Shown: positions 1-64,000 of the stretch, in pieces
Layout: each line of letters opens with the position of its first letter
How positions within the stretch are numbered: position 1 is the first letter of the stretch
DNA from: an uncultured candidatus Porisulfidus sp.
GTDB taxonomy: Bacteria; Pseudomonadota; Gammaproteobacteria; Poriferisulfidales; Poriferisulfidaceae
Reading direction: 5' to 3'
Length of the DNA stretch: 64,000 nt
Assembly: GCA_965204575.1 (NCBI GenBank)
Contig: OZ241993.1
Span: 901,850-965,849 of the forward strand
Made by a program: the position numbers and the translations under genes
The notes under the pieces: model-generated
The model's database searches: none
Told to the model about the DNA's origin: nothing
Seen by the model: only the letters and a program-made list of their open reading frames with translations

Positions 1-1
1 T

Positions 2-397
2 CTTGTTGAGCTCAAAGCAATTGATGTAAGAGAGATATGTAACAGTGTAGATCCTGAATGTTACTTGTTGCCTTGTAGATCAGGTGGGATGGATCAACTA
101 CAAAAGCCTGTATATTTCTTGGACGAGCGTCCCAAGCAACGCAAAAACTGGGTTTTAATAGGATGTGAAAGAAGTCTTCAATTTCATCGACACTATTATG
201 GAGATGAGCCACCCCAGGTTGAGATGTGTCCACGCAAGCTTCGACAAGAATCTGAAGTGCCTACACTATTGAAGTGTTGTCTACTTGAATTCGAGGTTGA
301 AAGAGATGGGGACCTGATGGTTGTTCCCTGGGGTGCTGATCTCACTATGGTAGAACAAGCTTTACGGGAAATTTCGAGTGAGGTTGAGTATGTCTAA
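2..397 (+). CDS. hypothetical protein, 5'-truncated by the window edge (C-terminal ~130 aa visible); first visible gene of the comA-like operon
   Basis: Frame 2 is open from nt 2 with no stop codon until 397. The track lists only the TTG-initiated tail 65..397. A 20-nt overlap with the next gene start suggests co-transcription. No motif recognised. Confidence 0.35.
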   Translation, partial: LVELKAIDVREICNSVDPECYLLPCRSGGMDQLQKPVYFLDERPKQRKNWVLIGCERSLQFHRHYYGDEPPQVEMCPRKLRQESEVPTLLKCCLLEFEVERDGDLMVVPWGADLTMVEQALREISSEVEYV

Positions 398-1274
398 GTC
401 TGCTTGGGATGGGATTCAAGTCATAAGTGAATTCATGAAAGAGCGTGTAGAGCGGCAAAAAAACGTTGGTATGACGATGGTTATCGATACGTGTATGGGG
501 CCGCAGATGTTGCAGGATATGCTTCTAGTTTCGAATGAGTATATTGATCACTGGAAGTTTAGTTATGGAGTATCTGCCGTGATGCCTGCAAACATACTCC
601 GTCAAATGCTCGATACATTAAATCAATACAACATCAATACATTTCCTGGAGGTACGCTGCTAGAGGCTGCGATCATTCAGAAAAATTGTCAATCGTACAT
701 GCTGCGTGCCAAAGAGATTGGATTCCGTTCAGTCGAAATTTCAGATGGAACGATCACACTGCCCATTAAGCGCAGGCGTAACGCAATCTTGTGTGCGCTA
801 GACAATGGATTGATTCCAATTACAGAGGTAGGTAAAAAGGACCCCACAAAGCAACCAAGCCCTGAAGAACTCGCAGACCTGATTCTGCAAGATTTATATT
901 TTGGTGCTGAGTATGTAATCTTGGATGCAAGAGAATCCGGGCGCGAAATCGGCATATTTGACCAAAATGGAGACTTGAAGCTCGAATTATTTGATAAAAT
1001 CTTATCGTTAGTTGGGCAAAAAAAAGAAAAGGTCATTTGGGAAGCCCCCCTAAGAAAACAACAGGCCGCCCTGATCAAACAAATTGGTCCAAATGTAAAC
1101 CTTGGGAATATAAGCCCCATGGACGTCTTGTCGCTAGAGTCATTACGCTTGGGACTTCAATATGAATCCTTAAGAGAAGTTGCCGACGAGTCTACCCAGC
1201 GTGGAATGTGGGACCCTGATTCAGTAGAAAACTCTGATACAACCGAGATACCGCAAGAATCTGTAAAGAAATGA
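378..1274 (+). CDS. comA: (2R)-phospho-3-sulfolactate synthase (ComA family; XcbB1-like)
   Basis: 298 aa. Contains ComA-family hallmark segments GMTMVIDTCMG ... YIDHWKFSYGVS, matching ComA KGLTMVIDKGLG ... IDFVKFGWGTS. Low-GC codon usage. Stop overlaps the next start (ATGA). Confidence 0.8.
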   Translation: MRLSMSKSAWDGIQVISEFMKERVERQKNVGMTMVIDTCMGPQMLQDMLLVSNEYIDHWKFSYGVSAVMPANILRQMLDTLNQYNINTFPGGTLLEAAIIQKNCQSYMLRAKEIGFRSVEISDGTITLPIKRRRNAILCALDNGLIPITEVGKKDPTKQPSPEELADLILQDLYFGAEYVILDARESGREIGIFDQNGDLKLELFDKILSLVGQKKEKVIWEAPLRKQQAALIKQIGPNVNLGNISPMDVLSLESLRLGLQYESLREVADESTQRGMWDPDSVENSDTTEIPQESVKK

Positions 1275-2788
1275 GTGACAGATTTTCAGACTCCGATGCT
1301 GTTTTGTGTACCAATGGCCGGTTATCACAGCCTCCCGAAGATATATTAGTTACCAGTGCTTTTAAGAGTGAGCTTCAAGAACAGCTCTGCTTGTCAGAAG
1401 AAATGAATCGGGTGGATATTGCACATGTAATAGGATTAGTTGAGGCCAAGGTTATCAAGAAGAAAGTAGGCGCTGACCTGTTGAATGCATTGCAAAAATT
1501 ACAGGAGAATCCAACGGATTTCCAACCTGACCCTAAATTCGGTGATTTATTTACAAATCGAGAAAATTGGTTAGAACAACACTCAAGCGCAGTAGGCTGG
1601 TTATGTGCAGGCAGAGCGCGTAGAGAAAGCACTACGGTCGCTTATCATTTAACAATAAAAAAGATTTTGCTTGACCTTGCTGATGAAATAACAGCCTTGA
1701 TGCGGGTAATGATGATACAGGTGTCGGCGCATAAGGCATCAGTTATGCCGGATTACACGTATATGCAGCCGGGACAGCCAACGACATTCGGGCATTATTT
1801 ACATTCATTTGTATTCATGCTGATGCGTGATCTTGCGCGCATTGAATCACTTTATGGAAGGGTCAATTGTTGTCCAGCAGGGTGCGGAGGCATAAACGGG
1901 TCAACTCTTCAGATTGACAGGGAAAAGCTGTCAAGCTTGTTAGGCTTTGCGAGGCCTGTCATGCATGCAAGAGATGCAATGTGGCAAGCTGATACTTCCA
2001 TTGAGATCGCGTCAGTTTCAACTTCAATTTTAGTTACGCTGGACCGCTTTTGCGAAGATGTACTGTATTTCGTGACGGAAGAATTCAACTACATCGAGTT
2101 GCAAGATTCTTGTTCACGAGCAAGTAAGATTATGCCGCAGAAAAAAAATCCTTATGCTTTAGCGTATATTCGAGCGCTGGCAAATAAGGTTATTGGCATA
2201 CAGAATATGGTGGTTGTGTCGCAGCGCACACCAACTGGACAGATTGATAATCGCCTGTTCTTGTACGGAGAAATTCCATTCGTGCTTAAGAAAAGCATCG
2301 AAGGAATTGGCTTGTTAAAAAATGCGGTGGAGGGATTGCAGTTCAAAACTTCAAATGCAGTAAACAGAATAAGGGAAAGCTACGCGATGGCCGCGGAACT
2401 AGCTGAACAAATTTCAGTTGAAAATGATTTGGATTATAGAACCGCCCATAAGATTGTTGGAAAAATTGTCCGAAATTTTATACACCTTAAAAAACCTTTA
2501 TTCGAGTTAACGGAACAAGAATTGAATGAAGCTGCAAGCGATGTAGTAGGTCGCCCAATTTCATGCTCCAGGCAGATCCTCGAGATGCTGAATTCTCCGC
2601 ATGTTGCAATTGAGAAAAAGTCCGGGTTAGGAGGCACGTCTAGAGAAAGGATCAAGGAGATGATCGAATACAGTAAACAAGAGATTAATTTTTATAAAAA
2701 ATGGACAGACAATGAACGGGAAAAAATAAAACAAGCAGAAAATGCATTGTCACAACACATGCATACCATTATCAGTCAAGCCCAATGA
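1271..2788 (+). CDS. aspartase/fumarase-superfamily lyase, argininosuccinate-lyase-like (candidate XcbC1/XcbD1-type CoM biosynthesis enzyme)
   Basis: 505 aa. Lyase-1 signature SKIMPQKKNPYALAYIRA matches the fumarate-lyase GSxxMxxKxN motif as in ArgH. Translationally coupled on both sides. Confidence 0.75.
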   Translation: MSDRFSDSDAVLCTNGRLSQPPEDILVTSAFKSELQEQLCLSEEMNRVDIAHVIGLVEAKVIKKKVGADLLNALQKLQENPTDFQPDPKFGDLFTNRENWLEQHSSAVGWLCAGRARRESTTVAYHLTIKKILLDLADEITALMRVMMIQVSAHKASVMPDYTYMQPGQPTTFGHYLHSFVFMLMRDLARIESLYGRVNCCPAGCGGINGSTLQIDREKLSSLLGFARPVMHARDAMWQADTSIEIASVSTSILVTLDRFCEDVLYFVTEEFNYIELQDSCSRASKIMPQKKNPYALAYIRALANKVIGIQNMVVVSQRTPTGQIDNRLFLYGEIPFVLKKSIEGIGLLKNAVEGLQFKTSNAVNRIRESYAMAAELAEQISVENDLDYRTAHKIVGKIVRNFIHLKKPLFELTEQELNEAASDVVGRPISCSRQILEMLNSPHVAIEKKSGLGGTSRERIKEMIEYSKQEINFYKKWTDNEREKIKQAENALSQHMHTIISQAQ

Positions 2789-4137
2789 CTTCATTATTCG
2801 TAGAATCCTCTATATACCAGAATTCCTGGAGTACGGAATCCTTGCGAAAAATTTTTGATGAGAAATCAAGAATCAGAACTTGGCTAGAAATATTGGCCGT
2901 CCTAGCAGAAGTCCAGTCAAAATTTGGGTTAATACCAAAATCAGCTGGAAATTCAATTAGGGAATTTTGCAGTCAAGTTGAGATCGATAGTGAATTACTT
3001 AATGACATCAAAGAAGGGTTTGAACAAAGTGGCCATTCCATGCAGGGCTTTATCAATGCTTTGGCAAAGCGTGGAGGCGAAGATGTAAAAAACTGGTTGT
3101 ATTTTGGCGCGACTGTACAAGATGTAACAGATACCTGGTTTTCGATCGCTTTGAGGGATGTCAGGGAACAGTTTTTGTTGGATATAAATGCAATATGTTC
3201 TATTACCAAAAATCTCATGAGCGAGCATCGCGACACGATCATGCCAGGGCGTACGCATGGACAACACGGGTTGCCTATAACATTTGGATTTAAGGTTGCG
3301 GGTTGGGCGTGTGAACTGGATCGTCATCGAACTCGGTTATCGCAATTGGGTAACCGAATGGACGAGGGGCAGTTATGTGGAGGCGTTGGATCACTTTCAT
3401 CGTTAGGCCGCCACGGTCTAGAAATTCAAAAGGAATTTTGTAATCGCCTCGGATTACGCGACCCCATTATCTCTTGGATTTCAAGTCGGGATGTATTTGC
3501 AGAATGGGGCCAGTTATTAGTGCTGATAACTGGAACTGCAGATCGTATCGGTCATGAAATTTATAATTTGCAAAGGACAGAAATTGCAGAACTTATTGAG
3601 ATTACGCCTATAGAAACCGTAGGCAGTATTACGATGCCGCATAAACAAAACCCAGAAATATCCGAACATCTGGGAACGCTTGCCAGAGTCGTTCGCCATA
3701 ATGCTGCAATTCTTCTTGAGGGCTTAGTCACTGATCATGAACGAGATGGTCGATCTTGGAAAAGTGAATGGCATGTCCTGCCGCTCATAACTTTAGTATC
3801 GGGAAAATCTCTAGAGTTACTGAAATTAATATTGTCAAACTTAGAAGTACAAACACTGAAAATGAAAGAGAACTTAGAAATCAGTGGCGAACAGATATTT
3901 TCAGAAGGTGTAATGCTGGCGTTAGCAAAAAAACTGGGGAAAAACCAGGCTCAAAAAATAGTCTACAAGGAAGCAATGAATGCGCGTAAGAAAGGAATTT
4001 CATTCAGAGAGGCTGTTTTGAATAACTCTCAAATTTCATCCAATCTAAGTGCTGAAGATATCGATGAGATTTTTAAAAATGAAAATCGTCTTGGTTTATG
4101 TACAGCGATGGTTGATAGAGTGCTAAACAAAATATGA
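2785..4137 (+). CDS. aspartase/fumarase-superfamily lyase, adenylosuccinate-lyase / 3-carboxymuconate-cycloisomerase-like (candidate XcbD1/XcbC1-type)
   Basis: 450 aa. Signature SITMPHKQNPEISE resembles the PurB/PcaB-type SSxMPHKxNP motif; also TIMPGRTHGQHGLPITFG. ATGA overlaps at both ends. Confidence 0.75.
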   Translation: MTSLFVESSIYQNSWSTESLRKIFDEKSRIRTWLEILAVLAEVQSKFGLIPKSAGNSIREFCSQVEIDSELLNDIKEGFEQSGHSMQGFINALAKRGGEDVKNWLYFGATVQDVTDTWFSIALRDVREQFLLDINAICSITKNLMSEHRDTIMPGRTHGQHGLPITFGFKVAGWACELDRHRTRLSQLGNRMDEGQLCGGVGSLSSLGRHGLEIQKEFCNRLGLRDPIISWISSRDVFAEWGQLLVLITGTADRIGHEIYNLQRTEIAELIEITPIETVGSITMPHKQNPEISEHLGTLARVVRHNAAILLEGLVTDHERDGRSWKSEWHVLPLITLVSGKSLELLKLILSNLEVQTLKMKENLEISGEQIFSEGVMLALAKKLGKNQAQKIVYKEAMNARKKGISFREAVLNNSQISSNLSAEDIDEIFKNENRLGLCTAMVDRVLNKI

Positions 4138-5126
4138 GTACTCAAACACTCGCATCTGATGACTTGCCGAAAATCAGCCGTTGTGAGTTCGCACAATTTC
4201 CCACTCCTTTGCAGCGGTTTAAAAAACTGGAAAAAGATCTCAATGATATTGAGCTATGGGTTAAACGCGATGACCTAATCGAATTTGGTTATGGGGGAAA
4301 TAAAGTCAGGGCACTTGAATACATAGCGGCAGACGCATTAAAGAGGGGGTCGAAAACGTTAATTACGGGTGCAGGTGTACAGTCCAATCATGTACGTGCA
4401 ACGGCAGCAGTGGCAGCTTATTTAGATCTGAATTGTATCGCTATCTACTGGGGCAGCCCCCCAAAAGAAGTTACAGGCAATTATTACCTGACCAAATTGT
4501 TGGGAGCAGAAACCAGATTTACACACGATACTGATCGAAGCTCGGTAGATACAATGATCCGACTTGTTGAGCAAGAACTGATGCATGGTGATGCCCTTCC
4601 TTATTCAATCCCGCGAGGAGGAGCATGTGCACTAGGGGTAATCGCTCACATGTTTGCGGCGAAGGAATTATTTGAGCAGTGCCAAAGCAAAGAAATAAAT
4701 GTCGATCTTGTAACGCTTGCAGTGGGTTCTGGAGGGACTATAGCTGGTTGGGTACTTGCACGAATCTTGTATGACCATCCTTGGCGAATCGAAGGCTTTA
4801 CTGTGAGTCGGCCTGCCAAGGAGTTAAAGGAAATTGTTCATAATTTAGTACAACAAGCCGCCGTAGTATTGAATGTCGCAGTAAACATAAATTTGGAGGA
4901 GATAGTAATCCGTGAGGGCTACATTGGTGATGGATACGGGATACCAAGTATTGAAGGGAATGAAACAATTAAAGATGTTGCAATCAAGCAAGGTGTTTTT
5001 TTTGATCCGACGTATACAGGAAAAGCATTTGCTGGACTTTCAGATTTAATAAATAATGGTTTCTACAAGGACATTCAAACAGCCGTGTTTTTACATACAG
5101 GAGGAGAGCCGGTTTTGTTTAGTTAG
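4134..5126 (+). CDS. PLP-dependent D-cysteine desulfhydrase / ACC-deaminase family enzyme (XcbE1-like)
   Basis: 330 aa. TPLQRF ... VKRDDL ... GGNKVRALEYI ... GxQSNHVRATAAVAA matches the ACC deaminase/DcyD family; the PLP lysine context is conserved. Confidence 0.8.
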   Translation: MSTQTLASDDLPKISRCEFAQFPTPLQRFKKLEKDLNDIELWVKRDDLIEFGYGGNKVRALEYIAADALKRGSKTLITGAGVQSNHVRATAAVAAYLDLNCIAIYWGSPPKEVTGNYYLTKLLGAETRFTHDTDRSSVDTMIRLVEQELMHGDALPYSIPRGGACALGVIAHMFAAKELFEQCQSKEINVDLVTLAVGSGGTIAGWVLARILYDHPWRIEGFTVSRPAKELKEIVHNLVQQAAVVLNVAVNINLEEIVIREGYIGDGYGIPSIEGNETIKDVAIKQGVFFDPTYTGKAFAGLSDLINNGFYKDIQTAVFLHTGGEPVLFS

Positions 5127-5140
5127 TATAGGGTCAACAA

Positions 5141-6586
5141 ATGACAGAAGTTAAAACTACAACTATTCCTGATTTGCAAACAAGTGCAATGTCGACGGAT
5201 AGCGATGAACGCGAAATTTTAAAATTGGTGGAGAATGCCAGATTTGCACAATTGCAAGTAAATTCCTATACGCAAGAACAAGTAGATGAATTAGTGACAT
5301 CAATTGCCTGGAGCGTTATCAAAAATAGAGAAGAATTGGCACGCATGGCTGTTGATGAGGGTGAGTTTGGAAATTACGCTGATAAAGTAACAAAGATTTA
5401 CAATCGCGTAATAGGAACATTGGCGGATATGCGTTCAGTCAAGACTGTTGGTGTAGTTGAAGAGGACCCTGAGACCGGAATAACAAAGCTCGCTAAACCC
5501 GTGGGTGTAATTGGTGCACTTATTCCGGCAACAGGTCCTGATGCAACGCCGCCCGTCAAGGCATTAGGCGCGATTAAAGCAAGAAACGCGTTGATCATAG
5601 CGCCACACCCAAGGACAAAAAGAAGTTCAGCTAGAGTAGTCGAATGCATACGAGAAGGTTGTACTCGCGTTGGTGCCCCTGAAGACCTGGCACAAGTGAT
5701 AACCAGCCCTTCAATTCAAAAGACAAAAGTGCTAATGGAAAATGTAGATCTCATCGTGGCAACGGGGGGCATGAGTATGGTGAAAGCCGCATACAGCTCA
5801 GGGAAACCTGCATATGGAGTAGGTGTAGGGAATGCGGTACATATAGTGGATGAAACCGCAGACCTCAACGATGCCGCTGATATGATTGCAAAGGCAAAGA
5901 CATTTGATTTTGCAACAAGCTGCTTGGCGGATAACGCCATAGTAGTTCATCAAGATATCTACAAAGTACTAGTAAACAAGTTGATAGAACTTGGTGGTTA
6001 TTTATGTAATAAAGCAGATAAAAATAGCCTTGAAAAAGTTATGTGGCCAAAAGATGCCCATATCCCATCTCCTGAAATCATCGCGAAATCTGCAGAGTCA
6101 ATTGCGAAGAAGGCACAAATTGATATTCAGCCTGGCAAAAGCTTTCTGTTAGTAGAAGAAACCGGAATTGGAGAAGGCCATCCGTTCTCTGGAGAAAAAC
6201 TGTCCGTTGTTTTAGCCGTCTATCAATATTCGGGTAAAATCGAAAATGCGGTAGATGTCGTAAATAGAATTACGAATTATCAGGGCTTGGGACATACATG
6301 CGGAATACATTCACAATCTGAAGCAAACATCAACTATGTTGCCCTAAATACAAAAACAGCAAGAGTCATCGTGAATCAAAATCTTAATGAAGGAGCAGGC
6401 AGCCCCAGAAACGGATTGCCCTATACATTGTCACTTTCCTGTGGGACATGGGGAGGGAACATCACAACCGAAAATGTCAATGTTAGAAACTTTATGAATG
6501 TGACCTGGGTTTCACGTCCAGTACGTCCTCGTGCGTTTAACGAAGAGGAGCTGTTTGAAAATTATTGGAACAAATATGGCAAGTAA
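5141..6586 (+). CDS. CoA-acylating aldehyde dehydrogenase (EutE/PduP/SucD-like ALDH)
   Basis: 481 aa. Related to acylating ALDHs (DLIVATGGMSMVKAAYSSGKPAYGVGVGN ... ADNAIVV). No typical NAD-ALDH Glu/Cys decapeptide. SD-like GGAG upstream. Confidence 0.65.
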   Translation: MTEVKTTTIPDLQTSAMSTDSDEREILKLVENARFAQLQVNSYTQEQVDELVTSIAWSVIKNREELARMAVDEGEFGNYADKVTKIYNRVIGTLADMRSVKTVGVVEEDPETGITKLAKPVGVIGALIPATGPDATPPVKALGAIKARNALIIAPHPRTKRSSARVVECIREGCTRVGAPEDLAQVITSPSIQKTKVLMENVDLIVATGGMSMVKAAYSSGKPAYGVGVGNAVHIVDETADLNDAADMIAKAKTFDFATSCLADNAIVVHQDIYKVLVNKLIELGGYLCNKADKNSLEKVMWPKDAHIPSPEIIAKSAESIAKKAQIDIQPGKSFLLVEETGIGEGHPFSGEKLSVVLAVYQYSGKIENAVDVVNRITNYQGLGHTCGIHSQSEANINYVALNTKTARVIVNQNLNEGAGSPRNGLPYTLSLSCGTWGGNITTENVNVRNFMNVTWVSRPVRPRAFNEEELFENYWNKYGK

Positions 6587-6621
6587 GAATCAGTTATTGA
6601 GATTTTCTCGGCTATACATGG

Positions 6622-8136
6622 GTGCATGACATGAAACATTATGAGTTAGGGACTGTAGAAGACCTAAAAAATTCTACCCGATTAAAACAAGAGGGTTTTG
6701 ATGAAAATTTTTTAAAAGGAAAACGCCCTTCACCGATCGAACCGGTACAAAATGTTATGGATTTGGCCGATGATATTAACAGCAAGAAATATGATGCCGT
6801 AATTGTTGGAAGTGGCCCGGGAGGATCAGCTGTTGCAAGAGAACTGGCAAGGGCAGGAAAAAAAGTAGTCGTACTGGAGTATGGGAAAGATCATCGAGGT
6901 AAATGGTATTACGGAACTGTCGCAGGACCTTTTCTCTACACCGAAAAACGTGGCTTTTTAAAATCTAAGGAAGGGGTAACAATTGTCCGCCCGATGCTTA
7001 CTGGGGGGGCAACCAACATGTTTGCAAGTGCTGCTTCAGGCCCTCCATCTTGGTGGTTTGATAAAACGGGTGTGGATATAGAGTCTGAAGTTAACGAAAC
7101 CATTGATGAGCTTCGGATTGAGGCGTTACCTGAAGAACTCACTGGCGCTGCATCACAACGTATTGGAGAAGCAGGCAGAGATCTAGGCATGGACTGGGTG
7201 CCCCAAACAAAATTCATTCATCCAAAGCGGTGTTACTCTGAATTAGATTGCGGTGATAAATGCATGTTTGGTTGTCGATGTGGAGGCAAGTGGACTGCAA
7301 ATGAATATTTGGATCAAGCTATTGAGGCCGGTGCGTCCGTTATTACCGAGTGTAACGTTCATAATGTTGAGATTGAAGATGGCGTAGCAACCGGGGTATA
7401 TGCTGAAGTACACGGGGAAAGATTCAGACTGAATGGCCAGGTCGTTATTGTTTGTGCTGGAGGAATTGGCACACCTAGAATTTTACAAAATTCAGGCATT
7501 CATAATGCTGGAGATGCACTGGGTGTAGACACTACATTTGTTGTATATGGTGTCATCAAAGAGAAAGGAAATACTGGTGATCCACCTATGACGATCAGCT
7601 ATTGTGACGATGAGAATGGTTTGATGTATTCGACACTCACTCAGCCATTTGGGCTATTTGCGCTTACTCAATATTACAAAGGTTGGAGGCATTTAAAGAA
7701 AGTGCCCAAGTTTCCGCGTATGCTAGGAATTATGGTTAAGATAAAAGAGGGCCTTAAAGGCTATGTGGCACCGGATGGACAGATCAGTATGCCTTTGTTG
7801 CATGATGATTTCCTCCGGGCAAACATTGGGTTCAGTACTAGCAAAAGTATTCTTATGAAAGCGGGATGTGATCCAAATACTATTTTTTGGAACCCCCCAA
7901 GAGGAACACATCCATGCGCAACAGTGCGTATAGGTGATCACTTGGATTCCGATCTAAAAACTCTTGCATTTGATAACTTATATGTCTCGGATGCGAGCAC
8001 TTTCCCATTACCCCTGGTACGTCCTCCGACACTTACAATTATTGGGCAAAGCAAGAGGTTGGCAAAGCATCTTATTGAAACCAAACTCAAAGACACTCAA
8101 ATTCAGAAAGAGGAAAATATGGCATTGGCACAATAG
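6622..8136 (+). CDS. GMC-family FAD-dependent oxidoreductase
   Basis: 504 aa. N-terminal FAD fold DAVIVGSGPGGSAVARELARAGKKVVVLEYG. Its length and C-terminal region fit GMC oxidoreductases. Confidence 0.7.
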   Translation: MHDMKHYELGTVEDLKNSTRLKQEGFDENFLKGKRPSPIEPVQNVMDLADDINSKKYDAVIVGSGPGGSAVARELARAGKKVVVLEYGKDHRGKWYYGTVAGPFLYTEKRGFLKSKEGVTIVRPMLTGGATNMFASAASGPPSWWFDKTGVDIESEVNETIDELRIEALPEELTGAASQRIGEAGRDLGMDWVPQTKFIHPKRCYSELDCGDKCMFGCRCGGKWTANEYLDQAIEAGASVITECNVHNVEIEDGVATGVYAEVHGERFRLNGQVVIVCAGGIGTPRILQNSGIHNAGDALGVDTTFVVYGVIKEKGNTGDPPMTISYCDDENGLMYSTLTQPFGLFALTQYYKGWRHLKKVPKFPRMLGIMVKIKEGLKGYVAPDGQISMPLLHDDFLRANIGFSTSKSILMKAGCDPNTIFWNPPRGTHPCATVRIGDHLDSDLKTLAFDNLYVSDASTFPLPLVRPPTLTIIGQSKRLAKHLIETKLKDTQIQKEENMALAQ

Positions 8137-8183
8137 AAAATGCATGCAATTTTTTGTGCATTAAATAATTTACAAAAAGAAAA

Positions 8184-8846
8184 TTGGAAGAACTAGAATT
8201 AATCAGCTTAAAACTATGTCCTTTTGTACAAAGGGCGGTGATAGTTTTAAATCACAAAAACATAAATTATAAAATCACTCATGTGGACTTGGAGAATCCA
8301 CCAGGCTGGTTTAATAAAATCTCACCATTAAAGAAAGTTCCGCTTCTAAAGATAGGTGAAAAAGATGTCCTGTTTGAATCAGCGGTTATCTGTGAATACA
8401 TAGATGATGTTACACCAATCAAGTTACGGCCAGAAAACCCGCTCCAATTGGCATACAATCGTGCATGGATTGAATTTGGATCTACATGCCTTGTAGATCA
8501 GTATTTGCTGCTTTTAAAAAAAACAGAGAAAGAGTTTAAAGAGCAAGCTGATCAAATCATCAGTAAACTACATTTAGTAGAGAATACTTTGAATAATCAG
8601 CCATTTTTTAATGGCGAACAATTCTCGCTTGTAGATGCCGCATATGCTCCATTACTGATACGATATGAAATCATAAATAATATTATTCCAATATTTAATT
8701 CTCAGAGCTTTGAAAAGCTTTCAAACTGGTCAGATACGATTCTTGGATCAAGCGCTGTACAAGAATCAATAGAATCAGATTTCCTCACCCAGTATAAAGA
8801 CAAAATTGCAGGTTTCGACGGATACTTGTCATCCCATATTAGCTAA
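8184..8846 (+). CDS. glutathione S-transferase-like protein (thioredoxin-fold N-domain)
   Basis: 220 aa. N-terminal GST-like fold LCPFVQRA ... KVPLL ... ESAVICEYI, followed by a helical C-domain. Confidence 0.55.
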   Translation: MEELELISLKLCPFVQRAVIVLNHKNINYKITHVDLENPPGWFNKISPLKKVPLLKIGEKDVLFESAVICEYIDDVTPIKLRPENPLQLAYNRAWIEFGSTCLVDQYLLLLKKTEKEFKEQADQIISKLHLVENTLNNQPFFNGEQFSLVDAAYAPLLIRYEIINNIIPIFNSQSFEKLSNWSDTILGSSAVQESIESDFLTQYKDKIAGFDGYLSSHIS

Positions 8847-8886
8847 AGATTAGCTAGAAAAACTCTACTCTAAAAAACTTTCTTTT

Positions 8887-10026
8887 GTGAATTTACTTGC
8901 ATCCAGATCTGCAGTTTGTGCTGCATTGATATTGGCCATAGGAATGGGTTTTGGACGTTTTTGTTTTACAGGCATTTTCCCTGTAATGGCTGATGAAGGA
9001 TCGTTGACACTAGATGGGGGCGCCTATGTGGCATCTGCAAACTACGCAGGATATTTGCTTGGTGCATTGTTAGCTATTAATACGCACCCTAATGACTCGT
9101 TTAAGCTGTGTCTTTATTCGATTTTAGGTACCGCATTGACAATTGCGTTTTTGGCTGTGTACCAGAGCGTGTGGTTTTTGATTGTCATGCGTGGCCTTTC
9201 AGGTGTATTCAGCGCCACTGCAATGGTTGGCGCCTCATCATGGTTATTGCAGTACAAAGGGGATCATCGTGCTTCGCCAATTTTATACGCAGGTATTGGG
9301 TTTGGAATTTTAATTTCGGCAGAAATCATCGCTATAGGTCAGCACTTTGGATTTGGTAGTGCGGAATTATGGTTCTTGCTAGGCGGAGCGGGTTTGCTAA
9401 TTGGGATACCTTGTATTTGGCTGATGAAAATGGATTCAGCGGGAAAGACCGTAGACCAAATCTATACAGGCATTCACAGTGCAGAAGTATTTGACAAGTG
9501 GAAACTAGTTTTAATTTATGGGTTAGCAGGGTTTGGTTATATCATTACCGCCACTTACCTTCCCTTGATAATCAAAAATGACTTGGGCATTGGAATCGGT
9601 ATCCACATATGGGCAGTGTTTGGATTAGGAGCGATGTTCTCATGTTTTTTTTGGCATGGGGTTCAAGCTAAACTGGGCTCAAGAAATTCGTTATTTGTTA
9701 ATTTAATTATCCAATCGATCGGTGTAGCGCTTCCAGTATTCAGTCAAACATTATCCAGTTATTTGTGCAGTGCACTCTTGGTTGGTGGCACATTTATGGG
9801 ATTTGTTACTATTGCTAAATCAATAGCACTGCAAATATCTCATGAAGCACGAGGTAACCTCATGGCAATCATGACTACTTCGTTTGGAATAGGCCAGATT
9901 GCGGGTCCGCTGGTTGCCAACGAGACCTATGATGTGAGCAAATCGTTTTCTTTGTCTTTTCTCATGGCAAGTATGGCGCTAATTATTGCAGCCGTAATCT
10001 CTTTAAAAGCTAACAGGAAAATTTGA
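8887..10026 (+). CDS. MFS-type membrane transporter (YbfB/YjiJ-like)
   Basis: 379 aa, about 12 predicted TM helices. Conserved N-terminal FGRFCFTGIFPVM segment typical of YbfB/YjiJ. GTG start as in the track. Confidence 0.55.
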   Translation: MNLLASRSAVCAALILAIGMGFGRFCFTGIFPVMADEGSLTLDGGAYVASANYAGYLLGALLAINTHPNDSFKLCLYSILGTALTIAFLAVYQSVWFLIVMRGLSGVFSATAMVGASSWLLQYKGDHRASPILYAGIGFGILISAEIIAIGQHFGFGSAELWFLLGGAGLLIGIPCIWLMKMDSAGKTVDQIYTGIHSAEVFDKWKLVLIYGLAGFGYIITATYLPLIIKNDLGIGIGIHIWAVFGLGAMFSCFFWHGVQAKLGSRNSLFVNLIIQSIGVALPVFSQTLSSYLCSALLVGGTFMGFVTIAKSIALQISHEARGNLMAIMTTSFGIGQIAGPLVANETYDVSKSFSLSFLMASMALIIAAVISLKANRKI

Positions 10027-10097
10027 TTAATCTGCATAGCGATAACCGACAAGCCTCTGGGTATGTACAGATCCTATGTGAAATTGGACAGTTCAAA

Positions 10098-10183
10098 TGG
10101 TGCCGATGGCCGGACTCGAACCGGCACGGCTTTCGCCACTGCCCCCTCAAGACAGCGTGTCTACCAGATTCCACCACATCGGC
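10098..10183 (-). tRNA. leuU: tRNA-Leu (anticodon GAG), class II, 86 nt including CCA
   Basis: Reverse complement is GCCGATGTGGTGGAATCTGGTAGACACGCTGTCTTGAGGGGGCAGTGGCGAAAGCCGTGCCGGTTCGAGTCCGGCCATCGGCACCA. 7-bp acceptor stem, anticodon loop TTGAGGG, long variable arm. Sits directly downstream of secG, as leuU does in E. coli. Coordinates ±1-2 nt. Confidence 0.85.
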
Positions 10184-10218
10184 ACTGCCTGCAGTATTAT
10201 CACAAAACGCGCCAAATC

Positions 10219-10587
10219 CTACTCAGGAATTTCTCCGGCTGGGCCCAATTCCGGTTCGAATTCCGAAATAACCGGCTGTTCCGGGATGCCGGGTTCGGGA
10301 AGGGCCTGCTCGGCTTCCGGTACGGCAATTTGCCCCATGAGGCTCTGTTCGGGTGGTGCGGTTTTGACGATCCACGCCAGCGCTAGGCAGTTGATGAAAA
10401 ACAGGGCAACGATGACGGCGGTGATCCGACTGAGAAAGGTTGCGCTTCCGCGTGCGCCGAAAACAGAACCGGAGGCGCCGCCGCCGAATGCTGCGCCGGT
10501 ATCCGCGCCCCGGCCGTGCTGCAGCAGCACCAGGCCGATGATGCTCAGCGACAGCAGGATCGCGGTGATGAGGAGGACGGTGTACAT
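10219..10587 (-). CDS. secG: preprotein translocase subunit SecG
   Basis: 122 aa. MYTVLLI ... LLQHGRGADTGAAFGGGASGSVFG is the SecG signature. Confidence 0.9.
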   Translation of the reverse strand: MYTVLLITAILLSLSIIGLVLLQHGRGADTGAAFGGGASGSVFGARGSATFLSRITAVIVALFFINCLALAWIVKTAPPEQSLMGQIAVPEAEQALPEPGIPEQPVISEFEPELGPAGEIPE

Positions 10588-10591
10588 CTGC

Positions 10592-11365
10592 CTATTTTCG
10601 CACGGCCTGGCAAATGGACAGGAATTCGTCGGCCTTCAGGGAAGCGCCGCCGACCAGGCCGCCGTCGATATCTGGCATGGAGAACAATTCCGACGCATTG
10701 GCTGCCTTGACGCTGCCGCCGTACAGCACGACCGTGTCCTGCGCAGCGGTTCCGAGCTTCTGCTCCAAGTGCGCCCGGATGGCGGCGTGCACTTCCTGCG
10801 CCATGTCTGGGGTGGCCGCGACTCCAGTGCCGATGGCCCAGACCGGCTCGTAGGCGATCAGCGCGCGCGGGAATGCGTCCGGGAAGCTTCGGACCGGCTG
10901 CAGTTGCCGGTGGATCACGTCCAGGGTCTGTCCCGCCTCGCGCTCCTCCAGGGTTTCTCCGACGCACAGGATCGCCCGGGGTGCGCCCGGGGTGTCTTGT
11001 TGCGCCGACTGGTGCAGGAGGGCGAACTTCTGCTCGATCAACTCGTCGGATTCGCCGTACACGTGACGGCGCTCGGAATGGCCGATGATGGCGTGCGAGC
11101 AGCCCAGTTCGGCCAGCATGGCCACGGAGACTTCGCCGGTGAAGGCGCCCTCGGGTTGGTCGCAGACGTTCTGCGCGCCGATCTGGACCGGGCTTTCCGT
11201 AGTCTCTTCCAGGACGTCAAGCAGGTGGACGAACGGAGGGCAGAGCAGGACTTCCGGAGCGGTCGCATCCCCGACCCCCTGTGCGACGGCACGGGCCAAC
11301 GCCCGGGCGGTGTCCCGGGAGCCATGCATTTTCCAGTTGCCGGCGACGACGGTCGGTCGAGCCAT
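10592..11365 (-). CDS. tpiA: triosephosphate isomerase
   Basis: 257 aa. N-terminal VAGNWKMHG and IGHSERR motifs. Confidence 0.9.
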   Translation of the reverse strand: MARPTVVAGNWKMHGSRDTARALARAVAQGVGDATAPEVLLCPPFVHLLDVLEETTESPVQIGAQNVCDQPEGAFTGEVSVAMLAELGCSHAIIGHSERRHVYGESDELIEQKFALLHQSAQQDTPGAPRAILCVGETLEEREAGQTLDVIHRQLQPVRSFPDAFPRALIAYEPVWAIGTGVAATPDMAQEVHAAIRAHLEQKLGTAAQDTVVLYGGSVKAANASELFSMPDIDGGLVGGASLKADEFLSICQAVRK

Positions 11366-11423
11366 GAAAGGGATCCGGTGGTTATCGGGGGGTAATGCGG
11401 TGGGGCATTATAAAGGGCGGTTC

Positions 11424-12755
11424 TCAGGCACCCGTGTCGATCGAGTTGGCGATAGATTGCGCGAGGGCTTCGACCCTTCCGTGATCTTCTCCCTCCACCA
11501 TGACACGCAACACCGGCTCTGTCCCGGAGGGGCGCAGGAGAACCCGACCTTGCTCGCCCAGTTCATTGCGCGCACTCTGCACGGCCGCATCCGTGGCCGG
11601 GCCGGGCGTACGGTCGCGTGGGCAACGCACATTGATCATGGTCTGTGGATACTTCCGCAGGTCCGAACGCGCCTGGCACAGGGGCTGGCCGAGAATATGC
11701 AGCGCTTCCAGTGTCTGTAGCGCCGCAACCATCGCGTCGCCGGTGCAGGCCCGGTCGCGGCAGATGATGTGGCCGGAGGTCTCTCCGCCGAGTTGCCAGT
11801 CGCGGGCCAGCAGTAATTCCTGGACATAGCGGTCGCCGACCGCAGCCCGCTCGAACGGGATTTCCAGGGCGGCCAGTGCTTTCTCCAGGCCCAGGTTGCT
11901 CATCTGGGTGCCGGCCACGCCGCCGTTCAGGGTGCCCTGAATCTGCCGGGCGCGGGCAATGACATACAAGAGATCGTCCCCGTCCGCGATTTCGCCGTCT
12001 TCGTCGATCATGATCAGCCGGTCGCCGTCGCCGTCCACGGCTAGCCCGAGAGTGGCACGGTGTTCACGGGTTTGGGCGCGGACATATTCCGGGCAGGTCG
12101 CACCACAACCATCGTTGATGTTCGTCCCGTCAGGCTCCACGCCGACGGTAGCCACGTCTGCGCCTAGTTCCTCGAACAGTTTCGACGCAAGCTGGTAAGC
12201 GGCTCCGTGCGCGCAGTCGACCAGCAGGCACAAGCCGTCGAGGCGGAACCCCTCGGGCACGGTGCCCTTGCAGAAATCAAGGTAGCGGCGCCCGGCGTCA
12301 TTGATTCGGCGGGCCTTGCCGGGCAGCGACCGGGGGTCGATGTCCATCGGCTGCTCAAGTTCCGCTTCGATGCGATGCTCGATCTCATCGGGCAGTTTGG
12401 CGCCGTCCGCGTCGAACAGCTTGATGCCGTTGTCGTAGTGCGGGTTGTGCGAGGCGCTGATGACGATGCCGGCGCAGGCATCCAGTTCCCGGGTCAGTTG
12501 GGCGATGGCGGGAGTCGGCTGGGGGCCCAGCAGCAGGACATTGACGCCGGCCGCGGATAAACCGGCCTCCAGCGCAGACTCGAACATGTAGCCGGAACGG
12601 CGGGTGTCCTTGCCGATCAGGATCTGGGGGAATTCGGACTCGCGCCCGAGTACGCGCCCGATGGCCCAGCCCAGGCGCAGCACGAAGTCCGGCGTCATCG
12701 GGCTGACTCCAACCCGGCCCCGGATTCCGTCAGTTCCGAAATAGGTGCGGGACAT
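11424..12755 (-). CDS. glmM: phosphoglucosamine mutase
   Basis: 443 aa. YFGTDGIRG start and the phosphoserine loop SASHNP. Confidence 0.9.
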   Translation of the reverse strand: MSRTYFGTDGIRGRVGVSPMTPDFVLRLGWAIGRVLGRESEFPQILIGKDTRRSGYMFESALEAGLSAAGVNVLLLGPQPTPAIAQLTRELDACAGIVISASHNPHYDNGIKLFDADGAKLPDEIEHRIEAELEQPMDIDPRSLPGKARRINDAGRRYLDFCKGTVPEGFRLDGLCLLVDCAHGAAYQLASKLFEELGADVATVGVEPDGTNINDGCGATCPEYVRAQTREHRATLGLAVDGDGDRLIMIDEDGEIADGDDLLYVIARARQIQGTLNGGVAGTQMSNLGLEKALAALEIPFERAAVGDRYVQELLLARDWQLGGETSGHIICRDRACTGDAMVAALQTLEALHILGQPLCQARSDLRKYPQTMINVRCPRDRTPGPATDAAVQSARNELGEQGRVLLRPSGTEPVLRVMVEGEDHGRVEALAQSIANSIDTGA

Positions 12756-12777
12756 GCGCGGTCGGCCGCGACTGGAA

Positions 12778-14703
<1,926 letters not shown>

Positions 14704-14952
14704 GCGCGCTTTTCCCGGAAACCTTGGCCTTTCAGCATACTAGGATAGCAGATGGCGCGGGGACCGCGGGCGCATTCTGCTCCTGTAACGAGATATGGGG
14801 GAGCAGGCGGGGATTTCCAAGCCAAGACTAGGAGCGTTGCTCTCGAATGAGGTGCAACGACGATACGTGTCATTTCTAGCAACTGAAACATTATTTTCGG
14901 TACTTAACCAGTTTTGTGCATGTAATGAAAGTAAACGGAACATAGTTTGGTA

Positions 14953-15672
14953 TTACTGGGGCAGTGGTGGGGAAAAGAGATTTGAAACCGTAAAATCAGC
15001 GATCAAGTATGTCGATGCTGCAAAGATAACAAAAAGTGCCCATGCTGACACGACTGCTAGCCGGTAAAGGTTTCTAAAGATACTTTCTCCTGTTGTACCA
15101 TGTGTGAATCTATGCGCTAATCGAATCAGGAAATCAGATGCTAGGAGACTAGAAATGCCATTTGACACTGTATAGAAAAGAGGGCCAAGTGTTCCTATGG
15201 CAATTAATGTACCTAGGATGAAATAAGCTGTAGCTTGCCAAGACAAGATAATAGCGTTTTCGTTTGTCCAGAAAAGAACTCCCCCGGCACCAAGCCAGAC
15301 AAACATAACGAAGCCACCAACAAACTCTTTCCTTTTATCATCGGATTTATGGCGAATCCCATGAAGGACTTTTTGAAATTCGATAGATTGATTCTTATGG
15401 ATAGCCTCAATAACACTCAATGTCTCTTCTGCCTGTTTGTTGCTAGCTTCAATCAGAGTTTCAGAAATATTATGGAAGTGGGTCTCATGAATCGCGTCTA
15501 TAGATCTGATTGCTCTGATTTGCAACATTATTATTTCGGTTTGCTTGCCACTACTTTTGTGGAGATTTTCCATAAAGTCTTCAAGGACCTTATGAAATTG
15601 ATTTTCCTGAAACGTGTTAAGAGATCGAATCGTTTCTTCGATTGAGAGTTGCTCGTTCTCGTTTTTAGTCAT
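14953..15672 (-). CDS. hypothetical membrane protein with N-terminal helical repeats and 3-4 C-terminal TM helices
   Basis: 239 aa. Recurring motif about every 35 aa (NQFHKVLEDFMENLHK / ETHFHNISETLIEASNK / IEFQKVLHGIRHK). Hydrophobic C-terminal segments. AT-rich codon usage. No homology recognised. Confidence 0.45.
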   Translation of the reverse strand: MTKNENEQLSIEETIRSLNTFQENQFHKVLEDFMENLHKSSGKQTEIIMLQIRAIRSIDAIHETHFHNISETLIEASNKQAEETLSVIEAIHKNQSIEFQKVLHGIRHKSDDKRKEFVGGFVMFVWLGAGGVLFWTNENAIILSWQATAYFILGTLIAIGTLGPLFYTVSNGISSLLASDFLIRLAHRFTHGTTGESIFRNLYRLAVVSAWALFVIFAASTYLIADFTVSNLFSPPLPQ

Positions 15673-16513
15673 TAGTTTTTTTGGGCTTTTAGGCGCGTGT
15701 GCAGGTTACGGCGCAGAATTGGGCTAATTATGAAGCCCGTTATTCTAACGTTTGCGATTCTGATCGGTGTGCTTTGGGTATCCCGGTAGGGCGCGTGACC
15801 GAGATTTGCGCAGACTAACTATGGCTACCCTCCCTCTACAAAATTATCCCGGACTGGGACTGGGAGGATCGCACCCTATTCCATATTCCATGGCGACAAC
15901 CCGAAATTCCTGCGGGCGATTAACAGCAATTCTGATCGCCACCGGCCCGCCTTTCAAGAAAGGCAAAGATTTTCACGCCACGCCGACTAACCTGACATCC
16001 GACTCCAAGTTTCAGAATCAGTGGTTACGCTTAATGGTGGCGGGGTAGATAAGCAAGTTGTCCAGGTTCTTGGCAGGTCTGCGTGGATAATATCTATTCT
16101 GCAAATGTCTTTCGTGCATACTGCGCCTTGGTCTTTGCCACTTATAGTGAAAATTCACTAACCATTTCCTCTTGAAAATGACTCTTTGGGAAACTTTTCT
16201 ATGGTGGTTTATCTTGCCAGTTGGATGGCTGACGATAGCAGTGTTCCATTTGTCTGGCCAACGCTCTTTTTTGAAAATGCGTACATTGCATATTGGGCTT
16301 GGTCGATTTGGCTTACGATTGCTCTTGGAGATTTCACATCCGCCTTCCTTATCCGCCTTCCTTATGTATACTTATACCCACAATATGAAGGAAGGGGAAA
16401 ATCTATTATTGGGTGACAGCAGCAGTTTATTTCTGACGGCAGTCGGTGCAATAATGGAAGAACTGGCAATTCAGAAAATAAAGCTCACATTTAGTTTGAA
16501 AGGGTTGTTGCTG

Positions 16514-16789
16514 ATGAATAACCATATCAGAATAGTTGCGCTCTACCTGTTGGTTCTTGCTGGCCATCCTGCCTTTGCGGATGATGCTGAAGAAAAGAGA
16601 GATGCGTTCTATGAGAGACTTTCATATGACAGGCAGGCGATGTGCCATTTGATGGCAAAGGAGATACATTGGAGGTACTCGACTCCTAACGCGAAAAGTC
16701 TTTTGGTCTATGACAAATTAGCTCCGGCATTCTGCAAATGGTGCAAGGACTTGGACAAGGATCACTATCGGGCGGTCTGCCCAAAATAA
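16514..16789 (+). CDS. small secreted cysteine-containing protein (signal peptide MNNHIRIVALYLLVLAGHPAFA)
   Basis: 91 aa from an internal ATG of the 205-aa track ORF. Signal peptide followed by a charged domain with four Cys (CHLM ... CKWCKD ... VCPK). Confidence 0.3.
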   Translation: MNNHIRIVALYLLVLAGHPAFADDAEEKRDAFYERLSYDRQAMCHLMAKEIHWRYSTPNAKSLLVYDKLAPAFCKWCKDLDKDHYRAVCPK

Positions 16790-17356
16790 CGGCCAAATTT
16801 CGGTTGTAGTAGACTGAAAAGATGAAAATCATGCTTAATGGCTATTTCTGGTCCCATAAGAAGGCCGGGGAGAATGAAGGGGCATGGTCGTGTGACGAAT
16901 TGCCTCGTATATCAATAGTGAGTTACAAGGAGGGAAATAGTTTCAATCTTTATATTGATGGAACGATTTTTCTGGGGTGTTTTAGTGCCTTGAGTGGGGC
17001 AACAGCAGAAGCGGTGAATATCAACAATAATTTGAGTGGACAATTTGCCGAATAGGTGCTGGCTGCCCGCAATACCCAAGCATCAGCGAAATCCGTTATC
17101 CAGCGAAGCGATATTGTGCAAAGTCTCAATAGCACGTCTGGTTTGCTCTTATCATCCTCCGATGATTAATGCTTGGATGTTAGGGCCGTTTCTCTTCATA
17201 GAGGAGCCTCTTATCATTACCATTCCCGCGACAGTTTTCAGCATCATCGGTTCCACCTCCGGTGCGCTCGTAGTGATGCGCAGTCTTAGGGTCGGCGACT
17301 TATCCGGGAGGCTTTGATATTTGTGCGACTGCCGGGGCGCATCAATGGTTCGGATG

Positions 17357-18082
17357 ATGAAGTCGCACACCCTGTTCGTCTCCGACCTGCATCTGGACGC
17401 CAGTCGTCCGGCCCAGATGCAGGAATTCGTGCGTTTTCTGAAGAACGAGGCCCATCAGGCGCAGGCTCTGTACATCCTGGGCGACCTGTTCGAGTTCTGG
17501 ATCGGCGACGATGATCCCGCCGAAGGGCTGGACGAGGTGATCGATGCGCTTCAGGGGCTGACTGCGCAGGGTGTTTCCGTGAAATTCCTGCACGGCAACC
17601 GGGATTTCCTCTTGGGGGCCGATTTTGCCCGCCGGACCGGGATCGAGATCCTTCCGGCCCGTCAGGTGGTCGACCTGCATGGCATCCCCACCTTGATCGA
17701 ACATGGTGACCTGCTGTGCACGGATGACGTGGCCTACCAGCGCTACCGCCGGCGCATCCGCCATCCGGTCACGATGGCGCTGCTCGGAAACCTGCCCCGC
17801 TCATGGAGGCTGAGAATGGGTCAGCGCCTGCGCCGGATCAGCACCCAGGCGATCGCGGGGAAATCCCCGGACATCATGGACGTAAACGAGGAGGCGGTCC
17901 GCCAGGTGATGCGCTCGGAAGGGGTATACACGATGGTGCATGGGCATACGCACCGCCCGGCCATTCACGAATTCAAGGTGGACGAAGTGGAGGCCGTGCG
18001 GGCCGTGCTTGGGGACTGGTACGAACAGGGCAGCTGGCTGGTGGCCGATGCCGACGGCCTGCACCCGCAGTCGGCAACTTGA
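17357..18082 (+). CDS. lpxH: UDP-2,3-diacylglucosamine diphosphatase LpxH
   Basis: MKSHTLFVSDLHL ... LYILGDLFEFWIGDDDP ... HGNRDFLLG ... TDD ... HGHTHRP aligns with E. coli LpxH over its whole length. Start chosen at the ATG matching the E. coli N-terminus; the track ORF begins at TTG 17321. Confidence 0.85.
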   Translation: MKSHTLFVSDLHLDASRPAQMQEFVRFLKNEAHQAQALYILGDLFEFWIGDDDPAEGLDEVIDALQGLTAQGVSVKFLHGNRDFLLGADFARRTGIEILPARQVVDLHGIPTLIEHGDLLCTDDVAYQRYRRRIRHPVTMALLGNLPRSWRLRMGQRLRRISTQAIAGKSPDIMDVNEEAVRQVMRSEGVYTMVHGHTHRPAIHEFKVDEVEAVRAVLGDWYEQGSWLVADADGLHPQSAT

Positions 18083-18101
18083 ATGGACGGGTTCGGCCGG
18101 G

Positions 18102-19337
18102 TCAGGTCACGGCACCTTTGAGCGCCAGCACCACGTCCATGACGTTGGTGCCGGTCGGCCCGGTGGTGACCAGCGCGTTTACGGCATCCAGATAGCTTCC
18201 GGCATCGGCGCGCGCCAATGCCTGTTCGGCATCCAGCCCTGATTCCTGACCGTGCAGCACGGTCCCGCCGTCAACTTCTCCACCGGCATCTTCGGTCGGA
18301 CCGTCCGTGCCGTCCGTGCCGCAGGCGAGCAGCCGGATACCCCTGATGCCTTCCAGCGCTGTGGCTGCCGCCAGGGCAAGGTGCTGATTGCGTCCGCCCC
18401 GCCCCGGGTTCTCGGGTAGCCGGACGGTGGTTTCGCCGCCCCAGATGTGCACGCCTGGAGGCGTGTCCATCTGCTTTAAGTACTCCCCCAGCGCCATTCC
18501 CGTCTTCCCGGCTTCATCTTCCAGGAATTCCGGATGCCGGTGCACCGGGAATCCAAGTTCTTCCGCCCGGCATGCTGCCGCTTCCTTGGCGTCTTCCAGC
18601 GTGGCGATGATGTGAGTCTGCAGGTGCTGGAAGGCTTCGGGCGGCGGAACCGGCATGCGCTCGGCCTTCTCGATCAGCTGGCGAGTCCCGGCGGACAGGG
18701 TCTCGGGCAGGACTTCATCGCGTACTGCGGTCAGCGGGCCGGACCCGATCACGGCCGGGTCGTCCCCGGGCACGTCCGAAATCATCAACGCACAGGCGGG
18801 GCGTCCATCGAGATAGTGCGCGAGTCGCCCGCCCTTGATGCAGGAGATGGAACGACGCACGGCGTTCATCTCGGTGATGGCCAGCCCCTCGGCCAGCAGC
18901 CGCTCGGTCAGTTCGCTCAGTCCTTGCAGGTCTAGGTTGGGCGCCAACACCTCGATCAGGCTGGAGGCGCCGCCTGAAATCAGCGCAAGGAAGCGGGCAT
19001 CGGCGGGGGCTTCGCCCAGGAACTCCACCAGTCGCTGGCCGGCCCGGAGGCTGGCTTCTCCCGGCACCGGGTGGTCGGACTCGACGCATTCGACCTGTGA
19101 AAAGCCGCCCAGTTCGTCGTCCAGGTGTCCGTGCTTGGTGATCACCAGCCCGCGCCGGGGTGCCGGCCGTGCGCGCAGTGCACCGAGAGCCATCGCCGAC
19201 GCCGCCTTTCCGAACGCGATCACGTAGTCGTACTCGACTTCCGGATGGCGATCCAGCCATTGGGCCACGGCTTCCGTGCCGCGCACCCGGGCCAGGGAGG
19301 CTTCCAGAATGTCCTGAAGCAGTGAATCAGCGCTCAT
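18102..19337 (-). CDS. glycerate 2-kinase (MOFRL/DUF4147 family, GckA/TtuD-like)
   Basis: 411 aa. The N-terminal and C-terminal MOFRL-type domains are collinear with TtuD/GckA; GTDGTDGPT motif. Confidence 0.8.
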   Translation of the reverse strand: MSADSLLQDILEASLARVRGTEAVAQWLDRHPEVEYDYVIAFGKAASAMALGALRARPAPRRGLVITKHGHLDDELGGFSQVECVESDHPVPGEASLRAGQRLVEFLGEAPADARFLALISGGASSLIEVLAPNLDLQGLSELTERLLAEGLAITEMNAVRRSISCIKGGRLAHYLDGRPACALMISDVPGDDPAVIGSGPLTAVRDEVLPETLSAGTRQLIEKAERMPVPPPEAFQHLQTHIIATLEDAKEAAACRAEELGFPVHRHPEFLEDEAGKTGMALGEYLKQMDTPPGVHIWGGETTVRLPENPGRGGRNQHLALAAATALEGIRGIRLLACGTDGTDGPTEDAGGEVDGGTVLHGQESGLDAEQALARADAGSYLDAVNALVTTGPTGTNVMDVVLALKGAVT

Positions 19338-19906
19338 GGCAGGATCAGCACCAGCGTGTCGACGGACACCCGGTCGAACAATTCAATCACATCGGCGCCG
19401 CGCATGCGGATGCAGCCGATCGAGGCGGCCTGGCCGATCAGCCCTTCTTCGTGGGTTCCGTGGATGTAGATGTAGCGTTGGTAGGAGTCCACGTCGCCGT
19501 CCTTGTTGACGCCGGGTTCGAGCCCGTCCAGCCACAGGATGCGCGTCGTGATGCATTCGCGGCCGGTGGTCCGCGGTTCCGTCTCGATCTCGGCCGCTTC
19601 CGACTGGGCGACCCGGCCCTTGAAGACCGTATGCAAGGCGGCATCGTTGCCGATGCATTCCGCAATCCGGTGCGCACCGGTCGGGGTCTTCATGCTGTCG
19701 TCCTGCCCGCCGATGCCGTAGCGGGAGGTCGAGACGGGCCAGGAACGGAGCACTTGATCCTCCTCGAGCAGGTGCAGGGCCTGTTCACGGATGCTGACCA
19801 GGCACATCGGGCGGGACTGGCATTGCGGGAAGCGTTGGCGCGCCTCCGCCGCCCGTGCCAGGTCTTCGGCCGCGGGATCGGCCACAGGAGGCAGGGCAGG
19901 GCACAT
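19334..19906 (-). CDS. L,D-transpeptidase (YkuD/ErfK domain)
   Basis: 190 aa. Catalytic-domain motif IHGTHEEGLIGQAASIGCIRM (His ... Cys). Confidence 0.75.
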   Translation of the reverse strand: MCPALPPVADPAAEDLARAAEARQRFPQCQSRPMCLVSIREQALHLLEEDQVLRSWPVSTSRYGIGGQDDSMKTPTGAHRIAECIGNDAALHTVFKGRVAQSEAAEIETEPRTTGRECITTRILWLDGLEPGVNKDGDVDSYQRYIYIHGTHEEGLIGQAASIGCIRMRGADVIELFDRVSVDTLVLILP

Positions 19907-19909
19907 GGC

Positions 19910-21406
19910 CTAGGCTGCCCGATTTTGAGGGCTGGGGTCTCGGGTGTCGGTCCCGGAACGCCGGCGCAAGGCCAGTTCGTCCAGGTAGCCGTCCGGTACG
20001 CCGGTCACGTAATCCCCGGTAAACACGGAGCAGTCGAAATTCTGGAGTTCGGGATTTCCGTCCTGGACCGCGGCGATCAGGTCCGGCAGGTCCTGGTAGA
20101 TCAGGCGGTCGGCGCCGATGGCCTCGCACACTTCGGGAATATCGCGCCCGTGCGCGATCAGCTCCTCGGCGCTCGGCATGTCGATGCCGTAGACGTTGGG
20201 GTAGCGGATCGGCGGCGAGGCGGAGCAGAAATAGACCTTTTTGGCCCCGGCGTCCCGCGCCATCTGCACGATTTCGCGCGATGTGGTGCCACGCACGATC
20301 GAATCGTCGACCAGCAGGACGTTGGTGCCTTCGTATTCGTTGCGGATCGGGTTGAGCTTGCGCCGCACGGACTGACGGCGGACCTGCGCCTCGGGCATGA
20401 TGAAGGTCCGGCCGATGTAGCGGTTCTTGATGAAGCCCTCGCGGTAGGGGCGGTTCAGCCGGTAGGCCATCTCCAGCGCCGCGGTGCGGCTGGTGTCGGG
20501 GATCGGGATGACCACGTCGATGTCGTGATCGGGCCACTCCCGCAGGATCTTGTTCGCCAGGCGCTTGCCCATGCGCATCCGCGAGCGTTGCACGGAAACC
20601 CCGTTCATCACCGAATCCGGCCGGGCGAAGTAGACGTACTCGAAGATGCAGGGCGCATAGGTTTCCCGGCTTCCGCAGATTTCGCTGTGCACCGTGCCGT
20701 CCAGGCCGATGAACAGGGCCTCGCCGGGCGCGAGGTCGCGCTCCAGGGTGAAGCCCAGCATGTCCAGCGCGACGCTCTCGGAAGCGACGATATGTTCCGG
20801 TCCCCCGCCGGTGTCCCGGGTGCCGTACACCAGCGGGCGGATGCCATAGGGGTCGCGAAACGCCAGGACCCCCCAGTCGGCGACCAGGCACACCGCCGCG
20901 TACGCGCCGATGCAGCGACGGTTGACCCCCCGAACGGCCTGGAACAGTTCCTTCGGGTCGCGTGCGGTCGATTCGGGCCGGGCCAGCAGTTCGTGCGCGA
21001 GGACGTTGAGCAGGATCTCGGAGTCGGATTCCGTGTTGATGTGGCGCCGGTCTTCGCGGAACAGTTCCTGCCGCAGCGCTTCGGTGTTCACCAGGTTGCC
21101 GTTGTGCCCCAGCGCGATGCCGTAGGGAGAGTTGACGTAAAGCGGCTGCGCTTCTTCGGACTTTTCCGTCCCGGCGGTGGGGTAGCGCAGATGGCCGATG
21201 CCGGCTTCGCCGCGCAGGCGCAGCAGCCTCTTGCCGCGGAACACGTCGCGGACCAGGCCGTTGCCCCGCAGTTGATGCAGCCGCCCCTCGCGGTCGTAGG
21301 TGGTCAGCCCCGCGGCGTCCTGGCCCCGGTGCTGCAGCACGTTCAACCCTTCATGCAGGTCCTGTGCGACGGGTCGATGGCTGACAATGCCGATCAATCC
21401 ACACAT
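19910..21406 (-). CDS. purF: amidophosphoribosyltransferase
   Basis: Start set at MCGLIGIV (Ntn Cys1). The track ORF 19910..21526 is an upstream frame extension. PRPP-binding and Fe-S Cys motifs present. Confidence 0.9.
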   Translation of the reverse strand: MCGLIGIVSHRPVAQDLHEGLNVLQHRGQDAAGLTTYDREGRLHQLRGNGLVRDVFRGKRLLRLRGEAGIGHLRYPTAGTEKSEEAQPLYVNSPYGIALGHNGNLVNTEALRQELFREDRRHINTESDSEILLNVLAHELLARPESTARDPKELFQAVRGVNRRCIGAYAAVCLVADWGVLAFRDPYGIRPLVYGTRDTGGGPEHIVASESVALDMLGFTLERDLAPGEALFIGLDGTVHSEICGSRETYAPCIFEYVYFARPDSVMNGVSVQRSRMRMGKRLANKILREWPDHDIDVVIPIPDTSRTAALEMAYRLNRPYREGFIKNRYIGRTFIMPEAQVRRQSVRRKLNPIRNEYEGTNVLLVDDSIVRGTTSREIVQMARDAGAKKVYFCSASPPIRYPNVYGIDMPSAEELIAHGRDIPEVCEAIGADRLIYQDLPDLIAAVQDGNPELQNFDCSVFTGDYVTGVPDGYLDELALRRRSGTDTRDPSPQNRAA

Positions 21407-21411
21407 GGCGG

Positions 21412-22029
21412 CTACTCGGGCAGTGCCTCCGAGAGGGTCTCGGAGACCGTTTCGGAGACCGTTTCGGCCAGCGTCTCGGTAGAACCCGGGTAGTGGAACA
21501 GGTCCTGCCAGTCCTCGGGCATCCACTCGACAACCTGCTGGGCAGCCTCGACAAAGTAGGGGATCAGCGTTGACTCTTGCCAGAACCCTGCTTCGGGAAT
21601 CGCGGTGGTACCGGCGATCAGCACCAGCACCAGCACCAGCAGGCCGCCGCGCAGCAGCCCGAACAGGAACCCCATGACCCGGTCGCTGCGCTGCAGGACG
21701 CCGCTGCCCTTGTCCTTGGCCATCTGGGCGAACAGTCGGTGCAGTTGCGACACCACGACGAAGGTGAGGAGGAACAATACGATCCCGGCGACCGGCGCGT
21801 GAAACTCGGTGAGGCCATAGGTGCGCTCGCCCAAGGTGACCTCGTCGAATATCTCGGGTACGAACTGCGCACCGAACTCGGCGAACTGGAAGGCCACGAC
21901 GAGCCCCACCACCCAGGCCAGGATGGTGACCAGTTCCTCGGCGAAACCGCGCAGCCAGCTCAGGATGCCGGAGATCAGGATGATCAATGCGATCATCACG
22001 TCAACCAGGGTGGCGCCGAGAATGGTCAT
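21412..22029 (-). CDS. cvpA: colicin V production protein CvpA
   Basis: 205 aa, four TM helices. Conserved cvpA-purF arrangement. C-terminal (SETV/L)n repeat tail. Confidence 0.85.
   Translation of the reverse strand: MTILGATLVDVMIALIILISGILSWLRGFAEELVTILAWVVGLVVAFQFAEFGAQFVPEIFDEVTLGERTYGLTEFHAPVAGIVLFLLTFVVVSQLHRLFAQMAKDKGSGVLQRSDRVMGFLFGLLRGGLLVLVLVLIAGTTAIPEAGFWQESTLIPYFVEAAQQVVEWMPEDWQDLFHYPGSTETLAETVSETVSETLSEALPE
21431..21478 (-). repeat. four degenerate 12-nt tandem repeats (gagaccgtttcg-like) encoding the (A/S)ETVSETVSETLSEA tail of CvpA
   Basis: Direct reading of 21431-21478 gives gagagggtctcg / gagaccgtttcg / gagaccgtttcg / gccagcgtctcg. Confidence 0.6.
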
Positions 22030-22514
22030 GGCTGCCGGACGACCCAGCCCTGGTGCACTTCGGTAAGGTTTTTCTTGGCCTTGATGCCTTTCAGCACGTG
22101 TTCAGCTTCCTGCTGGCTGGGATAGGGGCCGACCCAGATTCGCTGGTGGGTCTTGCCGTCGGGCGCGTCCTTCTCGAACAGGTTGGTGCGGTAGCCCGCC
22201 TCGCGCATGGCGTCGCGGATCTCGGTGGCCTTAGCGGCGTTCTGGAATCGGCCGACCTGGATAAACCACTTGTCCTTCGGCGCCAGAGCGGCAGCTTCTC
22301 CGGCATCCGGGCCGGGCATGGCCCGGGTCTCCGGCGCATTCATGTCGGCGGGGAACGTTTGGTGGGTGAAGACCAGTTCCTTCGGCGCGGCGACATCCTG
22401 CAGCGGCCGGACCAAGTCGGGACGCTGCGTGTCAAGCAGCATCGGGATCACTAGAACCCCAATGAGAATGAGCAAAACGGCGCCGAGGAGCCGTTGTTTG
22501 AGTGCGAGTTCCAA
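22026..22514 (-). CDS. dedD: SPOR-domain cell-division protein (DedD-like)
   Basis: 162 aa. N-terminal TM helix, C-terminal SPOR-like region WFIQVGRFQNAAKATEIRDAMREAGY ... VGPY. ATGA overlap with cvpA. Synteny folC-dedD-cvpA-purF. Confidence 0.7.
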   Translation of the reverse strand: MELALKQRLLGAVLLILIGVLVIPMLLDTQRPDLVRPLQDVAAPKELVFTHQTFPADMNAPETRAMPGPDAGEAAALAPKDKWFIQVGRFQNAAKATEIRDAMREAGYRTNLFEKDAPDGKTHQRIWVGPYPSQQEAEHVLKGIKAKKNLTEVHQGWVVRQP

Positions 22515-22713
22515 CGCCAGAAGTCGGGAGCTGTCGCGGGGAGGACATTATAGCCTTTTAGCAGGGTTTTTGCCGGTTCTTGGGTTGTTTACAAAGATGC
22601 TTTGCATCTAAGTACTGCGCTGATGGTGTGCTCTTTAGAGCCAAGGCAGACAAGAATTGTAGTTATGTTAATGTAGTTACATAAATGACACGAGTCGTCA
22701 AGGCCCGAAAAGC

Positions 22714-23016
22714 ATGGCCCACAAGCAAAACACCATGAAGAAGAAAATTTCTGAAAAACTTACCAAGCAACAAAAGAGGGAGATTGCGGCCCTTGCCGAA
22801 GAAGAGATTGATACGAGCGATATCCCTGAAATTCTGGATTGGTCTGGTGCCAAGCGCGGATTGCTGTATCGGCCGGTGAAGCAGCAGATCACGCTGAGGC
22901 TGGATGCCGATGTAATTGCATGGTTTAAGGCAAATGCGCCCGGGGGACGGGGATACCAGACTGAGATAAATCGTGTCCTCCGCGAATATGCCAGACCAGC
23001 CTTCAAGCGAAAATAA
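22714..23016 (+). CDS. BrnA-family antitoxin-like protein (no adjacent BrnT)
   Basis: 100 aa. ITLRLDADVIAWFKANAPGGRGYQTEINRVLREY matches the BrnA signature (IxxRLDxDVLxWFK ... GYQTRIN ... LRxY). The upstream 200 bp has no BrnT-sized ORF. Confidence 0.6.
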   Translation: MAHKQNTMKKKISEKLTKQQKREIAALAEEEIDTSDIPEILDWSGAKRGLLYRPVKQQITLRLDADVIAWFKANAPGGRGYQTEINRVLREYARPAFKRK

Positions 23017-23050
23017 CGATCAGATTTTGATTCGTGGTGCGTCAATTTTT

Positions 23051-23938
23051 TCAGTCCCTGTTTCTCAAGCCAAGGGCATGTAGCCAGGCATCAATTTGCC
23101 CGAATGCATCCTGCTGCCACTGATCGGGAGTCCTGCTTTGCAACGCACGGGTTCCCTCAACAAACTTTCTTACTGAAGTCGGTCCAAAACCATCGACCGT
23201 TTCGAACTTCTCGTCGATTGTCGTATAACTGTTTCTGCCATCTTCATGCTCCAGCATTGGTCTACAGGCTTTAGCCAGCGCGTTGGGGCCGCCTGGATAA
23301 TTGCGGATACAGTAGTAGATATCGTAAGCATCTTTCATCTTCAGCCGATTGCCGAGCGCGAAGCCTTTCATCACAAGAAATGCGGGAATGGATGCGGCTG
23401 CGATGCGGACGCGGTTGATGCCGCCTTCGGGCATAGGGCCATCAATGTCAATCATTTCAAAAAACTGCAAGGCGAGTTTGGCACCATCAGCTCTTTGGGC
23501 AGCGAAGCCGTCAATTAGTGGGGGCCGGTTTGGCACGATGTCAGCATCTTTTGGCATCAGGAAATCAACAACGATACTGATAGATGTGCCGCCATCTTTT
23601 GGCTGAATTCGCCGCACGAGTTGAAACTTCGCCCGCTTTTTATCCTGGGTATAGCCATGTTCAATCAGATCGGTAAGCAACTCCACATATTCGCCATTGC
23701 CAAGCGCTTCCGCATCAAGGACAAGATCAGCATCGGTTGTGCCGACATGTTGCATGTCTTTGCTGTTGAGGAGCAACCAAGGGATCGCCCCACCTATGAC
23801 TACGAATTTACCCCTGAAACTACCAAGAATCTGCCCGATCTCGACGAGGACAGATTTCACCGCCTCGGTTGTGCGGTCGTCATAATCAGCTGCTGATAGC
23901 GGTTCGCCGTCACGGAGGTCATTGCGTTTTATTGCCAC
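23051..23938 (-). CDS. nucleotidyltransferase, AbiEii/DUF1814-like toxin
   Basis: KFVVIGGAIPWLLLNSKDMQHVGTTDADLVLD matches the AbiEii GGTAL ... R.T.DIDL NTase motif. Start is uncertain: a GTG at 23938 overlaps the upstream gene's stop as GTGGCAATAA, whereas the track ORF extends to 23998. Confidence 0.55.
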   Translation of the reverse strand: MAIKRNDLRDGEPLSAADYDDRTTEAVKSVLVEIGQILGSFRGKFVVIGGAIPWLLLNSKDMQHVGTTDADLVLDAEALGNGEYVELLTDLIEHGYTQDKKRAKFQLVRRIQPKDGGTSISIVVDFLMPKDADIVPNRPPLIDGFAAQRADGAKLALQFFEMIDIDGPMPEGGINRVRIAAASIPAFLVMKGFALGNRLKMKDAYDIYYCIRNYPGGPNALAKACRPMLEHEDGRNSYTTIDEKFETVDGFGPTSVRKFVEGTRALQSRTPDQWQQDAFGQIDAWLHALGLRNRD

Positions 23939-24999
23939 GTCAGGACCTCTCGCCTCAAGTGCTCGGCTGCTTCCTCGCCTCGATCTCCGGAAATCCACAG
24001 ATCAAGGTAGGTCTGGACCGGATTCGTGCAAACCACGTTTGGCATAGGCTCCACCGAGTTTGCAAGCAAGCCCTGATTCTTTAAGATGAGAACTTCGACG
24101 TTTTCTCCCTTGTCAACGAGAGACGCATCAAGCACATCCTTGATTCGGGCGGCTCCCTTCCTGTCAGCATAGAAGTAGTGGGTGCCTGTCCGGGCGTAAG
24201 GCGCAATCCAAAGTGCGGCCGAAAAAGACGCGAATGCGGTGTGGCAGTCAAACAGCGGCGCCGAGAATATCTCTTTGGTGGCTTTCTCGAAGGCCGATCC
24301 ATGGAGATGGGTATAAAACTTTTCGATGCTGCCGGACGGGCGGGAATAGATTTCACGCCACGCGTTCAGCAGTGAATCAGGGTCGGCAAGAGCCATGCCG
24401 TCGTCCCCGATTTCCACCCACTTGCGTTCCAGCAACAATTTGCGGACGTTACTGACCTGGCCGAGGCTGGATTCTGCGGCCTCGGCGAGTTCCGCTACCC
24501 GCCAGGTACGCTTCGAATCACTGAGCATGACGTGCAGGATTTCTGCTGCCTTCGGGCTGAACAGCGACTTCAGTGCTCGCTTCTCTGAGGCAGGCCGTCC
24601 CGGGACACTGACGTCGATCAGAATCCCTGGGGCCTGAAAGAATGCATTTCCATGGAGGTCGAGATAGTTAATGCCATATTCGCCACAGATCTCGCGGGAC
24701 TTTTCCGAGAGAAAAGGGGCGATCAGAACAGGCAACGCATCGATATCCATGCGAGCAATGGCATCGTGGAGTTGCAATGCGCCATGGTGTGCGTGGCGCG
24801 GTTCACCGTTGCTTTTCACCTCGCAGACAATCTTGTAGGGCTGGTTGAAGGCACGAATTGATACAAGAAAATCCACGTAGCGGTTAGTGCCGCTAACGCA
24901 TGCCCCGGCGTCAATCTTGTCGACTTTAATTTCTGGATTACGGCTGAACAAGTTTTGCAAGCTCTCAACAGCCAGTGCCATGATGTCTATCTCTTTCAT
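23929..24999 (-). CDS. AbiEi-like antitoxin/regulator with an extra N-terminal PD-(D/E)xK-like domain and a central wHTH
   Basis: 356 aa. N-terminal D-FLVS ... IVCEVK resembles a PD-(D/E)xK core. The middle RTWRVAELAEAAESSLGQVSNVRKLLLERKWVE looks like a wHTH. The C-terminal LLANSVEPMPNVVCTNPVQTYLDLW resembles the AbiEi C-terminal domain. Located immediately upstream of the NTase. Confidence 0.45.
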   Translation of the reverse strand: MKEIDIMALAVESLQNLFSRNPEIKVDKIDAGACVSGTNRYVDFLVSIRAFNQPYKIVCEVKSNGEPRHAHHGALQLHDAIARMDIDALPVLIAPFLSEKSREICGEYGINYLDLHGNAFFQAPGILIDVSVPGRPASEKRALKSLFSPKAAEILHVMLSDSKRTWRVAELAEAAESSLGQVSNVRKLLLERKWVEIGDDGMALADPDSLLNAWREIYSRPSGSIEKFYTHLHGSAFEKATKEIFSAPLFDCHTAFASFSAALWIAPYARTGTHYFYADRKGAARIKDVLDASLVDKGENVEVLILKNQGLLANSVEPMPNVVCTNPVQTYLDLWISGDRGEEAAEHLRREVLTWQ

Positions 25000-25142
25000 C
25001 TAAAATTATCAATTCGGCGAACGTTGAAAACACATTATATAGCGAAAAGAGTAATAGACCAAATGCCGTAGGGCGTACTTAAATTAGCTTCTTTACGGGC
25101 AGAAGACCATCTACCCTGGATCAGTTGAAATTCAGGAATTGC

Positions 25143-26447
25143 TCAGGCAGAAGGTGCCTTTTCCCGATCCAGTTCTATCCCCTGCGACTGATGCAGCAGC
25201 ACCTCTCCGACCGCGAACACCGAACCGAACACCACCACGGCCCCTTCCTGCCCGGCTCTTGAGGCCGCTTCCCGGTAGGCTTCCGTGATAGTGGGGTGGA
25301 TATGCACTGCGGGCAGTTTGCAGGATTCCGCCAGCACCCGCAGGGTTTCCAGCGGGATGGTGCGGGGGGATTCCACTTCGCTCAGGTGCCAGCTTTCGAC
25401 CAGCGGACTCAGTGGCCCCAGAATGTTTGCCACGTCCTTTTCCTGCAATGCGGAGAAGACCGCGTGCAGCGGTCGCCCGGGCCGGTAGCGGCGAAGGTTG
25501 CGGGCTAGGTTGATCGCCCCCTCCGGATTGTGCGCGATGTCCAGCACGGTATCCACGGGTTTGCTCAGGACCTGGAAGCGTCCGGTCAGGCTGACGTCTT
25601 CGAGCGCGTGCCGAATGGTCTCCGGATCGAACCGTCCCAGATGGTGCAGCACGGTCAGGGCGCTGGCCGCATTGTTCAGTTGCACCCTTCCGGGCAACTG
25701 AGGCGGGGTCGGCAGGTCCAGGCTGATGCCGTCGCGGTGGCGGTAGCGCCAGCGGTCGGAGCCGAGAGGCTCCGCGAAGAAGTCGCTGCCAATGCGCTGT
25801 AGTGGTGCGCCCAGGCGTCGGGCCTGATCTGACAAGCTGGCGGGGAGGTCGGGTTCTCCGCAGATCACGGGCCGCCCCGGGCGCATGATGCCGGCTTTTT
25901 CCCGCCCGATCGATTCCCGGGTCCGGCCCAGCCACTCGGTGTGGTCGATGCTGATGCTGGTAATCAGGGCGACGTCGGCGTCCCACAGGTTGACCGCGTC
26001 CATCCGCCCGCCAAGGCCGACCTCCAGGATCGCATAGTCGATCTCTCGCTCGCGAAAGACCGACAGGGTGGCGAGGGTGCCGTACTCGAAGAACGACAGG
26101 CTGGTGTCGCCGCGGGCCTGTTCCACCTGTTCGAAAGCACGGCACAATGACGCATCGTCGACCTCCGCCCCGTCGATGCGGACGCGTTCGTTATAGCGAA
26201 TGAAATGCGGCGAAGTATAGGCGCCGACCCGCCCGTGCGGGCGCAGCATGGCTTCCAACAGGGCCACGCTGGAGCCTTTCCCGTTGGTCCCGGCGACGGT
26301 GACGATCCGGAAATCGGGCGCTTCCAGCAGGTTCATGCGGCGGGCCACCACCCGAATCCGTTCCAGCCCCAGGTCGATGCTGCTGGTGTGCAGCTGCTGC
26401 TGCCAATCGACCCACTCGGACAGGGAGGAGAATCGCATGGCGGGCAC
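25143..26447 (-). CDS. folC: bifunctional dihydrofolate synthase / folylpolyglutamate synthase
   Basis: 434 aa. P-loop VAGTNGKGS and Mur-ligase-like domains. Confidence 0.9.
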   Translation of the reverse strand: MPAMRFSSLSEWVDWQQQLHTSSIDLGLERIRVVARRMNLLEAPDFRIVTVAGTNGKGSSVALLEAMLRPHGRVGAYTSPHFIRYNERVRIDGAEVDDASLCRAFEQVEQARGDTSLSFFEYGTLATLSVFREREIDYAILEVGLGGRMDAVNLWDADVALITSISIDHTEWLGRTRESIGREKAGIMRPGRPVICGEPDLPASLSDQARRLGAPLQRIGSDFFAEPLGSDRWRYRHRDGISLDLPTPPQLPGRVQLNNAASALTVLHHLGRFDPETIRHALEDVSLTGRFQVLSKPVDTVLDIAHNPEGAINLARNLRRYRPGRPLHAVFSALQEKDVANILGPLSPLVESWHLSEVESPRTIPLETLRVLAESCKLPAVHIHPTITEAYREAASRAGQEGAVVVFGSVFAVGEVLLHQSQGIELDREKAPSA

Positions 26448-26472
26448 CGGGGGGAAGACCGAACGGCGAGAA

Positions 26473-27345
26473 CTACGCGTCCCGTGCGCGGGGCGAGCGG
26501 TTCATCATCAGGCGCAACAGGTCGGCGATCGTGTCGCGCATCTCGCCGCGCGGCACCAGCATGTCGATGGCGCCATGCTCCAGCAGGAATTCGCTGCGCT
26601 GGAAGCCTTCCGGCAGGGTCTCGCGCACGGTCTGTTCGATCACGCGCGGACCGGCGAAGCCGATCAGCGCGCCGGGCTCCGCGATCTGGACATCGCCCAG
26701 CATGCCGAGCGAAGCCGAAACCCCGCCCATGGTGGGGTCGGTCAGCACCGAGATGTAGGGCAAGCGATTTTTCCGCATCCGGGCCAGCGCGGCGGCGGTC
26801 TTGGACATCTGGAACAGCGACACCAGCGCTTCCTGCATGCGCGCGCCCCCGCTGGTGGAGAAGCATACCAGCGGTATTCGCTCCTTCAGGCAGACGGCGG
26901 CCGCCTGCGCGAATTTCTCGCCGACGACCGAGCCCATGGAGCCGCCCATGAAGCCGAACTCGAACGCCGCGCAGACCAGCGGCATGCCGTGTAGTTGTCC
27001 CTGCATGACCACCAGGGCGTCCTTTTCCTTCGTGGCCTTCTGCGCCTGGCCGATGCGGTCCCGGTAACGCTTGCTGTCGCGGAACTTCAGAAAATCGCGG
27101 GGCGCAAGCCCGGCAATCAGTTCCTGCCGGGGTTGCTCGTCCAGGAACATCGCCAGACGTTCCCGGGCCGATACGCGCATATGGTGCCCGCATTTCGGGC
27201 AGACGTTCAGGTTGCGCTCCAGCTCGGACCGGTACAGCGGGGTGCCGCAGTTCGGGCACTGGATCCACAGGCCCTGCGGGACTTTCCGGGCGCTGCCGCT
27301 CTCGATCCGGATCTGGGGCGGCACCAGGCGCTTGTACCAACTCAC
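26473..27345 (-). CDS. accD: acetyl-CoA carboxylase carboxyltransferase subunit beta
   Basis: GTG start VSWYKRL preceded by GGGAGG. Zn-ribbon CPNCG ... CPKCGHH. Aligns with E. coli AccD throughout. The 604-aa track ORF is an artefactual 5' extension. Confidence 0.9.
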
Positions 27346-28153
27346 GGGGTTCCTCCCGGACGGTCCGCGGTGTCGATGCCGGCACGCAGATCCTGCAGCA
27401 ATTCGGTGGCGGCGGCGTGCGGGTCCGTCGCGGCCTGGATCCGGTCGATCAGCGCGCTGCCGACGACGACCGCGTCGGCCAGCTCCGCGGCGCGGGCCGC
27501 GGAATCCGCGTCCTTGATGCCGAACCCGATGCCGACGGGCAGGGTGGCGTGTGTGCGGATGCACTTCATACGTTCCGCCACGTCCTCCATATCCAGGCGA
27601 TCCGCGCCGGTCGTCCCGCGCAGGGACACATAATAAAGAAACCCTTTCGCCTGGCCGCAGATCTGCCGGATCCGCGTCTCGGTCGTGGTCGGGGCGAGCA
27701 GGAAGATCTCGTCCAGTTCGTGGTCGATCAGGGCCTGCCGGATCGCATCCGCTTCCTCCGGGGGAAGGTCGACCACCAGCACCCCGTCGACGCCGGCTTG
27801 GGCGGCCTGCTCCGCGAAGGTGCCGACGCCCATGGCGACGATCGGGTTGGTGTAGCCCATCAGGATCAACGGCGTCTCCGCGTCGTCGTTCCGGAATCCA
27901 GCGGCCATGTCCAGCACGTCGCGCAGGCGGACCTGGTGCGCCAGCGCCCGCTCGCAGGCGGCCTGGATCACGGGCCCGTCGGCCATCGGGTCCGAGAACG
28001 GAACCCCGAGTTCGATCAGGTCGGCCCCGGCCTGCACCAGCGTGTGCAGCAGCGGCACGGTGGCGGCGGGCTCCGGGTCGCCCGCGGTCAGGTAGGGGAC
28101 CAGTGCCGTGCGCCCGGTTTTCTGGAGTTGGGCGAAGCGCCCGGCGATGCGGC

Positions 28154-28157
<4 letters not shown>
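27342..28157 (-). CDS. trpA: tryptophan synthase alpha chain
   Basis: 271 aa. [10 protein letters not shown] ... [14 protein letters not shown]. Stop overlaps the accD GTG (GTGA). Confidence 0.9.
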
Positions 28158-29357
<1,200 letters not shown>

Positions 29358-29371
<14 letters not shown>

Positions 29372-29981
29372 GGTTCACCTCCCGCATGAATGCCGCGATT
29401 TTTTCCGGGTCCTTGAGCCCGGGCGAAGCCTCGACGCCGCTGCTGACGTCCACGCCCCAGGGACGGACTGCCCGGATCGCCTCGGCCACGTTCCCCGCCT
29501 CCAGGCCGCCCGCCAGAATCAGCGGCCGCGGGTCTTCGGAGCGAACCTTCGCCCAGTCGAAGGTCTTGCCCTGCCCGCCCGCCTCTCCCGATGCATGGCT
29601 GTCCAGCAGGAAGCCGTGCGCGTCGGGATAATGCTGCTGGTAATCGGCCAGGGCATCGGGTTCGTTCATGGGCACGGCCTTGATCCAGTGGCCTTCGAAC
29701 CGGGCACACAAGTCCGGCGCTTCGCCGCCGTGATACTGCAGGCCGTCGAACGGGATGGTTTCGATCAATTCGTCGAGGAACTGCGGGTCCGGGTCGAGCA
29801 CGACCGCGTAGGCATCCATGAAAGGCGGCAGGATGTCGATGATCGAACAGGCGACGGCCGGTTCAACATTTCGCGGGCTGGGCTCGTGGAATACCAGCCC
29901 GATGGCGTCGGCGCCCGCTTCGGCGGCGAGCAGGGCGTCGGCCGGGTTCGTAATGCCGCAGATTTTGACACGGGTGCGCAT
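29358..29981 (-). CDS. trpF: N-(5'-phosphoribosyl)anthranilate isomerase
   Basis: Start at [11 protein letters not shown]. The track ORF is extended to 30035. Confidence 0.85.
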
Positions 29982-29983
29982 GT

Positions 29984-30778
29984 TCAGGAGGGCAGGCTGT
30001 AATCCGGAGTCCACAGGGGCGGCGGGATGCCGCATTCAGGGGGATAGTTTACGCGCATCAGGTACAGCCCGTCCGGCGGCGCGGTGATGCCGCCCGCCGT
30101 GCGGTCGCGCTGTTCCAGCAACTCGGCCAGCCATTCCGGGGGGTGTTCGCCGTGGCCGATGTCGATCAGGGAGCCGGCCAGGATTTTCACCATGTGGTGC
30201 AGGAAGCCGTCGGCCTCGACGTCGATGTGGACGAACGGTTCGCGGGCGGTGACGTCCAGCCGGAAGAGAGTGCGCCGGGGATGGCGGGCCTGGCACTCCG
30301 CCGCCCGGAAGCTGGTGAAGTCGTGTTCGCCCAGCAGGGCCTGGGCGGCCTGGTGCATCCGTTCGACGTCCAGGGTCTTGGGAATCCGCGTGACCTTGCC
30401 GGCCAGCAGGCCCGCCGCGGCAGCGTCGCGCTGCAGGATGATGTAGCGGTAGTGGCGCCGGGTCGCGGAGTAGCGGGCATGGAAGTCGTCCGCGACCTTC
30501 CGCACCCAGGAGACGCTGACGGTGGGCGGCAGGTGTGCGCCCGCGCCCCGTTGCCAGGCGTGCAGGGAGCGGTCCGCGGTGGTGTCGAAATGAATGACCT
30601 GGCCGGCCGCATGCACCCCGGTGTCGGTGCGGCCGGCGACGGCGGTGCGGATCGGGCGGTCGGCGACGGCGGAGAAGGCTTCCTCGACCGCATCCTGGAC
30701 GCTCGGAGCGTGGCTTTGCCGCTGCCAGCCGTTGAAGCCGGCGCCGTCGTATTCGAGACCGCAGGCCAGGCGGGGCAT
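29984..30778 (-). CDS. truA: tRNA pseudouridine(38-40) synthase TruA
   Basis: 264 aa. LEYDGAGFNGWQRQ ... RTDTGVHA catalytic Asp motif. Confidence 0.9.
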   Translation of the reverse strand: MPRLACGLEYDGAGFNGWQRQSHAPSVQDAVEEAFSAVADRPIRTAVAGRTDTGVHAAGQVIHFDTTADRSLHAWQRGAGAHLPPTVSVSWVRKVADDFHARYSATRRHYRYIILQRDAAAAGLLAGKVTRIPKTLDVERMHQAAQALLGEHDFTSFRAAECQARHPRRTLFRLDVTAREPFVHIDVEADGFLHHMVKILAGSLIDIGHGEHPPEWLAELLEQRDRTAGGITAPPDGLYLMRVNYPPECGIPPPLWTPDYSLPS

Positions 30779-30781
30779 GGG

Positions 30782-32061
30782 TCAGGACGAACCCATCCGG
30801 CTTTTCAGCCTCTCCGCCTCTTCGCGTTCTTGCTCCGTCCCCTCGGCCAGCACCAGCCGGATCAGGGGGCGCGCCCGGTCGTATTCGTTCGCCTCGACGT
30901 GCGCGTGTGCCAAGTCCAGCGCGGAAGTGGCGCGCCGGGCAGGATCCTCGATGTCGCCCACGCTCTCTCGAATGATCCGGGCCTGACGGGTGCGGCTCAG
31001 GGTCAATGCGAACAGATAGGTCAAGAGCAGAATCCCCGCAGCGGTGAGAATTCCGGGCCACGGGAGGTCGGCTGCGACCTTCGCCGCGGTTCCTTCACCA
31101 CCTGGCCCGTCCGCCAGTGGCACCAGGACTTTGGCCTCGATCTCCGCCATTGCCAGTGGCGCTTCGGTCTTTTCGGCCTCAGGTTCCGCTGGAGAGGCCT
31201 CGTCCGGTTCGATTTGCTCCGGTGCGGCCGGTTGGGCGGCGGTGGTCCCGGGTTCGGCTGGCTCGGCTTTCATCGGCTCAAGTGCGGACGGCTCTGCCGG
31301 ATCCGGTTCAGGCGCGCTTGATTCGGGCGTTGCGGACTCGGCCTGCGTCTCAAGCGGCACAAGCTGCAGCCGCCGTTCCTGCAGGGTTGGGCTTTCGCGC
31401 AGGTCCGTCCCCTCCCGCCGCCACTTCCGCCACTGTTCGTTCTGGAACTGGATCTCGTCGATCAACCACTGGCGGGACAGGTTCAGGCGCGCGATCTCGG
31501 CCTGGCTCGGAATGTACAGCCGGGCACCCGCCCGGATCAGGTTGATGTTGTCGTGGATGAAGGCGCCACGGTTGTACAGCTGGATTGCCAGCATCAGGGT
31601 GTAGGCGTCGACTTCCCGGGAGCGGGCCTGCTCCAGCGCGATCTCGAGCAGCGTGTCTCCCCAAACCACCTCGCGCGTCGTGCCGGTCGGGGCACACGGC
31701 GGCAGGTTCAGGGTGTGGAACGTGGGGGGGTCGTACCCTTCTCCGAGGACCAGCACCAGGTCGTTGGAGTGGGAAGGAAGCGGTTTCTCGCTGCGCACCT
31801 GGATCCGGTGCTCGCCGTTCTCCCGGACCCGTTCCAGCTGCGCCGAACCGACCCAGGAAGGATAGGTTTTCTGGAGTTTCCGGTAGGTCGGCGGGGCTGC
31901 GACCTCGACGCGCAGTTGCTCCGGGTCGACCCCGGATTCCGTCGCCAGGCGAAGTGTCAGCAGGGCGGAGCAGTCCGGCTCGAAGTGGATTTCGGGCTGG
32001 CCCACCTCCAACGCCTGGGCCGGGGCGGCCAGGGCGGCCGCAATGAACAAAAACCGCGCGT

Positions 32062-32065
<4 letters not shown>
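30782..32065 (-). CDS. fimV: FimV/HubP-family protein (short form: signal peptide, FimV N-domain/LysM-like, Pro/Glu/Ala-rich linker, TM, TPR-like C-terminus)
   Basis: Proposed GTG start (VNARFLFIAAALAAPAQA signal peptide) overlaps the asd stop as GTGA. The track ORF start at 32149 would overlap asd by 88 nt. GDTLLEIALEQ ... YTLMLAIQLYNRGAFIHDNINLIRAGARLYIPS is the FimV N-terminal motif. Synteny asd-fimV-truA as in Pseudomonas. Confidence 0.55.
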
Positions 32066-33080
<1,015 letters not shown>

Positions 33081-33084
<4 letters not shown>

Positions 33085-34163
33085 GAGCCGAGGCGCCCCT
33101 CAAGCGCGCCGACCACCGCATCCCCCATCTGCGCCGTCCCGACGGCTTCGCCGCCGCCTGCGAGGTCGGCGGTCCGCAGTCCCTGTTCCAGCACGTCCCG
33201 CACGGCGCCTTCCACCGCGTCAGCGGCATCGGCCCGCTGCAGGGAATAGCGGAGCATCATGCCGACCGACAGGATCATCGCGAGCGGGTTGGCCTGGCCG
33301 GTGCCGGCCAGGTCGGGAGCCGAGCCGTGCACCGGTTCGTAGAGGCCTTGGCGCTTCTCGTTCAGGGATGCCGAGGGCAGCAGCCCGATCGACCCGGTCA
33401 GCTGGGCGGCAATGTCGGACAGGATGTCGCCGAACAGGTTGCCGGTCACCATCACGTCGAACCGGGTGGGTTCGGCGATCAGCTGCATGGCGGCATTGTC
33501 CACGTACAGGTGCGACAGTTCGACGTCGGGGTACTCTCGTGCGATTTCGCCGACCACGGTCCGCCACAACTCCGAGACTTCAAGCACGTTCGCCTTGTCC
33601 ACGGAGCAGACCCTCCGACTCCGCAGCTGGGCGGCCTGAAAGGCGCTGCGGGCGACACGCGAGATTTCATCCTCATCATAGACCATGGTGTTGACGCCGC
33701 GCCTGCGGCCGTCGTGCTCGGCCAGTGCGCGCGGTTCGCCGAAATAAAGCCCGCCGGTCAATTCGCGCACGATCAGGAGATCCAGCCCTTCCAGTTTTTC
33801 GGGCTTGAGGCTCGAGGCATGCGCCATGCCGGGCATCAGCGTCGCAGGGCGCAGGTTGGCGTACAGTCCCAGTCCCTTGCGCAGCCTGAGCAGGCCGGTC
33901 TCGGGGCGCAGCGCGCGGTCGGGAGTGTCGTAACGGGGCGCACCGACCGCCGCCAGCAGTACGGCGTCGGCATCGCGGGCAGCCTGCAGGGTGCTGGCCG
34001 GCAGGGGATCGCCCTGCGCATCGACCGCCGCCCCCCCGACCAGGGCTTCGTCCAGCTCCAGTTCGAGGCCGGCGTCGCGAACCAGGCAGTCGAGTACCTT
34101 GCGGGCCTCGGCCGTGATCTCCGGGCCGATGCCGTCGCCGGGCAGGATCAGGACGCGCGACAT
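33081..34163 (-). CDS. leuB: 3-isopropylmalate dehydrogenase
   Basis: 360 aa. [13 protein letters not shown] ... NLFGDILSD. Confidence 0.9.
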
Positions 34164-34816
34164 TACGGGTTGCCGAAGCGGTCGAACAGCCAGGGGGCGT
34201 GCGCCCGCCGTGCCGCTTCGAATTCGCGGATCCGGTCCGAGTGATGCAGGGTCAGCGCGATGTCGTCGAGCCCTTCGACCAGGCAGCGCTTGCGCTGCGG
34301 ATCGATGTCGAACGACCAGGTCGCACCGGAATCCGCCGTCACCGTCTGTTCCGGCAGGTCGATGTCCAGCCGGTAGCCTTCGGTTTGTTCGACCTCCTCG
34401 ACGAGCGTGCGCACGGCATCCTCCGGCAGCCGGATGGTCAGCAGGCCGTTTTTGGCGGCGTTGGTGTCGAAGATGTCCGCGAAACTCGGCGCGATGACGA
34501 CCCGGAAACCGGCGTCCAGGAACGCCCAGACCGCGTGTTCGCGCGAGGAACCGCAGCCGAAGTTGGCGCCGGTGACCAAAATGGAAGCCTCCCGGTAGCG
34601 GGACTGGTTCAGCACGAAATCCGGGTTGCGCGGGCGCCGGGAGTGGTCGCTCTCCAGGTCGCCGGGCGCCAGGTAGCGCCAGCTGTCGAACAGGTTCGGC
34701 CCGAACCCGGTCCGCTTGACCGACTTCAGGTACTGCTTGGGGATGATCACGTCGGTGTCGATGTTGCTCCGGTCAAGCGGCGCGACGATCCCGCGGTGGC
34801 GGACGAAAGGGGTCAT
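34163..34816 (-). CDS. leuD: 3-isopropylmalate dehydratase small subunit
   Basis: Start [28 protein letters not shown]. The track ORF 34163..35014 is an upstream extension. ATGA overlap with the leuC stop. Confidence 0.85.
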
Positions 34817-36222
34817 GCCAGGTATTCCCGCACGTCGACGAAATGCCCGGCGCAGGCGGCCGCGGCAGCCATCGCCGGGCTGACCAGGTGGGTGCGCCCG
34901 CCCTCGCCCTGGCGGCCCTCGAAGTTGCGGTTGGAGGTGGCGGCGCAGCGCTCGCCGGGCTCCAGCCGGTCGGCGTTCATGGCCAGGCACATCGAACAGC
35001 CCGGTTCCCGCCATTCGAAGCCGGCCTCGGTAAAGATCCGGTCCAGCCCTTCCGATTCGGCCTGCGCCTTGACCCGCCCGGAGCCGGGGACGACCAGGGC
35101 TTGGCGGATATTGTCCGCGCAGTGCCGCCCGCGGACGACCGCGGCGGCTTCGCGCAGGTCCTCGATGCGGGCGTTGGTACAGGAACCGATAAAAATTCGA
35201 TCCAGTTCAAGGCCGGTGACCGTTTCGCCGCCTTCCAGGCCCATGTAGTTCAGTGCGGCCTTCATGTCGTCGGCACGCGCAGAGTCTTCCGCCTCCTCGG
35301 GGCGGGGCACGGTCGCACCGACCGGCACGACCATCTCCGGCGACGTGCCCCAGGTGACCTGGGGAGCCAGCTCGCCGGCCTGCAGCACCACGGCACGCTC
35401 GAACACGGCATCGCCGTCCGAGCGCAGTTCGCGCCACCGCCGTTCGGCCTCTTCCCAGGCGGCGCCTTCGGGCGCATAGGTCCGCCCGCGAACGTATTCG
35501 AGGGTGACGTCGTCGACCGCGACCAGGCCGGAACGCGCGCCGGCCTCGATCGCCATGTTGCACAGGGTCATGCGGGACTCCATGCTCATGGCTTCCACCG
35601 CCTGTCCGGCGAATTCGATGGCGCAGCCGGTGCCGCCTGCCGCGCCGATGCTGCCGATCAGGGCGAGCGCCAGGTCCTTGGCGCCGACGCCGGGCGCGGC
35701 GCGGCCCTCGAGGCGCACCAGCATGTTGGCCGGCTTGCGCACCGGCAGGCACTGGGTGGCCAGGACGTGCTCCACCTGCGAGGTGCCGATGCCGAACGCC
35801 AGCGTTGCCAGCGCACCGTGCGTGGAGGTGTGCGAGTCGCCGCAGACGACGGTCATGCCGGGCAGGGTGATGCCCTGCTCCGGGCCGATCACGTGCACGA
35901 TGCCTTGGCGCGGGTCCCCCATCGGGAATTCCAGCAGGCCGTACTCGGCGCAGTTGGCGTCCAGGACCTCGACCTGGTGGCGCGAGACCGCATCGGGGAT
36001 CTCCTCGAGATCCGGCTCGGTCGGAACGTTATGGTCGGCCACCGCAACGATGCTGTCGGGTCGCCAGGGCGCACGGCCAGCCAGGCGCAGGCCCTCGAAG
36101 GCCTGCGGCGAAGTGACTTCGTGGACCAGCTGGCAGTCGATGTACAGCAGGGTGGTGCCGTCTTCGGCCGTCTGCACCGCGTGCTCGTCCCAAAGTTTGT
36201 CGTACAGGGTACGCCCGGACAT
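34813..36222 (-). CDS. leuC: 3-isopropylmalate dehydratase large subunit
   Basis: 469 aa. Aconitase-family motifs, DSHT ... GIGTSQ ... CNMAIE. Confidence 0.9.
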
Positions 36223-36343
36223 GGTCTGTTTTTCGCTCCGCGCCTAATGCACGGCGATTATAGAGGACGGAGGGGGTTTAAGGGGTGTTTTTGGTGTGTG
36301 GTGTGGCGACCCGAAACGCCGCTTTTTTCGCCATTATTCTTCC

Positions 36344-36610
36344 TTACCGGTAAATTTCGCGCCGGTTGCCCACCTGCACGACGAGTACGCGCAAAGTGTC
36401 GTCCTGAATGTCGCAAATCACCCGGCAATCGCCCACCCGGTAACGCCAGAAATTGCCAAGCGGGCCGGTCAATGCCTTACCCGTGCTACGTGGATTTTCC
36501 AATCCAGCAATGCGTCTGTCCATGAAATCGACGATGCGCCGTGCCGTCTGCTTGTCGAGCTTGCGGAGCTGCCTTTTAGCCGTATCGGCGTAATCAATCG
36601 TCCAAGCCAA
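36344..36610 (-). CDS. type II toxin, RelE/ParE family
   Basis: 88 aa. Small basic protein with the RelE/ParE-like topology. Overlaps the upstream antitoxin gene by 17 nt. Confidence 0.65.
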   Translation of the reverse strand: MAWTIDYADTAKRQLRKLDKQTARRIVDFMDRRIAGLENPRSTGKALTGPLGNFWRYRVGDCRVICDIQDDTLRVLVVQVGNRREIYR

Positions 36611-36821
36611 GGTCCTTCCTTACGTCAGCCGCCGAATGCACCTGTTCCTGTCCCTTGCGGATACGTTCCAACACGTCAGCGGCAAGGTAGTAGTCCTCCA
36701 TCTCCTCAATGCCATGCTCGATGATTTCCCGCAGGTAGTAAGCCTTGGTGCGTCCGGTTTGCGAGGCGAGGTAGTCAAGCCTTTGCTCTGTTTCCGGGTT
36801 TAGGCGAATAGAAGTCGCCAT
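36594..36821 (-). CDS. type II antitoxin (RHH, RelB/ParD-like)
   Basis: Start at MATSIRLNPETEQRLDYLA ... The ribbon-helix-helix N-terminus matches RelB/ParD. The track ORF begins 27 nt further upstream. Confidence 0.55.
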   Translation of the reverse strand: MATSIRLNPETEQRLDYLASQTGRTKAYYLREIIEHGIEEMEDYYLAADVLERIRKGQEQVHSAADVRKDLGLDD

Positions 36822-36946
36822 GTCGCAGTCCCTCTCTTCAAGATTCAATACATGTATTCATTATATCACAAAATCGTCGCGAAAGGCTTCGGCCGAACTG
36901 GCAATGGAACATAAAAGAGGTTTGAATCATATATTTATATGCTTTC

Positions 36947-37624
36947 TCATGTGGTTGCGTGTGGATCGAACCGGGCTTGGGCATCGGTTAGGCGTTCGAC
37001 GGTCCCGACATCCACCCACCGTCCACGAAAATGCTCGCCGCTCACTTGCCCGCCGCGGATGGCGGCCTGCAGCAGGGGCGCCAGCGGGAAACGTCCGGAT
37101 TCGCACGCATCGAACAGGCGAGGGCGATAGAAGCCGATCCCGGCGAACGTCAGGCGAGTTCCGGGTTGTTCCCGGACGCGGCCATCCTCGTAGTGGAAAT
37201 CTCCTTCAGGGTGGTGTGCCGGGTTGTCGACCATAACCAGGTGCACATCGTCGCCGTTGGCCAACGGCGGGGCGGAGAATCGGTAGTTGGTGCAGACGTC
37301 CGCATTGACGACCCAGAACGGGTTCGGCCCCAGCAGCGGGAGTGCCTGATGGATGCCGCCGCCGGTCTCCAGCGGGGGAGAGGGTTCGGGGGAGTAGAGG
37401 ATGCGGACGCCGAATTCCTCCCCGTCTCCCAAGGCGTCGCGAATCTGTTCCCCCAGGTGCGACAGGTTGATGACCACGTCTTCGATCCCGACCTCCCGCA
37501 GGGCTCGAAGGTGGCGCACGATCAGGGGTTCGCCGGCGACTTCCAAAAGCGCTTTCGGCGTAGTGTCGGTCAAAGGTCGCAGGCGCTCCCCGCGCCCGGC
37601 CGACAAAATCATGGCCGCGGGCAT
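36947..37624 (-). CDS. murU: N-acetylmuramate alpha-1-phosphate uridylyltransferase
   Basis: 225 aa. AMILSAGRGERLRPLTDTTPKAL NTP-transferase motif. Paired with amgK as in Pseudomonas. Confidence 0.8.
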   Translation of the reverse strand: MPAAMILSAGRGERLRPLTDTTPKALLEVAGEPLIVRHLRALREVGIEDVVINLSHLGEQIRDALGDGEEFGVRILYSPEPSPPLETGGGIHQALPLLGPNPFWVVNADVCTNYRFSAPPLANGDDVHLVMVDNPAHHPEGDFHYEDGRVREQPGTRLTFAGIGFYRPRLFDACESGRFPLAPLLQAAIRGGQVSGEHFRGRWVDVGTVERLTDAQARFDPHATT

Positions 37625-37625
37625 G

Positions 37626-38600
37626 TCAGGGCTCCGGCAGCCGTGCCACCAGTTCCGCCAAGGGTTGCAGGGGCGGGTAGTTCGAGCAGACGTCCTGAAC
37701 GTAGCCCAGGACGCGGGGCACGTCCAGCATGAAATAAGGCTTGCCGTCCCGGTGGCACAGCCGGGCGAAGATGCCGACTGCTTTCAGGTGGCGTTGCACC
37801 CCCATCCAGTCGAACCATTCCAGGAAGAGCCCGGAATCTACATTTTCATCGAGGATGCCTTGCTGCCGGGCACGCTGCCGGTACTGTTCCACCCAGCCCC
37901 GGACCCGCTCGTCGGGCCAGGCGATGTAGCAGTCCCGAAGCAGGGAGACCAGGTCGTAGGTGACGGGCCCCCACATCGCGTCCTGGTGGTCGATGATGCC
38001 GGGGTTGGGTTCGGTCACCATCAGGTTCCGCGAGTGGTAGTCGCGGTGGACCACCACGCACGGTTGCTCCAGGGCGCGGTCGACCAGCAACTGCCAGGCC
38101 GTCTCGATCATGAGCCGGTCCTCAGGGCTTAATTCCCAGCTGAGGTGACGGCCGAGATACCAATCGGTGAACCGGTCGAGTTCCAGGCGCAGCTGTTTCG
38201 CGTCGTATGGCGGCAGCGGGCCGCGCGGCAGCGCCTGGATGCGCAATAAGGCATCAAGGGCATCGCCGTACAGTGCGTCCGCCGATTCCTCGTTCAGGTG
38301 CGGCAGGTACTGTTCGTCCCCGAGGTCCTCGATCAGCAGGAAGCCGTCCGCGTGGTTTTCCGCCTGGATCTCCGGGGCATGCACGCCTGCTTTCCGCAGG
38401 TGCGCGTTGGCGGTAAGGAAAGGCTCCAGCGGTTCGTGTTCCGGCGGGGCGTCCATTGCAATCCGGGTGGGATTCACGCCGTGCACGCGGAAATAGCGGC
38501 GAAAGCTGGCATCGCCCGCCACTTGGCGGAGTTCCAGTTCCGCATCCTGCAGGGTATGGCGCACCCAGTCCCGCAGCTGTTCCTGTCTTGAATCCGTCAC
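37626..38600 (-). CDS. amgK: N-acetylmuramate/N-acetylglucosamine anomeric kinase
   Basis: 324 aa. APH-like kinase fold (DASFRRYFRV ... HRDYHSRNLM ... DHQD). Confidence 0.8.
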   Translation of the reverse strand: MTDSRQEQLRDWVRHTLQDAELELRQVAGDASFRRYFRVHGVNPTRIAMDAPPEHEPLEPFLTANAHLRKAGVHAPEIQAENHADGFLLIEDLGDEQYLPHLNEESADALYGDALDALLRIQALPRGPLPPYDAKQLRLELDRFTDWYLGRHLSWELSPEDRLMIETAWQLLVDRALEQPCVVVHRDYHSRNLMVTEPNPGIIDHQDAMWGPVTYDLVSLLRDCYIAWPDERVRGWVEQYRQRARQQGILDENVDSGLFLEWFDWMGVQRHLKAVGIFARLCHRDGKPYFMLDVPRVLGYVQDVCSNYPPLQPLAELVARLPEP

Positions 38601-38622
38601 GATTTCCCGAAGCCGACAATCC

Positions 38623-39054
38623 TCAATATTGCGCCGCTGCGTAATCGGCCAGCGTCACAACCAGCCTGCCGTGTTCGGTCGGCTCCAGCCTGTCGGCAAA
38701 CCTGCCGTCCTCCGTCACTACGGTCGCCCCTATGCGTTGAGCCAGTGCGAGGTACATGCAGTCGTAGGCGGGATGCTCCAACGCCAGCGCGAGGCGAAGC
38801 GCGTCCGCGCAAATCGTCTCATCGGCGCTCCAGAGAACGGGCATTTCCGGCATTGCGAGCAACAGGGCGCCTGCTTCGTTCCGCGTGATTTCGCCGCGGC
38901 GGGTCTTGTTCCACAACGCATTGGCAACTTCTGATGCCATCAACCGCGGAGCATGGATCTCGTCATTGCCCTCCAGAAGCTTCCGCGCCATGTCCGAGCG
39001 GTCCTCGTCGACCAGCCATTTGGTCGCCACACTGGCGTCGACGACTAAACGCAT
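38623..39054 (-). CDS. vapC: PIN-domain ribonuclease toxin VapC
   Basis: 143 aa. MRLVVDASV ... acidic PIN residues (D6, E, D). ATGA overlap with the upstream antitoxin. Confidence 0.75.
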   Translation of the reverse strand: MRLVVDASVATKWLVDEDRSDMARKLLEGNDEIHAPRLMASEVANALWNKTRRGEITRNEAGALLLAMPEMPVLWSADETICADALRLALALEHPAYDCMYLALAQRIGATVVTEDGRFADRLEPTEHGRLVVTLADYAAAQY

Positions 39055-39311
39055 CAGGAATCACGGTGGCCGTGGTCGCGGTCTTCGCGAATGATCTCCT
39101 CTGCCGGCGTATGCGTACGCCCCCGGGTCATCTGCCGCAGCCGGTCCGACAGCGCAAGGAACGAGGCGCGTTTCACCACCATGTCGTCTTCAATGGCGTT
39201 TTCGAGAATGTGGCGGGCTTCGCCCTCTAGGGAGCGATGGTTCAGGGAGGCCCGCCGCTTGAGGCGCTCGACCACGCCCTCTTCGAGCCTCCGTACGTTA
39301 ATCGTGGGCAT
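39054..39311 (-). CDS. vapB: VapB-type antitoxin (FitA/Arc-like RHH)
   Basis: 85 aa. INVRRLEEGVVERLKRRASLNHRSLEGEARHIL is the FitA/StbC-like RHH. Confidence 0.6.
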   Translation of the reverse strand: MPTINVRRLEEGVVERLKRRASLNHRSLEGEARHILENAIEDDMVVKRASFLALSDRLRQMTRGRTHTPAEEIIREDRDHGHRDS

Positions 39312-39429
39312 TGTTCCGCTCCTTCATCTATCAAAATGATAGCACATGGGGGAGAAACCAGGCAACGGAAATCGCCCAAGAGAAGCACTGTCATACTGGG
39401 ATAGGCCGGTTATGTATCGGTCATCTCAA

Positions 39430-39721
39430 GATTGGAGATCTATTTGTCGCACTCGCACCGGTAGGGGTACGTCTGGACCGTCAGATCAACCCCTTGCTTT
39501 ATACCGCAGAAGAATATGACTCTCGCCGGTCGGCCAAAACCTGTTTTTGTCTCGTGTGTTTGCCGGTGAATACTTGGTTCTTATTGGAGACGAAAATGAC
39601 GCACCCGAAACTCGATAACCTGGTTCACATCGGGCAACTCAAGGCAAGTTGGCTACGGCTGCCGAAAGAGTCGGGTCTTACTGGAGGATGCTTTCTTCTG
39701 TGGACAATCGCTACCCGGTGA
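39430..39721 (+). pseudogene. decayed partial duplicate of the MNT 3' end / HEPN 5' end junction
   Basis: DNA 39550-39650 (ttgtctcgtgtgtttgccggtgaatacttggttcttattggagacgaaaATGacgcacccgaaactcgataacctggttcacatcgggcaactcaagg) is clearly homologous to 40600-40700 (ctgtcccgtgtgttcgctggcgaatgcctggtccttatcggcgaagaagATGgcgcacccgcaacttgacaacttggtgaaaatcggccgcctcaagg). Protein LDRQINPLLYTAEEYDSRRS ~ LDRKISPALYTVQEFTARRS. Truncated by higA. Confidence 0.55.
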
Positions 39722-40001
39722 GTTGCGGCTGATATCGTTCGACGCGAATTCGGTCTTCGTCCTTGCGAGCTTGGGCAAGGTTCCAAGCCGTTTGTCGGCG
39801 TAGCCAGAACTCGGCACTGGACCAGCCCGCCTTCTCCAGGCGAATAGCCATTTCTGGAGAAATCGCCGCGTGCCCGTTGAGGACTCGCGAGAGAGTGTGA
39901 CGGGCGACGCCCAGAGTCCGTGCCGCTCCGGTCACGCTCAAGCCGAGCGGTTCCAGGCAGTTCTCCCGGATGCTGCGTCCTGGATGTGGCGGATTGTTCA
40001 T
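39711..40001 (-). CDS. higA: HigA-family antitoxin (HTH-XRE), apparently orphan
   Basis: [70 protein letters not shown] matches the HigA consensus. There is no HigB-sized ORF in the 40 nt before the next gene. Confidence 0.7.
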
Positions 40002-40065
40002 TGCCATGCCGTTGCGAAGCTCCACGTGATCTTATTATTATATGTTACCTAAATAAGGCACTATA

Positions 40066-40674
40066 ATGCCCATTATGGGTATATCCACTAGTCTCGCTGG
40101 CGCACTGTTCACCAAGACCCAGCAGAAAGTTCTGGCCCTGCTTTTTGGCCAGCCGGACCGTAGCTTTTATACCAAGGAACTGATCGGACTGACTGGCTCC
40201 GGCTCTGGGGCAGTGCAGCGCGAATTGAAACGCTTGACCTCCAGTGGCTTGGTTAGGATGACCCCGGTCGGGGCGCAGAAGCATTATCAGGCCAACCCCG
40301 ATTGCCCCGTGTATCACGAACTCGTCAGCGTCATGCGAAAGACGGTTGCGGTGGCAGAACCGATCCGGCAGGCACTAAACCCAGTCGCTGACCGCATCAG
40401 GCTGGCCATGGTCTACGGCTCTGTCGCACAGGGCACGGATACGGCGGAAAGCGACATTGACCTGCTTGTCATTGCTGACGACCTGATGCTAGAGGAACTC
40501 TATGCCACGCTTGCGCCGGTAGAGGCACGCTTGGACCGCAAGATCAGTCCTGCACTCTATACGGTACAGGAGTTCACTGCCCGCCGATCGTCCGGGAACC
40601 CATTCCTGTCCCGTGTGTTCGCTGGCGAATGCCTGGTCCTTATCGGCGAAGAAGATGGCGCACCCGCAACTTGA
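40066..40674 (+). CDS. minimal nucleotidyltransferase (MNT) antitoxin with N-terminal wHTH
   Basis: 202 aa. GSVAQGTDTAESDIDLLV is the GSxxRG ... SDIDL NTase signature. Stop overlaps the HEPN start. Confidence 0.7.
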   Translation: MPIMGISTSLAGALFTKTQQKVLALLFGQPDRSFYTKELIGLTGSGSGAVQRELKRLTSSGLVRMTPVGAQKHYQANPDCPVYHELVSVMRKTVAVAEPIRQALNPVADRIRLAMVYGSVAQGTDTAESDIDLLVIADDLMLEELYATLAPVEARLDRKISPALYTVQEFTARRSSGNPFLSRVFAGECLVLIGEEDGAPAT

Positions 40675-41077
40675 CAACTTGGTGAAAATCGGCCGCCTCA
40701 AGGTCGAGTCGGCCACTACGGAGGAAATCGAGGGCCTGCTGCGATCAGGTCAGCGCCGCCTTGACGACGCTCAGCGACGGGAGCTCAGCTTGGAAAGCCG
40801 CTTCGACCTTGGTTACAACGCAGCTCACGCGATTGCGCTTTCGGCCTTGCGAGCCCACGGCTACCGCTCCGATTCGCGCTATCTGGTTTTTCAGTGTCTG
40901 CAACATACGGTTGACCTGCCTGCGGAACAGTGGCGGGTGCTGGATCATGCTCACCGCAAGCGGAACTTGACTGAATACGAAGGTGCAACGGATGTGGACG
41001 AACAACTCCTCAACGCATTGCTAAGGGTGGCGCAAAAAGTCGCTGCGCGCGTGAGTCGCTTGTTGGTGCAACGGTGA
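40655..41077 (+). CDS. HEPN-like toxin partner of the MNT
   Basis: Start at MAHPQLDNL (a 20-nt overlap with the MNT gene). Helical protein with the H-x-H-R-K-R-N-x-T-E-Y segment in the usual Rx4-6H position. Confidence 0.5.
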   Translation: MAHPQLDNLVKIGRLKVESATTEEIEGLLRSGQRRLDDAQRRELSLESRFDLGYNAAHAIALSALRAHGYRSDSRYLVFQCLQHTVDLPAEQWRVLDHAHRKRNLTEYEGATDVDEQLLNALLRVAQKVAARVSRLLVQR

Positions 41078-41188
41078 AGAAAGAATGGGCTCTGGAAGTT
41101 TGGATGGAGTATAGTGGCGCTTTCCAAGTGATGGCCTTTCCGGTTTTCGCGACAACCCGGTAAAGACTGCCTGATCTCGTCTGGAACG

Positions 41189-44101
41189 ATGCCGAAAGCG
41201 ATCACCACCGAGCCTGCCTTCAACCTTGAACTCAGTCGGGTTTTGCGCCAAAAGCATCCCCGCTGGAAAAATGCGATTGGAGCAGAACAGGTGAGGGTTT
41301 TGCGGGGTCAGCCTCAGAAACAGCCGGACATCGTCCTTTCCCCCGCAGGCAGTTCCCCGGTGGTGCTCGAAACCGAGTTTCTACCTGCCGCTACCGTGGA
41401 AAGCGACGCTGTAGCTCGCTTGGGTGGCATCTTGGCAAGTGATGATCGGAAGATTGAGCAAGCCATTGCCCTGCGGATTCCGAAGGACTTGCGCACTGTT
41501 CCGCAGGCGGAACTGACTGAAGCTATTGAAAATGCACAGTTTACTTACTGCATTCTTTGTGTTGGGGAAGCCGATGCTGTCGAGCGTCTGCCGAAAAGAG
41601 ACTGGCTGTGTGGCGGCATTGACGATGTAGCAGCTTGCGCCGACTTGGCTTCCCTGTCCGAGGCGTTAGTGCTGAAAAGTACGGATGCATTAGAACTCGG
41701 AGTGGCCCAAGCGGCCAATTTGCTGGAGTCTCTCCCGGGTTGCCCGGACAGAAAACTGGGACGTAAACTCTGCCAGGAACCGGGTGAACAGACGAACCGA
41801 ATGGCGGTTGCCATCATCGCCAATGCGTTGGTGTTCCACCTATGCGTTGAAGGACGACAGGGCATTCCCCGGTTGAGCGAACTCGAGTCGGCTCAGGGGC
41901 GGTTGACCAAGCTTAAAGTTCGACAATGCTGGATGCGGATCCTCTATGAGATCAATTACTGGCCAATTTTCAGCATCGCCACAGAACTTCTGGAATGTAT
42001 GCCATCCAACACGGCCAACGCGGTGCTTAACTGTCTTTACAAAACAGCAGATGAGTTACTCGAACTTGGGGCGGTCAGGTTGAACGACCTGTCGGGTCGG
42101 ATGTTCCAGAAGTTGATCACTGACCGCAAGTTTCTCGCGACTTTCTACACCCTGCCCGTTTCCGCGACCATGCTCGCGGAACTGGTTGCATCCCGATTGC
42201 AGGTTGATTGGCGAAGTAGGGAATCCGTAACAAATCTAAAAATCGCCGATTTGGCTTGTGGTACCGGAACGCTTGTGGGAGCCCTATACCAGTCGGTCTT
42301 GGCCCGATGCCGTCGTGCCGGACAGGACGATGCTGAAATTCACTCGATCATGATTGAGGATGCGTTATACGCTTTCGACATCATGCCGGCCGCGACGCAT
42401 CTCGCGGCCTCAACCTTGTCCGGAGCCCATCCCGGTATCACTTTCGGAGAGACGAAGGTTGTGACCATGCCATACGGACATGGCGAAGACCATCCGTTGA
42501 GTTTGGGCTCGCTAGATTTAATCATGAACGAGAGCGTCCTTTCCTTATTCAGTTTGAGCCGGGAACAGTTGGTGGGTGGGAAAGGAATCAAGGCAGACAC
42601 CGAAATCAGCGTGCCTCAGAAATCGCTGGACATCATCATCATGAATCCGCCGTTCACCCGCCCTTGTGGGCAGGAAGCGGCCAAGGTCGGTATCCCAGTG
42701 CCTTCTTTCGCAGGCTTTGGCACTTCGGAAGAAGAGCAAAAGGCCATGTCGGAGAAGCTACGGGAAATAGGCAAGAAATTGAAAAAATCCCGGATAAAAA
42801 TCGACCCGATAAGAGGGGTGCTTGCGGGACATGGGAATGCGGGCTTGGCATCAAACTTTATTGACCTTGCGCACGAAAAACTGCGGGAAGGAGGAATTCT
42901 GGCGCTGGTGCTGCCTTTCACGTTCGTCCAAGGGGATGCTTGGCATGGCGCCCGCTCCCTGCTCAAGGCCTACTACAAGAACATCGTGATTGTTTCCATT
43001 GCAACAACGGGTGAAACCGAAAGGGCGTTTTCTGCAGATACGGGCATGGCCGAAGTCTTAGTGGTCGCTGAGCGAAAAGAGGCCAGCGACGTGGCACAGC
43101 CGGCAGGTTCGGTGGAATATGCCAACCTGACACGCCGTCCCGACTCCTTGCTCGAAGCTTCTCTTTTGGCGAAGCATATCCATGGCTCGACACCCGACGA
43201 GGAAATCAGCCGCATCGATGCATCCATATCCAGCGGAGGGTGCGCGGGAGTACGGTCCGTCTCAAGCCTAGGAACAACTATGCTCGGTTTGTTCAAGACG
43301 GGTTCTATCAAATTCCCAAGAAGGAAAGGCGGGATTGCTTTGCCGGTGACCCCGCTGGGAGACCTCGGAGAGCGAGGAGCCCATGTTCTGGACATTACAG
43401 GAAATCCGCCAAGCCCCGGGAAACCGCCTAGGGGGCCATTCGACAAGGCCCCCCTTCCAAGAGATGGTTTTCCCACCTATCCCGCGCTCTGGAACCACGA
43501 TGCGAAAAAGGAAACGTGCTTGATGGTTGAGCCGGATGGCCAAGGCAATGTCCGGGAAGGGTGTGCAGACCGAGCCGATGATTTCTGGAACCAGTTTTCT
43601 TCGAAGTTGCATGTCAACGTTGATTTCCGACTGAACTCACAGTCGCTTGCGGCCTGCCTGACACCAAAGAAAACAATAGGAGGGCGCGCTTGGCCGAATT
43701 TTCGGCTTCACGAAACAGCTTGGGAGATTCCGGTGGTACTTTGGGCCAACACGACTATTGGGCTAATGGCTTTCTGGTGGATCGGGTCTCGCCAGCAACA
43801 AGGCAGGTCCATTCTTCCCGTGTCTCAGCATGAACGGTTTCCAGTGCTGGACCCACGTCGTTTGGAATCAGACCAAGTCAAGCGAGTGGGGAGAATCTTC
43901 CGGGATTTTCTGACGAAAGACTTCCTTCCCGCGAATGAGGCTTACCGGGATGATGTGCGAAAAGCGTTGGACCGAGCAATGTTGGTCGATTTGATTGGAG
44001 TTTCGGAGAATGTGCTGGAGTCGCTTGATTTGCTGCGAGACCAATGGTGCGCCGAGCCAAGCGTTCATGGAGGGAAAAGTACCCGACCAGATTCACTGTG
44101 A
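41189..44101 (+). CDS. 970-aa multidomain gamma-class N6-adenine DNA methyltransferase fusion (Type IIG/IIL-like restriction-modification candidate or standalone defence methyltransferase)
   Basis: Motif I IADLACGTGTLVGALY (about aa 350) and motif IV IIIMNPPFTRP (about aa 478) in gamma-class order. About 340-aa N-terminal domain with a possible degenerate nuclease core (PDIVLS ... VVLETEF). About 480-aa C-terminal region is plausibly a target-recognition domain. No separate R or S gene adjacent. Confidence 0.55.
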   Translation: MPKAITTEPAFNLELSRVLRQKHPRWKNAIGAEQVRVLRGQPQKQPDIVLSPAGSSPVVLETEFLPAATVESDAVARLGGILASDDRKIEQAIALRIPKDLRTVPQAELTEAIENAQFTYCILCVGEADAVERLPKRDWLCGGIDDVAACADLASLSEALVLKSTDALELGVAQAANLLESLPGCPDRKLGRKLCQEPGEQTNRMAVAIIANALVFHLCVEGRQGIPRLSELESAQGRLTKLKVRQCWMRILYEINYWPIFSIATELLECMPSNTANAVLNCLYKTADELLELGAVRLNDLSGRMFQKLITDRKFLATFYTLPVSATMLAELVASRLQVDWRSRESVTNLKIADLACGTGTLVGALYQSVLARCRRAGQDDAEIHSIMIEDALYAFDIMPAATHLAASTLSGAHPGITFGETKVVTMPYGHGEDHPLSLGSLDLIMNESVLSLFSLSREQLVGGKGIKADTEISVPQKSLDIIIMNPPFTRPCGQEAAKVGIPVPSFAGFGTSEEEQKAMSEKLREIGKKLKKSRIKIDPIRGVLAGHGNAGLASNFIDLAHEKLREGGILALVLPFTFVQGDAWHGARSLLKAYYKNIVIVSIATTGETERAFSADTGMAEVLVVAERKEASDVAQPAGSVEYANLTRRPDSLLEASLLAKHIHGSTPDEEISRIDASISSGGCAGVRSVSSLGTTMLGLFKTGSIKFPRRKGGIALPVTPLGDLGERGAHVLDITGNPPSPGKPPRGPFDKAPLPRDGFPTYPALWNHDAKKETCLMVEPDGQGNVREGCADRADDFWNQFSSKLHVNVDFRLNSQSLAACLTPKKTIGGRAWPNFRLHETAWEIPVVLWANTTIGLMAFWWIGSRQQQGRSILPVSQHERFPVLDPRRLESDQVKRVGRIFRDFLTKDFLPANEAYRDDVRKALDRAMLVDLIGVSENVLESLDLLRDQWCAEPSVHGGKSTRPDSL

Positions 44102-44221
44102 AGCGAGTCCTTCCGGTTCTTGGCTCCATCCGTCCGTGTTTATAGGGTTCTTTGACATATCAGTTACAATACGCCGCCCAACGATGCCCATGGCGTTGCC
44201 GCATTTTTTGAGGAAGTCCGA

Positions 44222-44428
44222 ATGGCCGTCCAGAAAAGCAAAAAGAGCCGCTCCAAGCGCGACATGCGCCGCTCGCACCATGCCCTGAAAGGGGCCACGG
44301 TGTCGGAAGATCCGACCACGGGCACGCGGCACCGCCGCCACCATATCGCCGCCGACGGCTATTACCGGGGCCGCAAGGTTCTCGAAATCAAGCAGCCGAA
44401 AGAGGAGCCGGCCGAAACGGAAGCCTGA
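44222..44428 (+). CDS. rpmF: 50S ribosomal protein L32
   Basis: [23 protein letters not shown] ... [14 protein letters not shown] is near-identical in pattern to E. coli L32. Confidence 0.9.
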
Positions 44429-44463
44429 CCGGGTTTCGCCTCCGCTGCTGAGCGGACCATCCC

Positions 44464-45504
44464 ATGACTGAATCCGTCACCATCGCGCTGGATGTGATGG
44501 GCGGCGACCACGGTGCGGACAGCGTGCTGCCGGCCGCCGTCTCCCGGCTCAAGGCCGACCCGTCGCTGCGCCTGATCCTGGTCGGCGACGAATCCCTGAT
44601 CCACGAACGACTGAAGACGCTGGGTTCGACCCCGGACAGCCGCATGGTCGTGCACCATGCCTCGGAGCAGATTGAAATGGGCGAACCCCCGCTGCAGGCC
44701 CTGCGCGGGAAGCCGGACTCGTCGATGCGGGTCGGCCTCAACCTGCTGCGCGACGGCGAGGCGCAGGCGTTCGTGAGCGCCGGCAACACCGGCGCCCTGG
44801 TGGCGCTGTCGCATTTCGTGGTGCGGATGCTGCCGGGGATCGACCGCCCGGCCATCCAGTCGACGGTGCCGGCCCTGAACGGCCACACGCACGTGCTGGA
44901 CTTGGGCGGCAACGTGGACTCCCGTGCCGAACACCTCCTGCAATTCGCCGTGATGGGTTCCGTGCTGGCCCAGGAACTTGACGACAATCCCCGCCCCCGG
45001 GTCGGCCTGCTCAATGTCGGCGAGGAGAACATCAAGGGAAACCGGCAGGTGCAGGCGGCGGACGCCCTGCTGCGCGAGAGCCGGCTCAACTACATCGGCT
45101 ACGTCGAGGGCGACGACATCTACTGCGGGGACGTCGACGTGGTGGTGTGCGACGGTTTCGTCGGCAACATCTCGCTCAAGACCACCGAGGGCGTGGCCCG
45201 GATGCTGATCACGTTCCTCAAGGAGGAATTCAAGCGCAACCTCTATCGCCGTTCGGCCATGGCCCTGTCCGCCCCGATCCTCAAGGGATTCCGCCGCCTG
45301 TTCGACCCCCGCCGCTATAATGGAGCCAGCCTGCTTGGCCTCCGCCACGTGGTCATCAAGAGCCACGGCAGCGCCGATGCGTTCGCCTTCGAACAGGCCA
45401 TCATCCGTGCACAGCAGGAGGCGCGCCGAGACCTGCCGATGCGAATAGATCAGAACATCGATACCCTGCTGGCCGACCGGATCGAAGTCGACGTCGAGTC
45501 ATGA
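44464..45504 (+). CDS. plsX: phosphate acyltransferase PlsX
   Basis: 346 aa. [11 protein letters not shown] ... collinear with PlsX. Confidence 0.9.
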
Positions 45505-46442
45505 TGCACACGGCCATCACCGGGACCGGAGCCTGTCTCCCCGAGCGGGTGGTGACGAACGAGGAGCTGGAGAAGACGGTCGACACTACGGACCAATGGA
45601 TCCGGGAACGCACCGGGATCCTCCAGCGCCATATCGCCGGAGACGAGGAGACCACGGCCTCGATGGGCGCGCAGGCGGCGCGTGAGGCGCTGGCGGCGGC
45701 GGGGCTGGCGGCGGACGACGTCGACATGATCGTGCTGGCGACGACCACCCCCGACCGCATCTTTCCCAGCACAGCCTGTCATATCCAGAGAGAACTGGGG
45801 ACCCGGGAGTGCCCGGCATTCGACGTGCAGGCGGTCTGCAGCGGGTTCATCTACGGGCTGGACATCGCCCGGCGGTTCATCGCGACCGGGGGCGGCGGCA
45901 CCGTCCTGGTGATCGGTTCCGAAGTGCTGTCCCGCATCGTCGACTGGAGCGACCGGAGCACTTGCGTGCTGTTCGGCGACGGAGCGGGCGCCGTGGTGCT
46001 CCAGGCGCGCGACGAACCCGGCATCCTGTCGACCCACCTGCATGCGGACGGGCGCTACGACCACCTGCTGCAGGTGTCGCCGGAGGTGAACGGGGCCTTC
46101 ATCGAGATGAAGGGCAACGAAGTCTTCCGGATGGCGGTGAACACCTTGGGGCGGATCGTGGACGAAACCCTCGAGGCCAACCAGATGGATCGGCACGAAG
46201 TCGACTGGCTGGTTCCGCACCAGGCCAACCACCGGATCATCGCGGCCACCGCGCGCAAGCTGGACCTGCCGATGGAACGGGTGGTGGTCACGGTCGACCG
46301 GCACGGCAACACCTCGGCCGCCTCGGTGCCGCTGGCGCTGAACCAGGCCGTGCGCGACGGCCGGATCCAGCCGGGCGACGTGCTCATGCTGGAGGCTTTC
46401 GGCGGCGGCTTTACCTGGGGTTCCGCACTGATCCGATACTAG
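45501..46442 (+). CDS. fabH: 3-oxoacyl-ACP synthase III
   Basis: 313 aa. Active-site Cys in [14 protein letters not shown]. His/Asn (HQANHRI, GNTSAAS) present. Confidence 0.9.
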
Positions 46443-46451
46443 GTCCGACCC

Positions 46452-48290
46452 ATGGCTTCACGTACCGATCGGGCTTTCGACGCCGGGGGGTTCGTGCAGA
46501 CCCTGACCCACGCCCCGGGCGTGTACCGCATGCTGGACGCGTCCGGCAACCTCCTGTACGTCGGCAAGGCGCGCGACCTGAAGAAGCGCGTGTCCAGCTA
46601 CTTCCAGAAAACCTCGCTGGGTCCGCGCACGCGCCAGATGATCGCGCAGACCGAGCGGATGGAGGTGACGGTCACGGCCACCGAAGCGGAGGCCCTGCTG
46701 CTGGAGAACACCCTGATCAAGCAGCACCATCCCCGCTACAACATCCTGCTGCGCGACGACAAGAGCTATCCCTACATCTACGCCTCGACCCACCAGACCT
46801 ACCCGGGGCTGTCGTTCTACCGCGGGCGCAGGCGGCGCAAGGGCCGCACGTTCGGACCCTATGCCAGCGTCGGGGCCTTGCGGGAGACGCTCAACACCCT
46901 GCAGAAACTGTTCCGGACCCGGCAGTGCCCGGACAGTTTCTTCCGCAACCGCAGCCGGCCGTGCCTGCAGTACCAGATCAAGCGATGCACCGCGCCGTGC
47001 GTGGGCTACATCACGCCGGAAGACTACCGGGCGGACGTCGACCTGACGCTGCGTTTCCTGGAAGGGCGGAACGAGGAAGTGATGCACGATCTGACGGCAC
47101 GGATGGACCGGGCGTCGGAGCGCCTGGACTACGAGGAGGCGGCGGAGTGGCGGAATCGCATCCAGTCGCTGCAGGAGATCTGCCGGCATTACCGGACGGG
47201 GGTGGCGTCCGGGCACTTCGACGTGATCGCCGCGGTCTGCGAGGGCGGACTGCATTGCGTCCAGGTCAGTTCTTTCCGCGGCGGCGCAAGCCATGGCAAC
47301 CGCAGCTATTTCCCGGTCGTCAATGACGCAACCATCGAAGCCCCGGAACTGTTGCGAGGATTCCTGGGCCAGTACTACCTGGAGCGCGTGGCGCCGCCGG
47401 AAGTCCTGCTGAACCATTCGGTCCCGGACCAGGAGGCGCTCGAGGAATGGTTGAGCGGCAAGTCCCCGGGGCGGATTCGCCTGTGCGCGAACGTGCGGGG
47501 CCGCCGGCGCACCCAGGTGGAACTGGTGGAACGCAATGCCCGGCAGTCGATTGCCGTGCGAACGCAGTCCCGCAGCGGAATACGGGAACGCTTGGAAGCG
47601 CTGGCGGAGGCCCTGTTGCTGGACGCCATGCCGGCTCGGCTGGAGTGCTTCGACGTCAGTCATACCCGCGGCGAGGCGACGGTGGCTTCGTGCGTGGTCT
47701 ACACCACGGAGGGGCCGAGCCGTTCGGAATTCCGCAGTTTCAACATTTCCGGCATCACGCCGGGGGACGACTATGGGGCGTTGCGCGAAGCGCTGACGCG
47801 CCGCTATACGAGGGTGTGCGCGGGCGAGTACCCGGCCCCCGACGTGCTGTTGATCGATGGCGGCAGGGGGCAGCTGCGCATCGCCCGCGAGGTGCTGGCG
47901 ACGCTCGACGCCCCGGGCATCGTGGTGGTCAGCGTGGCCAAGGGAGAAGGCCGCAAGCCCGGGACGGAAACCGTGTACGCCGACACCGTCGAGGGACCGC
48001 TGCACCTGCCGCAGCGTTCGGTCGCGTTTCACCTGATCCAGCAGGTCCGCGACGAGGCGCACCGGTTTGCCGTCACGGGGCACCGCCGCCGCCGCGCCAA
48101 GCGCAGGCTCGAATCACCGCTGGAGGAAATTCCCGGCGTGGGGCCGCAACGTCGGCAGAACCTGTTACGCTACTTCGGGGGATGGCAGGGCGTCCGCAAG
48201 GCGACGGCCGCCGACCTCGCCCGGGTGCCCGGCATCGGGGCGGGCCTCGCACAGGAGATCTACGACTACCTGCACGAAGAGAACGCATGA
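46452..48290 (+). CDS. uvrC: excinuclease ABC subunit C
   Basis: 612 aa. GIY-YIG N-terminus (GVYRMLDASGNLLYVGKA), UvrBC, RNase-H-like and HhH domains. Confidence 0.9.
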   Translation: MASRTDRAFDAGGFVQTLTHAPGVYRMLDASGNLLYVGKARDLKKRVSSYFQKTSLGPRTRQMIAQTERMEVTVTATEAEALLLENTLIKQHHPRYNILLRDDKSYPYIYASTHQTYPGLSFYRGRRRRKGRTFGPYASVGALRETLNTLQKLFRTRQCPDSFFRNRSRPCLQYQIKRCTAPCVGYITPEDYRADVDLTLRFLEGRNEEVMHDLTARMDRASERLDYEEAAEWRNRIQSLQEICRHYRTGVASGHFDVIAAVCEGGLHCVQVSSFRGGASHGNRSYFPVVNDATIEAPELLRGFLGQYYLERVAPPEVLLNHSVPDQEALEEWLSGKSPGRIRLCANVRGRRRTQVELVERNARQSIAVRTQSRSGIRERLEALAEALLLDAMPARLECFDVSHTRGEATVASCVVYTTEGPSRSEFRSFNISGITPGDDYGALREALTRRYTRVCAGEYPAPDVLLIDGGRGQLRIAREVLATLDAPGIVVVSVAKGEGRKPGTETVYADTVEGPLHLPQRSVAFHLIQQVRDEAHRFAVTGHRRRRAKRRLESPLEEIPGVGPQRRQNLLRYFGGWQGVRKATAADLARVPGIGAGLAQEIYDYLHEENA

Positions 48291-48856
48291 TCGAGCCGAC
48301 CATCCCGAATCTGCTGACGGGACTGCGGATCGCCCTGATCCCGGTTTTCTCCGGGGTGTTTTTCATCCCCGGATGGGGTCCTCAGGCCTCGGCCGTGCTG
48401 TTTGCGCTTGCCAGCCTGACGGATTGGGCGGACGGCTACCTGGCCCGGAAACTGGGCCAGCATTCCGCGTTCGGGGCTTTCCTGGACCCGGTGGCGGACA
48501 AACTGATCGTATGCGTCGCCCTGGTGCTGCTGGTGTCGCGCGACAACAGCCTGTGGCTGGTTGCCCCGGCCTGCGTGATCATCGGGCGGGAGATCGCGAT
48601 TTCCGCCTTGCGCGAATGGCTGGCCGGCACGCGCGCCCGTTCGCGGATTTCGGTGTCGTGGCTCGGCAAGTTCAAGACCCTGCTGCAACTGGCCTCGCTG
48701 GTGCTGTTGCTATGGGCGACGCCCGACTCGTCCGATCCGCTCTACGTGTATGGTTTGGCCCTGCTGGGGGTGGCGGCCGCGATGACGCTGGTATCGATGG
48801 GGTACTACTTGTGGTTGGCGTTGCACAGCGAAGATTCGGAGGCCTCCGGCGCCTGA
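48287..48856 (+). CDS. pgsA: CDP-diacylglycerol--glycerol-3-phosphate 3-phosphatidyltransferase
   Basis: 189 aa starting at MIEPTIPNLLT (ATGA overlap with the uvrC stop). CDP-alcohol phosphatidyltransferase motif DWADGYLAR ... AFLDPVADK. The track shows an artefactual 469-aa extension. Confidence 0.85.
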   Translation: MIEPTIPNLLTGLRIALIPVFSGVFFIPGWGPQASAVLFALASLTDWADGYLARKLGQHSAFGAFLDPVADKLIVCVALVLLVSRDNSLWLVAPACVIIGREIAISALREWLAGTRARSRISVSWLGKFKTLLQLASLVLLLWATPDSSDPLYVYGLALLGVAAAMTLVSMGYYLWLALHSEDSEASGA

Positions 48857-48969
48857 AAGCCAGCTCTGAAGGCGCGGTTTCTGTTCCTGCTGCAGTCGGT
48901 TGCAGCATCGGGGCGCTTTCAACCCTGTCGCCGTCCATTCAACCGAAAAGCGGACATAACAGCTTTGCG

Positions 48970-49024
48970 TTGACATCCGCAGAGCGGATGCCTCGTCTCG
49001 AGAATAATGTAACAATGTAACAAT
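48970..49024 (+). promoter_or_regulatory. candidate promoter/operator: TTGACA followed by a 7-3-7 palindrome CATCCGC-aga-GCGGATG, then the tandem direct repeat AATGTAACA-ATGTAACAAT
   Basis: Read directly upstream of the His-rich TonB receptor gene. The palindrome overlaps the -35-like hexamer. No good -10 was found at 17-nt spacing, so promoter assignment is weak. Confidence 0.3.
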
Positions 49025-49156
49025 TCGCCGGAAATCTCCTGTCAGCGGGGCCCGCTCGTAATGTCTCCAGTTTTTGCATCCCTAGAAACACGCCTGCCAG
49101 CAAGCGCAAGGCATAGTCTGCGCGACGGCATTCCTCGCGCGAATCGCCCCGGACGC

Positions 49157-51532
49157 ATGCGGCGATATACAGCTGGCCTCGCAGCGGGACTGCTGCTCTG
49201 CGTCGCTCCGCTTTTGGCGGTGGCGGATGAGGGTCCGGAAGTGATTGTCATCAAGTCGCACCCGCTGGGCGACAAGGGTTTGGCGATGCCGGCGACCAGT
49301 CTGCACGGCGAGGCGTTGGATCGGGCGAGAGACGTTAATCTCGGCGCCACGCTCAGCCGGCAACCCGGCATCCATCAATCGGCATTCGGCACCGTCGTCG
49401 GCCGGCCGGTGGTGCACGGCTTGGCCGGCCCGCGGGTACGCGTGATGCAGGACCGCCTGGACACGATGGATGCGTCGATCGTGAGTGCCGACCATGCGGT
49501 TGCCGTCGAATCGTTCATTGCCGAACGGGTCGAGGTGCTCCGCGGCCCGAGCATCCTGCTGTACGGCTCCGGTGCCATTGGCGGTGCCGTGAACGTACAG
49601 ACCGGGCGCATTCCGCAGGCACCGGTCGACGGCTTCTCCGGCGCAACGGAGGCGCGCCACAACAGCGCGACGGGTGGCGACACCCTTGCGTTCAAACTCA
49701 ACGGAGGCCAGGGCGGTTTCTCCTGGCACCTGGACGGTGCGACCAAGGATGGCGACGACTACGACATCCCGGGTTATGCGGAATCGGCCTATCGGCGTGC
49801 CCAGGAAGCCGGTCATGACGACGATCACGATGATCATGATGATGAGGGTGAAAACGGGCATGACGACCACGATGAGGAGGAGCACCACGACGAAGAGGAG
49901 CACGAGGAGGAAGCCCGCGACAAACTCTCCGGCAGCCACTTCGAGTCGGACTCCATCGCAGGCGGGGCCTCATGGCATGGCGACTGGGGTTTCGCGGGCC
50001 TCTCGGTCAGCCGCATGGAATCCAAATATGGCCTGCCGGGGCACGCGCACGCGCACGGGCATGGGCACGAGGAGGAAGAGGAACACAACGGAGAAGAGGA
50101 GCACCATGACGAAGAAGAGCACGCAGAGGAAGAGGAGCACCATGACGAAGAGGAGCACGCAGAGGAAGAGGGCTCAGCATTGCTGGACATGGAGCAGACG
50201 CGCATAGACTTCGAAATGGACCTGCTCTCGCCGTTTGCCAGCGTCGAGCGCCTCAACATGCGCGTCGGCTACAGCGATTACAAGCACGTGGAATCTGAAC
50301 CTGGCGCCCATGCCGGCACCAAGTTCTCCAACGACGCCTGGGAAGTGCGCACCGAGCTCCACCATGAAGCCGGCCCATGGGAGGGCGTGGCGGGCCTGCA
50401 GTACGCCTACCGGGACTTTGAAGCACTCGGCGAGGAAGCCTTTGTCCAGCCGGCGATCACCAACAACATCGGCGCGTTCTGGGTCGGTCGCCGCACGTAC
50501 GAGACTTTCGACCTGGAAGCCGGCGTGCGCCTGGAGCGTGTATCGCACAATCATAATCCGATAGCGGACGACCATGACCACGAGCATGAAGACGAGCACG
50601 AAGGGGAGCACGAGGAGGAGCACGAAGAGGGGAGTGACACGGATTTCACGATCCACGCGATTTCCATCGGCGCCCTCGTGCCGCTTGGCGACCGGCTCGA
50701 GCTGGGCCTGCTCGCCAGCCATTCCAGCCGTGCGCCCATCGCGGAGGAACTCTACGCCGGAGGCCCGCATCTGGTCACCACCACCTACGAAATCGGCGAC
50801 GACGGACTGAGCAAGGAACGTGCCGCCAGCATCGCCTTGCGGCTTCAATATGCCGCACCGACCTGGGATGCCGCCGTGTCCACCTACTTCACCCGTTTCT
50901 CCGACTACGTCTACTGGCAGGCAACCGGCAGGACGGTGAACAATGCAGGCAATGATTGCAATCATGATGCCGCAAACGAAGAAGGGTATGACGACCTAGA
51001 CGAGGATGCGCAGGCTGAATCCCGCGAGCATTACTGTGAGGAACACGGTGATGACTACACCCTCCGGGAAGAAAGGGTTGCGCAGGAAGATGCGGAATTC
51101 TTCGGCATCGACGCGGAAGCCAGCGCCCAGGTCGCGTCCTGGCCCGGCGGCGAGGCGCGCCTGCACGGCAAGTTCGATTACGTGGACGCGAAATTGTCCG
51201 TCAGCGGCAATGACCGGCTGCCGCGCATTCCGCCGCTGCGGTACGGCATCGGGCTGAGCGCCCGCTGGGGCACCGCAACCATGGGCGTCGATTACCTGCG
51301 GGCCGAAGACCAGGACGAGACGGCGGAGCACGAACTGCCGACCGACGGCTACGACGACCTGTCCGTCCATGCCACGCTGGAGCTTCCGGCCGGCAACGGG
51401 GCGACGATGGAATTCTTCCTGTACGGCAAGAACCTGACCAACGACGAACAGCGCTTGCACACTTCGCACATCAAGGACCTTGCGCCGCAGCCCGGACGCA
51501 CGTTTGAAGTCGGGGGGCGGCTTCGGTTCTAG
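49157..51532 (+). CDS. TonB-dependent outer-membrane receptor with His/Asp/Glu-rich insertions (ZnuD-like metal-uptake candidate)
   Basis: Start proposed at MRRYTAGLAAGLLLCVAPLLAVA (signal peptide); the track ORF starts at 49061. Plug domain (VEVLRGPSILLYGSGAIGGAVNV), beta-barrel, C-terminal ...GGRLRF. Three low-complexity blocks such as HDDDHDDHDDEGENGHDDHDEEEHHDEEEHEEE. Confidence 0.75.
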   Translation: MRRYTAGLAAGLLLCVAPLLAVADEGPEVIVIKSHPLGDKGLAMPATSLHGEALDRARDVNLGATLSRQPGIHQSAFGTVVGRPVVHGLAGPRVRVMQDRLDTMDASIVSADHAVAVESFIAERVEVLRGPSILLYGSGAIGGAVNVQTGRIPQAPVDGFSGATEARHNSATGGDTLAFKLNGGQGGFSWHLDGATKDGDDYDIPGYAESAYRRAQEAGHDDDHDDHDDEGENGHDDHDEEEHHDEEEHEEEARDKLSGSHFESDSIAGGASWHGDWGFAGLSVSRMESKYGLPGHAHAHGHGHEEEEEHNGEEEHHDEEEHAEEEEHHDEEEHAEEEGSALLDMEQTRIDFEMDLLSPFASVERLNMRVGYSDYKHVESEPGAHAGTKFSNDAWEVRTELHHEAGPWEGVAGLQYAYRDFEALGEEAFVQPAITNNIGAFWVGRRTYETFDLEAGVRLERVSHNHNPIADDHDHEHEDEHEGEHEEEHEEGSDTDFTIHAISIGALVPLGDRLELGLLASHSSRAPIAEELYAGGPHLVTTTYEIGDDGLSKERAASIALRLQYAAPTWDAAVSTYFTRFSDYVYWQATGRTVNNAGNDCNHDAANEEGYDDLDEDAQAESREHYCEEHGDDYTLREERVAQEDAEFFGIDAEASAQVASWPGGEARLHGKFDYVDAKLSVSGNDRLPRIPPLRYGIGLSARWGTATMGVDYLRAEDQDETAEHELPTDGYDDLSVHATLELPAGNGATMEFFLYGKNLTNDEQRLHTSHIKDLAPQPGRTFEVGGRLRF
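50096..50167 (+). repeat. 36-nt near-perfect tandem duplication (gaggagcaccatgacgaagaRgagcacgcagaggaa x2) inside the receptor gene, encoding EEHHDEEEHAEE twice
   Basis: Direct reading of 50096-50131 against 50132-50167 shows one mismatch (a/g). Confidence 0.7.
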
Positions 51533-51649
51533 GCGGGCATCCGCAACCCGGCGCGGGTGCTGACCGCGGGGGAGGCTCTATGCTACAATGCGCGCCCTAA
51601 TTCAAGGGCGCCGCGGGCGCCGTTTTTGCTTCCTTACAGACAGTTTTCC

Positions 51650-51919
51650 ATGTCACTTTCTGCGCAAGAAAAGTCTGAGATCGTCGGAAAATACCAGCGC
51701 GCACCGAACGACGTCGGCTCGCCCGAGGTACAGGTCGCGTTGCTGACCTCCCGGATCAATCAGGTAATGAAGCATTTCGAGACGCATCCCAAGGATCGGC
51801 ACTCGCGCTACGGCCTGATGAAGATGGTCCATGCCCGCCGCGGACTGCTCAAGCACCTGCGCGGCCAGGACCACGAACGCTACGCGTCGCTGATCAAGTC
51901 CCTGGGACTGCGTCGCTGA
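51650..51919 (+). CDS. rpsO: 30S ribosomal protein S15
   Basis: 89 aa from MSLSAQEK ... GSPEVQVALLT ... HLRGQDHERYASLIKSLGLRR. The track ORF has a 31-codon 5' extension. Confidence 0.9.
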   Translation: MSLSAQEKSEIVGKYQRAPNDVGSPEVQVALLTSRINQVMKHFETHPKDRHSRYGLMKMVHARRGLLKHLRGQDHERYASLIKSLGLRR

Positions 51920-52011
51920 TCTCTCTTTCACGAGTTCCCGATTTGACCCAGTTTTCCCGCCGGTCCTGATTTGGAGCGGTTTCTTACACATTTCACAGGA
52001 TTCCCTAGTTT

Positions 52012-54108
52012 ATGAACCCGATTACCCAAACTTTCCAGTACGGCGACCATGAGGTCACCCTAGAGACGGGCGAGATCGCCCGGCAGGCTTCCGGCGCGGT
52101 GCTGGTGCGCATGGCCGAGACTGCGGTGCTGGTCACCGCCGTCGGTCGCAAGGACGAAGACACCGGCAAGGACTTCCTCCCGCTGACCGTCAACTACCAG
52201 GAAAAGACCTATTCGGCCGGCCGCATTCCCGGCGGCTTCTTCAAGCGGGAAGGGCGCCCCAGCGAGAAGGAGATCCTGACCTCGCGCCTGATCGACCGGC
52301 CGATCCGCCCGCTGTTCCCGAAAGGCTACAACCAGGAAGTCCAGATCATCGCCAACGTGCTGTGTCTGAACAAGGACCTGGATCCGGACATTCCCGCAAT
52401 GCTCGGGGCCTCGGCGGCCTTGGCAGTCTCCGGGATGCCCTTTCAGGGTCCGATCGCGGGCGCTCGGGTCGGCTATGTAGACGGAAATTATGTGCTCAAC
52501 CCGACCGCTCAGCAACTGGAGCAAAGCCAGCTGGACCTGGTGGTCGCGGGGACGCGCAGCGCCGTGCTGATGGTCGAATCCCAGGCGGACCTTCTGCCGG
52601 AGCAGACGATGCTGGATGCGGTCCTGTTCGGTCACGAACAGATGCAGGTGGCGATCGACGCCATCGAGAAACTGCGCGATGCGGCCAGTCCCCCGGACTG
52701 GGGCTGGGCTGCGCCGGAGACCGACGAGGACCTCGCCTCCAAGATGGACTCGCTGTGCCGGGAAGACCTGGTCGCGTCCTACCAGATCGCGGAGAAGATG
52801 GAGCGTCAGGACCGGGTCGCGGAGATCCGGGACAAGGCCAAGGAGCAACTGGTCTCCGAAGAGGACGGTCGGGACGAAGGCAAGGTCAAGGACGCGTTCA
52901 AGAGCCTGGAGAAATCCATCGTCCGCCAGCGCGTGCTGTCCGGCGAGTCGCGCATCGACGGGCGCGGGCGTGCCGACGTGCGCCAGATTTCGGTCCGGAC
53001 CGGGCTGTTCCCGCGCACCCACGGCAGCGCGTTGTTCACGCGCGGCGAGACCCAGGCGATGGTGATGACCACCCTGGGCACCACCCGCGACGCGCAGATC
53101 ATCGACGCCCTGGAAGGGGAGTACCGCGACCCGTTCCTGCTGCACTACAACTTCCCGCCGTTTTCGGTCGGGGAGGTCAGCATGATGCTGGCGCCGAAGC
53201 GGCGCGAGATCGGCCACGGCAAGCTGGCGAAGCGCGGCATGATGGCCGTGATGCCGGATCCGGAGGAGTTCCCCTACGTCATTCGCATCGTGTCCGAGAT
53301 TACCGAGTCGAACGGTTCGAGCTCGATGGCCACGGTCTGCGGCAGCAGCCTGTCGCTGATGGACGCCGGGGTGCCGATCAAGTCCGCGGTGGCCGGGATC
53401 GCGATGGGCCTGATCAAGGAGGGCGACGAGTTCGCCGTGCTCAGCGACATCCTCGGCGACGAGGATCACCTGGGCGACATGGACTTCAAGGTGGCGGGCA
53501 CCCGCGAGGGCATCACCGCGCTGCAGATGGACATCAAGATCGACGGCATCACCCGCGAGATCATGGAGCAGGCCCTGTCCCAGGCCCAGGCCGGGCGGCT
53601 GCACATCCTCGACGAGATGGACAAGGGCCTGGCGGCCCCGCGCGAGACGATGTCGGACTACGCGCCGCGCTTTTTGACCCTGCGCATCAACCCGGAGAAG
53701 ATCCGCGACGTGATCGGCAAGGGCGGGGCGACGATCCGTGCCCTGACCGAGGAGACCGGCACCACCATCGACATCGACGACGACGGCCTGGTTCGGATTG
53801 CCTCGACCGACAGCGCGGCCGCCGAGGATGCGCGCGAGCGCATCGAACTGCTGACCAGCGAGGTGGAGATCGGCAAAGTCTACACCGGCAAGGTGGTCCG
53901 GATCATGGACTTCGGCGCGTTCGTCGGCCTCAAGCCGGGCAAGGACGGCCTGGTGCATATCTCGCAGATCGCGGAATACCGCGTCAAGAGCGTGGACGAC
54001 GAATTGTCCGAAGGACAGATGGTCAATGTCAAGGTGCTGGACGTCGACAAGCTCGGCCGGGTCAAACTCACCATGAAGGAGGTGCAGCAGCCGCAGCCGG
54101 GAGAGTGA
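52012..54108 (+). CDS. pnp: polyribonucleotide nucleotidyltransferase (PNPase)
   Basis: 698 aa. Two RNase PH domains, KH and S1. Conserved N-terminus. Confidence 0.95.
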
Positions 54109-54200
54109 GTTTGCTGTGATAACATAAAGCCGTTACGGACGGGGCCGGGTCACCGGCATCAGTCCGCGACAATAAAAACGTCACTGGCAGGAGACCAACA

Positions 54201-54380
54201 ATGCAAGTAACCTGGGATGAAAATGTCTGCATTCACGCTGGGAAGTGTGTGGCAGGCGCACCTGAAGTTTTCAAGGTCGAAGATGGACAGTTCAAGATTG
54301 ATGTGACCGCAGCACCGGAGGATAAGGTGCGGGACGTGGTTGCACAATGCCCATCCGGAGCCCTGAAAATACAAGAATAA
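54201..54380 (+). CDS. small ferredoxin-like protein (divergent 4Fe-4S mono-cluster type, C-x-H-x-G-x-C ... CP)
   Basis: 59 aa, not in the track (<60 aa). MQVTWDENVCIHAGKCVAGAPEVFKVEDGQFKIDVTAAPEDKVRDVVAQCPSGALKIQE. AGGAG SD 8 nt upstream. Coordinates ±1. Confidence 0.5.
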   Translation: MQVTWDENVCIHAGKCVAGAPEVFKVEDGQFKIDVTAAPEDKVRDVVAQCPSGALKIQE

Positions 54381-54414
54381 CTCATAACTTCAAATACCTG
54401 AGAAGGGGGCAATT

Positions 54415-55068
54415 ATGATTGGCGACAAGCTCGCAAATGCCATGAACCTCTTCGGCCACCCGAGTTGCATCAACACCGCGAAGTGTATGCAAACGGCGGG
54501 CGAGAAGGGTGTCGATATCGAGGCACACGTAATCCAAGGACCCGACGACGTCCTGTCCATGTCTCCGCTGGGGAGTGCCCCGGTGCTCAAGGACCTGGAC
54601 AATGTCGTGTACGGGACGATCGCGATCATGTCCTACCTGGACGACAAGGGATTCGGTCCCTCACTGGTGCCGCGCAACGGCGTGCTCCGGGCGCAGATGT
54701 ACCAGTGGGCGCATATCGTGGTTGATTACGCCCAGCCTGCTGCAAGCGCCGACGGCGGGGACCGGGATCAACTGACCAAGCTGTACGATCTTCTGGAGCA
54801 GCGTCTGCAGTCTCCGCCCAAGCAGGGCGGCTTCATCTGCGGAGAGTTCACCCTGGCCGACATCCACTGGAGCGCCTGCACCAACATGCTGGTGAACTCC
54901 GGGGCTTCGGACCTGGTGGATTCGCGGGGTGCGGTCAAGAGCTGGTGGGACGCGGTCAAGTCGCATCCGAGCACCAGCAAGGAAAAGTTGAATCCGTTCG
55001 ACGTATTACCGACCAAGGCGGACATGGATTCCGGCACGTTGCGTAACGTCGCGATCAACGTCCTCTGA
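54415..55068 (+). CDS. glutathione S-transferase-family protein
   Basis: 217 aa. N-terminal thioredoxin-like LFGHPSCINTAKC ... and C-terminal GST helical domain (FICGEFTLADIHW). Confidence 0.55.
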   Translation: MIGDKLANAMNLFGHPSCINTAKCMQTAGEKGVDIEAHVIQGPDDVLSMSPLGSAPVLKDLDNVVYGTIAIMSYLDDKGFGPSLVPRNGVLRAQMYQWAHIVVDYAQPAASADGGDRDQLTKLYDLLEQRLQSPPKQGGFICGEFTLADIHWSACTNMLVNSGASDLVDSRGAVKSWWDAVKSHPSTSKEKLNPFDVLPTKADMDSGTLRNVAINVL

Positions 55069-55129
55069 CACGGGCAGCCACAGCCTGCGCCCGGCCTGAA
55101 CAAGTCTGCGCAGACGGACGGACAGGTCA

Positions 55130-56221
55130 ATGCTGTGGGGTTTATTTGGCGGGAAACGGGATCGTCAGGCCCGAATCAATGATGACCCGTCCCTGCTGAC
55201 GGTTCAAGCTGGCCAAGACCTGCTTTCGGCTGCGCTGGAAGCGGGTCTCGCATGGCCACACGACTGCCGGCAGGGGAATTGCAGCACCTGCCGCTGCCGG
55301 ATCACCTCCGGCAAGGTCAAGGGCCGGACCGATTTCGAAACCGTCCTGACTCCTGCCGAACTGAAGGAAGGCTGGGTGCTCGCCTGCCAGAGCGAACTGC
55401 GCAGCGACATCGAGGTCGAGGTCGAACTGACCTCCGAAGAACCCCAGGCGGCGGTCGCCCACTATCAGGGCACGATCACCCGGATGGCTTCGCTGACGCA
55501 CGACATCGTCGAACTGACCGTGCAGGTGCCGGGTCTGCAACGTGCCGGGGTGGCCGGGCAGTACGCGGAACTGAGTTACGACGGCCTGAGCGTGCCGCGT
55601 TCCTATTCATTCGCCAAGGCGCCGAGCAACGAACAGGAAGAGGAGATCTCGTTCTATATCCGGAAGGTGCCGGGCGGGGAATTCACGGAATGGCTGTTCG
55701 CCGAGGATCGCACCGGGACCGAGTTGAAGGTTTCTCTGCCGTACGGGGGGTTCCGCTACCATCCGGAGTCCGGTCCCATGATCTGCATCGCCGGAGGATC
55801 CGGCATGAGCGCGATCAGGGCGGTACTGGAGCAGGCCGTGCTCGACCAGGTGGAGCGCGACGCGCTGTTCCTGTTCGGCGCGCGGACCCAGCAGGACCTG
55901 TACGGGGAGGAGGCAATGGGGGCGATCCGTCGCCAGTGGCACCCCGACTACAAATTCGAATATGTCGAGGTTCTGAACATGGAGCCCGAAGACAGCGACT
56001 GGACCGGTCCGCGCGGGCTGGTGACCGACTATCTCAAGGAGGCCTATGTCGAGCCGAAGATGTTTGACATGGCCGCCTGCCAGGGCTATTTGTGCGGCCC
56101 TCCCCCAATGATCGACGCCGCGGTTGAAGTACTCAAGGCCGAAGGCATGAGCGGCGATCAGGTCTTCTTCGACAAGTTCCTGGACGCCAGTTCCATGCCG
56201 GGCGGGCGCCCGGGCGCTTAA
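55130..56221 (+). CDS. [2Fe-2S] ferredoxin-FNR fusion oxidoreductase (oxygenase-reductase-like, MmoC/BenC/NqrF architecture)
   Basis: 363 aa. N-terminal plant-type Fd Cys cluster CRQGNCSTCRC ... C. FAD-binding RSYSFA. NAD(P)-binding ICIAGGSGMSAI. Confidence 0.75.
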   Translation: MLWGLFGGKRDRQARINDDPSLLTVQAGQDLLSAALEAGLAWPHDCRQGNCSTCRCRITSGKVKGRTDFETVLTPAELKEGWVLACQSELRSDIEVEVELTSEEPQAAVAHYQGTITRMASLTHDIVELTVQVPGLQRAGVAGQYAELSYDGLSVPRSYSFAKAPSNEQEEEISFYIRKVPGGEFTEWLFAEDRTGTELKVSLPYGGFRYHPESGPMICIAGGSGMSAIRAVLEQAVLDQVERDALFLFGARTQQDLYGEEAMGAIRRQWHPDYKFEYVEVLNMEPEDSDWTGPRGLVTDYLKEAYVEPKMFDMAACQGYLCGPPPMIDAAVEVLKAEGMSGDQVFFDKFLDASSMPGGRPGA

Positions 56222-56261
56222 TGTAAAATGCCTTTCGGCTCACTGACCTGAGGAGAAAACG

Positions 56262-56486
56262 ATGCGGCTCAAGGAAGTAATCGGCATTATTGTCATGGGA
56301 GTGTGGATTGCCGCCGGAGTGATGGCGATGAATTGGTTCGGTTTCGCGAACCATCTGCACGATCCGCTGTGGAGCCTCGGTGCGGCAATTGCGCTTCTGG
56401 CCATCATCGTGGTCGGGGTCGCGATTTTCTTCGCCGTAGCCAAGGAAAGCCCGTGGATCTGGTTCGGCGAATCGGATTCGAACTGA
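56262..56486 (+). CDS. small two-TM membrane protein, hypothetical
   Basis: 74 aa, two hydrophobic helices, SD-like GAGGAG upstream. Confidence 0.3.
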   Translation: MRLKEVIGIIVMGVWIAAGVMAMNWFGFANHLHDPLWSLGAAIALLAIIVVGVAIFFAVAKESPWIWFGESDSN

Positions 56487-56546
56487 TCCCGCTTCACTGC
56501 AGTTTTTCTGACAAGCCCGCCGCCAAGAACGGCGGGCGCCCCGCCG

Positions 56547-57317
56547 ATGCCGGCTGAGGCGATTCCAGCATTTCAGGACAATTACCTGTGGCTGATGTCC
56601 GGTCACGGGAAGGGCGTGCTCGTGGACCCGGGAGATGCCGGGCCCGTGATGGAAGCCCTTGAAACCCGGCAACTGGAACTGTCCACGATCCTGATTACCC
56701 ATCACCATGCGGATCACATTGGTGGCGTGGCCGAATTGCGGTCAGCTTGGCCGAATGTTCAGGTTTTCGGGCCCGAAGATCCGAGGATTCCAGCTGACTT
56801 CCGGGTCTCCGAAGGAATGACGGTGAGCCTCGAGGCGCTGGGGCTTGGCACGTTCGAGGTCATGGAGGTGCCGGGGCACACACGAAGCCACATTGCCTAC
56901 TACGGCGGTGGCGATCTGTACTGCGGCGATACGGTGTTCGTGTGCGGCTGCGGGCGCCTGTTCGAGGGGACTCCAGAGCAGATGCATTCCTCCTTGTCCA
57001 AGATCCGCCGCTTGCCGGAAGAGACCCGGGTGTATTGCGCGCATGAATACACGCTGGACAACGTGGAGTTCGCCCTCTGGGTCGAACCCGACAATGAAGA
57101 CCTGAAGTCCTACCAGGCGGAAGCCATGACGATGCGGGAGGCGGGGACGCCTACGGTGCCTTCTACCCTTGGCCAGGAAAAGAAATGCAATCCGTTCCTG
57201 CGCTTCGATGCGCCTGCGGTGGTGGCGGCGGCGCAACGCCGCATGGGCCGGACGGATTTGGAGGAATACGAAGTGTTCGGAGAGATCCGCCGTTGGAAAG
57301 ATACGGAGTTCGACTGA
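56547..57317 (+). CDS. gloB: hydroxyacylglutathione hydrolase (glyoxalase II)
   Basis: 256 aa. IPAFQDNYLWL ... ILITHHHADHIGG ... metallo-beta-lactamase motifs. C-terminal GloB domain. Confidence 0.85.
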   Translation: MPAEAIPAFQDNYLWLMSGHGKGVLVDPGDAGPVMEALETRQLELSTILITHHHADHIGGVAELRSAWPNVQVFGPEDPRIPADFRVSEGMTVSLEALGLGTFEVMEVPGHTRSHIAYYGGGDLYCGDTVFVCGCGRLFEGTPEQMHSSLSKIRRLPEETRVYCAHEYTLDNVEFALWVEPDNEDLKSYQAEAMTMREAGTPTVPSTLGQEKKCNPFLRFDAPAVVAAAQRRMGRTDLEEYEVFGEIRRWKDTEFD

Positions 57318-57332
57318 ACCGGAGGCGGTTGC

Positions 57333-59006
57333 TCAGGATCGCCGGCGGATTTTCTCCCAAGTATCGCGCAGGCTTACCGTGCGGTTGAAGATCAACCGGT
57401 CCGGTGCAGATTCCGTGTCCTGGCAAAAATACCCCTGCCTCTCGAACTGGATGCGAATCCGCGTCGGCAGGCAGCGAATCTCCGGTTCGACCCGGCACTC
57501 CTGCATGTCGATGCGGGAATCCTCGTTAAGTGTGGTGATCAGGTCGGATTCGGCGGCTGGATCCGGCACCTTGAACAGGCGATCGTAAAGACGAACCTCG
57601 GCAGGGACGGCCTGTTCGGCCGACACCCAGTGCAGGGTCCCGCGCACCTTGCGTCCGTCCGGTGCATCCCCGCCGCGCGTCTCCGGATCGTAGGTGCAGT
57701 GCAGGGCGATGATGTCGCCATCGGCATTCCGCTCCACTTCCTGGCAGGTAATGAAATAGGCGTAGCGCAGACGGACTTCCCGGTCCGGTGCGAGGCGGAA
57801 GAATTTCTTCGGCGGATCCTCCATGAAGTCGGACCGCTCGATGTACAGTTCGCGGCTGAACGGCACCTGGCGGGTACCCATGGAGGGATCGTTCGGGTGG
57901 TTCGGGGCCTCCAGCATTTCGGTCTGGCCCTCGGGATAGTTGGTCAAGACGACCCGGACCGGGTCCAGGACCGCCATTAGGCGGGGCGCCTGGGCATTCA
58001 GGACGTCCCGGATGCTGTCTTCCAGCACGCTCATGGAAATGCGGCTGTCTTTCTTGGTGACGCCGATGGCGTGGCAGAAATTCCGGATTGATTCGGGGGT
58101 ATAGCCCCGGCGGCGGAGGCTGCGCAGGGTCGGCAGTCGCGGGTCGTCCCAGCCGTTCACATGTCCATCCTGGACCAGGCGCTGCAGCAGGCGCTTGCTG
58201 ACCACCGTGTATTCCAGCGACAGGCGGGAGAATTCGATCTGCTGCGGATGGCAGGGTACGTCCAGATGGTCGAGGATCCAGTCGTAAAGCAGGCGGTGAT
58301 CCTCGAATTCAAGCGTACACAGGGAATGGGTGATCCCTTCCAGCGAATCGGACAGGCAGTGGGTGAAGTCGTACATGGGGTAGATCGACCAGGCATTGCC
58401 GGTGCGATGGTGTCGCTGGCGGCGGATACGGTACAACACCGGATCGCGCATGTTGATGTTGTCGGCATCCATGCTGATGCGCGCGCGCAATACGTGTGAT
58501 CCTTCGGGGAATTCGCCGGCCCGCATGCGGCCGAACAGGTCCAGGTTCTCCTCGATGCTGCGGTTACGGTGTGGGCTGTCGGTGCCCGGTTCGGTCAGCG
58601 TGCCCCGGGTCTCCCGGATGGTTTCGCTGTCCTGGCTGTCGACATAGGCGTGTCCGTTACGGATTAGATCGACCGCATAGCCGTGCAACTGGTCGAAATA
58701 GTCCGAGGCATGGCACAGGTTGCGCCATTCATAGCCCAGCCAACGCACGTCTTCTTCAATCGCGTAGGCGTATTCGGCCTCTTCCTTTTCGGGGTTGGTG
58801 TCGTCGAAGCGCAGGTTGCAGTGGCCGCCGAAGGATTCCGCCATGTCGAAATTTAGGCAGATGGACTTGGCGTGGCCGATATGCAGGTACCCGTTCGGTT
58901 CGGGGGGGAACCGGGTCACAACTCGCGAGCATTTGCCGGAGCCCAGGTCTTCTTCGATGATCCGCCGGATGAAGTGGGTTTTCGGCGGAGTTTCCGGCTC
59001 GGGCAT
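57333..59006 (-). CDS. glnS: glutaminyl-tRNA synthetase
   Basis: 557 aa. HIGH ([14 protein letters not shown]) and the class I motifs. Collinear with E. coli GlnS. Confidence 0.9.
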
Positions 59007-59260
59007 TGAATAAAAGGGCTGAAAACAACTATTTTAACTGCATGGAACCTAATTCCCGGAGGAAACCTAGTTGGGGTGTCAACCTAAAGCTGAAACTTTC
59101 CTTTTTCAGTAGATCGCTCAGTCTGTATCATTTTCCGTGCTAGAATTTCCGGCGCCCAGTTCCTTGACGAAATCATTCGGAGGAATTTCAATGTCATGGA
59201 CGGGCGTGCCGCAAACGAGCCTGCCTGCCTTTCTAGGCTCACCCCCTCTTTAATCATTTT

Positions 59261-60670
59261 TTATTTCCCTTCCGGCTCCAGCTCGGTTTCGGTCACTTCT
59301 GCCGAGATCGAGCCGTCGGAAACCCGCAATTCGAGGGCATCACCGACACGGGTCTGGCTGGTCTTCCGGATTAATTCAGGTCCGGACGGAGCCTTCAGGG
59401 TCGCGATCGCATAGCCGCGCTCGAGGGTGCGCAACGGGCTGACCGCCTCAAGGGTTCCACTCGCTTGCTTTAGTCTGGCGCGCAAGGCTCGGTGCAGGTT
59501 CCGGGTTGCCGCATTGATCCGCCACCGGTATTGCTGGATTGCCTGCTCCAACCTGGCCAGGCGCGGGGTCGGTGAGCAGGCAAGCAGGCGGCGGTGGGCC
59601 AGGGCCAACTGATGCTGCCGTCGCTCCATCCGTTGGCGGAGTACCTGAACCAGGTGTTCGGATGTCTCATCCAGTCGCTGCTGGTGTCCCCTGATTTGGG
59701 CAGCCGGGTGGGCCAGCTCGAGCCGGTGGCTTTGAGTGTCCAGTTCCCGATAGACCTGTTTCAGGCGAAGGCCGAGGAAACTATGGAGTCGCCCCAGAAA
59801 TCTCAGGCCTTGCTGTCTGAGCGAAGCCATGTCCGGGCTTGCCTGTTCCGCTGCTGCAGTCGGAGTGGCTGCTCGGACATCGGCAGCGAAATCGGCCAGG
59901 GAGGTGTCGGTCTCGTGACCGATTCCGGTAATCAGAGGAATCGGGCAGGCGGCGACCGCCCGCACGACCGCCTCGTGGCTGAAAGCCAAGAGGTCTTCGA
60001 AGCTGCCGCCTCCCCGCGCCAGGATCAGGACCTCGCACCGGTCATCCCGGGAAGCGAGGGAAAGGGCCTCGGCTAACGAAGCTGGAGCTTCTTCGCCTTG
60101 GACTCTTGACGGGTAGACGCAAAGCCGGGCGATTGGCCAACGCCGACGCAGGGTCCGCGCCACGTCCCGCAATGCCGCACCGTCGGTCGAGGTGATCACG
60201 CCGATCATCATGGGGTAGGGGGGCAGGGCCTGCTTTCGCTGCGGGTCGAACAGCCCTTCGTCTCTGAGCTTAGCCTTCAATTCCTCCAGACGCCGCAACA
60301 ATTCTCCCCGGCCTTCCGGCTCCATGTCCTCGACGACCAGTTGGTAGCTGCCCCGCTGTACGTACAGGTCGACCCGAGCCCGGACCCGAATGGCGTCCCC
60401 GTCTTGGGGGGCGAACGAAACCCGCTGGTTCCGGTTGCGGAACATGGCGCAACGGATTTCCGAGTCCGGGTCCTTTAGGGTGAAGTACCAGTGGCCGGAG
60501 GCGTATCGCTTCAGGCCGCTGATCTCCCCGCGCACGATAACTTCCGAAAAGTTTTCCAGCAGGAGCGTCCGGACCTGCTGGTTGATTTCGGCGACGGTAT
60601 AGACGAGGGAGGCGGGCACGGGATTTCGAAGAAATAGCCTCCACGATTGTAGGCTATATGCTAAAATCAA
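59261..60670 (-). CDS. xseA: exodeoxyribonuclease VII large subunit
   Basis: 469 aa. OB fold (VRGEISGLKRYASGHWYFTLKD) and catalytic region aligned to E. coli XseA. The exact start is uncertain. Confidence 0.85.
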   Translation of the reverse strand: MILAYSLQSWRLFLRNPVPASLVYTVAEINQQVRTLLLENFSEVIVRGEISGLKRYASGHWYFTLKDPDSEIRCAMFRNRNQRVSFAPQDGDAIRVRARVDLYVQRGSYQLVVEDMEPEGRGELLRRLEELKAKLRDEGLFDPQRKQALPPYPMMIGVITSTDGAALRDVARTLRRRWPIARLCVYPSRVQGEEAPASLAEALSLASRDDRCEVLILARGGGSFEDLLAFSHEAVVRAVAACPIPLITGIGHETDTSLADFAADVRAATPTAAAEQASPDMASLRQQGLRFLGRLHSFLGLRLKQVYRELDTQSHRLELAHPAAQIRGHQQRLDETSEHLVQVLRQRMERRQHQLALAHRRLLACSPTPRLARLEQAIQQYRWRINAATRNLHRALRARLKQASGTLEAVSPLRTLERGYAIATLKAPSGPELIRKTSQTRVGDALELRVSDGSISAEVTETELEPEGK

Positions 60671-60685
60671 AACCCGGCCGAGTGA

Positions 60686-60762
<77 letters not shown>

Positions 60763-60783
60763 CCGCAGTTGACTTTAGGAATA

Positions 60784-60806
60784 GGGAGCCTCTTGGCTCC
60801 TTTCCG
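60784..60806 (+). terminator. rho-independent terminator-like hairpin GGAGCC-tctt-GGCTCC followed by TTTCC
   Basis: Perfect 6-bp GC-rich stem 20 nt downstream of the tRNA, followed by a T-rich tract. Confidence 0.45.
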
Positions 60807-61024
60807 TTCATATAGCCCTCCACATAGTGTTTCAGCCCTTCGCCCGCATGGCCGAAGCCATGGCGCGCATAGTCCTGTTGACCAAGGCGAGAAACTCTTC
60901 GCGACTACGTGGGTGCGCTGATCATCAGTGCCCGGCGCTGGCTGGAGGAGAACGAACAGGGGTTGATCATCGACCTGTACCGACCCCTGTTTGTTGAGCA
61001 TCCCGGAACGGGGTCGGATGAGGG

Positions 61025-61477
61025 CTAGTTGCGGGCGTAGATCGCCTCCGCGTAACGCTTTAATCCTTCAGCCACATCGATAAAACCGCGGCGCATGTAG
61101 CCCCCGTTCAGCAGCAAGACTACCGGAGCCATCAAACCGGTCAGTTGGTCCGTGTTGTGATAGGTGCAGCGGGTTTCATCCACTGGCTCCAGGATCTGCT
61201 GCCGCACCGCAACCAGGAACCAGCGGGCTCCGAACGTCTTGGTCCAGGCGATAAGCTCGGGCTTCTCGAACGCGCACACGGTTTCGGTGATCTTCATCAT
61301 CGTCGGTCCCATTCTGACCCGCAGGTGTACAGGCGACCCGATCTTGAAATCCGTTTGAGCCTGCGGCGTGAACGGGTTCCACTCTCCGTATTTTCCGACC
61401 TCGGTCAAGACGCCCCAGACAAAGCCAATTGGCGCGTTGATCTGAATGGGGTCGGTGCGGACTTCAAATTTTCTCAT
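61025..61477 (-). CDS. SRPBCC-family (polyketide cyclase/dehydrase-like) protein
   Basis: Start at MRKFEVRTDPIQ (150 aa). Helix-grip-type pattern. The track ORF has a 40-codon 5' extension. Confidence 0.5.
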   Translation of the reverse strand: MRKFEVRTDPIQINAPIGFVWGVLTEVGKYGEWNPFTPQAQTDFKIGSPVHLRVRMGPTMMKITETVCAFEKPELIAWTKTFGARWFLVAVRQQILEPVDETRCTYHNTDQLTGLMAPVVLLLNGGYMRRGFIDVAEGLKRYAEAIYARN

Positions 61478-62414
61478 GCTCGCCTCCGTCGGGTTTCTTG
61501 AGCGTTGAAACCCATGCCTCCGATTGCTCCCACAGTTGCTTCGACACGGTCTCGTCCTTGCTCTCGTCAGTCGATTCCCCGATCTTGCAACGTACATAAT
61601 ACTGCCCGCCTTGCAGGGGAGACTGGCTGGCGCACATCACGGTGGTTTGCGCGCCATGCGTTCGGTGCAGCATGACCAGGGGCGCCAGTACGGAACTGAC
61701 TCGGACCCAGATGTCTCCGATCTTCCCTTTCGGGATTCCCATCCGCGCCATGTTGGTGTCGACGGAACCCGGATGCACGGCCATTGAGTGCAGGTTGTAC
61801 TCTTTTGCGAACCGCCTCTCGATTTCGCGCGAAAAGTGAACCATCGCCAGTTTCGACCGTCCGTACGCGCTCAGGGAATGGTAGGTTTTTTCGTCGTTGA
61901 ACAGGTCCTCGTTCTTGCCCTGGTCGTGCAGGTGGGAAGATACGTTGACGACTCGCACATCCCCGCTTTCCAGTCCGCTTTGCTTCAGGAGCGGCAGCAG
62001 CAGGCTCGTCAGATGGAAGGATCCGAGATAGTTGGTACGCCAGTGGATCTCGAAGCCGTCCTCGGTCAGGGGCATCTTTTTCCATGGTTTGAGGACCTCT
62101 TTCAGAATGCCCGCATTGTTGACCAGTACGTGCAGTTTTCCGTCATGGCTTTCCCGGTACCACGTTGCAAAATCGCTGACGCTGTCGCTGTCGCACAGGT
62201 CCAATGAGCGGACCGCGACGTTGTTCTCGTCGACGCCGCTCTTGCGCAGGTCGTCCTTCAGGGACTCTTCCGCTTGCGCGACGTGACGCCGACTGGTGGC
62301 GACGACCGATGCGCCCCAACCTGCAAGGATTCTGGCGGTTTCATAACCGAGGGAATGGGGGCTCGCGCCGGTCACGATGACGTTCCGACCGGACATGTCG
62401 ACTTTTTTCGCCAT
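61464..62414 (-). CDS. short-chain dehydrogenase/reductase (SDR)
   Basis: VIVTGASPHSLGYETARILAGWGASVV Rossmann motif, NNAG, and catalytic YxxxK (YGRSK). The start could be 62414 (MAKK) or 62474. Confidence 0.75.
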   Translation of the reverse strand: MAKKVDMSGRNVIVTGASPHSLGYETARILAGWGASVVATSRRHVAQAEESLKDDLRKSGVDENNVAVRSLDLCDSDSVSDFATWYRESHDGKLHVLVNNAGILKEVLKPWKKMPLTEDGFEIHWRTNYLGSFHLTSLLLPLLKQSGLESGDVRVVNVSSHLHDQGKNEDLFNDEKTYHSLSAYGRSKLAMVHFSREIERRFAKEYNLHSMAVHPGSVDTNMARMGIPKGKIGDIWVRVSSVLAPLVMLHRTHGAQTTVMCASQSPLQGGQYYVRCKIGESTDESKDETVSKQLWEQSEAWVSTLKKPDGGEHEKI

Positions 62415-62489
62415 CGGTTTGGGGGTGAGAAGGCACCACACATGCTTGGCGGTTTTGGAGAGGGCGCGTGACATTTTTTGGCGAAAGAG

Positions 62490-63260
62490 TTAGAGGGATT
62501 CCCGCGATTTTGCCACTAGGGCCTCACTGGCTTCCCATAAGCGGGTCCCATTTTTCGGATCTGATGCGGCTGGCGAGACGGATTTCTTGTGCATCAGGTG
62601 CAGGTACATGCCCGTGGTTTCGCCTGCCGCTTCCGCGCAGCACAGGCAGATGGCGGGCCCGATGGCTTTTTCCGGAGGCGGGAAGAGTAATCTTAATGCC
62701 GGGTGGATGATTGGTTTCAGCGGCAGCGGCGCATCTCTGGCGATATTCGTGGCAACCCCTCCGGGGCATATCGCGTGCACCGCGGCCTCCACATTGTCGC
62801 CGGAGTTGAGGCGCCGGGAAAGTTCGGTGTCGAACGTGCACGGGATCAGCTTGCTCAGGCCGTAGTGTTTCAGGCCTTCTTTCATGCCGTAGTCGGCGAA
62901 TGCACCGAAGCGCTCGAAGTCGATGGCATGGGAAGACCGGTGCGACTCGGAGGAGACAAAGACGATGCGCGGGGTCTTGACCGCCCTGCGCGGCATCAAC
63001 CCGGCATTCATCAGTGCGATGTCGATGCGAATCTCGCGCTGGCTCAGGCGGTCGCAGAAACGGTGCACGGATTCGAGGTCGGCGAGATCCGTCTCCATCA
63101 TCTCCTCGGTTTCGGAGCCGGACAGCCGCTTGATTTCATCGCAGGTGTCGACATGTCCGGGTCGGCAGGCCAGGATCATGTTCCCGCCCCGCCTTGCGAG
63201 TTCGATTGCAGCAGCTCGGCCCAGGCCGCCCGCCCGAGCCACATGCCGCCGCCGGATCAT
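62490..63260 (-). CDS. SDR-family protein with a degenerate or short N-terminus (possible pseudogene)
   Basis: C-terminal SDR core present (NAG, Y..GLSK). The TGxxxGxG position reads VARAGGLGRAAA, only 8 residues from the ATG. The in-frame upstream has no alternative start for 25 codons before a TGA. Confidence 0.45.
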   Translation of the reverse strand: MIRRRHVARAGGLGRAAAIELARRGGNMILACRPGHVDTCDEIKRLSGSETEEMMETDLADLESVHRFCDRLSQREIRIDIALMNAGLMPRRAVKTPRIVFVSSESHRSSHAIDFERFGAFADYGMKEGLKHYGLSKLIPCTFDTELSRRLNSGDNVEAAVHAICPGGVATNIARDAPLPLKPIIHPALRLLFPPPEKAIGPAICLCCAEAAGETTGMYLHLMHKKSVSPAASDPKNGTRLWEASEALVAKSRESL

Positions 63261-63533
63261 CCGTGGCGGAAGATGGGGCAGGCAACGGCCGCGCTGGCTG
63301 AGGCGCGAAACGCCCGACCCGCTTCTTCAACCGGCGTGAATCCTTGAAAAATCTAGCCGATGAGCGGCTCGGCGCTTGACGAATCGGGGATTTCCATGAA
63401 ATCCCGGGCTGCCGCCCGCCCGCCCAACCGAAAAAGGGAAAATTTTAACTTTGTGTTGACACAAATCCGTGAAGCGCCCAAACTTCTTCCTTGTCATACG
63501 ATACAAAGTCATATCTACTCTGGGAGACCCGGC

Positions 63534-64000
63534 ATGGAGCTAGGCAAAAGCATTCCACTGTCCGTGACTTTCGGCCTGTCTTTGTTGCTTGCCGGAACTT
63601 GGCCGTCGGTCGTTCTGGCCGAAGAGGAAGAGGTTGAGGAACTGGTCGTCATTGGGACTCGTGCCCAGCCCCGTTCGGTCATGGATTCCTCGGTTCCCAT
63701 CGACGTGATCGACAGCGAGAGCCTCATCGACCAAGGTTCCAGCGACATGAATTTCATGCTGCGTACTCTCGTGCCGTCATTTCATGTGAATATGCAGCCG
63801 GGCCGTGATGCATCAGCGTTACAGAACCCGATCAATTTGAGGGCATTGGCGCCGGACCATACGCTGATCTTGGTGAACGGGAAGCGCCGCCACCGTGCTG
63901 CAACCATCACGTGGCTCTCCGACGGACGATCGAATGGCGCTCAGGGTCCGGACATCTCCGTCATTCCCGGGATCGCCCTGAAACAAGTGGAGGTGCTGCG
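63534..64000 (+). CDS. TonB-dependent receptor, N-terminal part (3'-truncated by the window edge)
   Basis: MELGKSIPLSVTFGLSLLLAGTWPSVVLA signal peptide, then plug-domain motifs (EELVVIGTRAQ ... IDQGSSDMNFMLRTL ... LRALAPDHTLILVNGKRRH). GGGAG SD upstream. Not in the track because there is no stop codon. Confidence 0.6.
   Translation, partial: MELGKSIPLSVTFGLSLLLAGTWPSVVLAEEEEVEELVVIGTRAQPRSVMDSSVPIDVIDSESLIDQGSSDMNFMLRTLVPSFHVNMQPGRDASALQNPINLRALAPDHTLILVNGKRRHRAATITWLSDGRSNGAQGPDISVIPGIALKQVEVL

What the first reader, a model, noticed from the sequence alone, without database searches (positions are those of the whole stretch)
22515..25142. AbiE-like pair with an unusual three-domain antitoxin (PD-(D/E)xK-like + wHTH + AbiEi-C), plus an orphan BrnA, inserted between folC and dedD
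The toxin (23051..23938/23998) has the DUF1814/AbiEii NTase motif GGAIPWLL ... R ... TTDADLVLD. The upstream partner is 356 aa, much longer than typical AbiEi. Its first ~130 aa contain D-FLVS ... CEVK, a PD-(D/E)xK-like core, before a wHTH and an AbiEi-like C-terminus. The stop of this gene overlaps a GTG of the toxin (GTGGCAATAA). A BrnA-signature antitoxin gene with no BrnT upstream is preceded by an imperfect inverted repeat (TTATGTtaatgtagTTACATAA, about 22650-22672), a likely operator. The whole 2.6-kb block is AT-rich and splits the otherwise universally adjacent folC-dedD pair.
Basis: partly seen in the sequence, partly recalled or inferred. Interest (0 to 1): 0.65.

Follow-up and report, generated by a model that had tools for sequence, protein, structure and literature searches.

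The report
AbiE-like toxin pair with nuclease-fold partner
A small AT-rich island between folC and dedD carries a member of a widespread, database-annotated but functionally unproven branch of the AbiE/MenAT toxin-antitoxin family, in which the presumed antitoxin has a conserved NucS-like nuclease-fold domain that neither Pfam nor the papers I could search describe.

Summary
Genes, coordinates, motifs, the 10-nt GTG/TAA overlap, the lone BrnA gene and the GC drop (0.66 to about 0.50) are all present.

- **The pair.** It is the COG4861/PF09952 + DUF1814 (COG4849-type) pair flagged by Dy et al. 2014. RefSeq annotates it as AbiEi/AbiEii family.
- **The 356-aa length is the family norm.** More than 1,000 homologues are 350-368 aa, so this is not a mis-called start.
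- **Other domains.** The middle is a winged HTH. The C-terminal domain is NTase-like, as published for AbiEi.
- **BrnA.** It is a relic of a brnTA module. A near-identical core relative (L083) has only brnT(frameshifted)-brnA at this site and no pair.
- **Caveat.** The only tested COG4861-type pair, M. tuberculosis MenA2/MenT2, showed no toxicity.

Verdict: a new member of a known kind, with an under-described domain.

The parts
22585..25181 (.). Variable, AT-rich segment between dedD and the 3' end of folC. It holds the relic brnT, brnA and the two-gene pair.
   Evidence: GC is 0.46-0.58 here against 0.61-0.70 in the flanks. Homology to L083 is 94-96% nt in the flanks. It stops at 22584 and resumes at 25182; only brnA matches in between, at 79%.
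25034..25062 (-). Putative sigma-70 promoter of the pair: -35 TTGGTC (25062..25057), 17-nt spacer, -10 TATAAT (25039..25034).
   Evidence: Read from the sequence. The block is conserved in L001 (TTGACT-17-TATAAT) and L002 (TTGACC). The consensus scan did not call it, because the -35 matches only 3 of 6. Inference only.
23929..24999 (-). Gene for the 356-aa COG4861/AbiEi_2 partner, the presumed antitoxin and regulator.
   Evidence: More than 1,074 homologues of 350-368 aa. AF2 model has pLDDT 86.8. dN/dS is 0.13-0.25. An NTase gene lies directly downstream in nearly all of 80 genome loci.
24601..24999 (-). N-terminal PD-(D/E)xK (NucS-like) domain, residues 1-133. Conserved residues are D43, E60, K62, P67, C105, D114, G117 and N118.
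24388..24591 (-). Winged helix-turn-helix domain, residues ~137-204.
23932..24387 (-). C-terminal AbiEi_2 (PF09952) domain, residues 205-356. It has an NTase-like alpha/beta fold without a conserved DxD. D333 is invariant.
23929..23938 (-). 10-nt overlap, GTGGCAATAA: the toxin's GTG start and the partner's TAA stop. A GAGAGG Shine-Dalgarno-like run lies 7 nt upstream.
   Evidence: Read from the sequence. The start is confirmed by the 295-aa homologues.
23051..23938 (-). Gene for the 295-aa DUF1814 nucleotidyltransferase, the presumed toxin. Motifs: G49-G50, T67-x-D69-x-D71, K191-x2-A194-x3-R198, K202-D203, D206.
22735..23016 (+). brnA: a lone BrnA-family (ribbon-helix-helix) antitoxin gene of 93 aa. 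It would be 100 aa if the ATG at 22714 were used.
   Evidence: Pfam BrnA_antitoxin E 2.5e-16. In L002 the upstream ATG is ATA, so 22735 is the conserved start. dN/dS is 0.13-0.28. Homologues normally follow brnT.
22685..22738 (+). 17-codon relic of brnT (MTRVVKARKAWPTSKTP*). Its stop overlaps the brnA start as ATGA.
   Evidence: RVVKARKA resembles the BrnT C-terminal RIISARKA. The tblastn E is only 0.5-0.8 in a tiny database. Support comes from synteny with brnT-brnA in L083 at the same site.
22663..22684 (+). Inverted repeat TTATGT-N10-ACATAA inside a conserved block upstream of brnA, in the former brnTA promoter region.
   Evidence: Unique in the window, with 0 matches in 100 shuffles. Identical in L001. 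Arms are kept in L002. Not self-complementary in L083. Operator role is not shown.

Best explanation
The block is a horizontally exchanged cassette sitting in a variable hotspot between folC and dedD. Its core is a two-gene operon of the COG4861-COG4849 branch of the AbiE/MenAT nucleotidyltransferase toxin-antitoxin family.

**Shown by sequence or models**
- The two genes are translationally coupled through a 10-nt overlap.
- The downstream protein has the DUF1814/MenT fold and a complete set of catalytic motifs. These include T67-x-D69, the geometry of the MenT1 T39-x-D41 and MenT3 S78-x-D80 phospho-acceptor sites.
- The upstream protein has three domains: a NucS-like PD-(D/E)xK domain with a conserved D...ExK, a winged HTH, and an NTase-like AbiEi_2 C-terminal domain.

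**Inferred from characterised relatives (AbiE, MenAT1, MenAT3)**
- The NTase adds nucleotides to tRNA 3' ends and stops translation.
- The partner's C-terminal domain binds and neutralises it, probably by inducing auto-phosphorylation of T67.
- The wHTH represses the operon promoter.

**Inferred from conservation only**
- The N-terminal domain is a working, or at least metal- and DNA-binding, nuclease module. It gives the partner a DNA-directed input or output, for example sensing or cutting invading or aberrant DNA. This would link DNA events to release of the NTase.

**brnA**
- The neighbouring brnA is what remains of an older brnTA module whose toxin gene was deleted. It is still under purifying selection and is probably an autoregulated orphan antitoxin.
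For: - **Family size and uniform length:**
- **Gene linkage in 80 genomes:**
- **Partner model and fold matches:**
- **Weak but collinear sequence signal to NucS_C:**
- **Conservation of D43, E60, K62, D114, G117, N118:**
- **wHTH and AbiEi_2 hits across the family:**
- **Toxin model and matches to MenT3/TglT, MenT1 and MenT4:**
- **Toxin motifs invariant:**
- **Published mechanisms:** auto-phosphorylation at MenT1 T39 and MenT3 S78 (PMC11375011); AbiEi-induced phosphorylation (bioRxiv 10.64898/2026.01.19.700257); the COG4861-COG4849 association (PMC3985639).
- **Purifying selection on all three genes:**
- **Truncated NTase genes beside intact partner genes in 7 loci**, as expected if the NTase is the harmful component.
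- **Cassette and hotspot:**
- **brnT relic:**
Against: - No member of the COG4861-type branch has been shown to be toxic. M. tuberculosis MenT2 was non-toxic in M. smegmatis and E. coli (PMC7450476).
- The window's partner scores just under Pfam's AbiEi_2 cut-off (20.1 against 21). It has no PADLOC or NCBIfam hit, and the toxin has only sub-threshold PADLOC AbiEii hits.
- The D-E-K triad is altered in 13 of 80 genome loci, including E60Q five times. Catalysis therefore cannot be essential everywhere.
- No convincing operator-like inverted repeat was found in the pair's promoter region.
- I could not superpose coordinates to confirm that D43, E60 and K62 occupy the NucS catalytic positions.
- The toxin profile finds no solved structure by sequence alone.
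Confidence: 0.6

Rival explanations
1. The N-terminal domain has a nuclease fold but does not cut. It serves as a DNA-binding, oligomerisation or ligand- or metal-sensing module that helps the wHTH regulate the operon or detect a trigger. The system is otherwise an ordinary AbiE-like toxin-antitoxin pair.
For: The triad is changed in 13 of 80 loci, with E60Q in five, which is the classic binding-competent, cleavage-dead substitution. D114-x-x-G117-N118 is invariant in all 80. This points to a conserved site that is not the textbook ExK. An uncontrolled nuclease fused to a repressor would be hazardous.
Against: D43 is 100% conserved, E60 88% and K62 86% in 57 representatives that share under 50% identity. 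The intact triad is present in 67 of 80 genomes. Pseudo-nucleases usually lose these residues.
Confidence: 0.27
2. The pair is not a toxin-antitoxin system. The three-domain protein is the effector or sensor, a regulated nuclease. The NTase is its regulator, modifier or signal generator and is harmless on its own.
For: MenT2, partnered with the COG4861 protein Rv0837c, was not toxic in two hosts (PMC7450476). The partner carries a conserved nuclease-type site. Its structural neighbours include ligand-activated defence nucleases: Can2, Card1, Cap4 and Shedu.
Against: The NTase has the MenT/AbiEii toxin fold with every catalytic motif and the phospho-acceptor Thr. NTase genes are truncated beside intact partner genes in 7 loci, which is the decay pattern expected when the NTase is the costly gene. 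The partner's C-terminal domain is of the NTase-like kind that neutralises AbiEii (PMC7319586).
Confidence: 0.1
3. A standard two-domain AbiEi/AbiEii pair whose antitoxin looks long only because the start codon was mis-called, or a decaying non-functional remnant.
For: None was found beyond the weak Pfam scores of the window proteins.
Against: Homologues align from residue 1 and are all 350-368 aa. The N-terminal 133 residues hold the most conserved positions of the protein. dN/dS is 0.13-0.28. There are no frameshifts or internal stops.
Confidence: 0.02

Closest known systems
M. tuberculosis MenA2-MenT2 (Rv0837c-Rv0836c), the COG4861-type MenAT pair
   Same: A COG4861 protein, much larger than its partner, sits upstream of a DUF1814 NTase gene (PMC7319586, PMC7450476). 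The window's family carries the PF09952 (= COG4861) domain and has the same gene order.
   Different: I could not retrieve the Rv0837c or Rv0836c sequences, so direct homology was not tested. MenT2 was not toxic in M. smegmatis or E. coli (PMC7450476). No N-terminal nuclease domain is described in the papers I could search.
AbiE of Streptococcus agalactiae / Lactococcus (AbiEi COG5340 + AbiEii COG2253)
   Different: AbiEi has two domains (about 195-220 aa) with the wHTH at the N-terminus. Here a ~133-residue PD-(D/E)xK domain precedes it. There is no sequence similarity to COG5340 (PMC3985639) and no hit to the AbiEi_1/3/4 or PADLOC AbiEi models. No 23-bp inverted repeats were found in the promoter.
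MenT1, MenT3/TglT and MenT4 toxins of M. tuberculosis
   Different: Sequence identity is only 13-18% in the structural alignments. There is no sequence-level hit to any solved structure. Their antitoxins, MenA1 (68 aa) and MenA3/MenA4 (COG5340), lack a nuclease domain.
NucS/EndoMS C-terminal nuclease domain and other minimal PD-(D/E)xK nucleases (AF1548, Can2/Card1 nuclease domains, XisH-like 2okf)
   Different: Identity is 11-19%. [quoted passage not shown] It carries an extra invariant D-x-x-G-N motif. No activity is known.
BrnTA type II toxin-antitoxin system (Brucella abortus BrnT/BrnA family)
   Same: brnA is a clear BrnA_antitoxin family member. Close homologues sit directly downstream of, and overlap, brnT.
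   Different: brnT is missing here; only a 17-codon remnant is left. brnA is therefore an orphan, though still under purifying selection.

Membership tests
COG4861-COG4849 pair (PF09952 AbiEi_2 partner + DUF1814 NTase) | The partner carries the PF09952/COG4861 domain. | tested here: met
   The window protein alone scores 20.1 bits against a cut-off of 21, E 8.8e-4, on residues 204-351. 51 of 58 diverse family members and many close homologues hit PF09952. RefSeq names homologues 'AbiEi family antitoxin'. PF09952 = COG4861 per PMC7251935.
COG4861-COG4849 pair (PF09952 AbiEi_2 partner + DUF1814 NTase) | A DUF1814 NTase gene lies immediately downstream in the same orientation. | tested here: met
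   Present in the window with a 10-nt overlap. Full-length in 70 of 80 genome loci. In the other 10, four are cut by contig ends, five hold truncated fragments, and one (L058) has no match.
COG4861-COG4849 pair (PF09952 AbiEi_2 partner + DUF1814 NTase) | COG4849-type motif III (KLxAaxxR) in the NTase. | tested here: met
   K191-G-F-A194-L-G-N-R198. K, A and R have the right spacing and are invariant in 30 homologues. Positions 2 and 5 differ from the published consensus (PMC3985639). No COG library was available for a direct assignment.
COG4861-COG4849 pair (PF09952 AbiEi_2 partner + DUF1814 NTase) | Toxin-antitoxin behaviour: NTase toxic, partner protective. | not testable with these tools
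   Needs expression experiments. The one published test of this branch (MenT2) was negative (PMC7450476).
Canonical AbiE (COG5340 AbiEi + COG2253 AbiEii) | A two-domain antitoxin: N-terminal wHTH plus C-terminal domain, about 200-290 aa, COG5340. | tested here: not met
   Three domains in 356 aa, with the wHTH in the middle. No hit to the AbiEi_1/3/4 Pfam models or to any PADLOC AbiEi model.
Canonical AbiE (COG5340 AbiEi + COG2253 AbiEii) | DUF1814 NTase toxin with motifs I-IV. | tested here: met
   Pfam AbiEii scores 25.4 bits against a cut-off of 22.5. GG...T-x-D-x-D, K191 and K202-D203...D206 are invariant. The fold matches MenT/TglT.
Canonical AbiE (COG5340 AbiEi + COG2253 AbiEii) | Long inverted repeats (about 23 bp) in the promoter, bound by the antitoxin. 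| tested here: not met
   Only 6-bp palindromes (AACGTT, TATATA) occur between the partner's start and folC.
PD-(D/E)xK nuclease superfamily (N-terminal domain) | Core fold alpha-beta-beta-beta-alpha-beta. | tested here: met
   The model has H3-19, E24-31, E44-50, E53-61, H67-84 and E88-94, with block pLDDT mostly 86-93.
PD-(D/E)xK nuclease superfamily (N-terminal domain) | Acidic residue at the start of strand 2 and (D/E)xK on strand 3, conserved in the family. | tested here: met
   D43 precedes E44-50. E60 and K62 lie at the end of E53-61. In 57 diverse representatives D43 is 100%, E60 88% and K62 86% conserved. The full pattern is intact in 67 of 80 genomes.
PD-(D/E)xK nuclease superfamily (N-terminal domain) | Significant structural similarity to proven members. 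| tested here: met
PD-(D/E)xK nuclease superfamily (N-terminal domain) | Metal-dependent phosphodiester cleavage. | not testable with these tools
   Needs biochemistry. Model coordinates could not be superposed on NucS to check the active-site geometry.
BrnTA type II toxin-antitoxin system | BrnA ribbon-helix-helix antitoxin. | tested here: met
   Pfam BrnA_antitoxin scores 60.2 bits against a cut-off of 26.1.
BrnTA type II toxin-antitoxin system | brnT toxin gene directly upstream, overlapping brnA. | tested here: not met
   No ORF of 40 aa or more lies in the 22515..22713 gap, apart from one that runs mostly antisense through dedD. Only a 17-codon remnant is present. Relatives L083, L084/L086 and L087/L088 do carry brnT.

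The most novel reading that the evidence does not exclude
COG4861 proteins are not passive antitoxins. They are DNA-sensing, or DNA-cutting, switch proteins. A NucS-like nuclease domain detects or processes abnormal or invading DNA. Through the wHTH and the pseudo-NTase domain, this controls whether the partnered tRNA-modifying NTase is held inactive or released. That would be a fused sensor-antitoxin, or a two-effector defence system. It could also explain why MenT2 showed no toxicity in the standard toxin-antitoxin assay.
Probability: 0.25. Interest if true: 0.7.

Novelty: new member of a known kind. Interest (0 to 1): 0.45.

Why it matters
The COG4861-COG4849 branch is large.
- It has 507 clusters at 50% identity for the N-terminal domain alone.
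- It has more than 2,000 toxin clusters at 90% identity.
- It occurs on 92 plasmids and in many Proteobacteria and Acidobacteria.
- It includes a Mycobacterium tuberculosis locus.

Yet none of its members has a demonstrated function, and its one tested member did not behave as a toxin-antitoxin pair.

The 'antitoxin' carries a conserved NucS-like nuclease site that no Pfam model covers. The current PADLOC models do not recognise the window's copy. This gives a concrete, testable lead on what triggers or complements DUF1814 toxins.

For this genome the locus is otherwise ordinary. It also illustrates how a folC-dedD gap acts as a swap site for small defence and addiction cassettes.

Tried and rejected
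- **Mis-called start for the 356-aa gene.** Rejected.
- **Longer toxin ORF from GTG 23998.** Rejected, because homologues are 289-295 aa.
- **BrnA as a third component of the pair.** Rejected. It accompanies the pair only in the two closest relatives, L001 and L002, out of 81 loci. In L083 it occurs at the same site without the pair.
- **Sequence-level links to solved structures.** The partner and toxin profiles gave nothing useful. Only wHTH regulators appeared at E >= 0.05, and NucS at E 0.67.
- **Exact look-ups.** The window's partner and P0121 are not on record.
- **PADLOC and NCBIfam.** No call for the partner.
- **Pfam on odd-length N-domain relatives.** No alternative architectures were revealed.
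- **Operator search upstream of the pair.** Only 6-bp palindromes were found.
- **Consensus promoter and terminator scan.** Nothing above chance.
- **Rfam and tRNA scans of the island.** Empty.
- **Phage records.** No homologue.
- **M. huakuii 'AbiEi' paper.** It concerns a 221-aa COG5340-type protein, so it is not relevant.
- **Residue-level mapping of E60/K62 onto the NucS catalytic residues.** Not obtained, because the tools give no coordinates or alignment for that hit.
Full report
**1. Observation**

The ORF map and the sequence show, from left to right:

| Feature | Coordinates | Strand | Evidence |
|---|---|---|---|
| dedD-like SPOR gene | 22026..22514 | - | Pfam SPOR, |
| BrnA-family gene | 22714/22735..23016 | + | BrnA_antitoxin E 2.5e-16, |
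| NTase gene | 23051..23938 | - | see below |
| 356-aa gene | 23929..24999 | - | see below |
| folC | 25143..26447 | - | Mur ligase domains, |

- The partner's TAA stop (23931..23929) lies inside GTGGCAATAA, whose GTG (23938..23936) starts the NTase.
- A 100%-identical database protein and its relatives are 289-295 aa. The GTG start is therefore right, and the longer ORF from 23998 is not used.
- GC drops from 0.61-0.70 to 0.46-0.58 across about 22400-25200.
- Rfam and tRNA scans of the block are empty.

**2. What the pair is**

- The 356-aa protein has more than 1,074 database relatives. The 120 listed are 344-368 aa, nearly all 350-368, and they align from residue 1.
- Many relatives carry PF09952 (AbiEi_2), and NCBI names them 'type IV toxin-antitoxin system AbiEi family antitoxin'. 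RefSeq plasmid annotation agrees.
- PF09952 corresponds to COG4861 (PMC7251935).
- Dy et al. 2014 (PMC3985639) singled out COG4861-COG4849 as the second widespread gene pair beside COG5340-COG2253, the canonical AbiE. They noted that the two antitoxin families share no sequence identity.
- In 80 genome loci fetched with the family profile, a full-length NTase gene follows directly in 70. Four more are cut by contig ends. In seven loci the NTase is missing or reduced: six truncated (L004, L011, L014, L018, L035, L074) and one absent (L058).
- The window's own scores are weak. AbiEi_2 gives 20.1 bits against a cut-off of 21, AbiEii gives 25.4 against 22.5, there is no PADLOC or NCBIfam hit for the partner, and the toxin has only sub-threshold PADLOC AbiEii hits.
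- Current defence-system models would therefore probably miss this locus, although it clearly belongs to the family.

**3. The three-domain partner**

An AlphaFold2 model built on 42 homologues has mean pLDDT 86.8.

*N-terminal domain (residues 1-133)*
- The predicted order is helix, three strands, helix, strand, followed by further elements. D43 sits just before strand 2, and E60-x-K62 sits at the end of strand 3.
- Foldseek ranks EndoMS/NucS first, at E 4.5e-4.
- At sequence level the signal is faint but points the same way. Three of 26 diverse N-domains hit Pfam NucS_C. One is collinear over residues 9-114 against profile positions 4-106 of 124, at E 0.0077, which is below the cut-off. The domain profile lists NucS at E 0.67.
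- No Pfam family covers the domain in any of 58 diverse members.

*Conservation of the N-terminal domain*
- An exhaustive search with residues 1-135 found 507 clusters at 50% identity. The full-length ones are about 340-385 aa, so the fusion is the family's standard build.
- In 57 such representatives the conservation is: D43 100%, E60 88%, K62 86%, P67 98%, C105 95%, D114 100%, G117 100%, N118 98%.
- In the 80 genome loci the pattern D43-E60-K62 / D114-G117-N118 / D333 is intact in 67. D114, G117 and N118 never vary. E60 is Q in five loci, and K62 is replaced in six.
- The nuclease-type site is thus strongly but not universally kept. A second invariant motif, D-x-x-G-N, marks something the textbook triad does not explain.

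*Middle and C-terminal domains*
- Residues 205-356 are the AbiEi_2 domain. They match TM1012 and ANT(2'')-Ia, which are small NTase folds, but lack a conserved DxD.

**4. The NTase**

- Sequence alone finds no solved relative.
- Invariant residues in 30 homologues are G49-G50, T67, D69, D71, K191, A194, R198, K202, D203 and D206.
- T67-x-D69 reproduces MenT1 T39-R-D41 and MenT3 S78-K-D80, where the Thr or Ser is auto-phosphorylated on antitoxin binding (PMC11375011). The same mechanism is now reported for AbiEii T65 (bioRxiv 10.64898/2026.01.19.700257).
- K-x2-A-x3-R fits the COG4849 motif III (PMC3985639).

**5. Mechanism**

*Shown*
- An overlapping two-gene operon.
- A complete NTase active site with a phospho-acceptor.
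- A partner with a nuclease-like domain, a wHTH and a pseudo-NTase domain.
- Purifying selection on all genes, with dN/dS 0.13-0.28, similar to the neighbouring cvpA.

*Inferred by homology*
- The NTase blocks translation by extending tRNA 3' ends.
- The partner's C-terminal domain neutralises it by binding and by induced T67 phosphorylation.
- The wHTH autoregulates. A conserved TTGnnn-17-TATAAT lies 35 nt upstream of the partner's ATG.

*Inferred from conservation only*
- The N-terminal domain cuts or senses DNA and provides the trigger or a second output.

*Main caveat*
- The only tested COG4861-type pair, MenA2-MenT2, showed no toxicity in M. smegmatis or E. coli (PMC7450476). The 'antitoxin' label is therefore by analogy.
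- The truncated NTase genes beside intact partner genes fit the NTase being the costly component.
- Altered triads occur in 3 of 7 such loci against 10 of 70 intact ones. That hints the N-domain works with the NTase, but the numbers are too small to be significant.

**6. BrnA and the site**

- BrnA homologues are numerous, at about 96 aa, and normally sit just after an overlapping brnT.
- L083 is a metagenome-assembled genome whose flanks are 94-96% identical in nucleotides to the window, closer than L001 or L002.
- L083 has trpA-accD-folC-[brnA, brnT]-dedD-cvpA and no pair. Its brnT is interrupted by an in-frame stop after about 34 codons, consistent with a frameshift, and its brnA is only 79% identical.
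- Homology to L083 stops at 22584 and resumes at 25182, inside the last codons of folC.
- In the window the brnT body is gone. A 17-codon ORF (22685..22738, MTRVVKARKAWPTSKTP) resembles the BrnT C-terminus (RIISARKA), and its stop overlaps the brnA ATG at 22735. The match is weak and rests mainly on synteny.
- In L002 the upstream ATG (22714) is ATA, so 22735 is the conserved brnA start.
- The inverted repeat TTATGT-N10-ACATAA (22663..22684) is unique in the window. It lies in a block that is identical in L001 and nearly so in L002. In L083 the homologous stretch is not self-complementary. It may be part of the old brnTA promoter, and an operator role is not shown.

*States of the folC-dedD site*

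| Genome | Content between folC and dedD | Source |
|---|---|---|
| L083 | brnT (interrupted) and brnA only | |
| Window and L002 | the pair plus brnA; L002 is 87% identical over 6 kb | |
| L001 | the pair plus brnA, a second (AbiEi_1-type) AbiE pair and a Zorya-like block | |

- Between the window and L001, the partner gene and brnA are 94-99% identical although the flanks are 76-91% identical.
- The 5' half of the NTase gene is only 66-74% identical between them.
- The site is therefore a hotspot where cassettes, and even parts of genes, are exchanged.
- The family also occurs on 92 plasmids and in no phage record.

**7. Novelty and score**

- The locus is a new member of a known, database-annotated family.
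- What is not in Pfam, PADLOC or the papers I could search is that the family-wide N-terminal extension is a NucS-like PD-(D/E)xK domain with a conserved active-site-like motif. That literature search covers open-access papers only.
- This is a useful, testable lead for a large uncharacterised branch of the MenAT/AbiE family. It is not a surprise of kind.
- Interest: 0.45.

Noticed in passing
L001:1-7618 (metagenome scaffold NGUY21-1 scaffold_9): Next to the same pair + brnA block, this relative carries a second AbiE pair (AbiEi_1 + AbiEii) and a Zorya-like gene set (EH_Signature protein, SNF2 helicase with Mrr_cat nuclease). The gap upstream of dedD is therefore a multi-state defence hotspot.
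   Followed up: partly
window 23400-23900 (5' half of the NTase gene) versus L001: The window and L001 are 94-99% identical across the partner gene, the 3' part of the NTase gene and brnA. They are only 66-74% identical across the NTase catalytic core. L002 is 72-85% identical there, so a patch of the toxin gene appears to have been replaced in one lineage.
   Followed up: partly
L004, L011, L014, L018, L035, L058, L074 (genome loci, positions ~7000-7900): An intact COG4861 partner gene is followed by a truncated, fragmented or missing NTase gene. This is the decay pattern typical of toxin loss with antitoxin retention.
   Followed up: partly
window 24646-24660 (residues D114-N118 of the partner): The motif D-x-x-G-N is invariant in all 80 genome loci and all 57 diverse representatives. 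It is more conserved than the ExK of the nuclease motif. Its role, and its position relative to the active site, are unknown.
   Followed up: no
L083:2230-2520 and L084/L086:2266-2475: brnT upstream of closely related brnA genes is itself often damaged. L083 has an in-frame stop after about 34 codons, and L084 and L086 have shortened ORFs of 55 and 69 aa. In L085 no brnT gene is called, although the locus is otherwise the same as L084 and L086. This suggests repeated decay of BrnT with retention of BrnA.
   Followed up: partly
window 25143-25181 (last ~13 codons of folC): Homology to the closest relative, L083, resumes only at 25182. The 3' end of folC therefore differs and seems to have been replaced together with the cassette.
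   Followed up: no
one search hit list (P0249, P0259, P0266 and similar, 96-290 aa): Many database proteins matching the N-terminal nuclease-like domain are much shorter than 350 aa. They could be fragments from short metagenome contigs or stand-alone versions of the domain. I did not resolve which.
   Followed up: no

Follow-up and report, generated by a model that had tools for sequence, protein, structure and literature searches.

Toxin-antitoxin and defence cargo at two core-flanked sites in Candidatus Porisulfidus

Candidatus Porisulfidus is a sponge-symbiont gammaproteobacterium in which several toxin-antitoxin genes crowd around the conserved murU-amgK pair, and the locus raises the question of whether this crowding is a chance arrangement or marks places where such genes accumulate. 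In two short intergenic gaps among housekeeping genes, the window, a stretch of 64,000 nucleotides analysed as a whole, holds three toxin-antitoxin pairs that are intact and one that is broken, an antitoxin without its toxin, and a restriction-type enzyme. The clustering exceeds chance, because the ORFs scanned in the remaining ~59 kb yielded a single further toxin-antitoxin-like pair, which is AbiE-like, and because the comparison of related genomes proposed in the preliminary description revealed 11 relatives with common flanks and different cargo at exactly both sites. In all likelihood, murU|leuC and amgK|rpmF are a pair of integrase-free hotspots that gain, exchange and erode selfish toxin-antitoxin and defence cassettes. 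The region is real, well supported and ordinary, a clear example of a familiar variable defence/addiction hotspot, and its modules are new members of kinds already known.

Core flanks and insertion sites

The gene order asd-leuBDC-murU-amgK is kept in 11 of 11 Porisulfidus relatives, and rpmF-plsX beyond the core in all except L004 (10 of 11). The reverse-strand genes murU (36947-37624) and amgK (37626-38600), which divide the two sites, are found in L001-L013. MurU exceeds the cutoff of its equivalog model (NF045761, 288.6 bits against 250); AmgK matches NF045759 over its full length (2e-83), yet falls under the equivalog cutoff. The flanks leuC, amgK-murU and rpmF are as previously described. 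The idea of an island embedded in core synteny holds insofar as the flanks are kept while the cargo is gained, lost and swapped among relatives, but there are two insertion sites rather than a single island.

Site A (36294-36952) carries a relBE cassette inserted after the murU stop and ahead of the leuC promoter. L001, L002 and L006 align with the window up to 36293 and again from about 36952-36967; in these three, L004 and L010 the spacer is 79-87 bp long and the leuC TATAAT box is retained. The site is empty in five of the 11 relatives, occupied by relBE, as in the window, in another five, and by relB alone in one. Its cargo has a GC content of 51-56%, against 65-70% in the core.

Site B (38601-44153) comprises all variable cargo from the amgK start to the rpmF upstream region. 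Core homology to L001-L010 stops at 38594 in all ten (38573 in L010) and restarts at 44150-44159 in the nine of them that keep rpmF, L004 being excluded; the GC content of the cargo is 52-62% against the same core values. Most genomes carry an MNT-HEPN pair at this site, in some relatives as the sole cargo, and this widespread resident is probably ancestral. Other relatives additionally carry higBA, an N6/N4 methyltransferase and the gene next to it, an IS accompanied by Fic/DOC and Dcm, an RNase T-like exonuclease together with DUF4268, or the mechanosensitive channel MscS; vapBC and the gene for a 970-aa enzyme are confined to the window's own lineage. Searches of the window's island for flanking repeats, an integrase, a tRNA or an IS came up empty, so the insertion mechanism can only be inferred: the likeliest route would be recombination via the conserved core genes that flank the sites, occasionally with an illegitimate join on one side.

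Intact and decayed modules

Every ORF that the preliminary description assigned to a toxin-antitoxin module lies at the position given there and matches the expected family, and homology searches place each in the proposed toxin-antitoxin family rather than among unrelated small regulators. All four modules on its list (relBE, vapBC, higA and MNT-HEPN) were recovered; a decayed second MNT-HEPN copy had been overlooked. The overlapping gene boundaries it reported are borne out by all three intact pairs.

The relBE pair (36344-36821, reverse strand) is intact. The relE gene (36344-36610, TTG start) encodes an 88-aa RelE/StbE-type mRNA-interferase toxin matching PF05016 (1.3e-14), TIGR02385 (29.7 bits, cutoff 27.9), PHROG 1213 'RelE-like toxin' (1.5e-27) and, among structures, PDB 2khe (1.8e-25), as well as Rv2866 and RelE; residues R56, R58, R83, R84 and Y87 are all in place. 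The gene overlaps by 17 nt with relB (36594-36821), whose 75-aa ribbon-helix-helix product matches the RelB-like model NF048017 (1.6e-30; 105 bits, cutoff 50) as well as DUF6290 and RHH_1. The relB ATG has GAGAGGGA just 5', and a palindrome scan of the AT-rich relB-murU spacer located a 16-bp palindrome, TCAATACATGTATTCA (36845-36860, 24 nt upstream of relB), a candidate RelB operator. The toxin would cleave mRNA in a ribosome-dependent manner and be restrained by its antitoxin.

The vapBC pair (38623-39311, reverse strand), also intact, consists of vapC (38623-39054), which ends 22 nt short of the amgK start, and vapB (39054-39311), overlapping it by 1 nt. VapC is a 143-aa PIN-domain toxin (PF01850, 5.6e-17) that matches the PIN protein PAE0151 (PDB 2fe1, 1.6e-15) and has its acidic residues D6, E42, D98 and D116 in place; its gene is limited to the window and the sister assemblies L013 and L014. 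VapB is an 85-aa FitA-like ribbon-helix-helix antitoxin (PF22513, 1.1e-12; Arc, 1.5e-4), expected to hold a PIN RNase in check. A promoter-like site, TTGCCT-18-TATCAT (39328-39365, reverse strand), overlaps the palindrome CTATCA-AAA-TGATAG, a putative VapB operator. As vapBC has displaced the native amgK upstream region, amgK-murU is probably transcribed from the vapB promoter.

The orphan antitoxin gene higA (39711-40007, reverse strand) encodes a 98-aa HTH-XRE protein (TIGR02607, 4.3e-28, 97 bits, cutoff 47.7) with structural matches to the PDB entry for HigA 2icp (6.9e-17), GraA and Proteus HigA, and with 95% amino-acid identity to HigA of L007 and L008. It stands without HigB, as had been noted: the antitoxin is full length, and a search of the whole window gave no remnant of HigB coding sequence. 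L008 has HigB (PF05015, 2.2e-18) directly upstream of HigA, and because higB is intact in this relative, the orphan in the window is attributed to loss of the toxin gene. Homology between the window and L008 ends at 40008, at the higA start codon. From there to 40065 runs the junction that separates higA from MNT, a divergent promoter region in which each strand bears promoter-like sites; the stretch 40036-40081 corresponds to the sequence upstream of MNT in L001, L005 and L006.

The MNT-HEPN pair (40066-41077, forward strand) corresponds to the PADLOC candidate defence system PDC-M05. MNT (40066-40674, PDC-M05A, 4.2e-79), the presumed antitoxin, is a 202-aa protein in which an ArsR-like wHTH is fused to a minimal nucleotidyltransferase; it shows Polbeta/NTP_transf_2 matches, an intact motif G118-S119...D130-x-D132 and 31 bits against the NCBIfam MntA model, under the cutoff of 60. 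Its 140-aa partner (40655-41077, PDC-M05B, 6e-62; 20-nt overlap), the presumed toxin, had no match in searches of Pfam and NCBIfam. The AlphaFold2 model (pLDDT 94.9) nevertheless predicts a HEPN fold, as its best PDB folds are 2hsb (AF0298 HEPN, TMq 0.69), 1ufb and HepT toxins, and almost all top matches are HEPN proteins, including MNT-partnered HepT toxins. Residues H58, H84, H100, E107, E109 and G110 are invariant and R101, R103 and Y108 nearly so; the consensus at 101-108 is RKRNLAEY, with T at 106 in the window itself. The canonical Rx4-6H histidine is absent, its place being taken by Ala or Thr, or by Tyr, depending on the register, and H84 falls in an insert between helices 2 and 3. The protein resembles a non-canonical AF0298-like variant; a different active site has been put forward for the AF0298-like HEPN-T variant (PMC3710099). 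Lacking both that histidine and a Pfam HEPN match, it is a less certain RNase than HepT. PDC-M05 has been described as a toxin-antitoxin-like system of a nucleotidyltransferase and a HEPN protein (PMC12988326). In this type VII-like pair MNT is probably what neutralises the HEPN RNase, plausibly through AMPylation of Y108, and it probably regulates its own expression through the wHTH domain.

A remnant of about 240 bp (about 39425-39668, forward strand) comprises the MNT 3' end and the first ~25 codons of the HEPN partner. It is 84% identical in nucleotides to the MNT/HEPN junction of L003, and tblastn recovers MNT residues 140-202, split over two frames, together with HEPN residues 1-16. Indels, among them 1-nt deletions, are visible in the alignment of this truncated and frameshifted second copy, which we take for the remains of an earlier MNT-HEPN allele.

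Adjacent to these modules, outside the coordinates of the finding proper, lies the gene of the 970-aa enzyme (41189-44101, forward strand), a type IIG-like single-chain restriction-modification enzyme or methyltransferase. Methyltransferase HMM matches are weak. Homologues of about 955-985 aa number more than 6000, and many of them have PF07669 Eco57I. The AlphaFold2 model (pLDDT 83) has its best folds in BpuSI type IIG (7.6e-15), PglX/BrxX, DrdV, LlaBIII and CamA, so the methyltransferase fusion of the preliminary description acquires, by fold comparison, a type IIG restriction-modification architecture. The protein carries NPPF at 486, DLACGTG at 354 and invariant D47, E61 and E63.

Selection, turnover and competing explanations

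The toxin-antitoxin genes are under purifying selection. Their dN/dS ratios, 0.07-0.3 against 0.06-0.2 for core genes, are pairwise and cannot show constraint on orphan antitoxins after toxin loss. MNT has 0.11-0.15 and relE 0.09-0.31 in four of five comparisons; the one exception is relE against L005, with 0.62 at a dS of just 0.03. In the comparison with the sister strain L013, dS is 0.33-0.64 for toxin-antitoxin alleles and 0.03-0.18 for the core flanks, an excess that points to replacement of the alleles. Wherever one partner is gone, the loss has taken the toxin and never the antitoxin: L008 lacks relE, L005 and L010 lack HEPN, and higB is missing from the window, L007 and L013.

This one-sided decay, which matches addiction logic, bears on the notion that the small ORFs are ordinary transcription factors, that is, regulators of the RHH or XRE type plus a nucleotidyltransferase acting by itself. 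HigA, being alone, may now serve purely as a regulator, and the wHTH domain of MNT and the lack of a Pfam match for its partner would fit; however, all putative regulators except HigA lie directly upstream of and overlap a RelE, PIN or HEPN-fold gene, and HigA itself is paired with an intact HigB in L008, which makes the notion highly improbable. We give almost no credence to a chimeric joining of foreign contigs in metagenome assembly or binning. Several blocks of deviant GC content in the window, including one of 42% at 1-10400, might suggest it, but the order relBE-murU-amgK-vapCB-...-MNT-HEPN-970aa-rpmF recurs in a 93-kb ENA scaffold (L013, about 96% identical to the window) and in a Logan contig (L014, SRR13587046). 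These are separately stored assemblies, not necessarily separate samples; because both carry the same layout, it is not an assembly artefact. Relatives, complete chromosomes among them, likewise have the same flanks and subsets of the cargo.

Acquisition of the whole segment in a single step, on a mobile element that was either an integrative island or a now decayed prophage, would account for cargo GC uniformly below the core and for the co-occurrence of vapBC, MNT-HEPN and the 970-aa gene in the sister strain. It is very unlikely, given that amgK-murU, with core-like GC and synteny, divides the cargo in two, that every module has its own pattern of presence and absence among relatives (MNT-HEPN is spread over most Porisulfidus species, vapBC and the 970-aa gene are lineage-specific), and that no integrase, tRNA, IS or terminal repeats were detected. 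A possible, if less probable, reading than exchange of selfish and defence cassettes is that the modules serve mainly in anti-phage abortive infection or defence, with PDC-M05 and the type IIG-like enzyme at the centre and RelBE and VapBC as accessories. E. coli gained protection from at least one phage through a PDC-M05 representative (bioRxiv 10.1101/2024.09.26.614923), the 970-aa product folds like a type IIG enzyme, restriction-modification genes occupy the same site in relatives, and an enrichment of defence genes has been reported for sponge symbionts (PMC5649159, PMC5099237). Yet RelBE and VapBC have no PADLOC match, the 970-aa gene is already broken by a stop codon in L013, and defence and addiction roles are not mutually exclusive.

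Comparison with known systems

Among type II systems, relBE is closest to the RelE/StbE subfamily (PDB 2khe as the closest solved relative; also M. tuberculosis Rv2866), sharing a toxin of RelE fold (88 aa, with R83/R84/Y87 at the C-terminus), a RelB-like antitoxin of 75 aa encoded upstream, overlapping genes and a promoter-region palindrome; it shows no structural oddity and stands apart in its TTG toxin start and its place directly upstream of the leuC promoter on a symbiont chromosome. The vapBC pair follows VapBC/FitAB, with PAE0151 (2fe1) the closest solved PIN protein, in its four acidic residues, its FitA-like antitoxin upstream with a 1-nt overlap and its palindromic operator-like site, and departs from them in being inserted 22 nt upstream of amgK. 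Set against HigBA of E. coli CFT073 (HigA 2icp), P. putida (GraTA) and Proteus, the window's HigA is full length at 97 bits to TIGR02607, and L008 bears the canonical toxin-first higB-higA operon at the identical site; in the window, by contrast, HigB is missing, and the promoter region that came with an imported MNT-HEPN cassette now takes the place of the DNA upstream of higA.

The MNT-HEPN genes both match PDC-M05A/B strongly and share with type VII HepT/MntA an MNT with an intact GSx10DxD motif, upstream of and overlapping a small HEPN-fold protein whose structural neighbours include HepT toxins complexed with MntA. They differ in the N-terminal ArsR-like wHTH and the score under the MntA equivalog cutoff, and in a HEPN motif that matches the AF0298-like HEPN-T variant rather than HepT. 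As a whole, the two sites resemble defence islands and core-flanked integration hotspots in their conserved flanks, their variable toxin-antitoxin, restriction-modification, Fic/DOC and IS cargo, their lower GC and their strain-level turnover. Unlike defence islands, they are tiny (0.1-6.5 kb), show neither integrase nor attachment site, belong to a symbiont genome reduced to 1.5-2.0 Mb and hold, in the MNT-HEPN pair, a near-permanent resident.

Variable cargo in two gaps of a conserved gene order

By the ORF listing and by direct reading of the sequence, the toxin-antitoxin genes of the window lie on both sides of the core genes murU (36947-37624) and amgK (37626-38600), which are both encoded on the minus strand. 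The gap between murU and leuC (34813-36222, minus strand), referred to as site A, holds relE (36344-36610, minus strand) at a distance of 121 nt from leuC, and relB (36594-36821, minus strand), separated from murU by an AT-rich spacer of 125 nt. Site B extends from amgK to rpmF (44222-44428, plus strand, followed by plsX on the same strand). It contains vapC (38623-39054) and vapB (39054-39311), 399 nt with a pseudogene remnant, and higA (39711-40007), all three genes on the minus strand. Across a divergent spacer of 58 nt follow the plus-strand genes of a presumed nucleotidyltransferase antitoxin (MNT, 40066-40674), its presumed HEPN toxin partner (40655-41077) and a 970-aa protein (41189-44101). 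The gene boundaries overlap as the preliminary description held, by 17 nt in relB/relE, 1 nt in vapB/vapC and 20 nt in MNT/HEPN. The core genes have 65-70% GC, compared with 51-56% in relBE, about 62% in vapBC and 52-58% between 39.3 and 44.2 kb.

A search with AmgK recovered ten genomes at 75-93% identity (L001-L010), labelled as Candidatus Porisulfidus or as sponge-associated Gammaproteobacteria or Chromatiales MAGs; the complete chromosomes among them measure 1.5-2.0 Mb. A sister assembly from ENA (L013) shares about 96% identity with the window, and a Logan contig (L014, SRR13587046) repeats the layout of L013 and was omitted, leaving eleven relatives for comparison. According to tblastn and blastn mapping, all eleven share the gene order asd-leuB-leuD-leuC-murU-amgK, and each except L004 continues past amgK with rpmF-plsX. 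Site A is an empty spacer of 79-87 bp in L001, L002, L004, L006 and L010, carries relBE in the window, L003, L005, L007, L009 and L013, and retains relB alone, with relE deleted, in L008; no genome has lost the TATAAT box of leuC, which lies downstream of the relBE insertion. Site B is occupied by MNT-HEPN alone in L001, L006 and L009, by MNT alone in L005, and by an MscS channel alone in L002. MNT-HEPN is joined by a complete higBA in L008, by an orphan higA, a DUF4268 protein and an RNase T-like exonuclease in L007, and by an N6/N4 methyltransferase with an unannotated neighbour in L003. L010 combines MNT lacking HEPN with an insertion sequence, Fic/DOC, Dcm and a neighbouring gene, and the window and L013 share vapBC, MNT-HEPN and the 970-aa gene. 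With constant flanks and varying cargo at both sites, the locus is a core-flanked hotspot. In L004 (positions 1-10000), other core genes adjoin amgK in place of rpmF-plsX, with groEL, purH and genes for DprA-like and rhodanese-like proteins at this place, so site B is also a breakpoint of chromosomal rearrangement.

The cargo in the window includes neither an integrase nor an insertion sequence, and in L010 the site contains a DDE transposase. No tRNA gene lies nearer to the hotspot than 26 kb, neither insertion is bounded by terminal repeats, direct or inverted, according to a repeat search, and no Rfam family matched 35.5-45 kb at E<=0.1. The repeat pairs found are all short and at chance level, except for the MNT-HEPN remnant.

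The preliminary description, a toxin-antitoxin hotspot at 36344-41077 that behaves as a defence and addiction island, is a real observation with an essentially correct interpretation; the components fall into established families, and the genomic setting is of a familiar kind. Sponge symbionts have already been reported to be enriched in toxin-antitoxin and restriction-modification genes (PMC5649159, PMC5099237). Of the ORFs scanned in the rest of the window, only an AbiE-like pair on the minus strand (23051-24999), with weak matches to AbiEii (PF08843, 1.6e-5) and AbiEi_2 (8.8e-4), looks related to toxin-antitoxin systems. It sits inside an island of 53% GC at 22.3-25.4 kb and may represent a type IV toxin-antitoxin or abortive-infection module. 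Two further regions depart from the core composition. Positions 1-10400 have 42% GC and GC3 of 0.31-0.44, against about 67% in the core, and encode metabolic genes, namely DUF7714, a ComA phosphosulfolactate synthase, a fumarate/argininosuccinate-type lyase, a GST and a YbfB-type MFS transporter. This block ends at tRNA-Leu(gag) (10098-10183, minus strand) and looks like a tRNA-flanked foreign island or an assembly mis-join. An island of 47% GC at 14500-17600 contains ORFs of 239, 205, 93, 93, 77 and 67 aa with no Pfam matches.

Probable allele exchange and loss of toxins

RelBE is a type II toxin-antitoxin pair by family and operon layout, with a predicted toxin activity. RelE falls in the RelE/ParE superfamily (PF05016, 54.9 bits, cutoff 23, 1.3e-14) and matches a PHROG 'RelE-like toxin' (1.5e-27), and RelB, a ribbon-helix-helix (RHH) protein encoded directly upstream in the same operon, scores 105 bits against a cutoff of 50 for the RelB-like equivalog NF048017. 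A ParE-type gyrase poison was considered for this toxin and rejected: RelE is favoured by TIGR02385 RelE/StbE (29.7 bits, cutoff 27.9), by its structural relatives in the PDB (2khe at 1.8e-25, as well as Rv2866 and RelE structures) and by the C-terminal RREIYR. By inspection, R56, R58, R83, R84 and Y87 are candidates for the basic catalytic-type residues and the C-terminal Tyr of RelE. A 16-bp palindrome 24 nt upstream of relB is a candidate regulatory site.

HigA is a helix-turn-helix antitoxin (TIGR02607, 97 bits, cutoff 47.7; PDB 2icp, 6.9e-17) that also matches solved HigA/GraA structures. Its gene was described as lacking higB, and this is borne out: tblastn with HigB of L008, where the higBA pair is complete (HigB PF05015, 2e-18), detects no HigB in the window, which therefore holds an orphan antitoxin and not a type II HigBA module. 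The gene shares about 90% nucleotide identity with L007 and L008, and the homology ends at 40008, one base beyond the start codon. From 40036 on, the match is to the L001/L005/L006 type of MNT-HEPN allele, both its upstream region and its genes. Divergent promoter-like sites in the spacer between higA and MNT are candidate regulatory elements. On the other side of higA lies the remnant (about 39425-39668), which shares 84% identity with the MNT/HEPN junction of L003; 1-nt deletions fuse its frames, and the catalytic 5' part of MNT is missing from it, as is most of the HEPN gene. A 136-aa ORF at 39311-39721 (plus strand) was rejected as a real gene, being a frameshifted read-through of this remnant.

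The simplest reading of site B in the window, judging from these junctions, is a history of three steps. The ancestral order would have resembled that of L008, amgK, MNT-HEPN, higA-higB and rpmF; the old MNT would then have been truncated by the insertion of vapBC; and a second MNT-HEPN allele would have been imported together with the 970-aa gene, replacing higB. The likely mechanism would combine a crossover between homologous sequences in the rpmF flank with illegitimate joining at the start of higA. Decay is further along in L013, which has a truncated higA and no remnant, and whose 970-aa gene contains a stop codon.

Divergence between the window and L013 is uneven along the locus. Synonymous divergence (dS) amounts to 0.33-0.64 in relE, higA, MNT and HEPN, against 0.03-0.18 in leuC, plsX, murU and amgK, and points to allele replacement at fixed sites; vapBC diverges at the core rate. 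The murU gene of the lineage of the window and L013 is only about 80% identical to that of all other relatives, and leuC reaches 92-99% identity with every relative but L010 (84%). Taken with the dS contrast (ENA ERZ23495174 scaffold_831, 31.5-50 kb), these identities suggest recombination tracts around the hotspots.

Pairwise Nei-Gojobori estimates of dN/dS are 0.09-0.31 for relE (0.62 against L005, at a dS of 0.03), 0.08-0.28 for relB, 0.21 for vapC, 0.13 for vapB, 0.07-0.09 for higA, 0.11-0.15 for MNT and 0.07-0.14 for HEPN, and 0.06-0.20 for the core genes. All losses of a single partner affect the toxin: relE in L008, HEPN in L005 and L010, and higB in the window, L007 and L013, with no case of a lone antitoxin loss across the genomes compared. 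Because the logic of addiction predicts such loss if the toxins are active, this asymmetry of decay is indirect evolutionary evidence for active toxins. Together, the dN/dS values and the toxin-side losses speak for modules that still function or did so until recently. The locus reads as a compact natural record of the turnover of toxin-antitoxin and defence cassettes in a reduced symbiont genome, in which two intergenic gaps are reused genus-wide, alleles are swapped between close strains and the toxin decays first. It leaves current concepts unchanged, and its value is that of an example and a source of testable constructs. Its moderate interest lies in this loss of toxins rather than antitoxins, in the non-canonical HEPN protein of the MNT-HEPN pair, and in the possibility that a toxin-antitoxin promoter has captured amgK-murU.

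VapBC and the transcription of amgK-murU

In the type II pair VapBC, the predicted toxin VapC carries a PIN domain (PF01850, 62.9 bits, cutoff 23.6, 5.6e-17), with the conserved acidic active-site residues D6, E42, D98 and D116 present by inspection and PAE0151 (PDB 2fe1, 1.6e-15) as the closest solved structure; an exact-sequence look-up of VapC returned no record. The antitoxin VapB, encoded upstream, is a FitA-like RHH protein (48.2 bits, cutoff 27, 1.1e-12). Upstream of vapB, the palindrome CTATCA-AAA-TGATAG and a promoter-like site overlap and form a candidate regulatory element.

Only 22 nt separate the end of vapC from the start of amgK (38600-38623). Since the homology to the amgK upstream region of relatives is wholly lost in the window (blastn and tblastn mapping) and a search found no promoter-like site inside vapC, the vapB promoter probably drives the transcription of amgK-murU. 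The vapBC cassette has replaced the native upstream region of amgK. In relatives that lack vapBC, as little as about 60-120 nt separates amgK from the divergent winged-helix MNT gene (about 9880-10001 in L001). The spacing in the window and in these relatives implies that a toxin-antitoxin module in every case shares the control region of the core genes of cell-wall recycling. The locus further suggests that a toxin-antitoxin operon may capture housekeeping genes. A joint reading, in which the MNT-HEPN pair is a long-term, genus-wide resident between amgK and rpmF with an alternative HEPN active site and toxin-antitoxin insertions have rewired core genes, appears rather improbable to us. If true, it would place amgK-murU, and with it peptidoglycan recycling, under the conditional control of a promoter autoregulated by a toxin-antitoxin system, and would tie the cell-wall recycling of a sponge symbiont to the state of that system.

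The 970-aa neighbour and the MNT-HEPN pair

The 970-aa protein, a methyltransferase fusion in the preliminary description, has weak HMM matches and belongs to a very large unnamed family of more than 6000 homologues, with members of about 955-985 aa, many of them carrying PF07669 (Eco57I). The closest structural match of its AlphaFold2 model (pLDDT 83) is BpuSI, a type IIG enzyme (7.6e-15), followed by PglX/BrxX (BREX PglX), DrdV, LlaBIII and CamA. The sequence displays the motifs DLACGTG at 354 and NPPF at 486, and its N-terminal alpha/beta domain has an invariant triad of D47, E61 and E63 (ExE rather than ExK). Homologues occur singly, in mobile or defence surroundings. The predicted type IIG-like fold lends support to the 'defence' half of the preliminary description. 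On an unrelated 2.4-Mb contig (L015, 13301-13985 and 6001-8868), a homologue adjoins a TrwC relaxase, at a distance of about 4.4 kb from a FitA-like/PIN pair; these types of cargo travel together on mobile elements.

MNT matches Polbeta (33.8 bits, cutoff 26.9) and NTP_transf_2, with a weak ArsR-like match at the N-terminus, and its GSx(n)DxD motif is intact (G118-S119...D130-I-D132). It corresponds to PADLOC PDC-M05A (PDLC04368, 263 bits, residues 7-198, 4e-79) and its partner to PDC-M05B (PDLC04373, 205.8 bits, residues 15-151, 6e-62); the adjacency of the two genes, with their overlap, identifies the candidate defence system PDC-M05. PDC-M05 is described as a TA-like system of a nucleotidyltransferase and a HEPN protein whose antiviral role is unconfirmed (PMC12988326), and a cold-seep representative shielded E. 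coli from at least one phage (bioRxiv 10.1101/2024.09.26.614923). Such systems are widespread and little studied experimentally, and the locus offers a tractable example with a non-canonical HEPN protein.

The HEPN partner matches nothing in Pfam, NCBIfam or PHROGs. Its family exceeds 3600 homologues, one JGI record naming it UPF0332, and a literature search on HEPN plus UPF0332 found nothing. Because single-sequence and profile searches of the PDB yielded nothing but spurious repeat matches to TIM barrels designed de novo, the fold was tested by structure prediction. The AlphaFold2 model, built on 46 homologues, is all-helical (pLDDT 94.9, pTM 0.90). The best Foldseek match in the PDB is AF0298 (2hsb; TMq 0.69, rmsd 2.7 Å), and further top matches are TT1696 (1ufb) and the HepT toxins of the MNT-HEPN complexes 7ae9, 7bxo, 6m6w and 5yep, with probabilities of 0.99-1.0 and modest E-values (3e-3 at best). 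The predicted fold of the partner is that of HEPN proteins.

The family consensus reads H100-R-K-R-N-L-A-E-Y108-E-G (RKRNLAEY at 101-108), with T at 106 in the window. H58, H84, H100, E107, E109 and G110 are invariant and R101, R103 and Y108 nearly so, and the position where the canonical Rx4-6H RNase motif expects a histidine, two residues ahead of the AMPylated Tyr, has none. AF0298-type HEPN-T proteins, as described by Anantharaman et al., likewise miss the motif histidine and keep the basic residue, and a second conserved histidine from an insert between helices 2 and 3 has been proposed as an alternative active site (PMC3710099). H84 is located in the helix 2-3 insert of the model. The partner thus fits, as modelled, an AF0298-like variant with invariant H84 as the alternative histidine, and H84 may act with R101/R103 in place of the canonical one.

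By analogy, the pair would work in the manner of the type VII system HepT/MntA, but it departs from that system in both components: the HEPN protein lacks the canonical motif, and MNT scores 31.3 bits against the NCBIfam MntA equivalog, under the cutoff of 60. For these two reasons, the pair is filed as PDC-M05, an AF0298-like HEPN-MNT system, and not as a canonical member of HepT/MntA.

What the first reader, a model, noticed from the sequence alone, without database searches (positions are those of the whole stretch)
41189..44101. 970-aa single-polypeptide N6-adenine methyltransferase fusion occupying the yceD position upstream of rpmF: Type IIG/IIL-like restriction-modification enzyme or novel defence enzyme
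The central domain has gamma-class motifs in the order I (IADLACGTGTL) then IV (IIIMNPPF). It is flanked by a ~340-aa N-terminal domain (possible degenerate PD-(D/E)xK: QPDIVLS ... VVLETEF, with E-x-E instead of E-x-K) and a ~480-aa C-terminal region with no recognisable motif. No cognate separate endonuclease or specificity gene is present. The gene is of intermediate GC and is wedged between a TA cluster and rpmF, where DUF177/yceD is normally found. If the N-terminal nuclease is real, this is an MmeI-like combined R-M-S enzyme. If not, it may be an orphan methyltransferase with an unknown sensor or effector N-domain.
Basis: partly seen in the sequence, partly recalled or inferred. Interest (0 to 1): 0.75.

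Follow-up and report, generated by a model that had tools for sequence, protein, structure and literature searches.

The report
Solitary BpuSI-like Type IIG restriction-modification enzyme
This gene most likely encodes an ordinary kind of bacterial anti-phage enzyme that cuts, methylates and recognises DNA with one protein chain; it belongs to a large unnamed family that current annotation tools miss, most of whose closest relatives come from genome bins whose names point to sponge-associated bacteria.

Summary
The 970-aa ORF at 41189-44101 (+) is real and all quoted motifs are present. It sits in a low-GC island (GC3 0.59 against 0.80-0.90 for core genes) between toxin-antitoxin genes and rpmF.

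- a PD-(D/E)xK nuclease (residues 1-155)
- a helical connector (156-292)
- a gamma-class N6-adenine methyltransferase (293-635)
- an HsdS-type target-recognition domain (636-970)

No partner gene is conserved across about 80 loci, so the enzyme works alone, as MmeI does.

The family has at least 1,158 clusters at 50% identity and is labelled "hypothetical" or "N-6 DNA methylase". Its closest members lie in metagenome bins of many phyla, some with sponge-symbiont names. They often occur as several copies or tandem arrays whose recognition segments have been swapped.

Verdict: the Type IIG reading is supported. This is a new member of a known kind, not a new defence mechanism. Enzyme activities remain untested.

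The parts
41189..44101 (+). Complete gene, 970 codons plus stop: a putative solitary Type IIG (IIC) restriction-modification-specificity enzyme.
   Evidence: ORF list and translation. Full-length homologues at 49-89% identity. GC3 is 0.589 against 0.80-0.90 in core genes.
41189..41653 (+). N-terminal PD-(D/E)xK endonuclease domain (residues 1-155). The candidate catalytic residues are E8, D47, E61 and E63.
41327..41377 (+). Catalytic motif P-D47-x13-E61-x-E63, a BamHI-type variant of PD...ExK.
   Evidence: D47 is D in 74/76 and E61 is E in 75/76 locus-encoded homologues; E63 is E in 73 and K in 1. Among 71 representatives plus the query, D47 is in 69, E61 in 69, and position 63 is E in 58 and K in 12. 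The Aminobacter plasmid homologue has E-G-K. BpuSI has E21, D60, E76 and K78 with the same spacing.
41654..42064 (+). Helical connector domain (residues 156-292).
42065..43093 (+). Gamma-class N6-adenine DNA methyltransferase domain (residues 293-635). Motif X is FYTLP (42143-42157), motif I is DLACGTG (42248-42268), and motif IV is NPPF (42644-42655).
   Evidence: Weak but consistent profile hits restricted to this region: Pfam MTS 1.7e-4 and Eco57I 0.01; PADLOC mad2, MTase_II and PglX at 1e-5 to 3e-6; TIGR02987 at 4.9e-5; PDB PglX/BrxX at 0.058. D354, D397 and N-P-P are invariant in 72/72, and position 489 is F in 63 and Y in 9.
43094..44098 (+). C-terminal target-recognition domain (residues 636-970). 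It has a variable part (636-760) and a conserved part (761-970) that ends in EPSVHGGK.
38601..44221 (.). Context only: a low-GC accessory island. It holds PIN/RHH (38623-39311), an HTH_3 gene (39711-40025), a Polbeta nucleotidyltransferase plus an unannotated ORF (40066-41077), and the target gene. It lies between the APH-family kinase gene and rpmF.
   Evidence: Composition and Pfam. The same layout occurs in sibling contigs L083 and L084.

Best explanation
The gene most likely encodes a stand-alone Type IIG (Type IIC) restriction-modification enzyme built like BpuSI.

Proposed mechanism:
- The C-terminal HsdS-type recognition domain reads a short DNA sequence.
- The central gamma-class methyltransferase (DxACGTG, NPPF) flips an adenine in that site and methylates N6 with SAM. 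This marks the host's own DNA.
- On unmethylated incoming DNA, the N-terminal PD-(D/E)xK nuclease is tethered by a helical connector. It has metal ligands E8, D47 and E61, and E63 in place of the usual lysine, as in BamHI. It would cut at a fixed distance from the site.
- There is no companion methyltransferase or specificity subunit, so host protection would depend on the enzyme's own methylation, as in MmeI-type enzymes.

The gene was acquired horizontally. It belongs to a family that spreads among bacteria of many phyla and diversifies by exchanging the variable part of the recognition domain.

Shown here: the domain folds and their order, conservation of the motifs, the solitary context, and foreign composition. 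Inferred, not shown: methylation, cleavage, the recognition sequence, the cleavage distance and phage defence.
For: - Domain boundaries parallel BpuSI: nuclease 6-174, connector 175-289, MTase 293-579, TRD 580-876 (PMC3185434).
- The catalytic positions E8/D47/E61/E63 map onto BpuSI E21/D60/E76/K78 with offsets of 13-15 residues.
- The nuclease residues are as conserved as the methyltransferase motifs.
- Position 63 alternates between E (58) and canonical K (12) in the family. It is K in the Aminobacter plasmid homologue.
- K-to-E is a documented active variant, as in BamHI (PMC4081073).
- No conserved neighbour exists. Clustering 878 flanking ORFs gave at most 7 of 82 loci, and one of the three clusters tied at 7 is made of paralogues of the gene itself. 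A Pfam census of the 137 nearest ORFs gave at most 3 sharing a family, and a separate DNA methylase in only 2.
- In most within-genome pairs the TRD segment 636-760 diverges most. In Ca. Synechococcus spongiarum SH4 the domain identities are 0.99/0.99/0.95/0.73/0.90. Tandem copies are mosaic. This is the pattern expected for changes of specificity.
- A nonsense mutation at W139 in a 95%-identical sibling strain shows the gene is dispensable.
- Depositors annotate distant viral homologues as 'type IIG restriction modification enzyme'.
Against: - No activity has been measured for any family member.
- Sequence profiles of known Type IIG, Eco57I and MmeI families do not reach their thresholds: Eco57I 16.3 against 25.3 bits; PADLOC REase_MTase_IIG 1.4e-3; no MmeI Pfam domain.
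- The canonical lysine is missing in this protein.
- BpuSI itself needs two extra methyltransferases, and none is present here.
- The conserved half of the recognition domain (761-970) is more conserved than the nuclease domain (0.59 against 0.52), which is unusual for a specificity module.
- Near-identical tandem triplicates are not what one expects of a toxic nuclease gene.
Confidence: 0.7

Rival explanations
1. The protein is a solitary DNA adenine methyltransferase whose nuclease domain is catalytically dead, because lysine is replaced by glutamate. It would act only as a site-specific m6A methylase, for epigenetic regulation or to protect DNA against other restriction systems. The former nuclease domain would be kept as a structural or DNA-clamping module.
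For: - E63 replaces the canonical K.
- No second methyltransferase is present.
- Near-identical tandem triplicates are tolerated.
- Distant homologues sit in conjugative-plasmid regions next to a zincin-like metallopeptidase gene and T4SS genes, and are annotated only as 'N-6 DNA methylase'. From my own knowledge, methylases in such plasmid regions often serve anti-restriction.
Against: - E8, D47, E61 and E63 are under the same strong purifying selection as the SAM and NPPF motifs across sequences only 35-50% identical to the query. A dead site would be expected to drift.
- E and K alternate at position 63, while D47 and E61 stay fixed.
- BamHI is active with E at this position.
- The sibling strain carries a nonsense mutation inside the nuclease domain, which is the type of loss seen for costly nucleases.
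Confidence: 0.2
2. The protein is the methyltransferase component of a multi-gene, methylation-based defence system (BREX PglX-like, MADS mad2-like or DISARM-like), with its partners encoded elsewhere.
Against: - These hits cover only the methyltransferase core.
- No BREX, MADS or DISARM partner, or any other gene, is conserved next to the family in about 80 loci.
- The protein has its own nuclease domain, which from my own knowledge PglX lacks.
- BpuSI scores far higher than PglX for the C-terminal domain (15.5 against 8.1).
Confidence: 0.04
3. The protein methylates a substrate other than DNA. NPPF/NPPY motifs also occur in protein glutamine and rRNA methyltransferases.
For: Pfam's best hit is the small MTS domain. 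NCBIfam lists PrmC at E 0.0033. METTL5 appears at E about 1.
Against: - The C-terminal domain is an HsdS/TaqI-type DNA target-recognition fold.
- The N-terminal domain has a restriction-endonuclease-like fold.
- Motif X and the helical domain are of the HsdM/Type IIG type.
- The non-DNA hits cover only 20-70 residues around motifs I and IV.
Confidence: 0.02

Closest known systems
RM.BpuSI (Type IIG/IIS/IIC, Bacillus pumilus; PDB 3s1s)
   Different: - Sequence identity in the structural alignments is only 6-8%.
- BpuSI has E-x-K and NPPY, whereas this protein has E-x-E and NPPF.
- BpuSI is accompanied by two separate methyltransferases, whereas this family is solitary.
- Our protein is 970 aa against 878.
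MmeI family (Type IIL; PDB 5hr4)
   Different: No Pfam MmeI domain matches. Its structural score is much lower than that of BpuSI. Whether only one DNA strand is modified here is unknown.
DrdV and Eco57I-like Type IIG enzymes (PDB 7lo5; Pfam PF07669)
   Different: The Eco57I profile score is below the gathering threshold (16.3 against 25.3 bits). According to the review read, Eco57I has a companion methyltransferase.
BamHI (Type IIP) active site
   Same: A catalytic D...E-x-E, with glutamate in place of the canonical lysine (PMC4081073).
   Different: BamHI is a small homodimeric Type IIP nuclease with no methyltransferase or TRD. The similarity is limited to the motif variant. It has not been tested structurally here.
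BREX PglX / BrxX methyltransferase (PDB 8c45, 9ewz)
   Different: From my own knowledge, PglX has no nuclease domain and works only with the other BREX proteins. None of these is linked to this family.

Membership tests
Type IIG / IIC restriction-modification enzymes | Endonuclease and methyltransferase domains in one polypeptide, with the nuclease N-terminal. | tested here: met
Type IIG / IIC restriction-modification enzymes | A PD-(D/E)xK catalytic motif with conserved acidic residues. | tested here: met
   D47 and E61 are present in 69 of the 71 representatives plus query. Position 63 is E in 58 and K in 12. This protein has the E variant, which is known from BamHI.
Type IIG / IIC restriction-modification enzymes | A gamma-class N6-adenine methyltransferase (motif order X-I-IV, NPP[YFW]). 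| tested here: met
   FYTLP 319-323, DLACGTG 354-360 and NPPF 486-489. These are invariant in the family.
Type IIG / IIC restriction-modification enzymes | A built-in target-recognition domain of the HsdS/TaqI type. | tested here: met
Type IIG / IIC restriction-modification enzymes | SAM-dependent or SAM-stimulated cleavage at a fixed distance from the site, and site-specific m6A. | not testable with these tools
   This needs purified protein or methylome data.
Type IIG / IIC restriction-modification enzymes | Significant match to a curated Type IIG sequence model (Pfam Eco57I, PADLOC REase_MTase_IIG). | tested here: not met
   Eco57I scores 16.3 bits against a cut-off of 25.3. PADLOC REase_MTase_IIG gives E 1.4e-3 to 0.04. 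These models describe particular families. They do not define the class.
MmeI family (Type IIL) | Sequence membership (Pfam MmeI domain models). | tested here: not met
MmeI family (Type IIL) | No companion methyltransferase, with host protection by the enzyme's own methylation. | tested here: met
   There is no methylase gene in the window island. A DNA methylase is among the nearest neighbours in only 2 of 137 ORFs from 75 loci.
MmeI family (Type IIL) | Modification of only one DNA strand. | not testable with these tools
   This requires methylome or biochemical data.
BREX PglX | Genetic linkage to brxA/B/C, pglZ and brxL. | tested here: not met
   No recurrent neighbour family was found. Nine inspected contexts carry none of these genes.

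The most novel reading that the evidence does not exclude
This unnamed family may be a pan-phylum pool of solitary Type IIG enzymes shared by the bacteria living in marine sponges. It uses a BamHI-type D...E-x-E site. It would spread by horizontal transfer as a single gene, amplify into tandem arrays (up to six copies in one Rhodothermales chromosome) and re-assort its recognition segment. If so, it would be a major, currently uncounted part of the defence repertoire or gene-flow barrier of the sponge holobiont. The copy-number amplification might instead reflect selfish, addiction-type behaviour rather than defence.
Probability: 0.3. Interest if true: 0.55.

Novelty: new member of a known kind. 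Interest (0 to 1): 0.35.

Why it matters
The class of enzyme is well known, so the mechanism is not new. Four points still give the finding some value.

- **Missed by annotation.** The family is large: 1,158 clusters at 50% identity carry its recognition domain, and 588 loci occur in species-representative genomes. Pfam, NCBIfam and PADLOC all fail to call it, and NCBI labels members "hypothetical protein". Censuses of defence systems therefore miss it, including those that report enrichment of restriction-modification in sponge symbionts.
- **Natural specificity series.** Its closest members recur in many phyla, with paralogues that differ mainly in a 125-residue recognition segment. This is a natural series for studying or engineering Type IIG specificity, as was done for MmeI.
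- **Active-site question.** E and K alternate at the catalytic position within one family. This offers a clean test of what that residue does in PD-(D/E)xK nucleases.
- **This genome.** The gene marks a recently acquired accessory island next to rpmF.

Tried and rejected
- **Sequence profiles on the whole protein.** Pfam, NCBIfam and PADLOC gave only sub-threshold methyltransferase hits and nothing for either terminus.
- **PDB by sequence.** Both phmmer and a 36-sequence profile gave only E >= 0.058 to PglX/BrxX.
- **Search for a conserved partner gene.** All-against-all clustering of 878 flanking ORFs, a Pfam census of the 137 nearest ORFs and nine annotated contexts found none. This rejects the multi-gene reading.
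- **Flanking repeats or target-site duplications around the gene.** Only short matches consistent with chance.
- **Phase-variation tracts.** No homopolymer of 7 or more bases. The only short repeat is the ATC codons of the IIIM peptide.
- **Promoter and terminator scan.** Counts were not above the shuffled expectation.
- **yceD.** A regex and a tblastn with an E. coli YceD sequence recalled from memory found nothing. This is inconclusive, not proof of absence.
- **Literature.** No paper links sponges with Eco57I-type or Type IIG enzymes of this family.
- **Organism of the window.** Not identified. There is no rRNA in the window, and the exact protein is not in the searched collection (best matches 89% and 97%).
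Full report
**1.

An ATG-initiated ORF runs from 41189 to 44101 on the + strand and encodes 970 residues. All quoted peptides are there: QPDIVLS (45-51), VVLETEF (58-64), IADLACGTGTL (352-362) and IIIMNPPF (482-489).

The gene is compositionally foreign. Its GC is 0.546 and its GC3 is 0.589. GC3 is 0.80-0.90 for rpmF, plsX, fabH, uvrC, leuC and the APH-family kinase gene.

Upstream lie several small accessory genes:
- ParE/RHH (36344-36848)
- PIN/FitA-like RHH (38623-39311)
- an HTH_3 protein (39711-40025)
- a Polbeta-type nucleotidyltransferase with an overlapping unannotated ORF (40066-41077)

Downstream come rpmF (44222-44428), plsX, fabH and uvrC. The window holds only one copy of the gene.

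I could not find a DUF177/yceD-like ORF in the 64 kb, but the searches were crude. A sibling strain has the same gene order. So "occupying the yceD position" describes the map. It is not evidence of replacement.

**2. What the protein is**

Whole-protein profile searches see only a weak methyltransferase core:
- Pfam MTS at 1.7e-4 and Eco57I at 0.01, both below their cut-offs
- NCBIfam TIGR02987 at 4.9e-5
- PADLOC mad2, MTase_II and PglX at 1e-5 to 3e-6, and REase_MTase_IIG at 1.4e-3
- PDB sequences no better than E 0.058, to PglX/BrxX

I therefore modelled the two unassigned ends separately, using 46-sequence alignments of family members.

*N-terminal model (residues 1-292).* The model is confident (pLDDT 91.7). 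It shows helix 8-20, strands 30-32, 48-50 and 58-64, helix 70-77 and strand 91-97, followed by an all-helical domain from 158 to 291. That is the alpha-beta-beta-beta-alpha-beta core of the restriction-endonuclease fold. D47 sits at the start of the second strand, and E61-x-E63 sits in the third.

- restriction-endonuclease-like fold proteins: TT1808 at 8.4 and 3ijm at 8.0
- the HsdR nuclease domain (7.4)
- the Type IIG enzyme DrdV (7.4)
- Holliday-junction resolvases
- for the helical half, the N-terminal domains of HsdM subunits and PglX

- CamA, 11.0
- M.BseCI, 10.4
- Type I S subunits, 7.5-8.8
- PglX, 8.1
- BsaXI S, 7.6
- MmeI, 7.0
- M.TaqI, 6.2

*The middle.* Between the two ends lies a complete gamma-class methyltransferase:
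- motif X, FYTLP (319-323)
- motif I, DLACGTG (354-360)
- the acidic D397
- motif IV, NPPF (486-489)
- motifs V-VIII, up to about residue 635

*Comparison with BpuSI.* The published BpuSI structure has:
- a nuclease at 6-174, with E21, D60, E76 and K78
- a helical connector at 175-289
- a methyltransferase at 293-579
- a recognition domain at 580-876 (PMC3185434)

Our protein has E8, D47, E61 and E63, a connector at 156-292, a methyltransferase at 293-635 and a recognition domain at 636-970. The architecture is the same.

**3. Is the nuclease site degenerate?**

- The site is as conserved as the methyltransferase motifs. In 76 proteins (75 locus-encoded homologues plus the query), E8 is present in 73, D47 in 74, E61 in 75 and E63 in 73. 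In 71 full-length cluster representatives that are only 35-50% identical to the query, plus the query itself, D47 and E61 are each present in 69.
- In that second set, position 63 is E in 58 and the canonical K in 12. It is K in one Rhodobacterales bin (L051) and in the distant Aminobacter plasmid homologue, which reads E-G-K. Position 63 is therefore the classical lysine position, and the family tolerates either residue.
- The review of Type II enzymes states that this lysine is replaced by E in BamHI, by Q in BglII and NotI, and by N in MspI (PMC4081073).

I conclude that an active nuclease is more likely than not. This is an inference.

**4. It acts alone**

- Nine annotated contexts share nothing.
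- Clustering 878 ORFs within 6 kb of the gene in 82 loci gave no family present in more than 7 loci. One of the three clusters tied at 7 consists of paralogues of the gene itself.
- A Pfam census of the 137 nearest ORFs from 75 loci found 87 different families. None occurred more than three times, and a separate DNA methylase occurred only twice.

Many insertions lie between ordinary metabolic genes. Some lie near integrases, transposases, a group II intron, toxin-antitoxin pairs or a Cas9-like gene. There is no companion methyltransferase, helicase or S subunit, so host protection would have to come from the enzyme itself. The same review notes that some Type IIC enzymes function without a separate methyltransferase, with MmeI as the example.

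**5. The family**

A word-indexed search returned more than 6,000 hits. The best 120 were nearly all full length (about 950-1,120 aa) and at least 49% identical. The few that carry a source name are called only "hypothetical protein".

The recognition domain alone finds 1,158 cluster representatives at E <= 1e-3, and 294 at E <= 1e-30, among 1.84 billion. In the full-length ones it sits at the C-terminal end of a protein of about 950-1,150 aa.

In the species-representative genome set, 588 loci encode a relative. The 79 closest come from bins assigned to:
- Latescibacterota
- Gemmatimonadota/Longimicrobiales
- Chloroflexota/Dehalococcoidia
- Rhodothermales
- Arenicellales and other Gammaproteobacteria
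- Alphaproteobacteria
- Spirochaetes
- Bacteroidota
- Bryobacterales
- Cyanobacteria

*Sponge association.* Two record titles carry sponge-derived names: Candidatus Synechococcus spongiarum SH4 and Candidatus Palauibacter rhopaloidicola. Gemmatimonadota of that order are abundant in sponges (PMC10469786). From my own knowledge, the RHO, CAR and SB bin names are from sponge metagenome studies. I did not verify the provenance of the many UUID-labelled bins, so the sponge association is a strong impression rather than a demonstrated fact.

*Members outside that setting.* More distant members exist elsewhere:
- a Nitrosospira plasmid (35% identity, E-x-E), next to T4SS genes
- an Aminobacter plasmid (26% identity, E-x-K), annotated "N-6 DNA methylase"
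- haloarchaeal viruses (24% identity over the connector and methyltransferase), annotated "type IIG restriction modification enzyme"

*Diversification.* Across the family, the least conserved segment is residues 636-760 (mean pairwise identity 0.445). The methyltransferase scores 0.65 and residues 761-970 score 0.59.

In most pairs of paralogues from one genome, that same segment diverges most. Identities below are in the order nuclease / connector / methyltransferase / 636-760 / 761-970.
- Ca. S. spongiarum SH4: 0.99 / 0.99 / 0.95 / 0.73 / 0.90
- a Rhodothermales pair: 0.78 / 0.93 / 0.86 / 0.55 / 0.72

Several genomes carry tandem arrays of two or three full-length copies. Some are almost identical (L073, L080, L028). 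Others are mosaic: in L082, copy 1 matches copy 3 in the nuclease and methyltransferase, while copy 2 matches copy 3 in the 636-760 segment. This is the pattern expected when specificity changes by exchange of recognition segments, as in Type I and MmeI-type systems.

*Turnover.* Four of 79 loci lack an uninterrupted ORF across most of the match, so they are candidate pseudogenes. The sibling strain of the window organism is 95% identical at the nucleotide level over the gene. It has TGG changed to a stop at the nearly invariant W139, and this appears in two assemblies. The gene is therefore dispensable and turns over, as defence genes do.

**6. Conclusion**

The gene is best read as a solitary, horizontally acquired Type IIG/IIC R-M-S enzyme. 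Its closest solved relative is BpuSI, and its genetic lifestyle is like that of MmeI.

It is not a categorically new defence enzyme. What is new is modest:
- an uncharacterised and unannotated family
- a BamHI-type catalytic variant that alternates with the canonical one
- an apparent concentration in sponge-type microbial communities
- tandem amplification

None of the enzymatic steps has been shown. The orphan-methylase reading keeps a probability of about 0.2.

Interest is 0.35. Novelty: a new member of a known kind.

Noticed in passing
window 1-10183: A 10-kb block of very low GC (0.39-0.43 against 0.65-0.70) with strong positive GC skew ends at a tRNA gene (10101-10183, minus strand). It encodes an operon: ComA (phosphosulfolactate synthase), two Lyase_1 enzymes, a PLP enzyme, an aldehyde dehydrogenase, a GMC oxidoreductase and an MFS_4 transporter. 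It looks like a foreign metabolic island, possibly for sulfonate metabolism.
   Followed up: partly
window 14000-18000 and 22000-26000: There are two further low-GC patches (0.51-0.58). The second holds an AbiEii-like nucleotidyltransferase ORF (23051-23998, minus strand) next to an ORF with no Pfam match (23929-24999).
   Followed up: no
L073 1485-12877 and L080 3824-12865 (Rhodothermales OY760427.1); L028 7013-12892: These are tandem arrays of three (L073, L080) or two (L028) almost identical full-length copies of the family, 97-100% identical per domain. In L080 the repeat unit is about 3.1 kb. That makes six copies in one chromosome. Such amplification is unusual for a putative restriction gene.
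   Followed up: partly
L082 3836-12931; L055 3641-12901: These are tandem triplets whose members are mosaics. Pairs share either a near-identical nuclease, connector and methyltransferase, or a near-identical 636-760 recognition segment. This indicates recombination between copies.
   Followed up: partly
L083 9521-12433 and L084 6108-9020: In a sibling strain (95% nucleotide identity over the gene, same locus), the orthologue carries a stop at codon 139 in place of the nearly invariant W139. The gene is split into ORFs of 138 and 810 aa.
   Followed up: yes
P0112, P0061 and other members of 1118-1123 aa (for example L088 8001-11357): Some family members, including P0112 from a Latescibacterota bin, have an N-terminal extension of about 155 aa. 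By eye it resembles an HTH/antitoxin-type regulator. It could be a fused controller protein or an upstream gene read in frame. It was not scanned against any library.
   Followed up: no
window 40613-41077 (+): A 154-aa ORF overlaps the end of the Polbeta nucleotidyltransferase gene (40066-40674) and has no Pfam match. Its position suggests the HEPN-like partner of an MNT-HEPN toxin-antitoxin pair, but this was not tested.
   Followed up: no
L089 5896-8739 (Aminobacter sp. MSH1 plasmid pUSP4) and L090 6001-8937 (Nitrosospira plasmid pNRS527-2): Distant family members sit on plasmids. One lies next to a zincin-like metallopeptidase gene, a DUF5710 gene and a topoisomerase gene. The other lies directly after T4SS and coupling-protein genes. 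This hints at a role in plasmid establishment or anti-restriction for that branch.
   Followed up: partly

What the first reader, a model, noticed from the sequence alone, without database searches (positions are those of the whole stretch)
48970..51532. TonB-dependent receptor with three poly-His/Asp/Glu low-complexity inserts and a distinctive upstream operator-like architecture
Blocks HDDDHDDHDDEGENGHDDHDEEEHHDEEEHEEE, HAHAHGHGHEEEEEHNGEEEHHDEEEHAEEEEHHDEEEHAEEE and DHDHEHEDEHEGEHEEEHEE lie between the plug and barrel, and a 36-nt unit is perfectly duplicated in tandem. His-rich surface loops are known in zinc-regulated receptors (ZnuD type), but this density of His-Glu-Asp runs is extreme and could act as a metal-capture antenna. 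Upstream, a perfect 7-3-7 palindrome (CATCCGCagaGCGGATG) overlaps a TTGACA and is followed by the direct repeat ATGTAACA-ATGTAACA. Neither resembles canonical Fur or Zur boxes closely.
Basis: partly seen in the sequence, partly recalled or inferred. Interest (0 to 1): 0.6.

Follow-up and report, generated by a model that had tools for sequence, protein, structure and literature searches.

The report
Zur-controlled ZnuD-type zinc receptor gene
This is an ordinary member of the known ZnuD family of outer-membrane zinc receptors, preceded by a recognisable zinc-repressor (Zur) binding site; its histidine/acid-rich surface loops are a family trait that is unusually long here and changes length quickly between close relatives.

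Summary
The ORF, the three His/Asp/Glu blocks, the palindrome and the ATGTAACA repeat are all present where stated. The protein is a ZnuD-type TonB-dependent receptor. Neisseria ZnuD is its best sequence match and best fold match among solved structures, and the four residues that hold zinc in ZnuD are conserved. A confident model shows 22 barrel strands. The blocks lie in extracellular loops L2, L3 and L6, not between plug and barrel. Such tracts in L2 and L3 occur across the family; this protein has 85 residues of them, against a family median of 50 and a maximum of 134. Tract lengths differ even between proteins 97-99.7% identical elsewhere, and the 36-nt duplication (35/36 identical) is absent from the nearest relatives sampled. 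The "direct repeat" is a degraded 7-1-7 Zur box. It is a perfect palindrome in two orthologues, fits the Zur consensus in all nine, and does not fit the Fur consensus. Zur-like sites also cluster upstream of homologues in other genomes. The 7-3-7 palindrome is statistically unremarkable and missing in some orthologues. Verdict: new member of a known kind, low to moderate interest. Extra clade-specific inserts in L6 and L8 are the only unusual feature.

The parts
48970..48975 (+). TTGACA, a -35-like hexamer
   Evidence: Read directly. Variants (TTGACA, TTGATA, TTGGCA, TGGACG) are kept in orthologues with an intact upstream region. No acceptable -10 lies 16-18 nt downstream, and the promoter scan found nothing. 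Its role is unproven.
48974..48990 (.). Perfect 7-3-7 palindrome CATCCGCagaGCGGATG
   Evidence: It is 6-3-6 in L008 and 5-3-5 with both-side changes in L006/L010. It is broken in L009, L002 and L005. It is absent in L001 and L007, where an HNH gene replaced the upstream DNA. No T-run follows it, so it is not an intrinsic terminator. 69 comparable palindromes occur in the window.
49004..49026 (.). Zur-box-like operator ATAATGTAACAATGTAACAATTC (core 49008-49022)
   Evidence: It matches the consensus GAAATGTTATAATATAACATTTC at 17/23 and the core at 11/14. It is the only core site scoring 11/14 or more in the 64 kb window. It is kept at the same position in all nine orthologues: perfect 7-1-7 TGTAACAaTGTTACA in L001 and L008, and TGTTATAATATTACA (13/14) in L003, L005, L006 and L010.
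49011..49016 (+). Putative -10 hexamer AACAAT inside the operator
   Evidence: It aligns with a perfect TATAAT in L002, L003, L005 and L006. A weak -35 (ATGCCT, 48988-48993) lies 17 nt upstream. This is inference; the consensus scan did not call it.
49043..49055 (+). Short palindrome AGCGGGgCCCGCT just before the first ATG
   Evidence: L008 has AGCGGAgTCCGCT, a change on both sides. Function unknown.
49061..51532 (+). ZnuD-family TonB-dependent receptor gene (823 aa; alternative start at ATG 49157 gives 791 aa)
   Evidence: Both ATGs are conserved, and indels between them are in frame. The codon-position substitution pattern there (36:32:53) is only weakly coding-like, so the true start is undecided.
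49157..49225 (+). Signal peptide MRRYTAGLAAGLLLCVAPLLAVA
   Evidence: Read from the translation. Inference from its form: basic residues, a hydrophobic stretch, then AVA.
49238..49258 (+). TonB-box-like segment EVIVIKS
   Evidence: It aligns with the (I)EE(I)VV(V)A segment of homologues, and E60 is invariant. Inference.
49286..49588 (+). Plug domain
   Evidence: Pfam PF07715, residues 76-176, E 2.5e-13.
49490..49495 (+). D144-H145, equivalent to ZnuD zinc ligands Asp99 and His100
   Evidence: Taken from the alignment to 4rdr and the ligand list in PMC4557270. Both are invariant in alignment A1.
49814..49912 (+). His/Asp/Glu block 1, in extracellular loop L2
   Evidence: between strands 3 and 4; pLDDT below 50. 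Tandem repeats of 9 and 18 nt.
50042..50170 (+). His/Asp/Glu block 2, in extracellular loop L3, including the 2 x 36-nt tandem at 50093-50164
   Evidence: It aligns with ZnuD loop 3 cluster 2, HDDDNAHAHTH. The nearest relatives carry one copy of the 12-aa unit.
50291..50293 (+). E411, equivalent to ZnuD zinc ligand Glu340
50567..50629 (+). His/Asp/Glu block 3, in extracellular loop L6 (specific to the close clade)
   Evidence: L6 has a median of 8 aa in distant homologues, against 31 here.
50768..50770 (+). H570, equivalent to ZnuD zinc ligand His499
50939..51061 (+). Clade-specific insert in extracellular loop L8, Cys/His form (…DCNHD…HYCEEHGDDY)
   Evidence: The model predicts helices with pLDDT about 95. 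A non-homologous acidic form replaces it in close orthologues, with sharp DNA borders.

Best explanation
The gene encodes a ZnuD-family TonB-dependent outer-membrane receptor that most likely imports Zn2+.

Regulation (inferred): when zinc is plentiful, a Zur-type repressor binds the 7-1-7 operator at 49008-49022, which overlaps the probable -10 element. The gene is switched on when zinc is scarce.

Transport (inferred by homology to the ZnuD structures): the disordered His/Asp/Glu tracts on extracellular loops L2, L3 and L6 act as low-affinity, high-capacity capture sites. They pass metal to a buried high-affinity site formed by D144, H145, E411 and H570. TonB-driven movement of the plug then releases the metal to the periplasm.

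Tract evolution (shown by comparison): the tracts are encoded by short GAR/GAY/CAY codon repeats. They expand and contract far faster than the rest of the protein changes. The 36-nt duplication is absent from the nearest relatives sampled, which fits a recent expansion.

What is shown: family membership, fold, loop positions, ligand conservation, operator conservation and length variation. What is inferred: zinc specificity, Zur control and the antenna role.
For: - Best NCBIfam match is ZnuD NF038289, E 3e-102.
- Best solved-structure match by sequence is Neisseria ZnuD 4rdr, E 1e-59. The next matches are at about 1e-5.
- The AlphaFold model has pLDDT 82.5, pTM 0.82 and 22 strands. Its best fold matches are the ZnuD entries, at E 1.5e-47 to 8.2e-45, against 2.6e-31 for OprC.
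- ZnuD zinc ligands Asp99, His100, Glu340 and His499 (PMC4557270) align to D144, H145, E411 and H570. All four are invariant in 24 sequences.
- His/Asp-rich loop-3 clusters are a described ZnuD feature, proposed and simulated as zinc capture sites.
- His/Asp/Glu tracts in L2 and L3 are present in most of 125 homologues.
- The operator matches the Zur consensus at 16-20 of 23 positions in all nine orthologues. That level was reached in at most 1 of 300 shuffles. The Fur consensus scores at shuffle level.
- The operator is retained in L001 and L007, where all DNA further upstream was replaced.
- Across 80 genome loci of homologues, 45 of 61 Zur-core sites lie in the 530 nt around the gene start.
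- Neisseria znuD has a comparable box and is derepressed in a zur mutant (PMC2895646).
- Loop lengths differ between proteins 97-99.7% identical outside the loops.
Against: - The score against the ZnuD model (343.5 bits) is far below its curated cut-off of 950, and identity to Neisseria ZnuD is only about 25%. It is a distant relative, not an orthologue.
- No zur or znuABC gene lies in the window, and no other Zur box was found there. The repressor's presence in this organism is therefore not shown.
- The window's box is the most degraded copy in its right half, and no consensus promoter is detected.
- Some homologues have almost no His/Asp/Glu tract, so the tracts are not needed for the basic receptor function.
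- There are no expression or metal-binding data.
Confidence: 0.8

Rival explanations
1. The receptor takes up a different metal or a metal chelate (Ni, Co, Cu, Mn or a metallophore complex), and the operator is bound by another Fur-family regulator.
For: His/Asp/Glu tracts bind several divalent metals without much selectivity (general chemistry). The second-best fold match is the copper receptor OprC. The score is below the ZnuD family cut-off. Calmettes et al. note that substrates of TonB-dependent receptors are hard to predict from sequence.
Against: All four ZnuD zinc ligands are conserved. The operator fits the Zur consensus and not the Fur consensus. Zur-like boxes recur upstream of homologues in many genera. 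The ZnuD fold matches are about 14 or more orders of magnitude better than the OprC match.
Confidence: 0.1
2. The His/Asp/Glu tracts are tolerated slippage products, or serve surface variation (escape from phage or host recognition), with no role in metal capture.
For: Lengths vary between near-identical proteins: L2 is 27 versus 52 aa at 99.7% identity, and L3 is 60 versus 32 aa at 98.5%. The tracts are built from short tandem DNA repeats. The model predicts them as disordered. Some homologues lack them, and P0029 has short loops. L8 occurs as two unrelated cassettes, a pattern typical of exposed variable loops.
Against: The His-rich, acidic composition is maintained in the same loops across the family down to about 45% identity. 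His/Asp-rich L3 stretches are also present in Neisseria ZnuD and its homologues in other pathogens. Cadmium sites in ZnuD map to such a cluster. Pure slippage would not keep His enriched in three separate loops.
Confidence: 0.15
3. The 7-3-7 palindrome overlapping TTGACA is a second operator for an unknown regulator, giving the gene dual control.
For: It is a perfect palindrome overlapping a -35-like hexamer. It is partly kept, with changes on both arms, in L008, L006/L010 and L003. Its right arm overlaps the weak -35 inferred for the -10 inside the Zur box.
Against: Comparable palindromes occur about once per kb in the window. It is broken in L009, L002 and L005 and absent in L001 and L007. 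The intergenic region as a whole evolves at about the neutral rate, 0.72 identity against about 0.8 at third codon positions, so partial retention carries little weight.
Confidence: 0.1

Closest known systems
Neisseria meningitidis ZnuD (PDB 4RDR, 4RDT, 4RVW; NCBIfam NF038289)
   Same: Plug plus 22-strand barrel. It is the best sequence match and best fold match. The four zinc ligands are conserved. A His/acid-rich flexible loop 3 is present. A Zur box lies upstream.
   Different: Identity is only about 25%, and the score is below the family cut-off. The tracts here are 21-43 residues long and sit in three loops (L2, L3, L6), against two 11-residue clusters in L3 of ZnuD. The tracts here are Glu-rich as well as His/Asp-rich. 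There is no Cys pair in L3; two Cys lie in a clade-specific L8 insert instead. The source appears to be an environmental, probably sponge-associated, gammaproteobacterium rather than a pathogen (inferred from metagenome-assembled genome (MAG) names).
Zur-regulated zinc receptors of other proteobacteria (P. aeruginosa ZnuD, A. baumannii ZnuD, Caulobacter ZnuK, ZnuL and ZnuM)
   Same: They are TonB-dependent receptors repressed by Zur through a palindromic operator that often overlaps the -10 element (PMC10393844, PMC4176598).
   Different: Their sequence relationship to this protein was not measured here. Nothing in the passages read describes multi-loop His/Asp/Glu tracts of this length in them.
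Gammaproteobacterial Zur box (GAAATGTTATAnTATAACATTTC; 7-1-7 core TGTTATAnTATAACA)
   Same: Matches at 17/23 and 11/14 in the window and up to 20/23 and 13/14 in orthologues. It has 7-1-7 symmetry and sits just upstream of the gene, overlapping a -10-like hexamer.
   Different: The lineage variant is TGTAACAaTGTTACA. The window carries one extra substitution (T to A at 49019) that makes it read as a direct repeat.
[quoted passage not shown]
   Same: It is a disordered His/Asp-rich segment thought to capture zinc and pass it to a high-affinity site. Both ZnuD papers draw this analogy.
   Different: It belongs to an unrelated fold in a different compartment. The likeness is functional only.

Membership tests
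TonB-dependent receptor | N-terminal plug domain followed by a 22-strand beta-barrel | tested here: met
   Pfam Plug (E 2.5e-13) and TonB_dep_Rec_b-barrel (E 5.5e-17). The model has 22 strands with short periplasmic turns.
TonB-dependent receptor | Signal peptide, TonB box near the mature N-terminus, and a C-terminal aromatic residue | tested here: met
   Read from the translation: MRRYTAGLAAGLLLCVAPLLAVA, then EVIVIKS aligned with the EEIVVVA segment of homologues, and the protein ends in RLRF. Judged by inspection only; no predictor was run.
ZnuD (NCBIfam NF038289, zinc piracy receptor) | Score above the curated family cut-off | tested here: not met
   343.5 bits against a cut-off of 950. 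It is the best-matching family by a wide margin, but this is not an orthologue of the Neisseria protein.
ZnuD-like zinc receptors (structural and functional sense) | High-affinity zinc site: Asp99, His100, Glu340 and His499 of ZnuD | tested here: met
   They align to D144, H145, E411 and H570 (with numbering). All four are invariant in alignment A1.
ZnuD-like zinc receptors (structural and functional sense) | His/Asp-rich clusters on extracellular loop 3 | tested here: met
   Residues 328-370 lie between strands 5 and 6 and align with the ZnuD L3 cluster HDDDNAHAHTH.
ZnuD-like zinc receptors (structural and functional sense) | Cys pair in L3 that brings the two His/Asp stretches together (Stork et al. 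2010) | tested here: not met
   L3 has no Cys. The only loop Cys pair is in the L8 insert.
ZnuD-like zinc receptors (structural and functional sense) | Zinc binding and zinc-dependent expression | not testable with these tools
   Needs metal-binding and expression experiments.
Zur operator | Palindromic (7-1-7) site matching the Zur consensus, conserved upstream of orthologues | tested here: met
   Matches of 16-20/23 in nine orthologues, at or above every shuffle or nearly so. Perfect 7-1-7 in L001 and L008. Family-wide enrichment, with 45 of 61 sites near the gene start.
Zur operator | Overlap with the promoter -10 or -35 element | tested here: inconclusive
   The box contains TATAAT in four orthologues and AACAAT in the window. 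No consensus promoter was called, and no transcription start site is known.
Zur operator | A zur gene and other Zur-box genes in the same genome | not tested
   None lies in the 64 kb window. The rest of the genome was not available.
Fur box | Match to GATAATGATAATCATTATC | tested here: not met
   Matches of 10-12/19, a level reached by 17-96% of shuffles.
Intrinsic terminator (for the 7-3-7 palindrome) | GC-rich stem followed by a T-run | tested here: not met
   No T-run follows 48990, and the terminator scan did not call it.

The most novel reading that the evidence does not exclude
In this (probably sponge-associated) lineage the receptor may have evolved a modular, fast-changing surface crown. 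It has repeat-encoded His/Asp/Glu tracts in three loops whose length changes between near-identical strains. It also has an L8 insert that exists as two unrelated cassettes, one of them a confidently folded Cys/His-bearing helical element. If selection acts on tract length, this would be a contingency-like way to tune metal-harvesting capacity or to vary an exposed receptor surface while keeping transport intact.
Probability: 0.15. Interest if true: 0.5.

Novelty: new member of a known kind. Interest (0 to 1): 0.25.

Why it matters
It gives a sound annotation, a Zur-regulated ZnuD-type zinc receptor, for a gene that databases label only as "TonB-dependent receptor". It extends the ZnuD design from pathogens to uncultured environmental gammaproteobacteria. 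The natural series of orthologues with tracts of 20 to 64 residues per loop offers a ready-made test of whether tract length sets zinc-capture capacity. It does not reveal a new kind of system.

Tried and rejected
- **Fur box:** the match is at shuffle level. A nickel-regulator consensus that I wrote from memory was also scanned; it is unreliable and I do not use it.
- **Palindrome as terminator:** there is no T-run, and the scan did not call it.
- **Known RNA element upstream:** Rfam at E up to 1 over 48700-49400 gave only a chance-level hit inside pgsA.
- **Sigma-70 promoter:** the consensus scan found none.
- **Coding status of the 32 codons between the two ATGs:** substitutions by codon position are 36:32:53, and indels are in frame, so this stays ambiguous.
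- **zur, znuABC or other zinc genes in the window:** the 30 proteins scanned were housekeeping or unrelated metabolic genes, and three had no Pfam hit.
- **Intergenic conservation as evidence of function:** rejected, because identity (about 0.72) is no higher than at third codon positions (about 0.8).
- **L8 difference as a frameshift:** rejected. The other reading frames contain stops, and the DNA is unrelated between sharp borders.
- **Literature on long His-rich loops in TonB-dependent receptors of sponge symbionts:** nothing relevant found.
- **Exact protein in the collection:** not present under either start.
Full report
**1. What is in the sequence**

ORF 49061-51532 (+) encodes 823 aa. 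A second conserved ATG at 49157 opens directly on a typical signal peptide, MRRYTAGLAAGLLLCVAPLLAVA. Short tandem DNA repeats with periods of 6, 9, 12, 18 and 36 nt underlie them.

The 36-nt unit (50093-50128 and 50129-50164) is 35/36 identical. The single difference is a synonymous GAA/GAG change, so the duplication is perfect only as protein.

Upstream, TTGACA (48970-48975) overlaps the perfect palindrome CATCCGCagaGCGGATG (48974-48990). An AATGTAAC repeat spans 49006-49024.

**2. What the protein is**

- Pfam finds Plug and TonB-dependent barrel domains.
- The best NCBIfam model by far is ZnuD (NF038289): E 3e-102 and 343.5 bits. This is well under that model's cut-off of 950.
- Among solved structures, Neisseria ZnuD (4rdr) matches at 1e-59. 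Every other receptor matches at about 1e-5 or worse.
- An AlphaFold model built from 109 homologues has pLDDT 82.5 and pTM 0.82. Its best fold matches are the ZnuD entries (E 1.5e-47 to 8.2e-45, TM 0.70-0.92). OprC follows at 2.6e-31.
- Calmettes et al. (PMC4557270) give the buried high-affinity zinc site of ZnuD as Asp99, His100, Glu340 and His499. In the alignment these correspond to D144, H145, E411 and H570. All four are invariant in the 24-sequence alignment.

The protein is therefore a distant relative of ZnuD (about 25% identity) that keeps the zinc site. It is not an orthologue of the Neisseria protein.

**3. Where the inserts sit**

The model has 22 barrel strands joined by turns of 2-4 residues on one side and long loops on the other.

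- Block 1 lies between strands 3 and 4, in loop L2.
- Block 2 lies between strands 5 and 6, in L3. This is the loop that carries the two His/Asp clusters of ZnuD.
- Block 3 lies between strands 11 and 12, in L6.

All three blocks have pLDDT near or below 50, so they are predicted to be disordered. They are extracellular loops of the barrel, not a linker between plug and barrel.

It contains two Cys and several His (…DCNHD…HYCEEHGDDY). The model predicts it as helices with pLDDT about 95.

**4. How unusual the tracts are**

His/Asp/Glu tracts in L2 and L3 are found across the family, including homologues at about 45% identity. Among 125 homologues the median total tract length is 50 residues and the maximum is 134. 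This protein has 85, and about 7% of homologues have as much or more. Stork et al. (PMC2895646) had already noted His/Asp-rich stretches in all ZnuD homologues they examined.

The L6 and L8 inserts are restricted to the close clade of about 70% identity or more. In distant homologues L6 has a median of 8 aa and L8 has 4 aa.

**5. Variation among strains**

Among close orthologues, loop lengths range as follows:

| Loop | Length range (aa) |
|---|---|
| L2 | 21-54 |
| L3 | 20-60 |
| L6 | 8-51 |
| L8 | 11-70 |

Within 90%-identity clusters, proteins that are nearly identical outside the loops still differ in tract length:

| Pair | Identity outside loops | Loop lengths (aa) |
|---|---|---|
| P0004 vs P0147 | 99.7% | L2: 27 vs 52 |
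| P0005 vs P0136 | 98.5% | L3: 60 vs 32 |
| P0001 vs P0130 | 99.0% | L6: 35 vs 50 |

The nearest relatives of the window protein (96% identical outside the loops) carry a single copy of the EEEHHDEEEHAE-type unit. The 36-nt duplication is therefore absent from the nearest relatives sampled, which fits a recent expansion in this lineage. The tracts change by in-frame repeat gain and loss much faster than the rest of the protein changes by substitution, and their composition is preserved.

L8 exists in two forms, the Cys/His form and an acidic helical repeat form (…DEAIELLE…ITEEAAIELLE…). The borders are sharp, the DNA between them is unrelated, and the other frames contain stops, so this is not a frameshift.

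**6. The upstream region**

I aligned the region from eight loci that share the uvrC-pgsA-receptor-rpsO-pnp arrangement. Two further genome loci, L009 and L010, carry the same block.

- In L001 and L008 it reads TGTAACAaTGTTACA, a perfect 7-1-7 palindrome.
- In L003, L005, L006 and L010 it reads TGTTATAATATTACA.
- In the window a single T to A change at 49019 makes it look like a direct repeat.
- Against the gammaproteobacterial Zur consensus GAAATGTTATAATATAACATTTC, the nine orthologues score 16-20 of 23. That level was reached in at most 1 of 300 shuffles. This consensus is established knowledge, and it agrees with the Neisseria sites quoted in PMC2895646.
- Against the Fur consensus they score 10-12 of 19, which is shuffle level.
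- It is the only core site scoring 11/14 or more in the 64 kb window.
- In L001 and L007 an HNH gene replaced everything upstream of the box, yet the box remains.
- In 80 genome loci of homologues (Xanthomonas, Stenotrophomonas, Luteimonas, Arenicella and many MAGs), 45 of 61 core sites lie within -500 to +30 of the match start. That interval is about 4% of the sequence scanned.
- Positions 6 and 10 of the core change together (C/G or T/A), as expected for a site bound by a dimer.
- In four orthologues the box contains a perfect TATAAT. The window has AACAAT at the same place (49011-49016).

No consensus promoter was called, so the promoter assignment is inference.

**7. The 7-3-7 palindrome**

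It is real but weak as evidence. The window holds 69 perfect palindromes with arms of at least 7 nt and loops of 0-6 nt, 12 of them with a 3-nt loop. The palindrome is shortened or shifted in L008, L006/L010 and L003. It is broken in L009, L002 and L005, and absent in L001 and L007.

The intergenic region as a whole is about 0.72 identical between orthologues, against about 0.8 at third codon positions of the flanking genes. Partial retention is what near-neutral drift would give. The palindrome has no T-run, so it is not a terminator. A separate hairpin followed by a T-run lies just after pgsA in L003 and L005. I treat a second operator as a low-probability rival.

**8. Mechanism**

Shown:
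- family, fold and loop topology;
- conservation of the zinc ligands;
- conservation of the operator;
- repeat-driven length variation.

Inferred:
- Zur represses the gene when zinc is plentiful.
- The disordered tracts collect Zn2+ at the cell surface and pass it to the buried D144/H145/E411/H570 site. This follows the "fishing net" model and the cadmium-bound clusters described for ZnuD.
- TonB-driven plug movement releases the ion to the periplasm.

Some homologues have almost no tract. The tracts therefore look like an accessory that raises capture capacity, not a requirement for transport.

**9. Context**

Thirty proteins elsewhere in the window were scanned against Pfam. Those with hits are housekeeping or unrelated metabolic genes, and none is a zur or znuABC gene. 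The closest genome records are uncultured gammaproteobacterial MAGs: "Chromatiales bacterium SRP109090_co1_9" at 79% and "Gammaproteobacteria bacterium COS4_bin_16" at 71%. Several related records carry names typical of sponge-microbiome studies, so the habitat assignment is an inference from names only. The exact protein is not in the 15-billion-sequence collection.

**10. Verdict**

This is a new member of a known kind. The finding is a correct sighting of a ZnuD-type receptor. Its "extreme" loops are the upper end of a family trait, and its "distinctive operator" is a Zur box with one substitution.

The points that go slightly beyond the textbook case are:
- the spread of tracts to three loops;
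- their rapid length change between near-identical strains;
- the two-cassette L8 insert.

Interest is 0.25.

Noticed in passing
window 1-10000, with tRNA-Leu(gag) at 10098-10183 (-): A 10 kb block with GC 0.39-0.44, against 0.60-0.70 elsewhere, ends at a tRNA-Leu gene. It carries eight same-strand genes: ComA phosphosulfolactate synthase, two Lyase_1 enzymes, a PLP enzyme, an aldehyde dehydrogenase, a GMC oxidoreductase, a GST and an MFS_4 transporter. It looks like a horizontally acquired sulfonate-type metabolic island, or possibly an assembly chimera.
   Followed up: partly
window 50939-51061; L007 (P0008), L002, L003 equivalents: The L8 insert of the receptor occurs as two unrelated cassettes in close orthologues: a Cys/His form and an acidic helical-repeat form. 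The DNA borders are sharp and there is no frameshift. The Cys/His form is modelled with pLDDT about 95.
   Followed up: partly
L001 5225-5803 and L007 5329-5901: An HNH-domain gene is inserted between pgsA and the receptor in two orthologous loci. It replaces the whole upstream region up to the Zur box. In L006 a 931-aa minus-strand gene is inserted at the same junction.
   Followed up: partly
L046 5549-5851 and L023 5567-5893: In more distant homologues (Arenicella, Candidatus Azophilus) a small exported ORF of about 100 aa with a Cys/His motif (…H…E.DDC.E.HC…) lies between the Zur-like site and the receptor gene. No such ORF exists in the window.
   Followed up: no
window 49061-49156: A conserved 96-nt stretch lies between two conserved in-frame ATGs. 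Its indels are in frame, but its substitution pattern is only weakly coding-like. It could be an unusually long N-terminal extension of the signal peptide or a 5' leader.
   Followed up: partly
window 41189-44101 (+): A 970-aa ORF has no Pfam match and lower GC (about 0.55) than its surroundings.
   Followed up: no
L004 (P0028), 6001-8523: One 76%-identical homologue sits at a different genomic site (psd-receptor-efp, next to a second TonB receptor and a SCO1/SenC gene). Its called ORF is fused to a DUF6788 N-terminus, and no Zur-core site scoring 11/14 or more lies in the locus.
   Followed up: partly
window 48888-48907: A second perfect palindrome, TGCTGCAgtcggtTGCAGCA, lies just after the pgsA stop. 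It is kept unchanged in L008, L003 and L005. It may be part of the pgsA 3' end.
   Followed up: no
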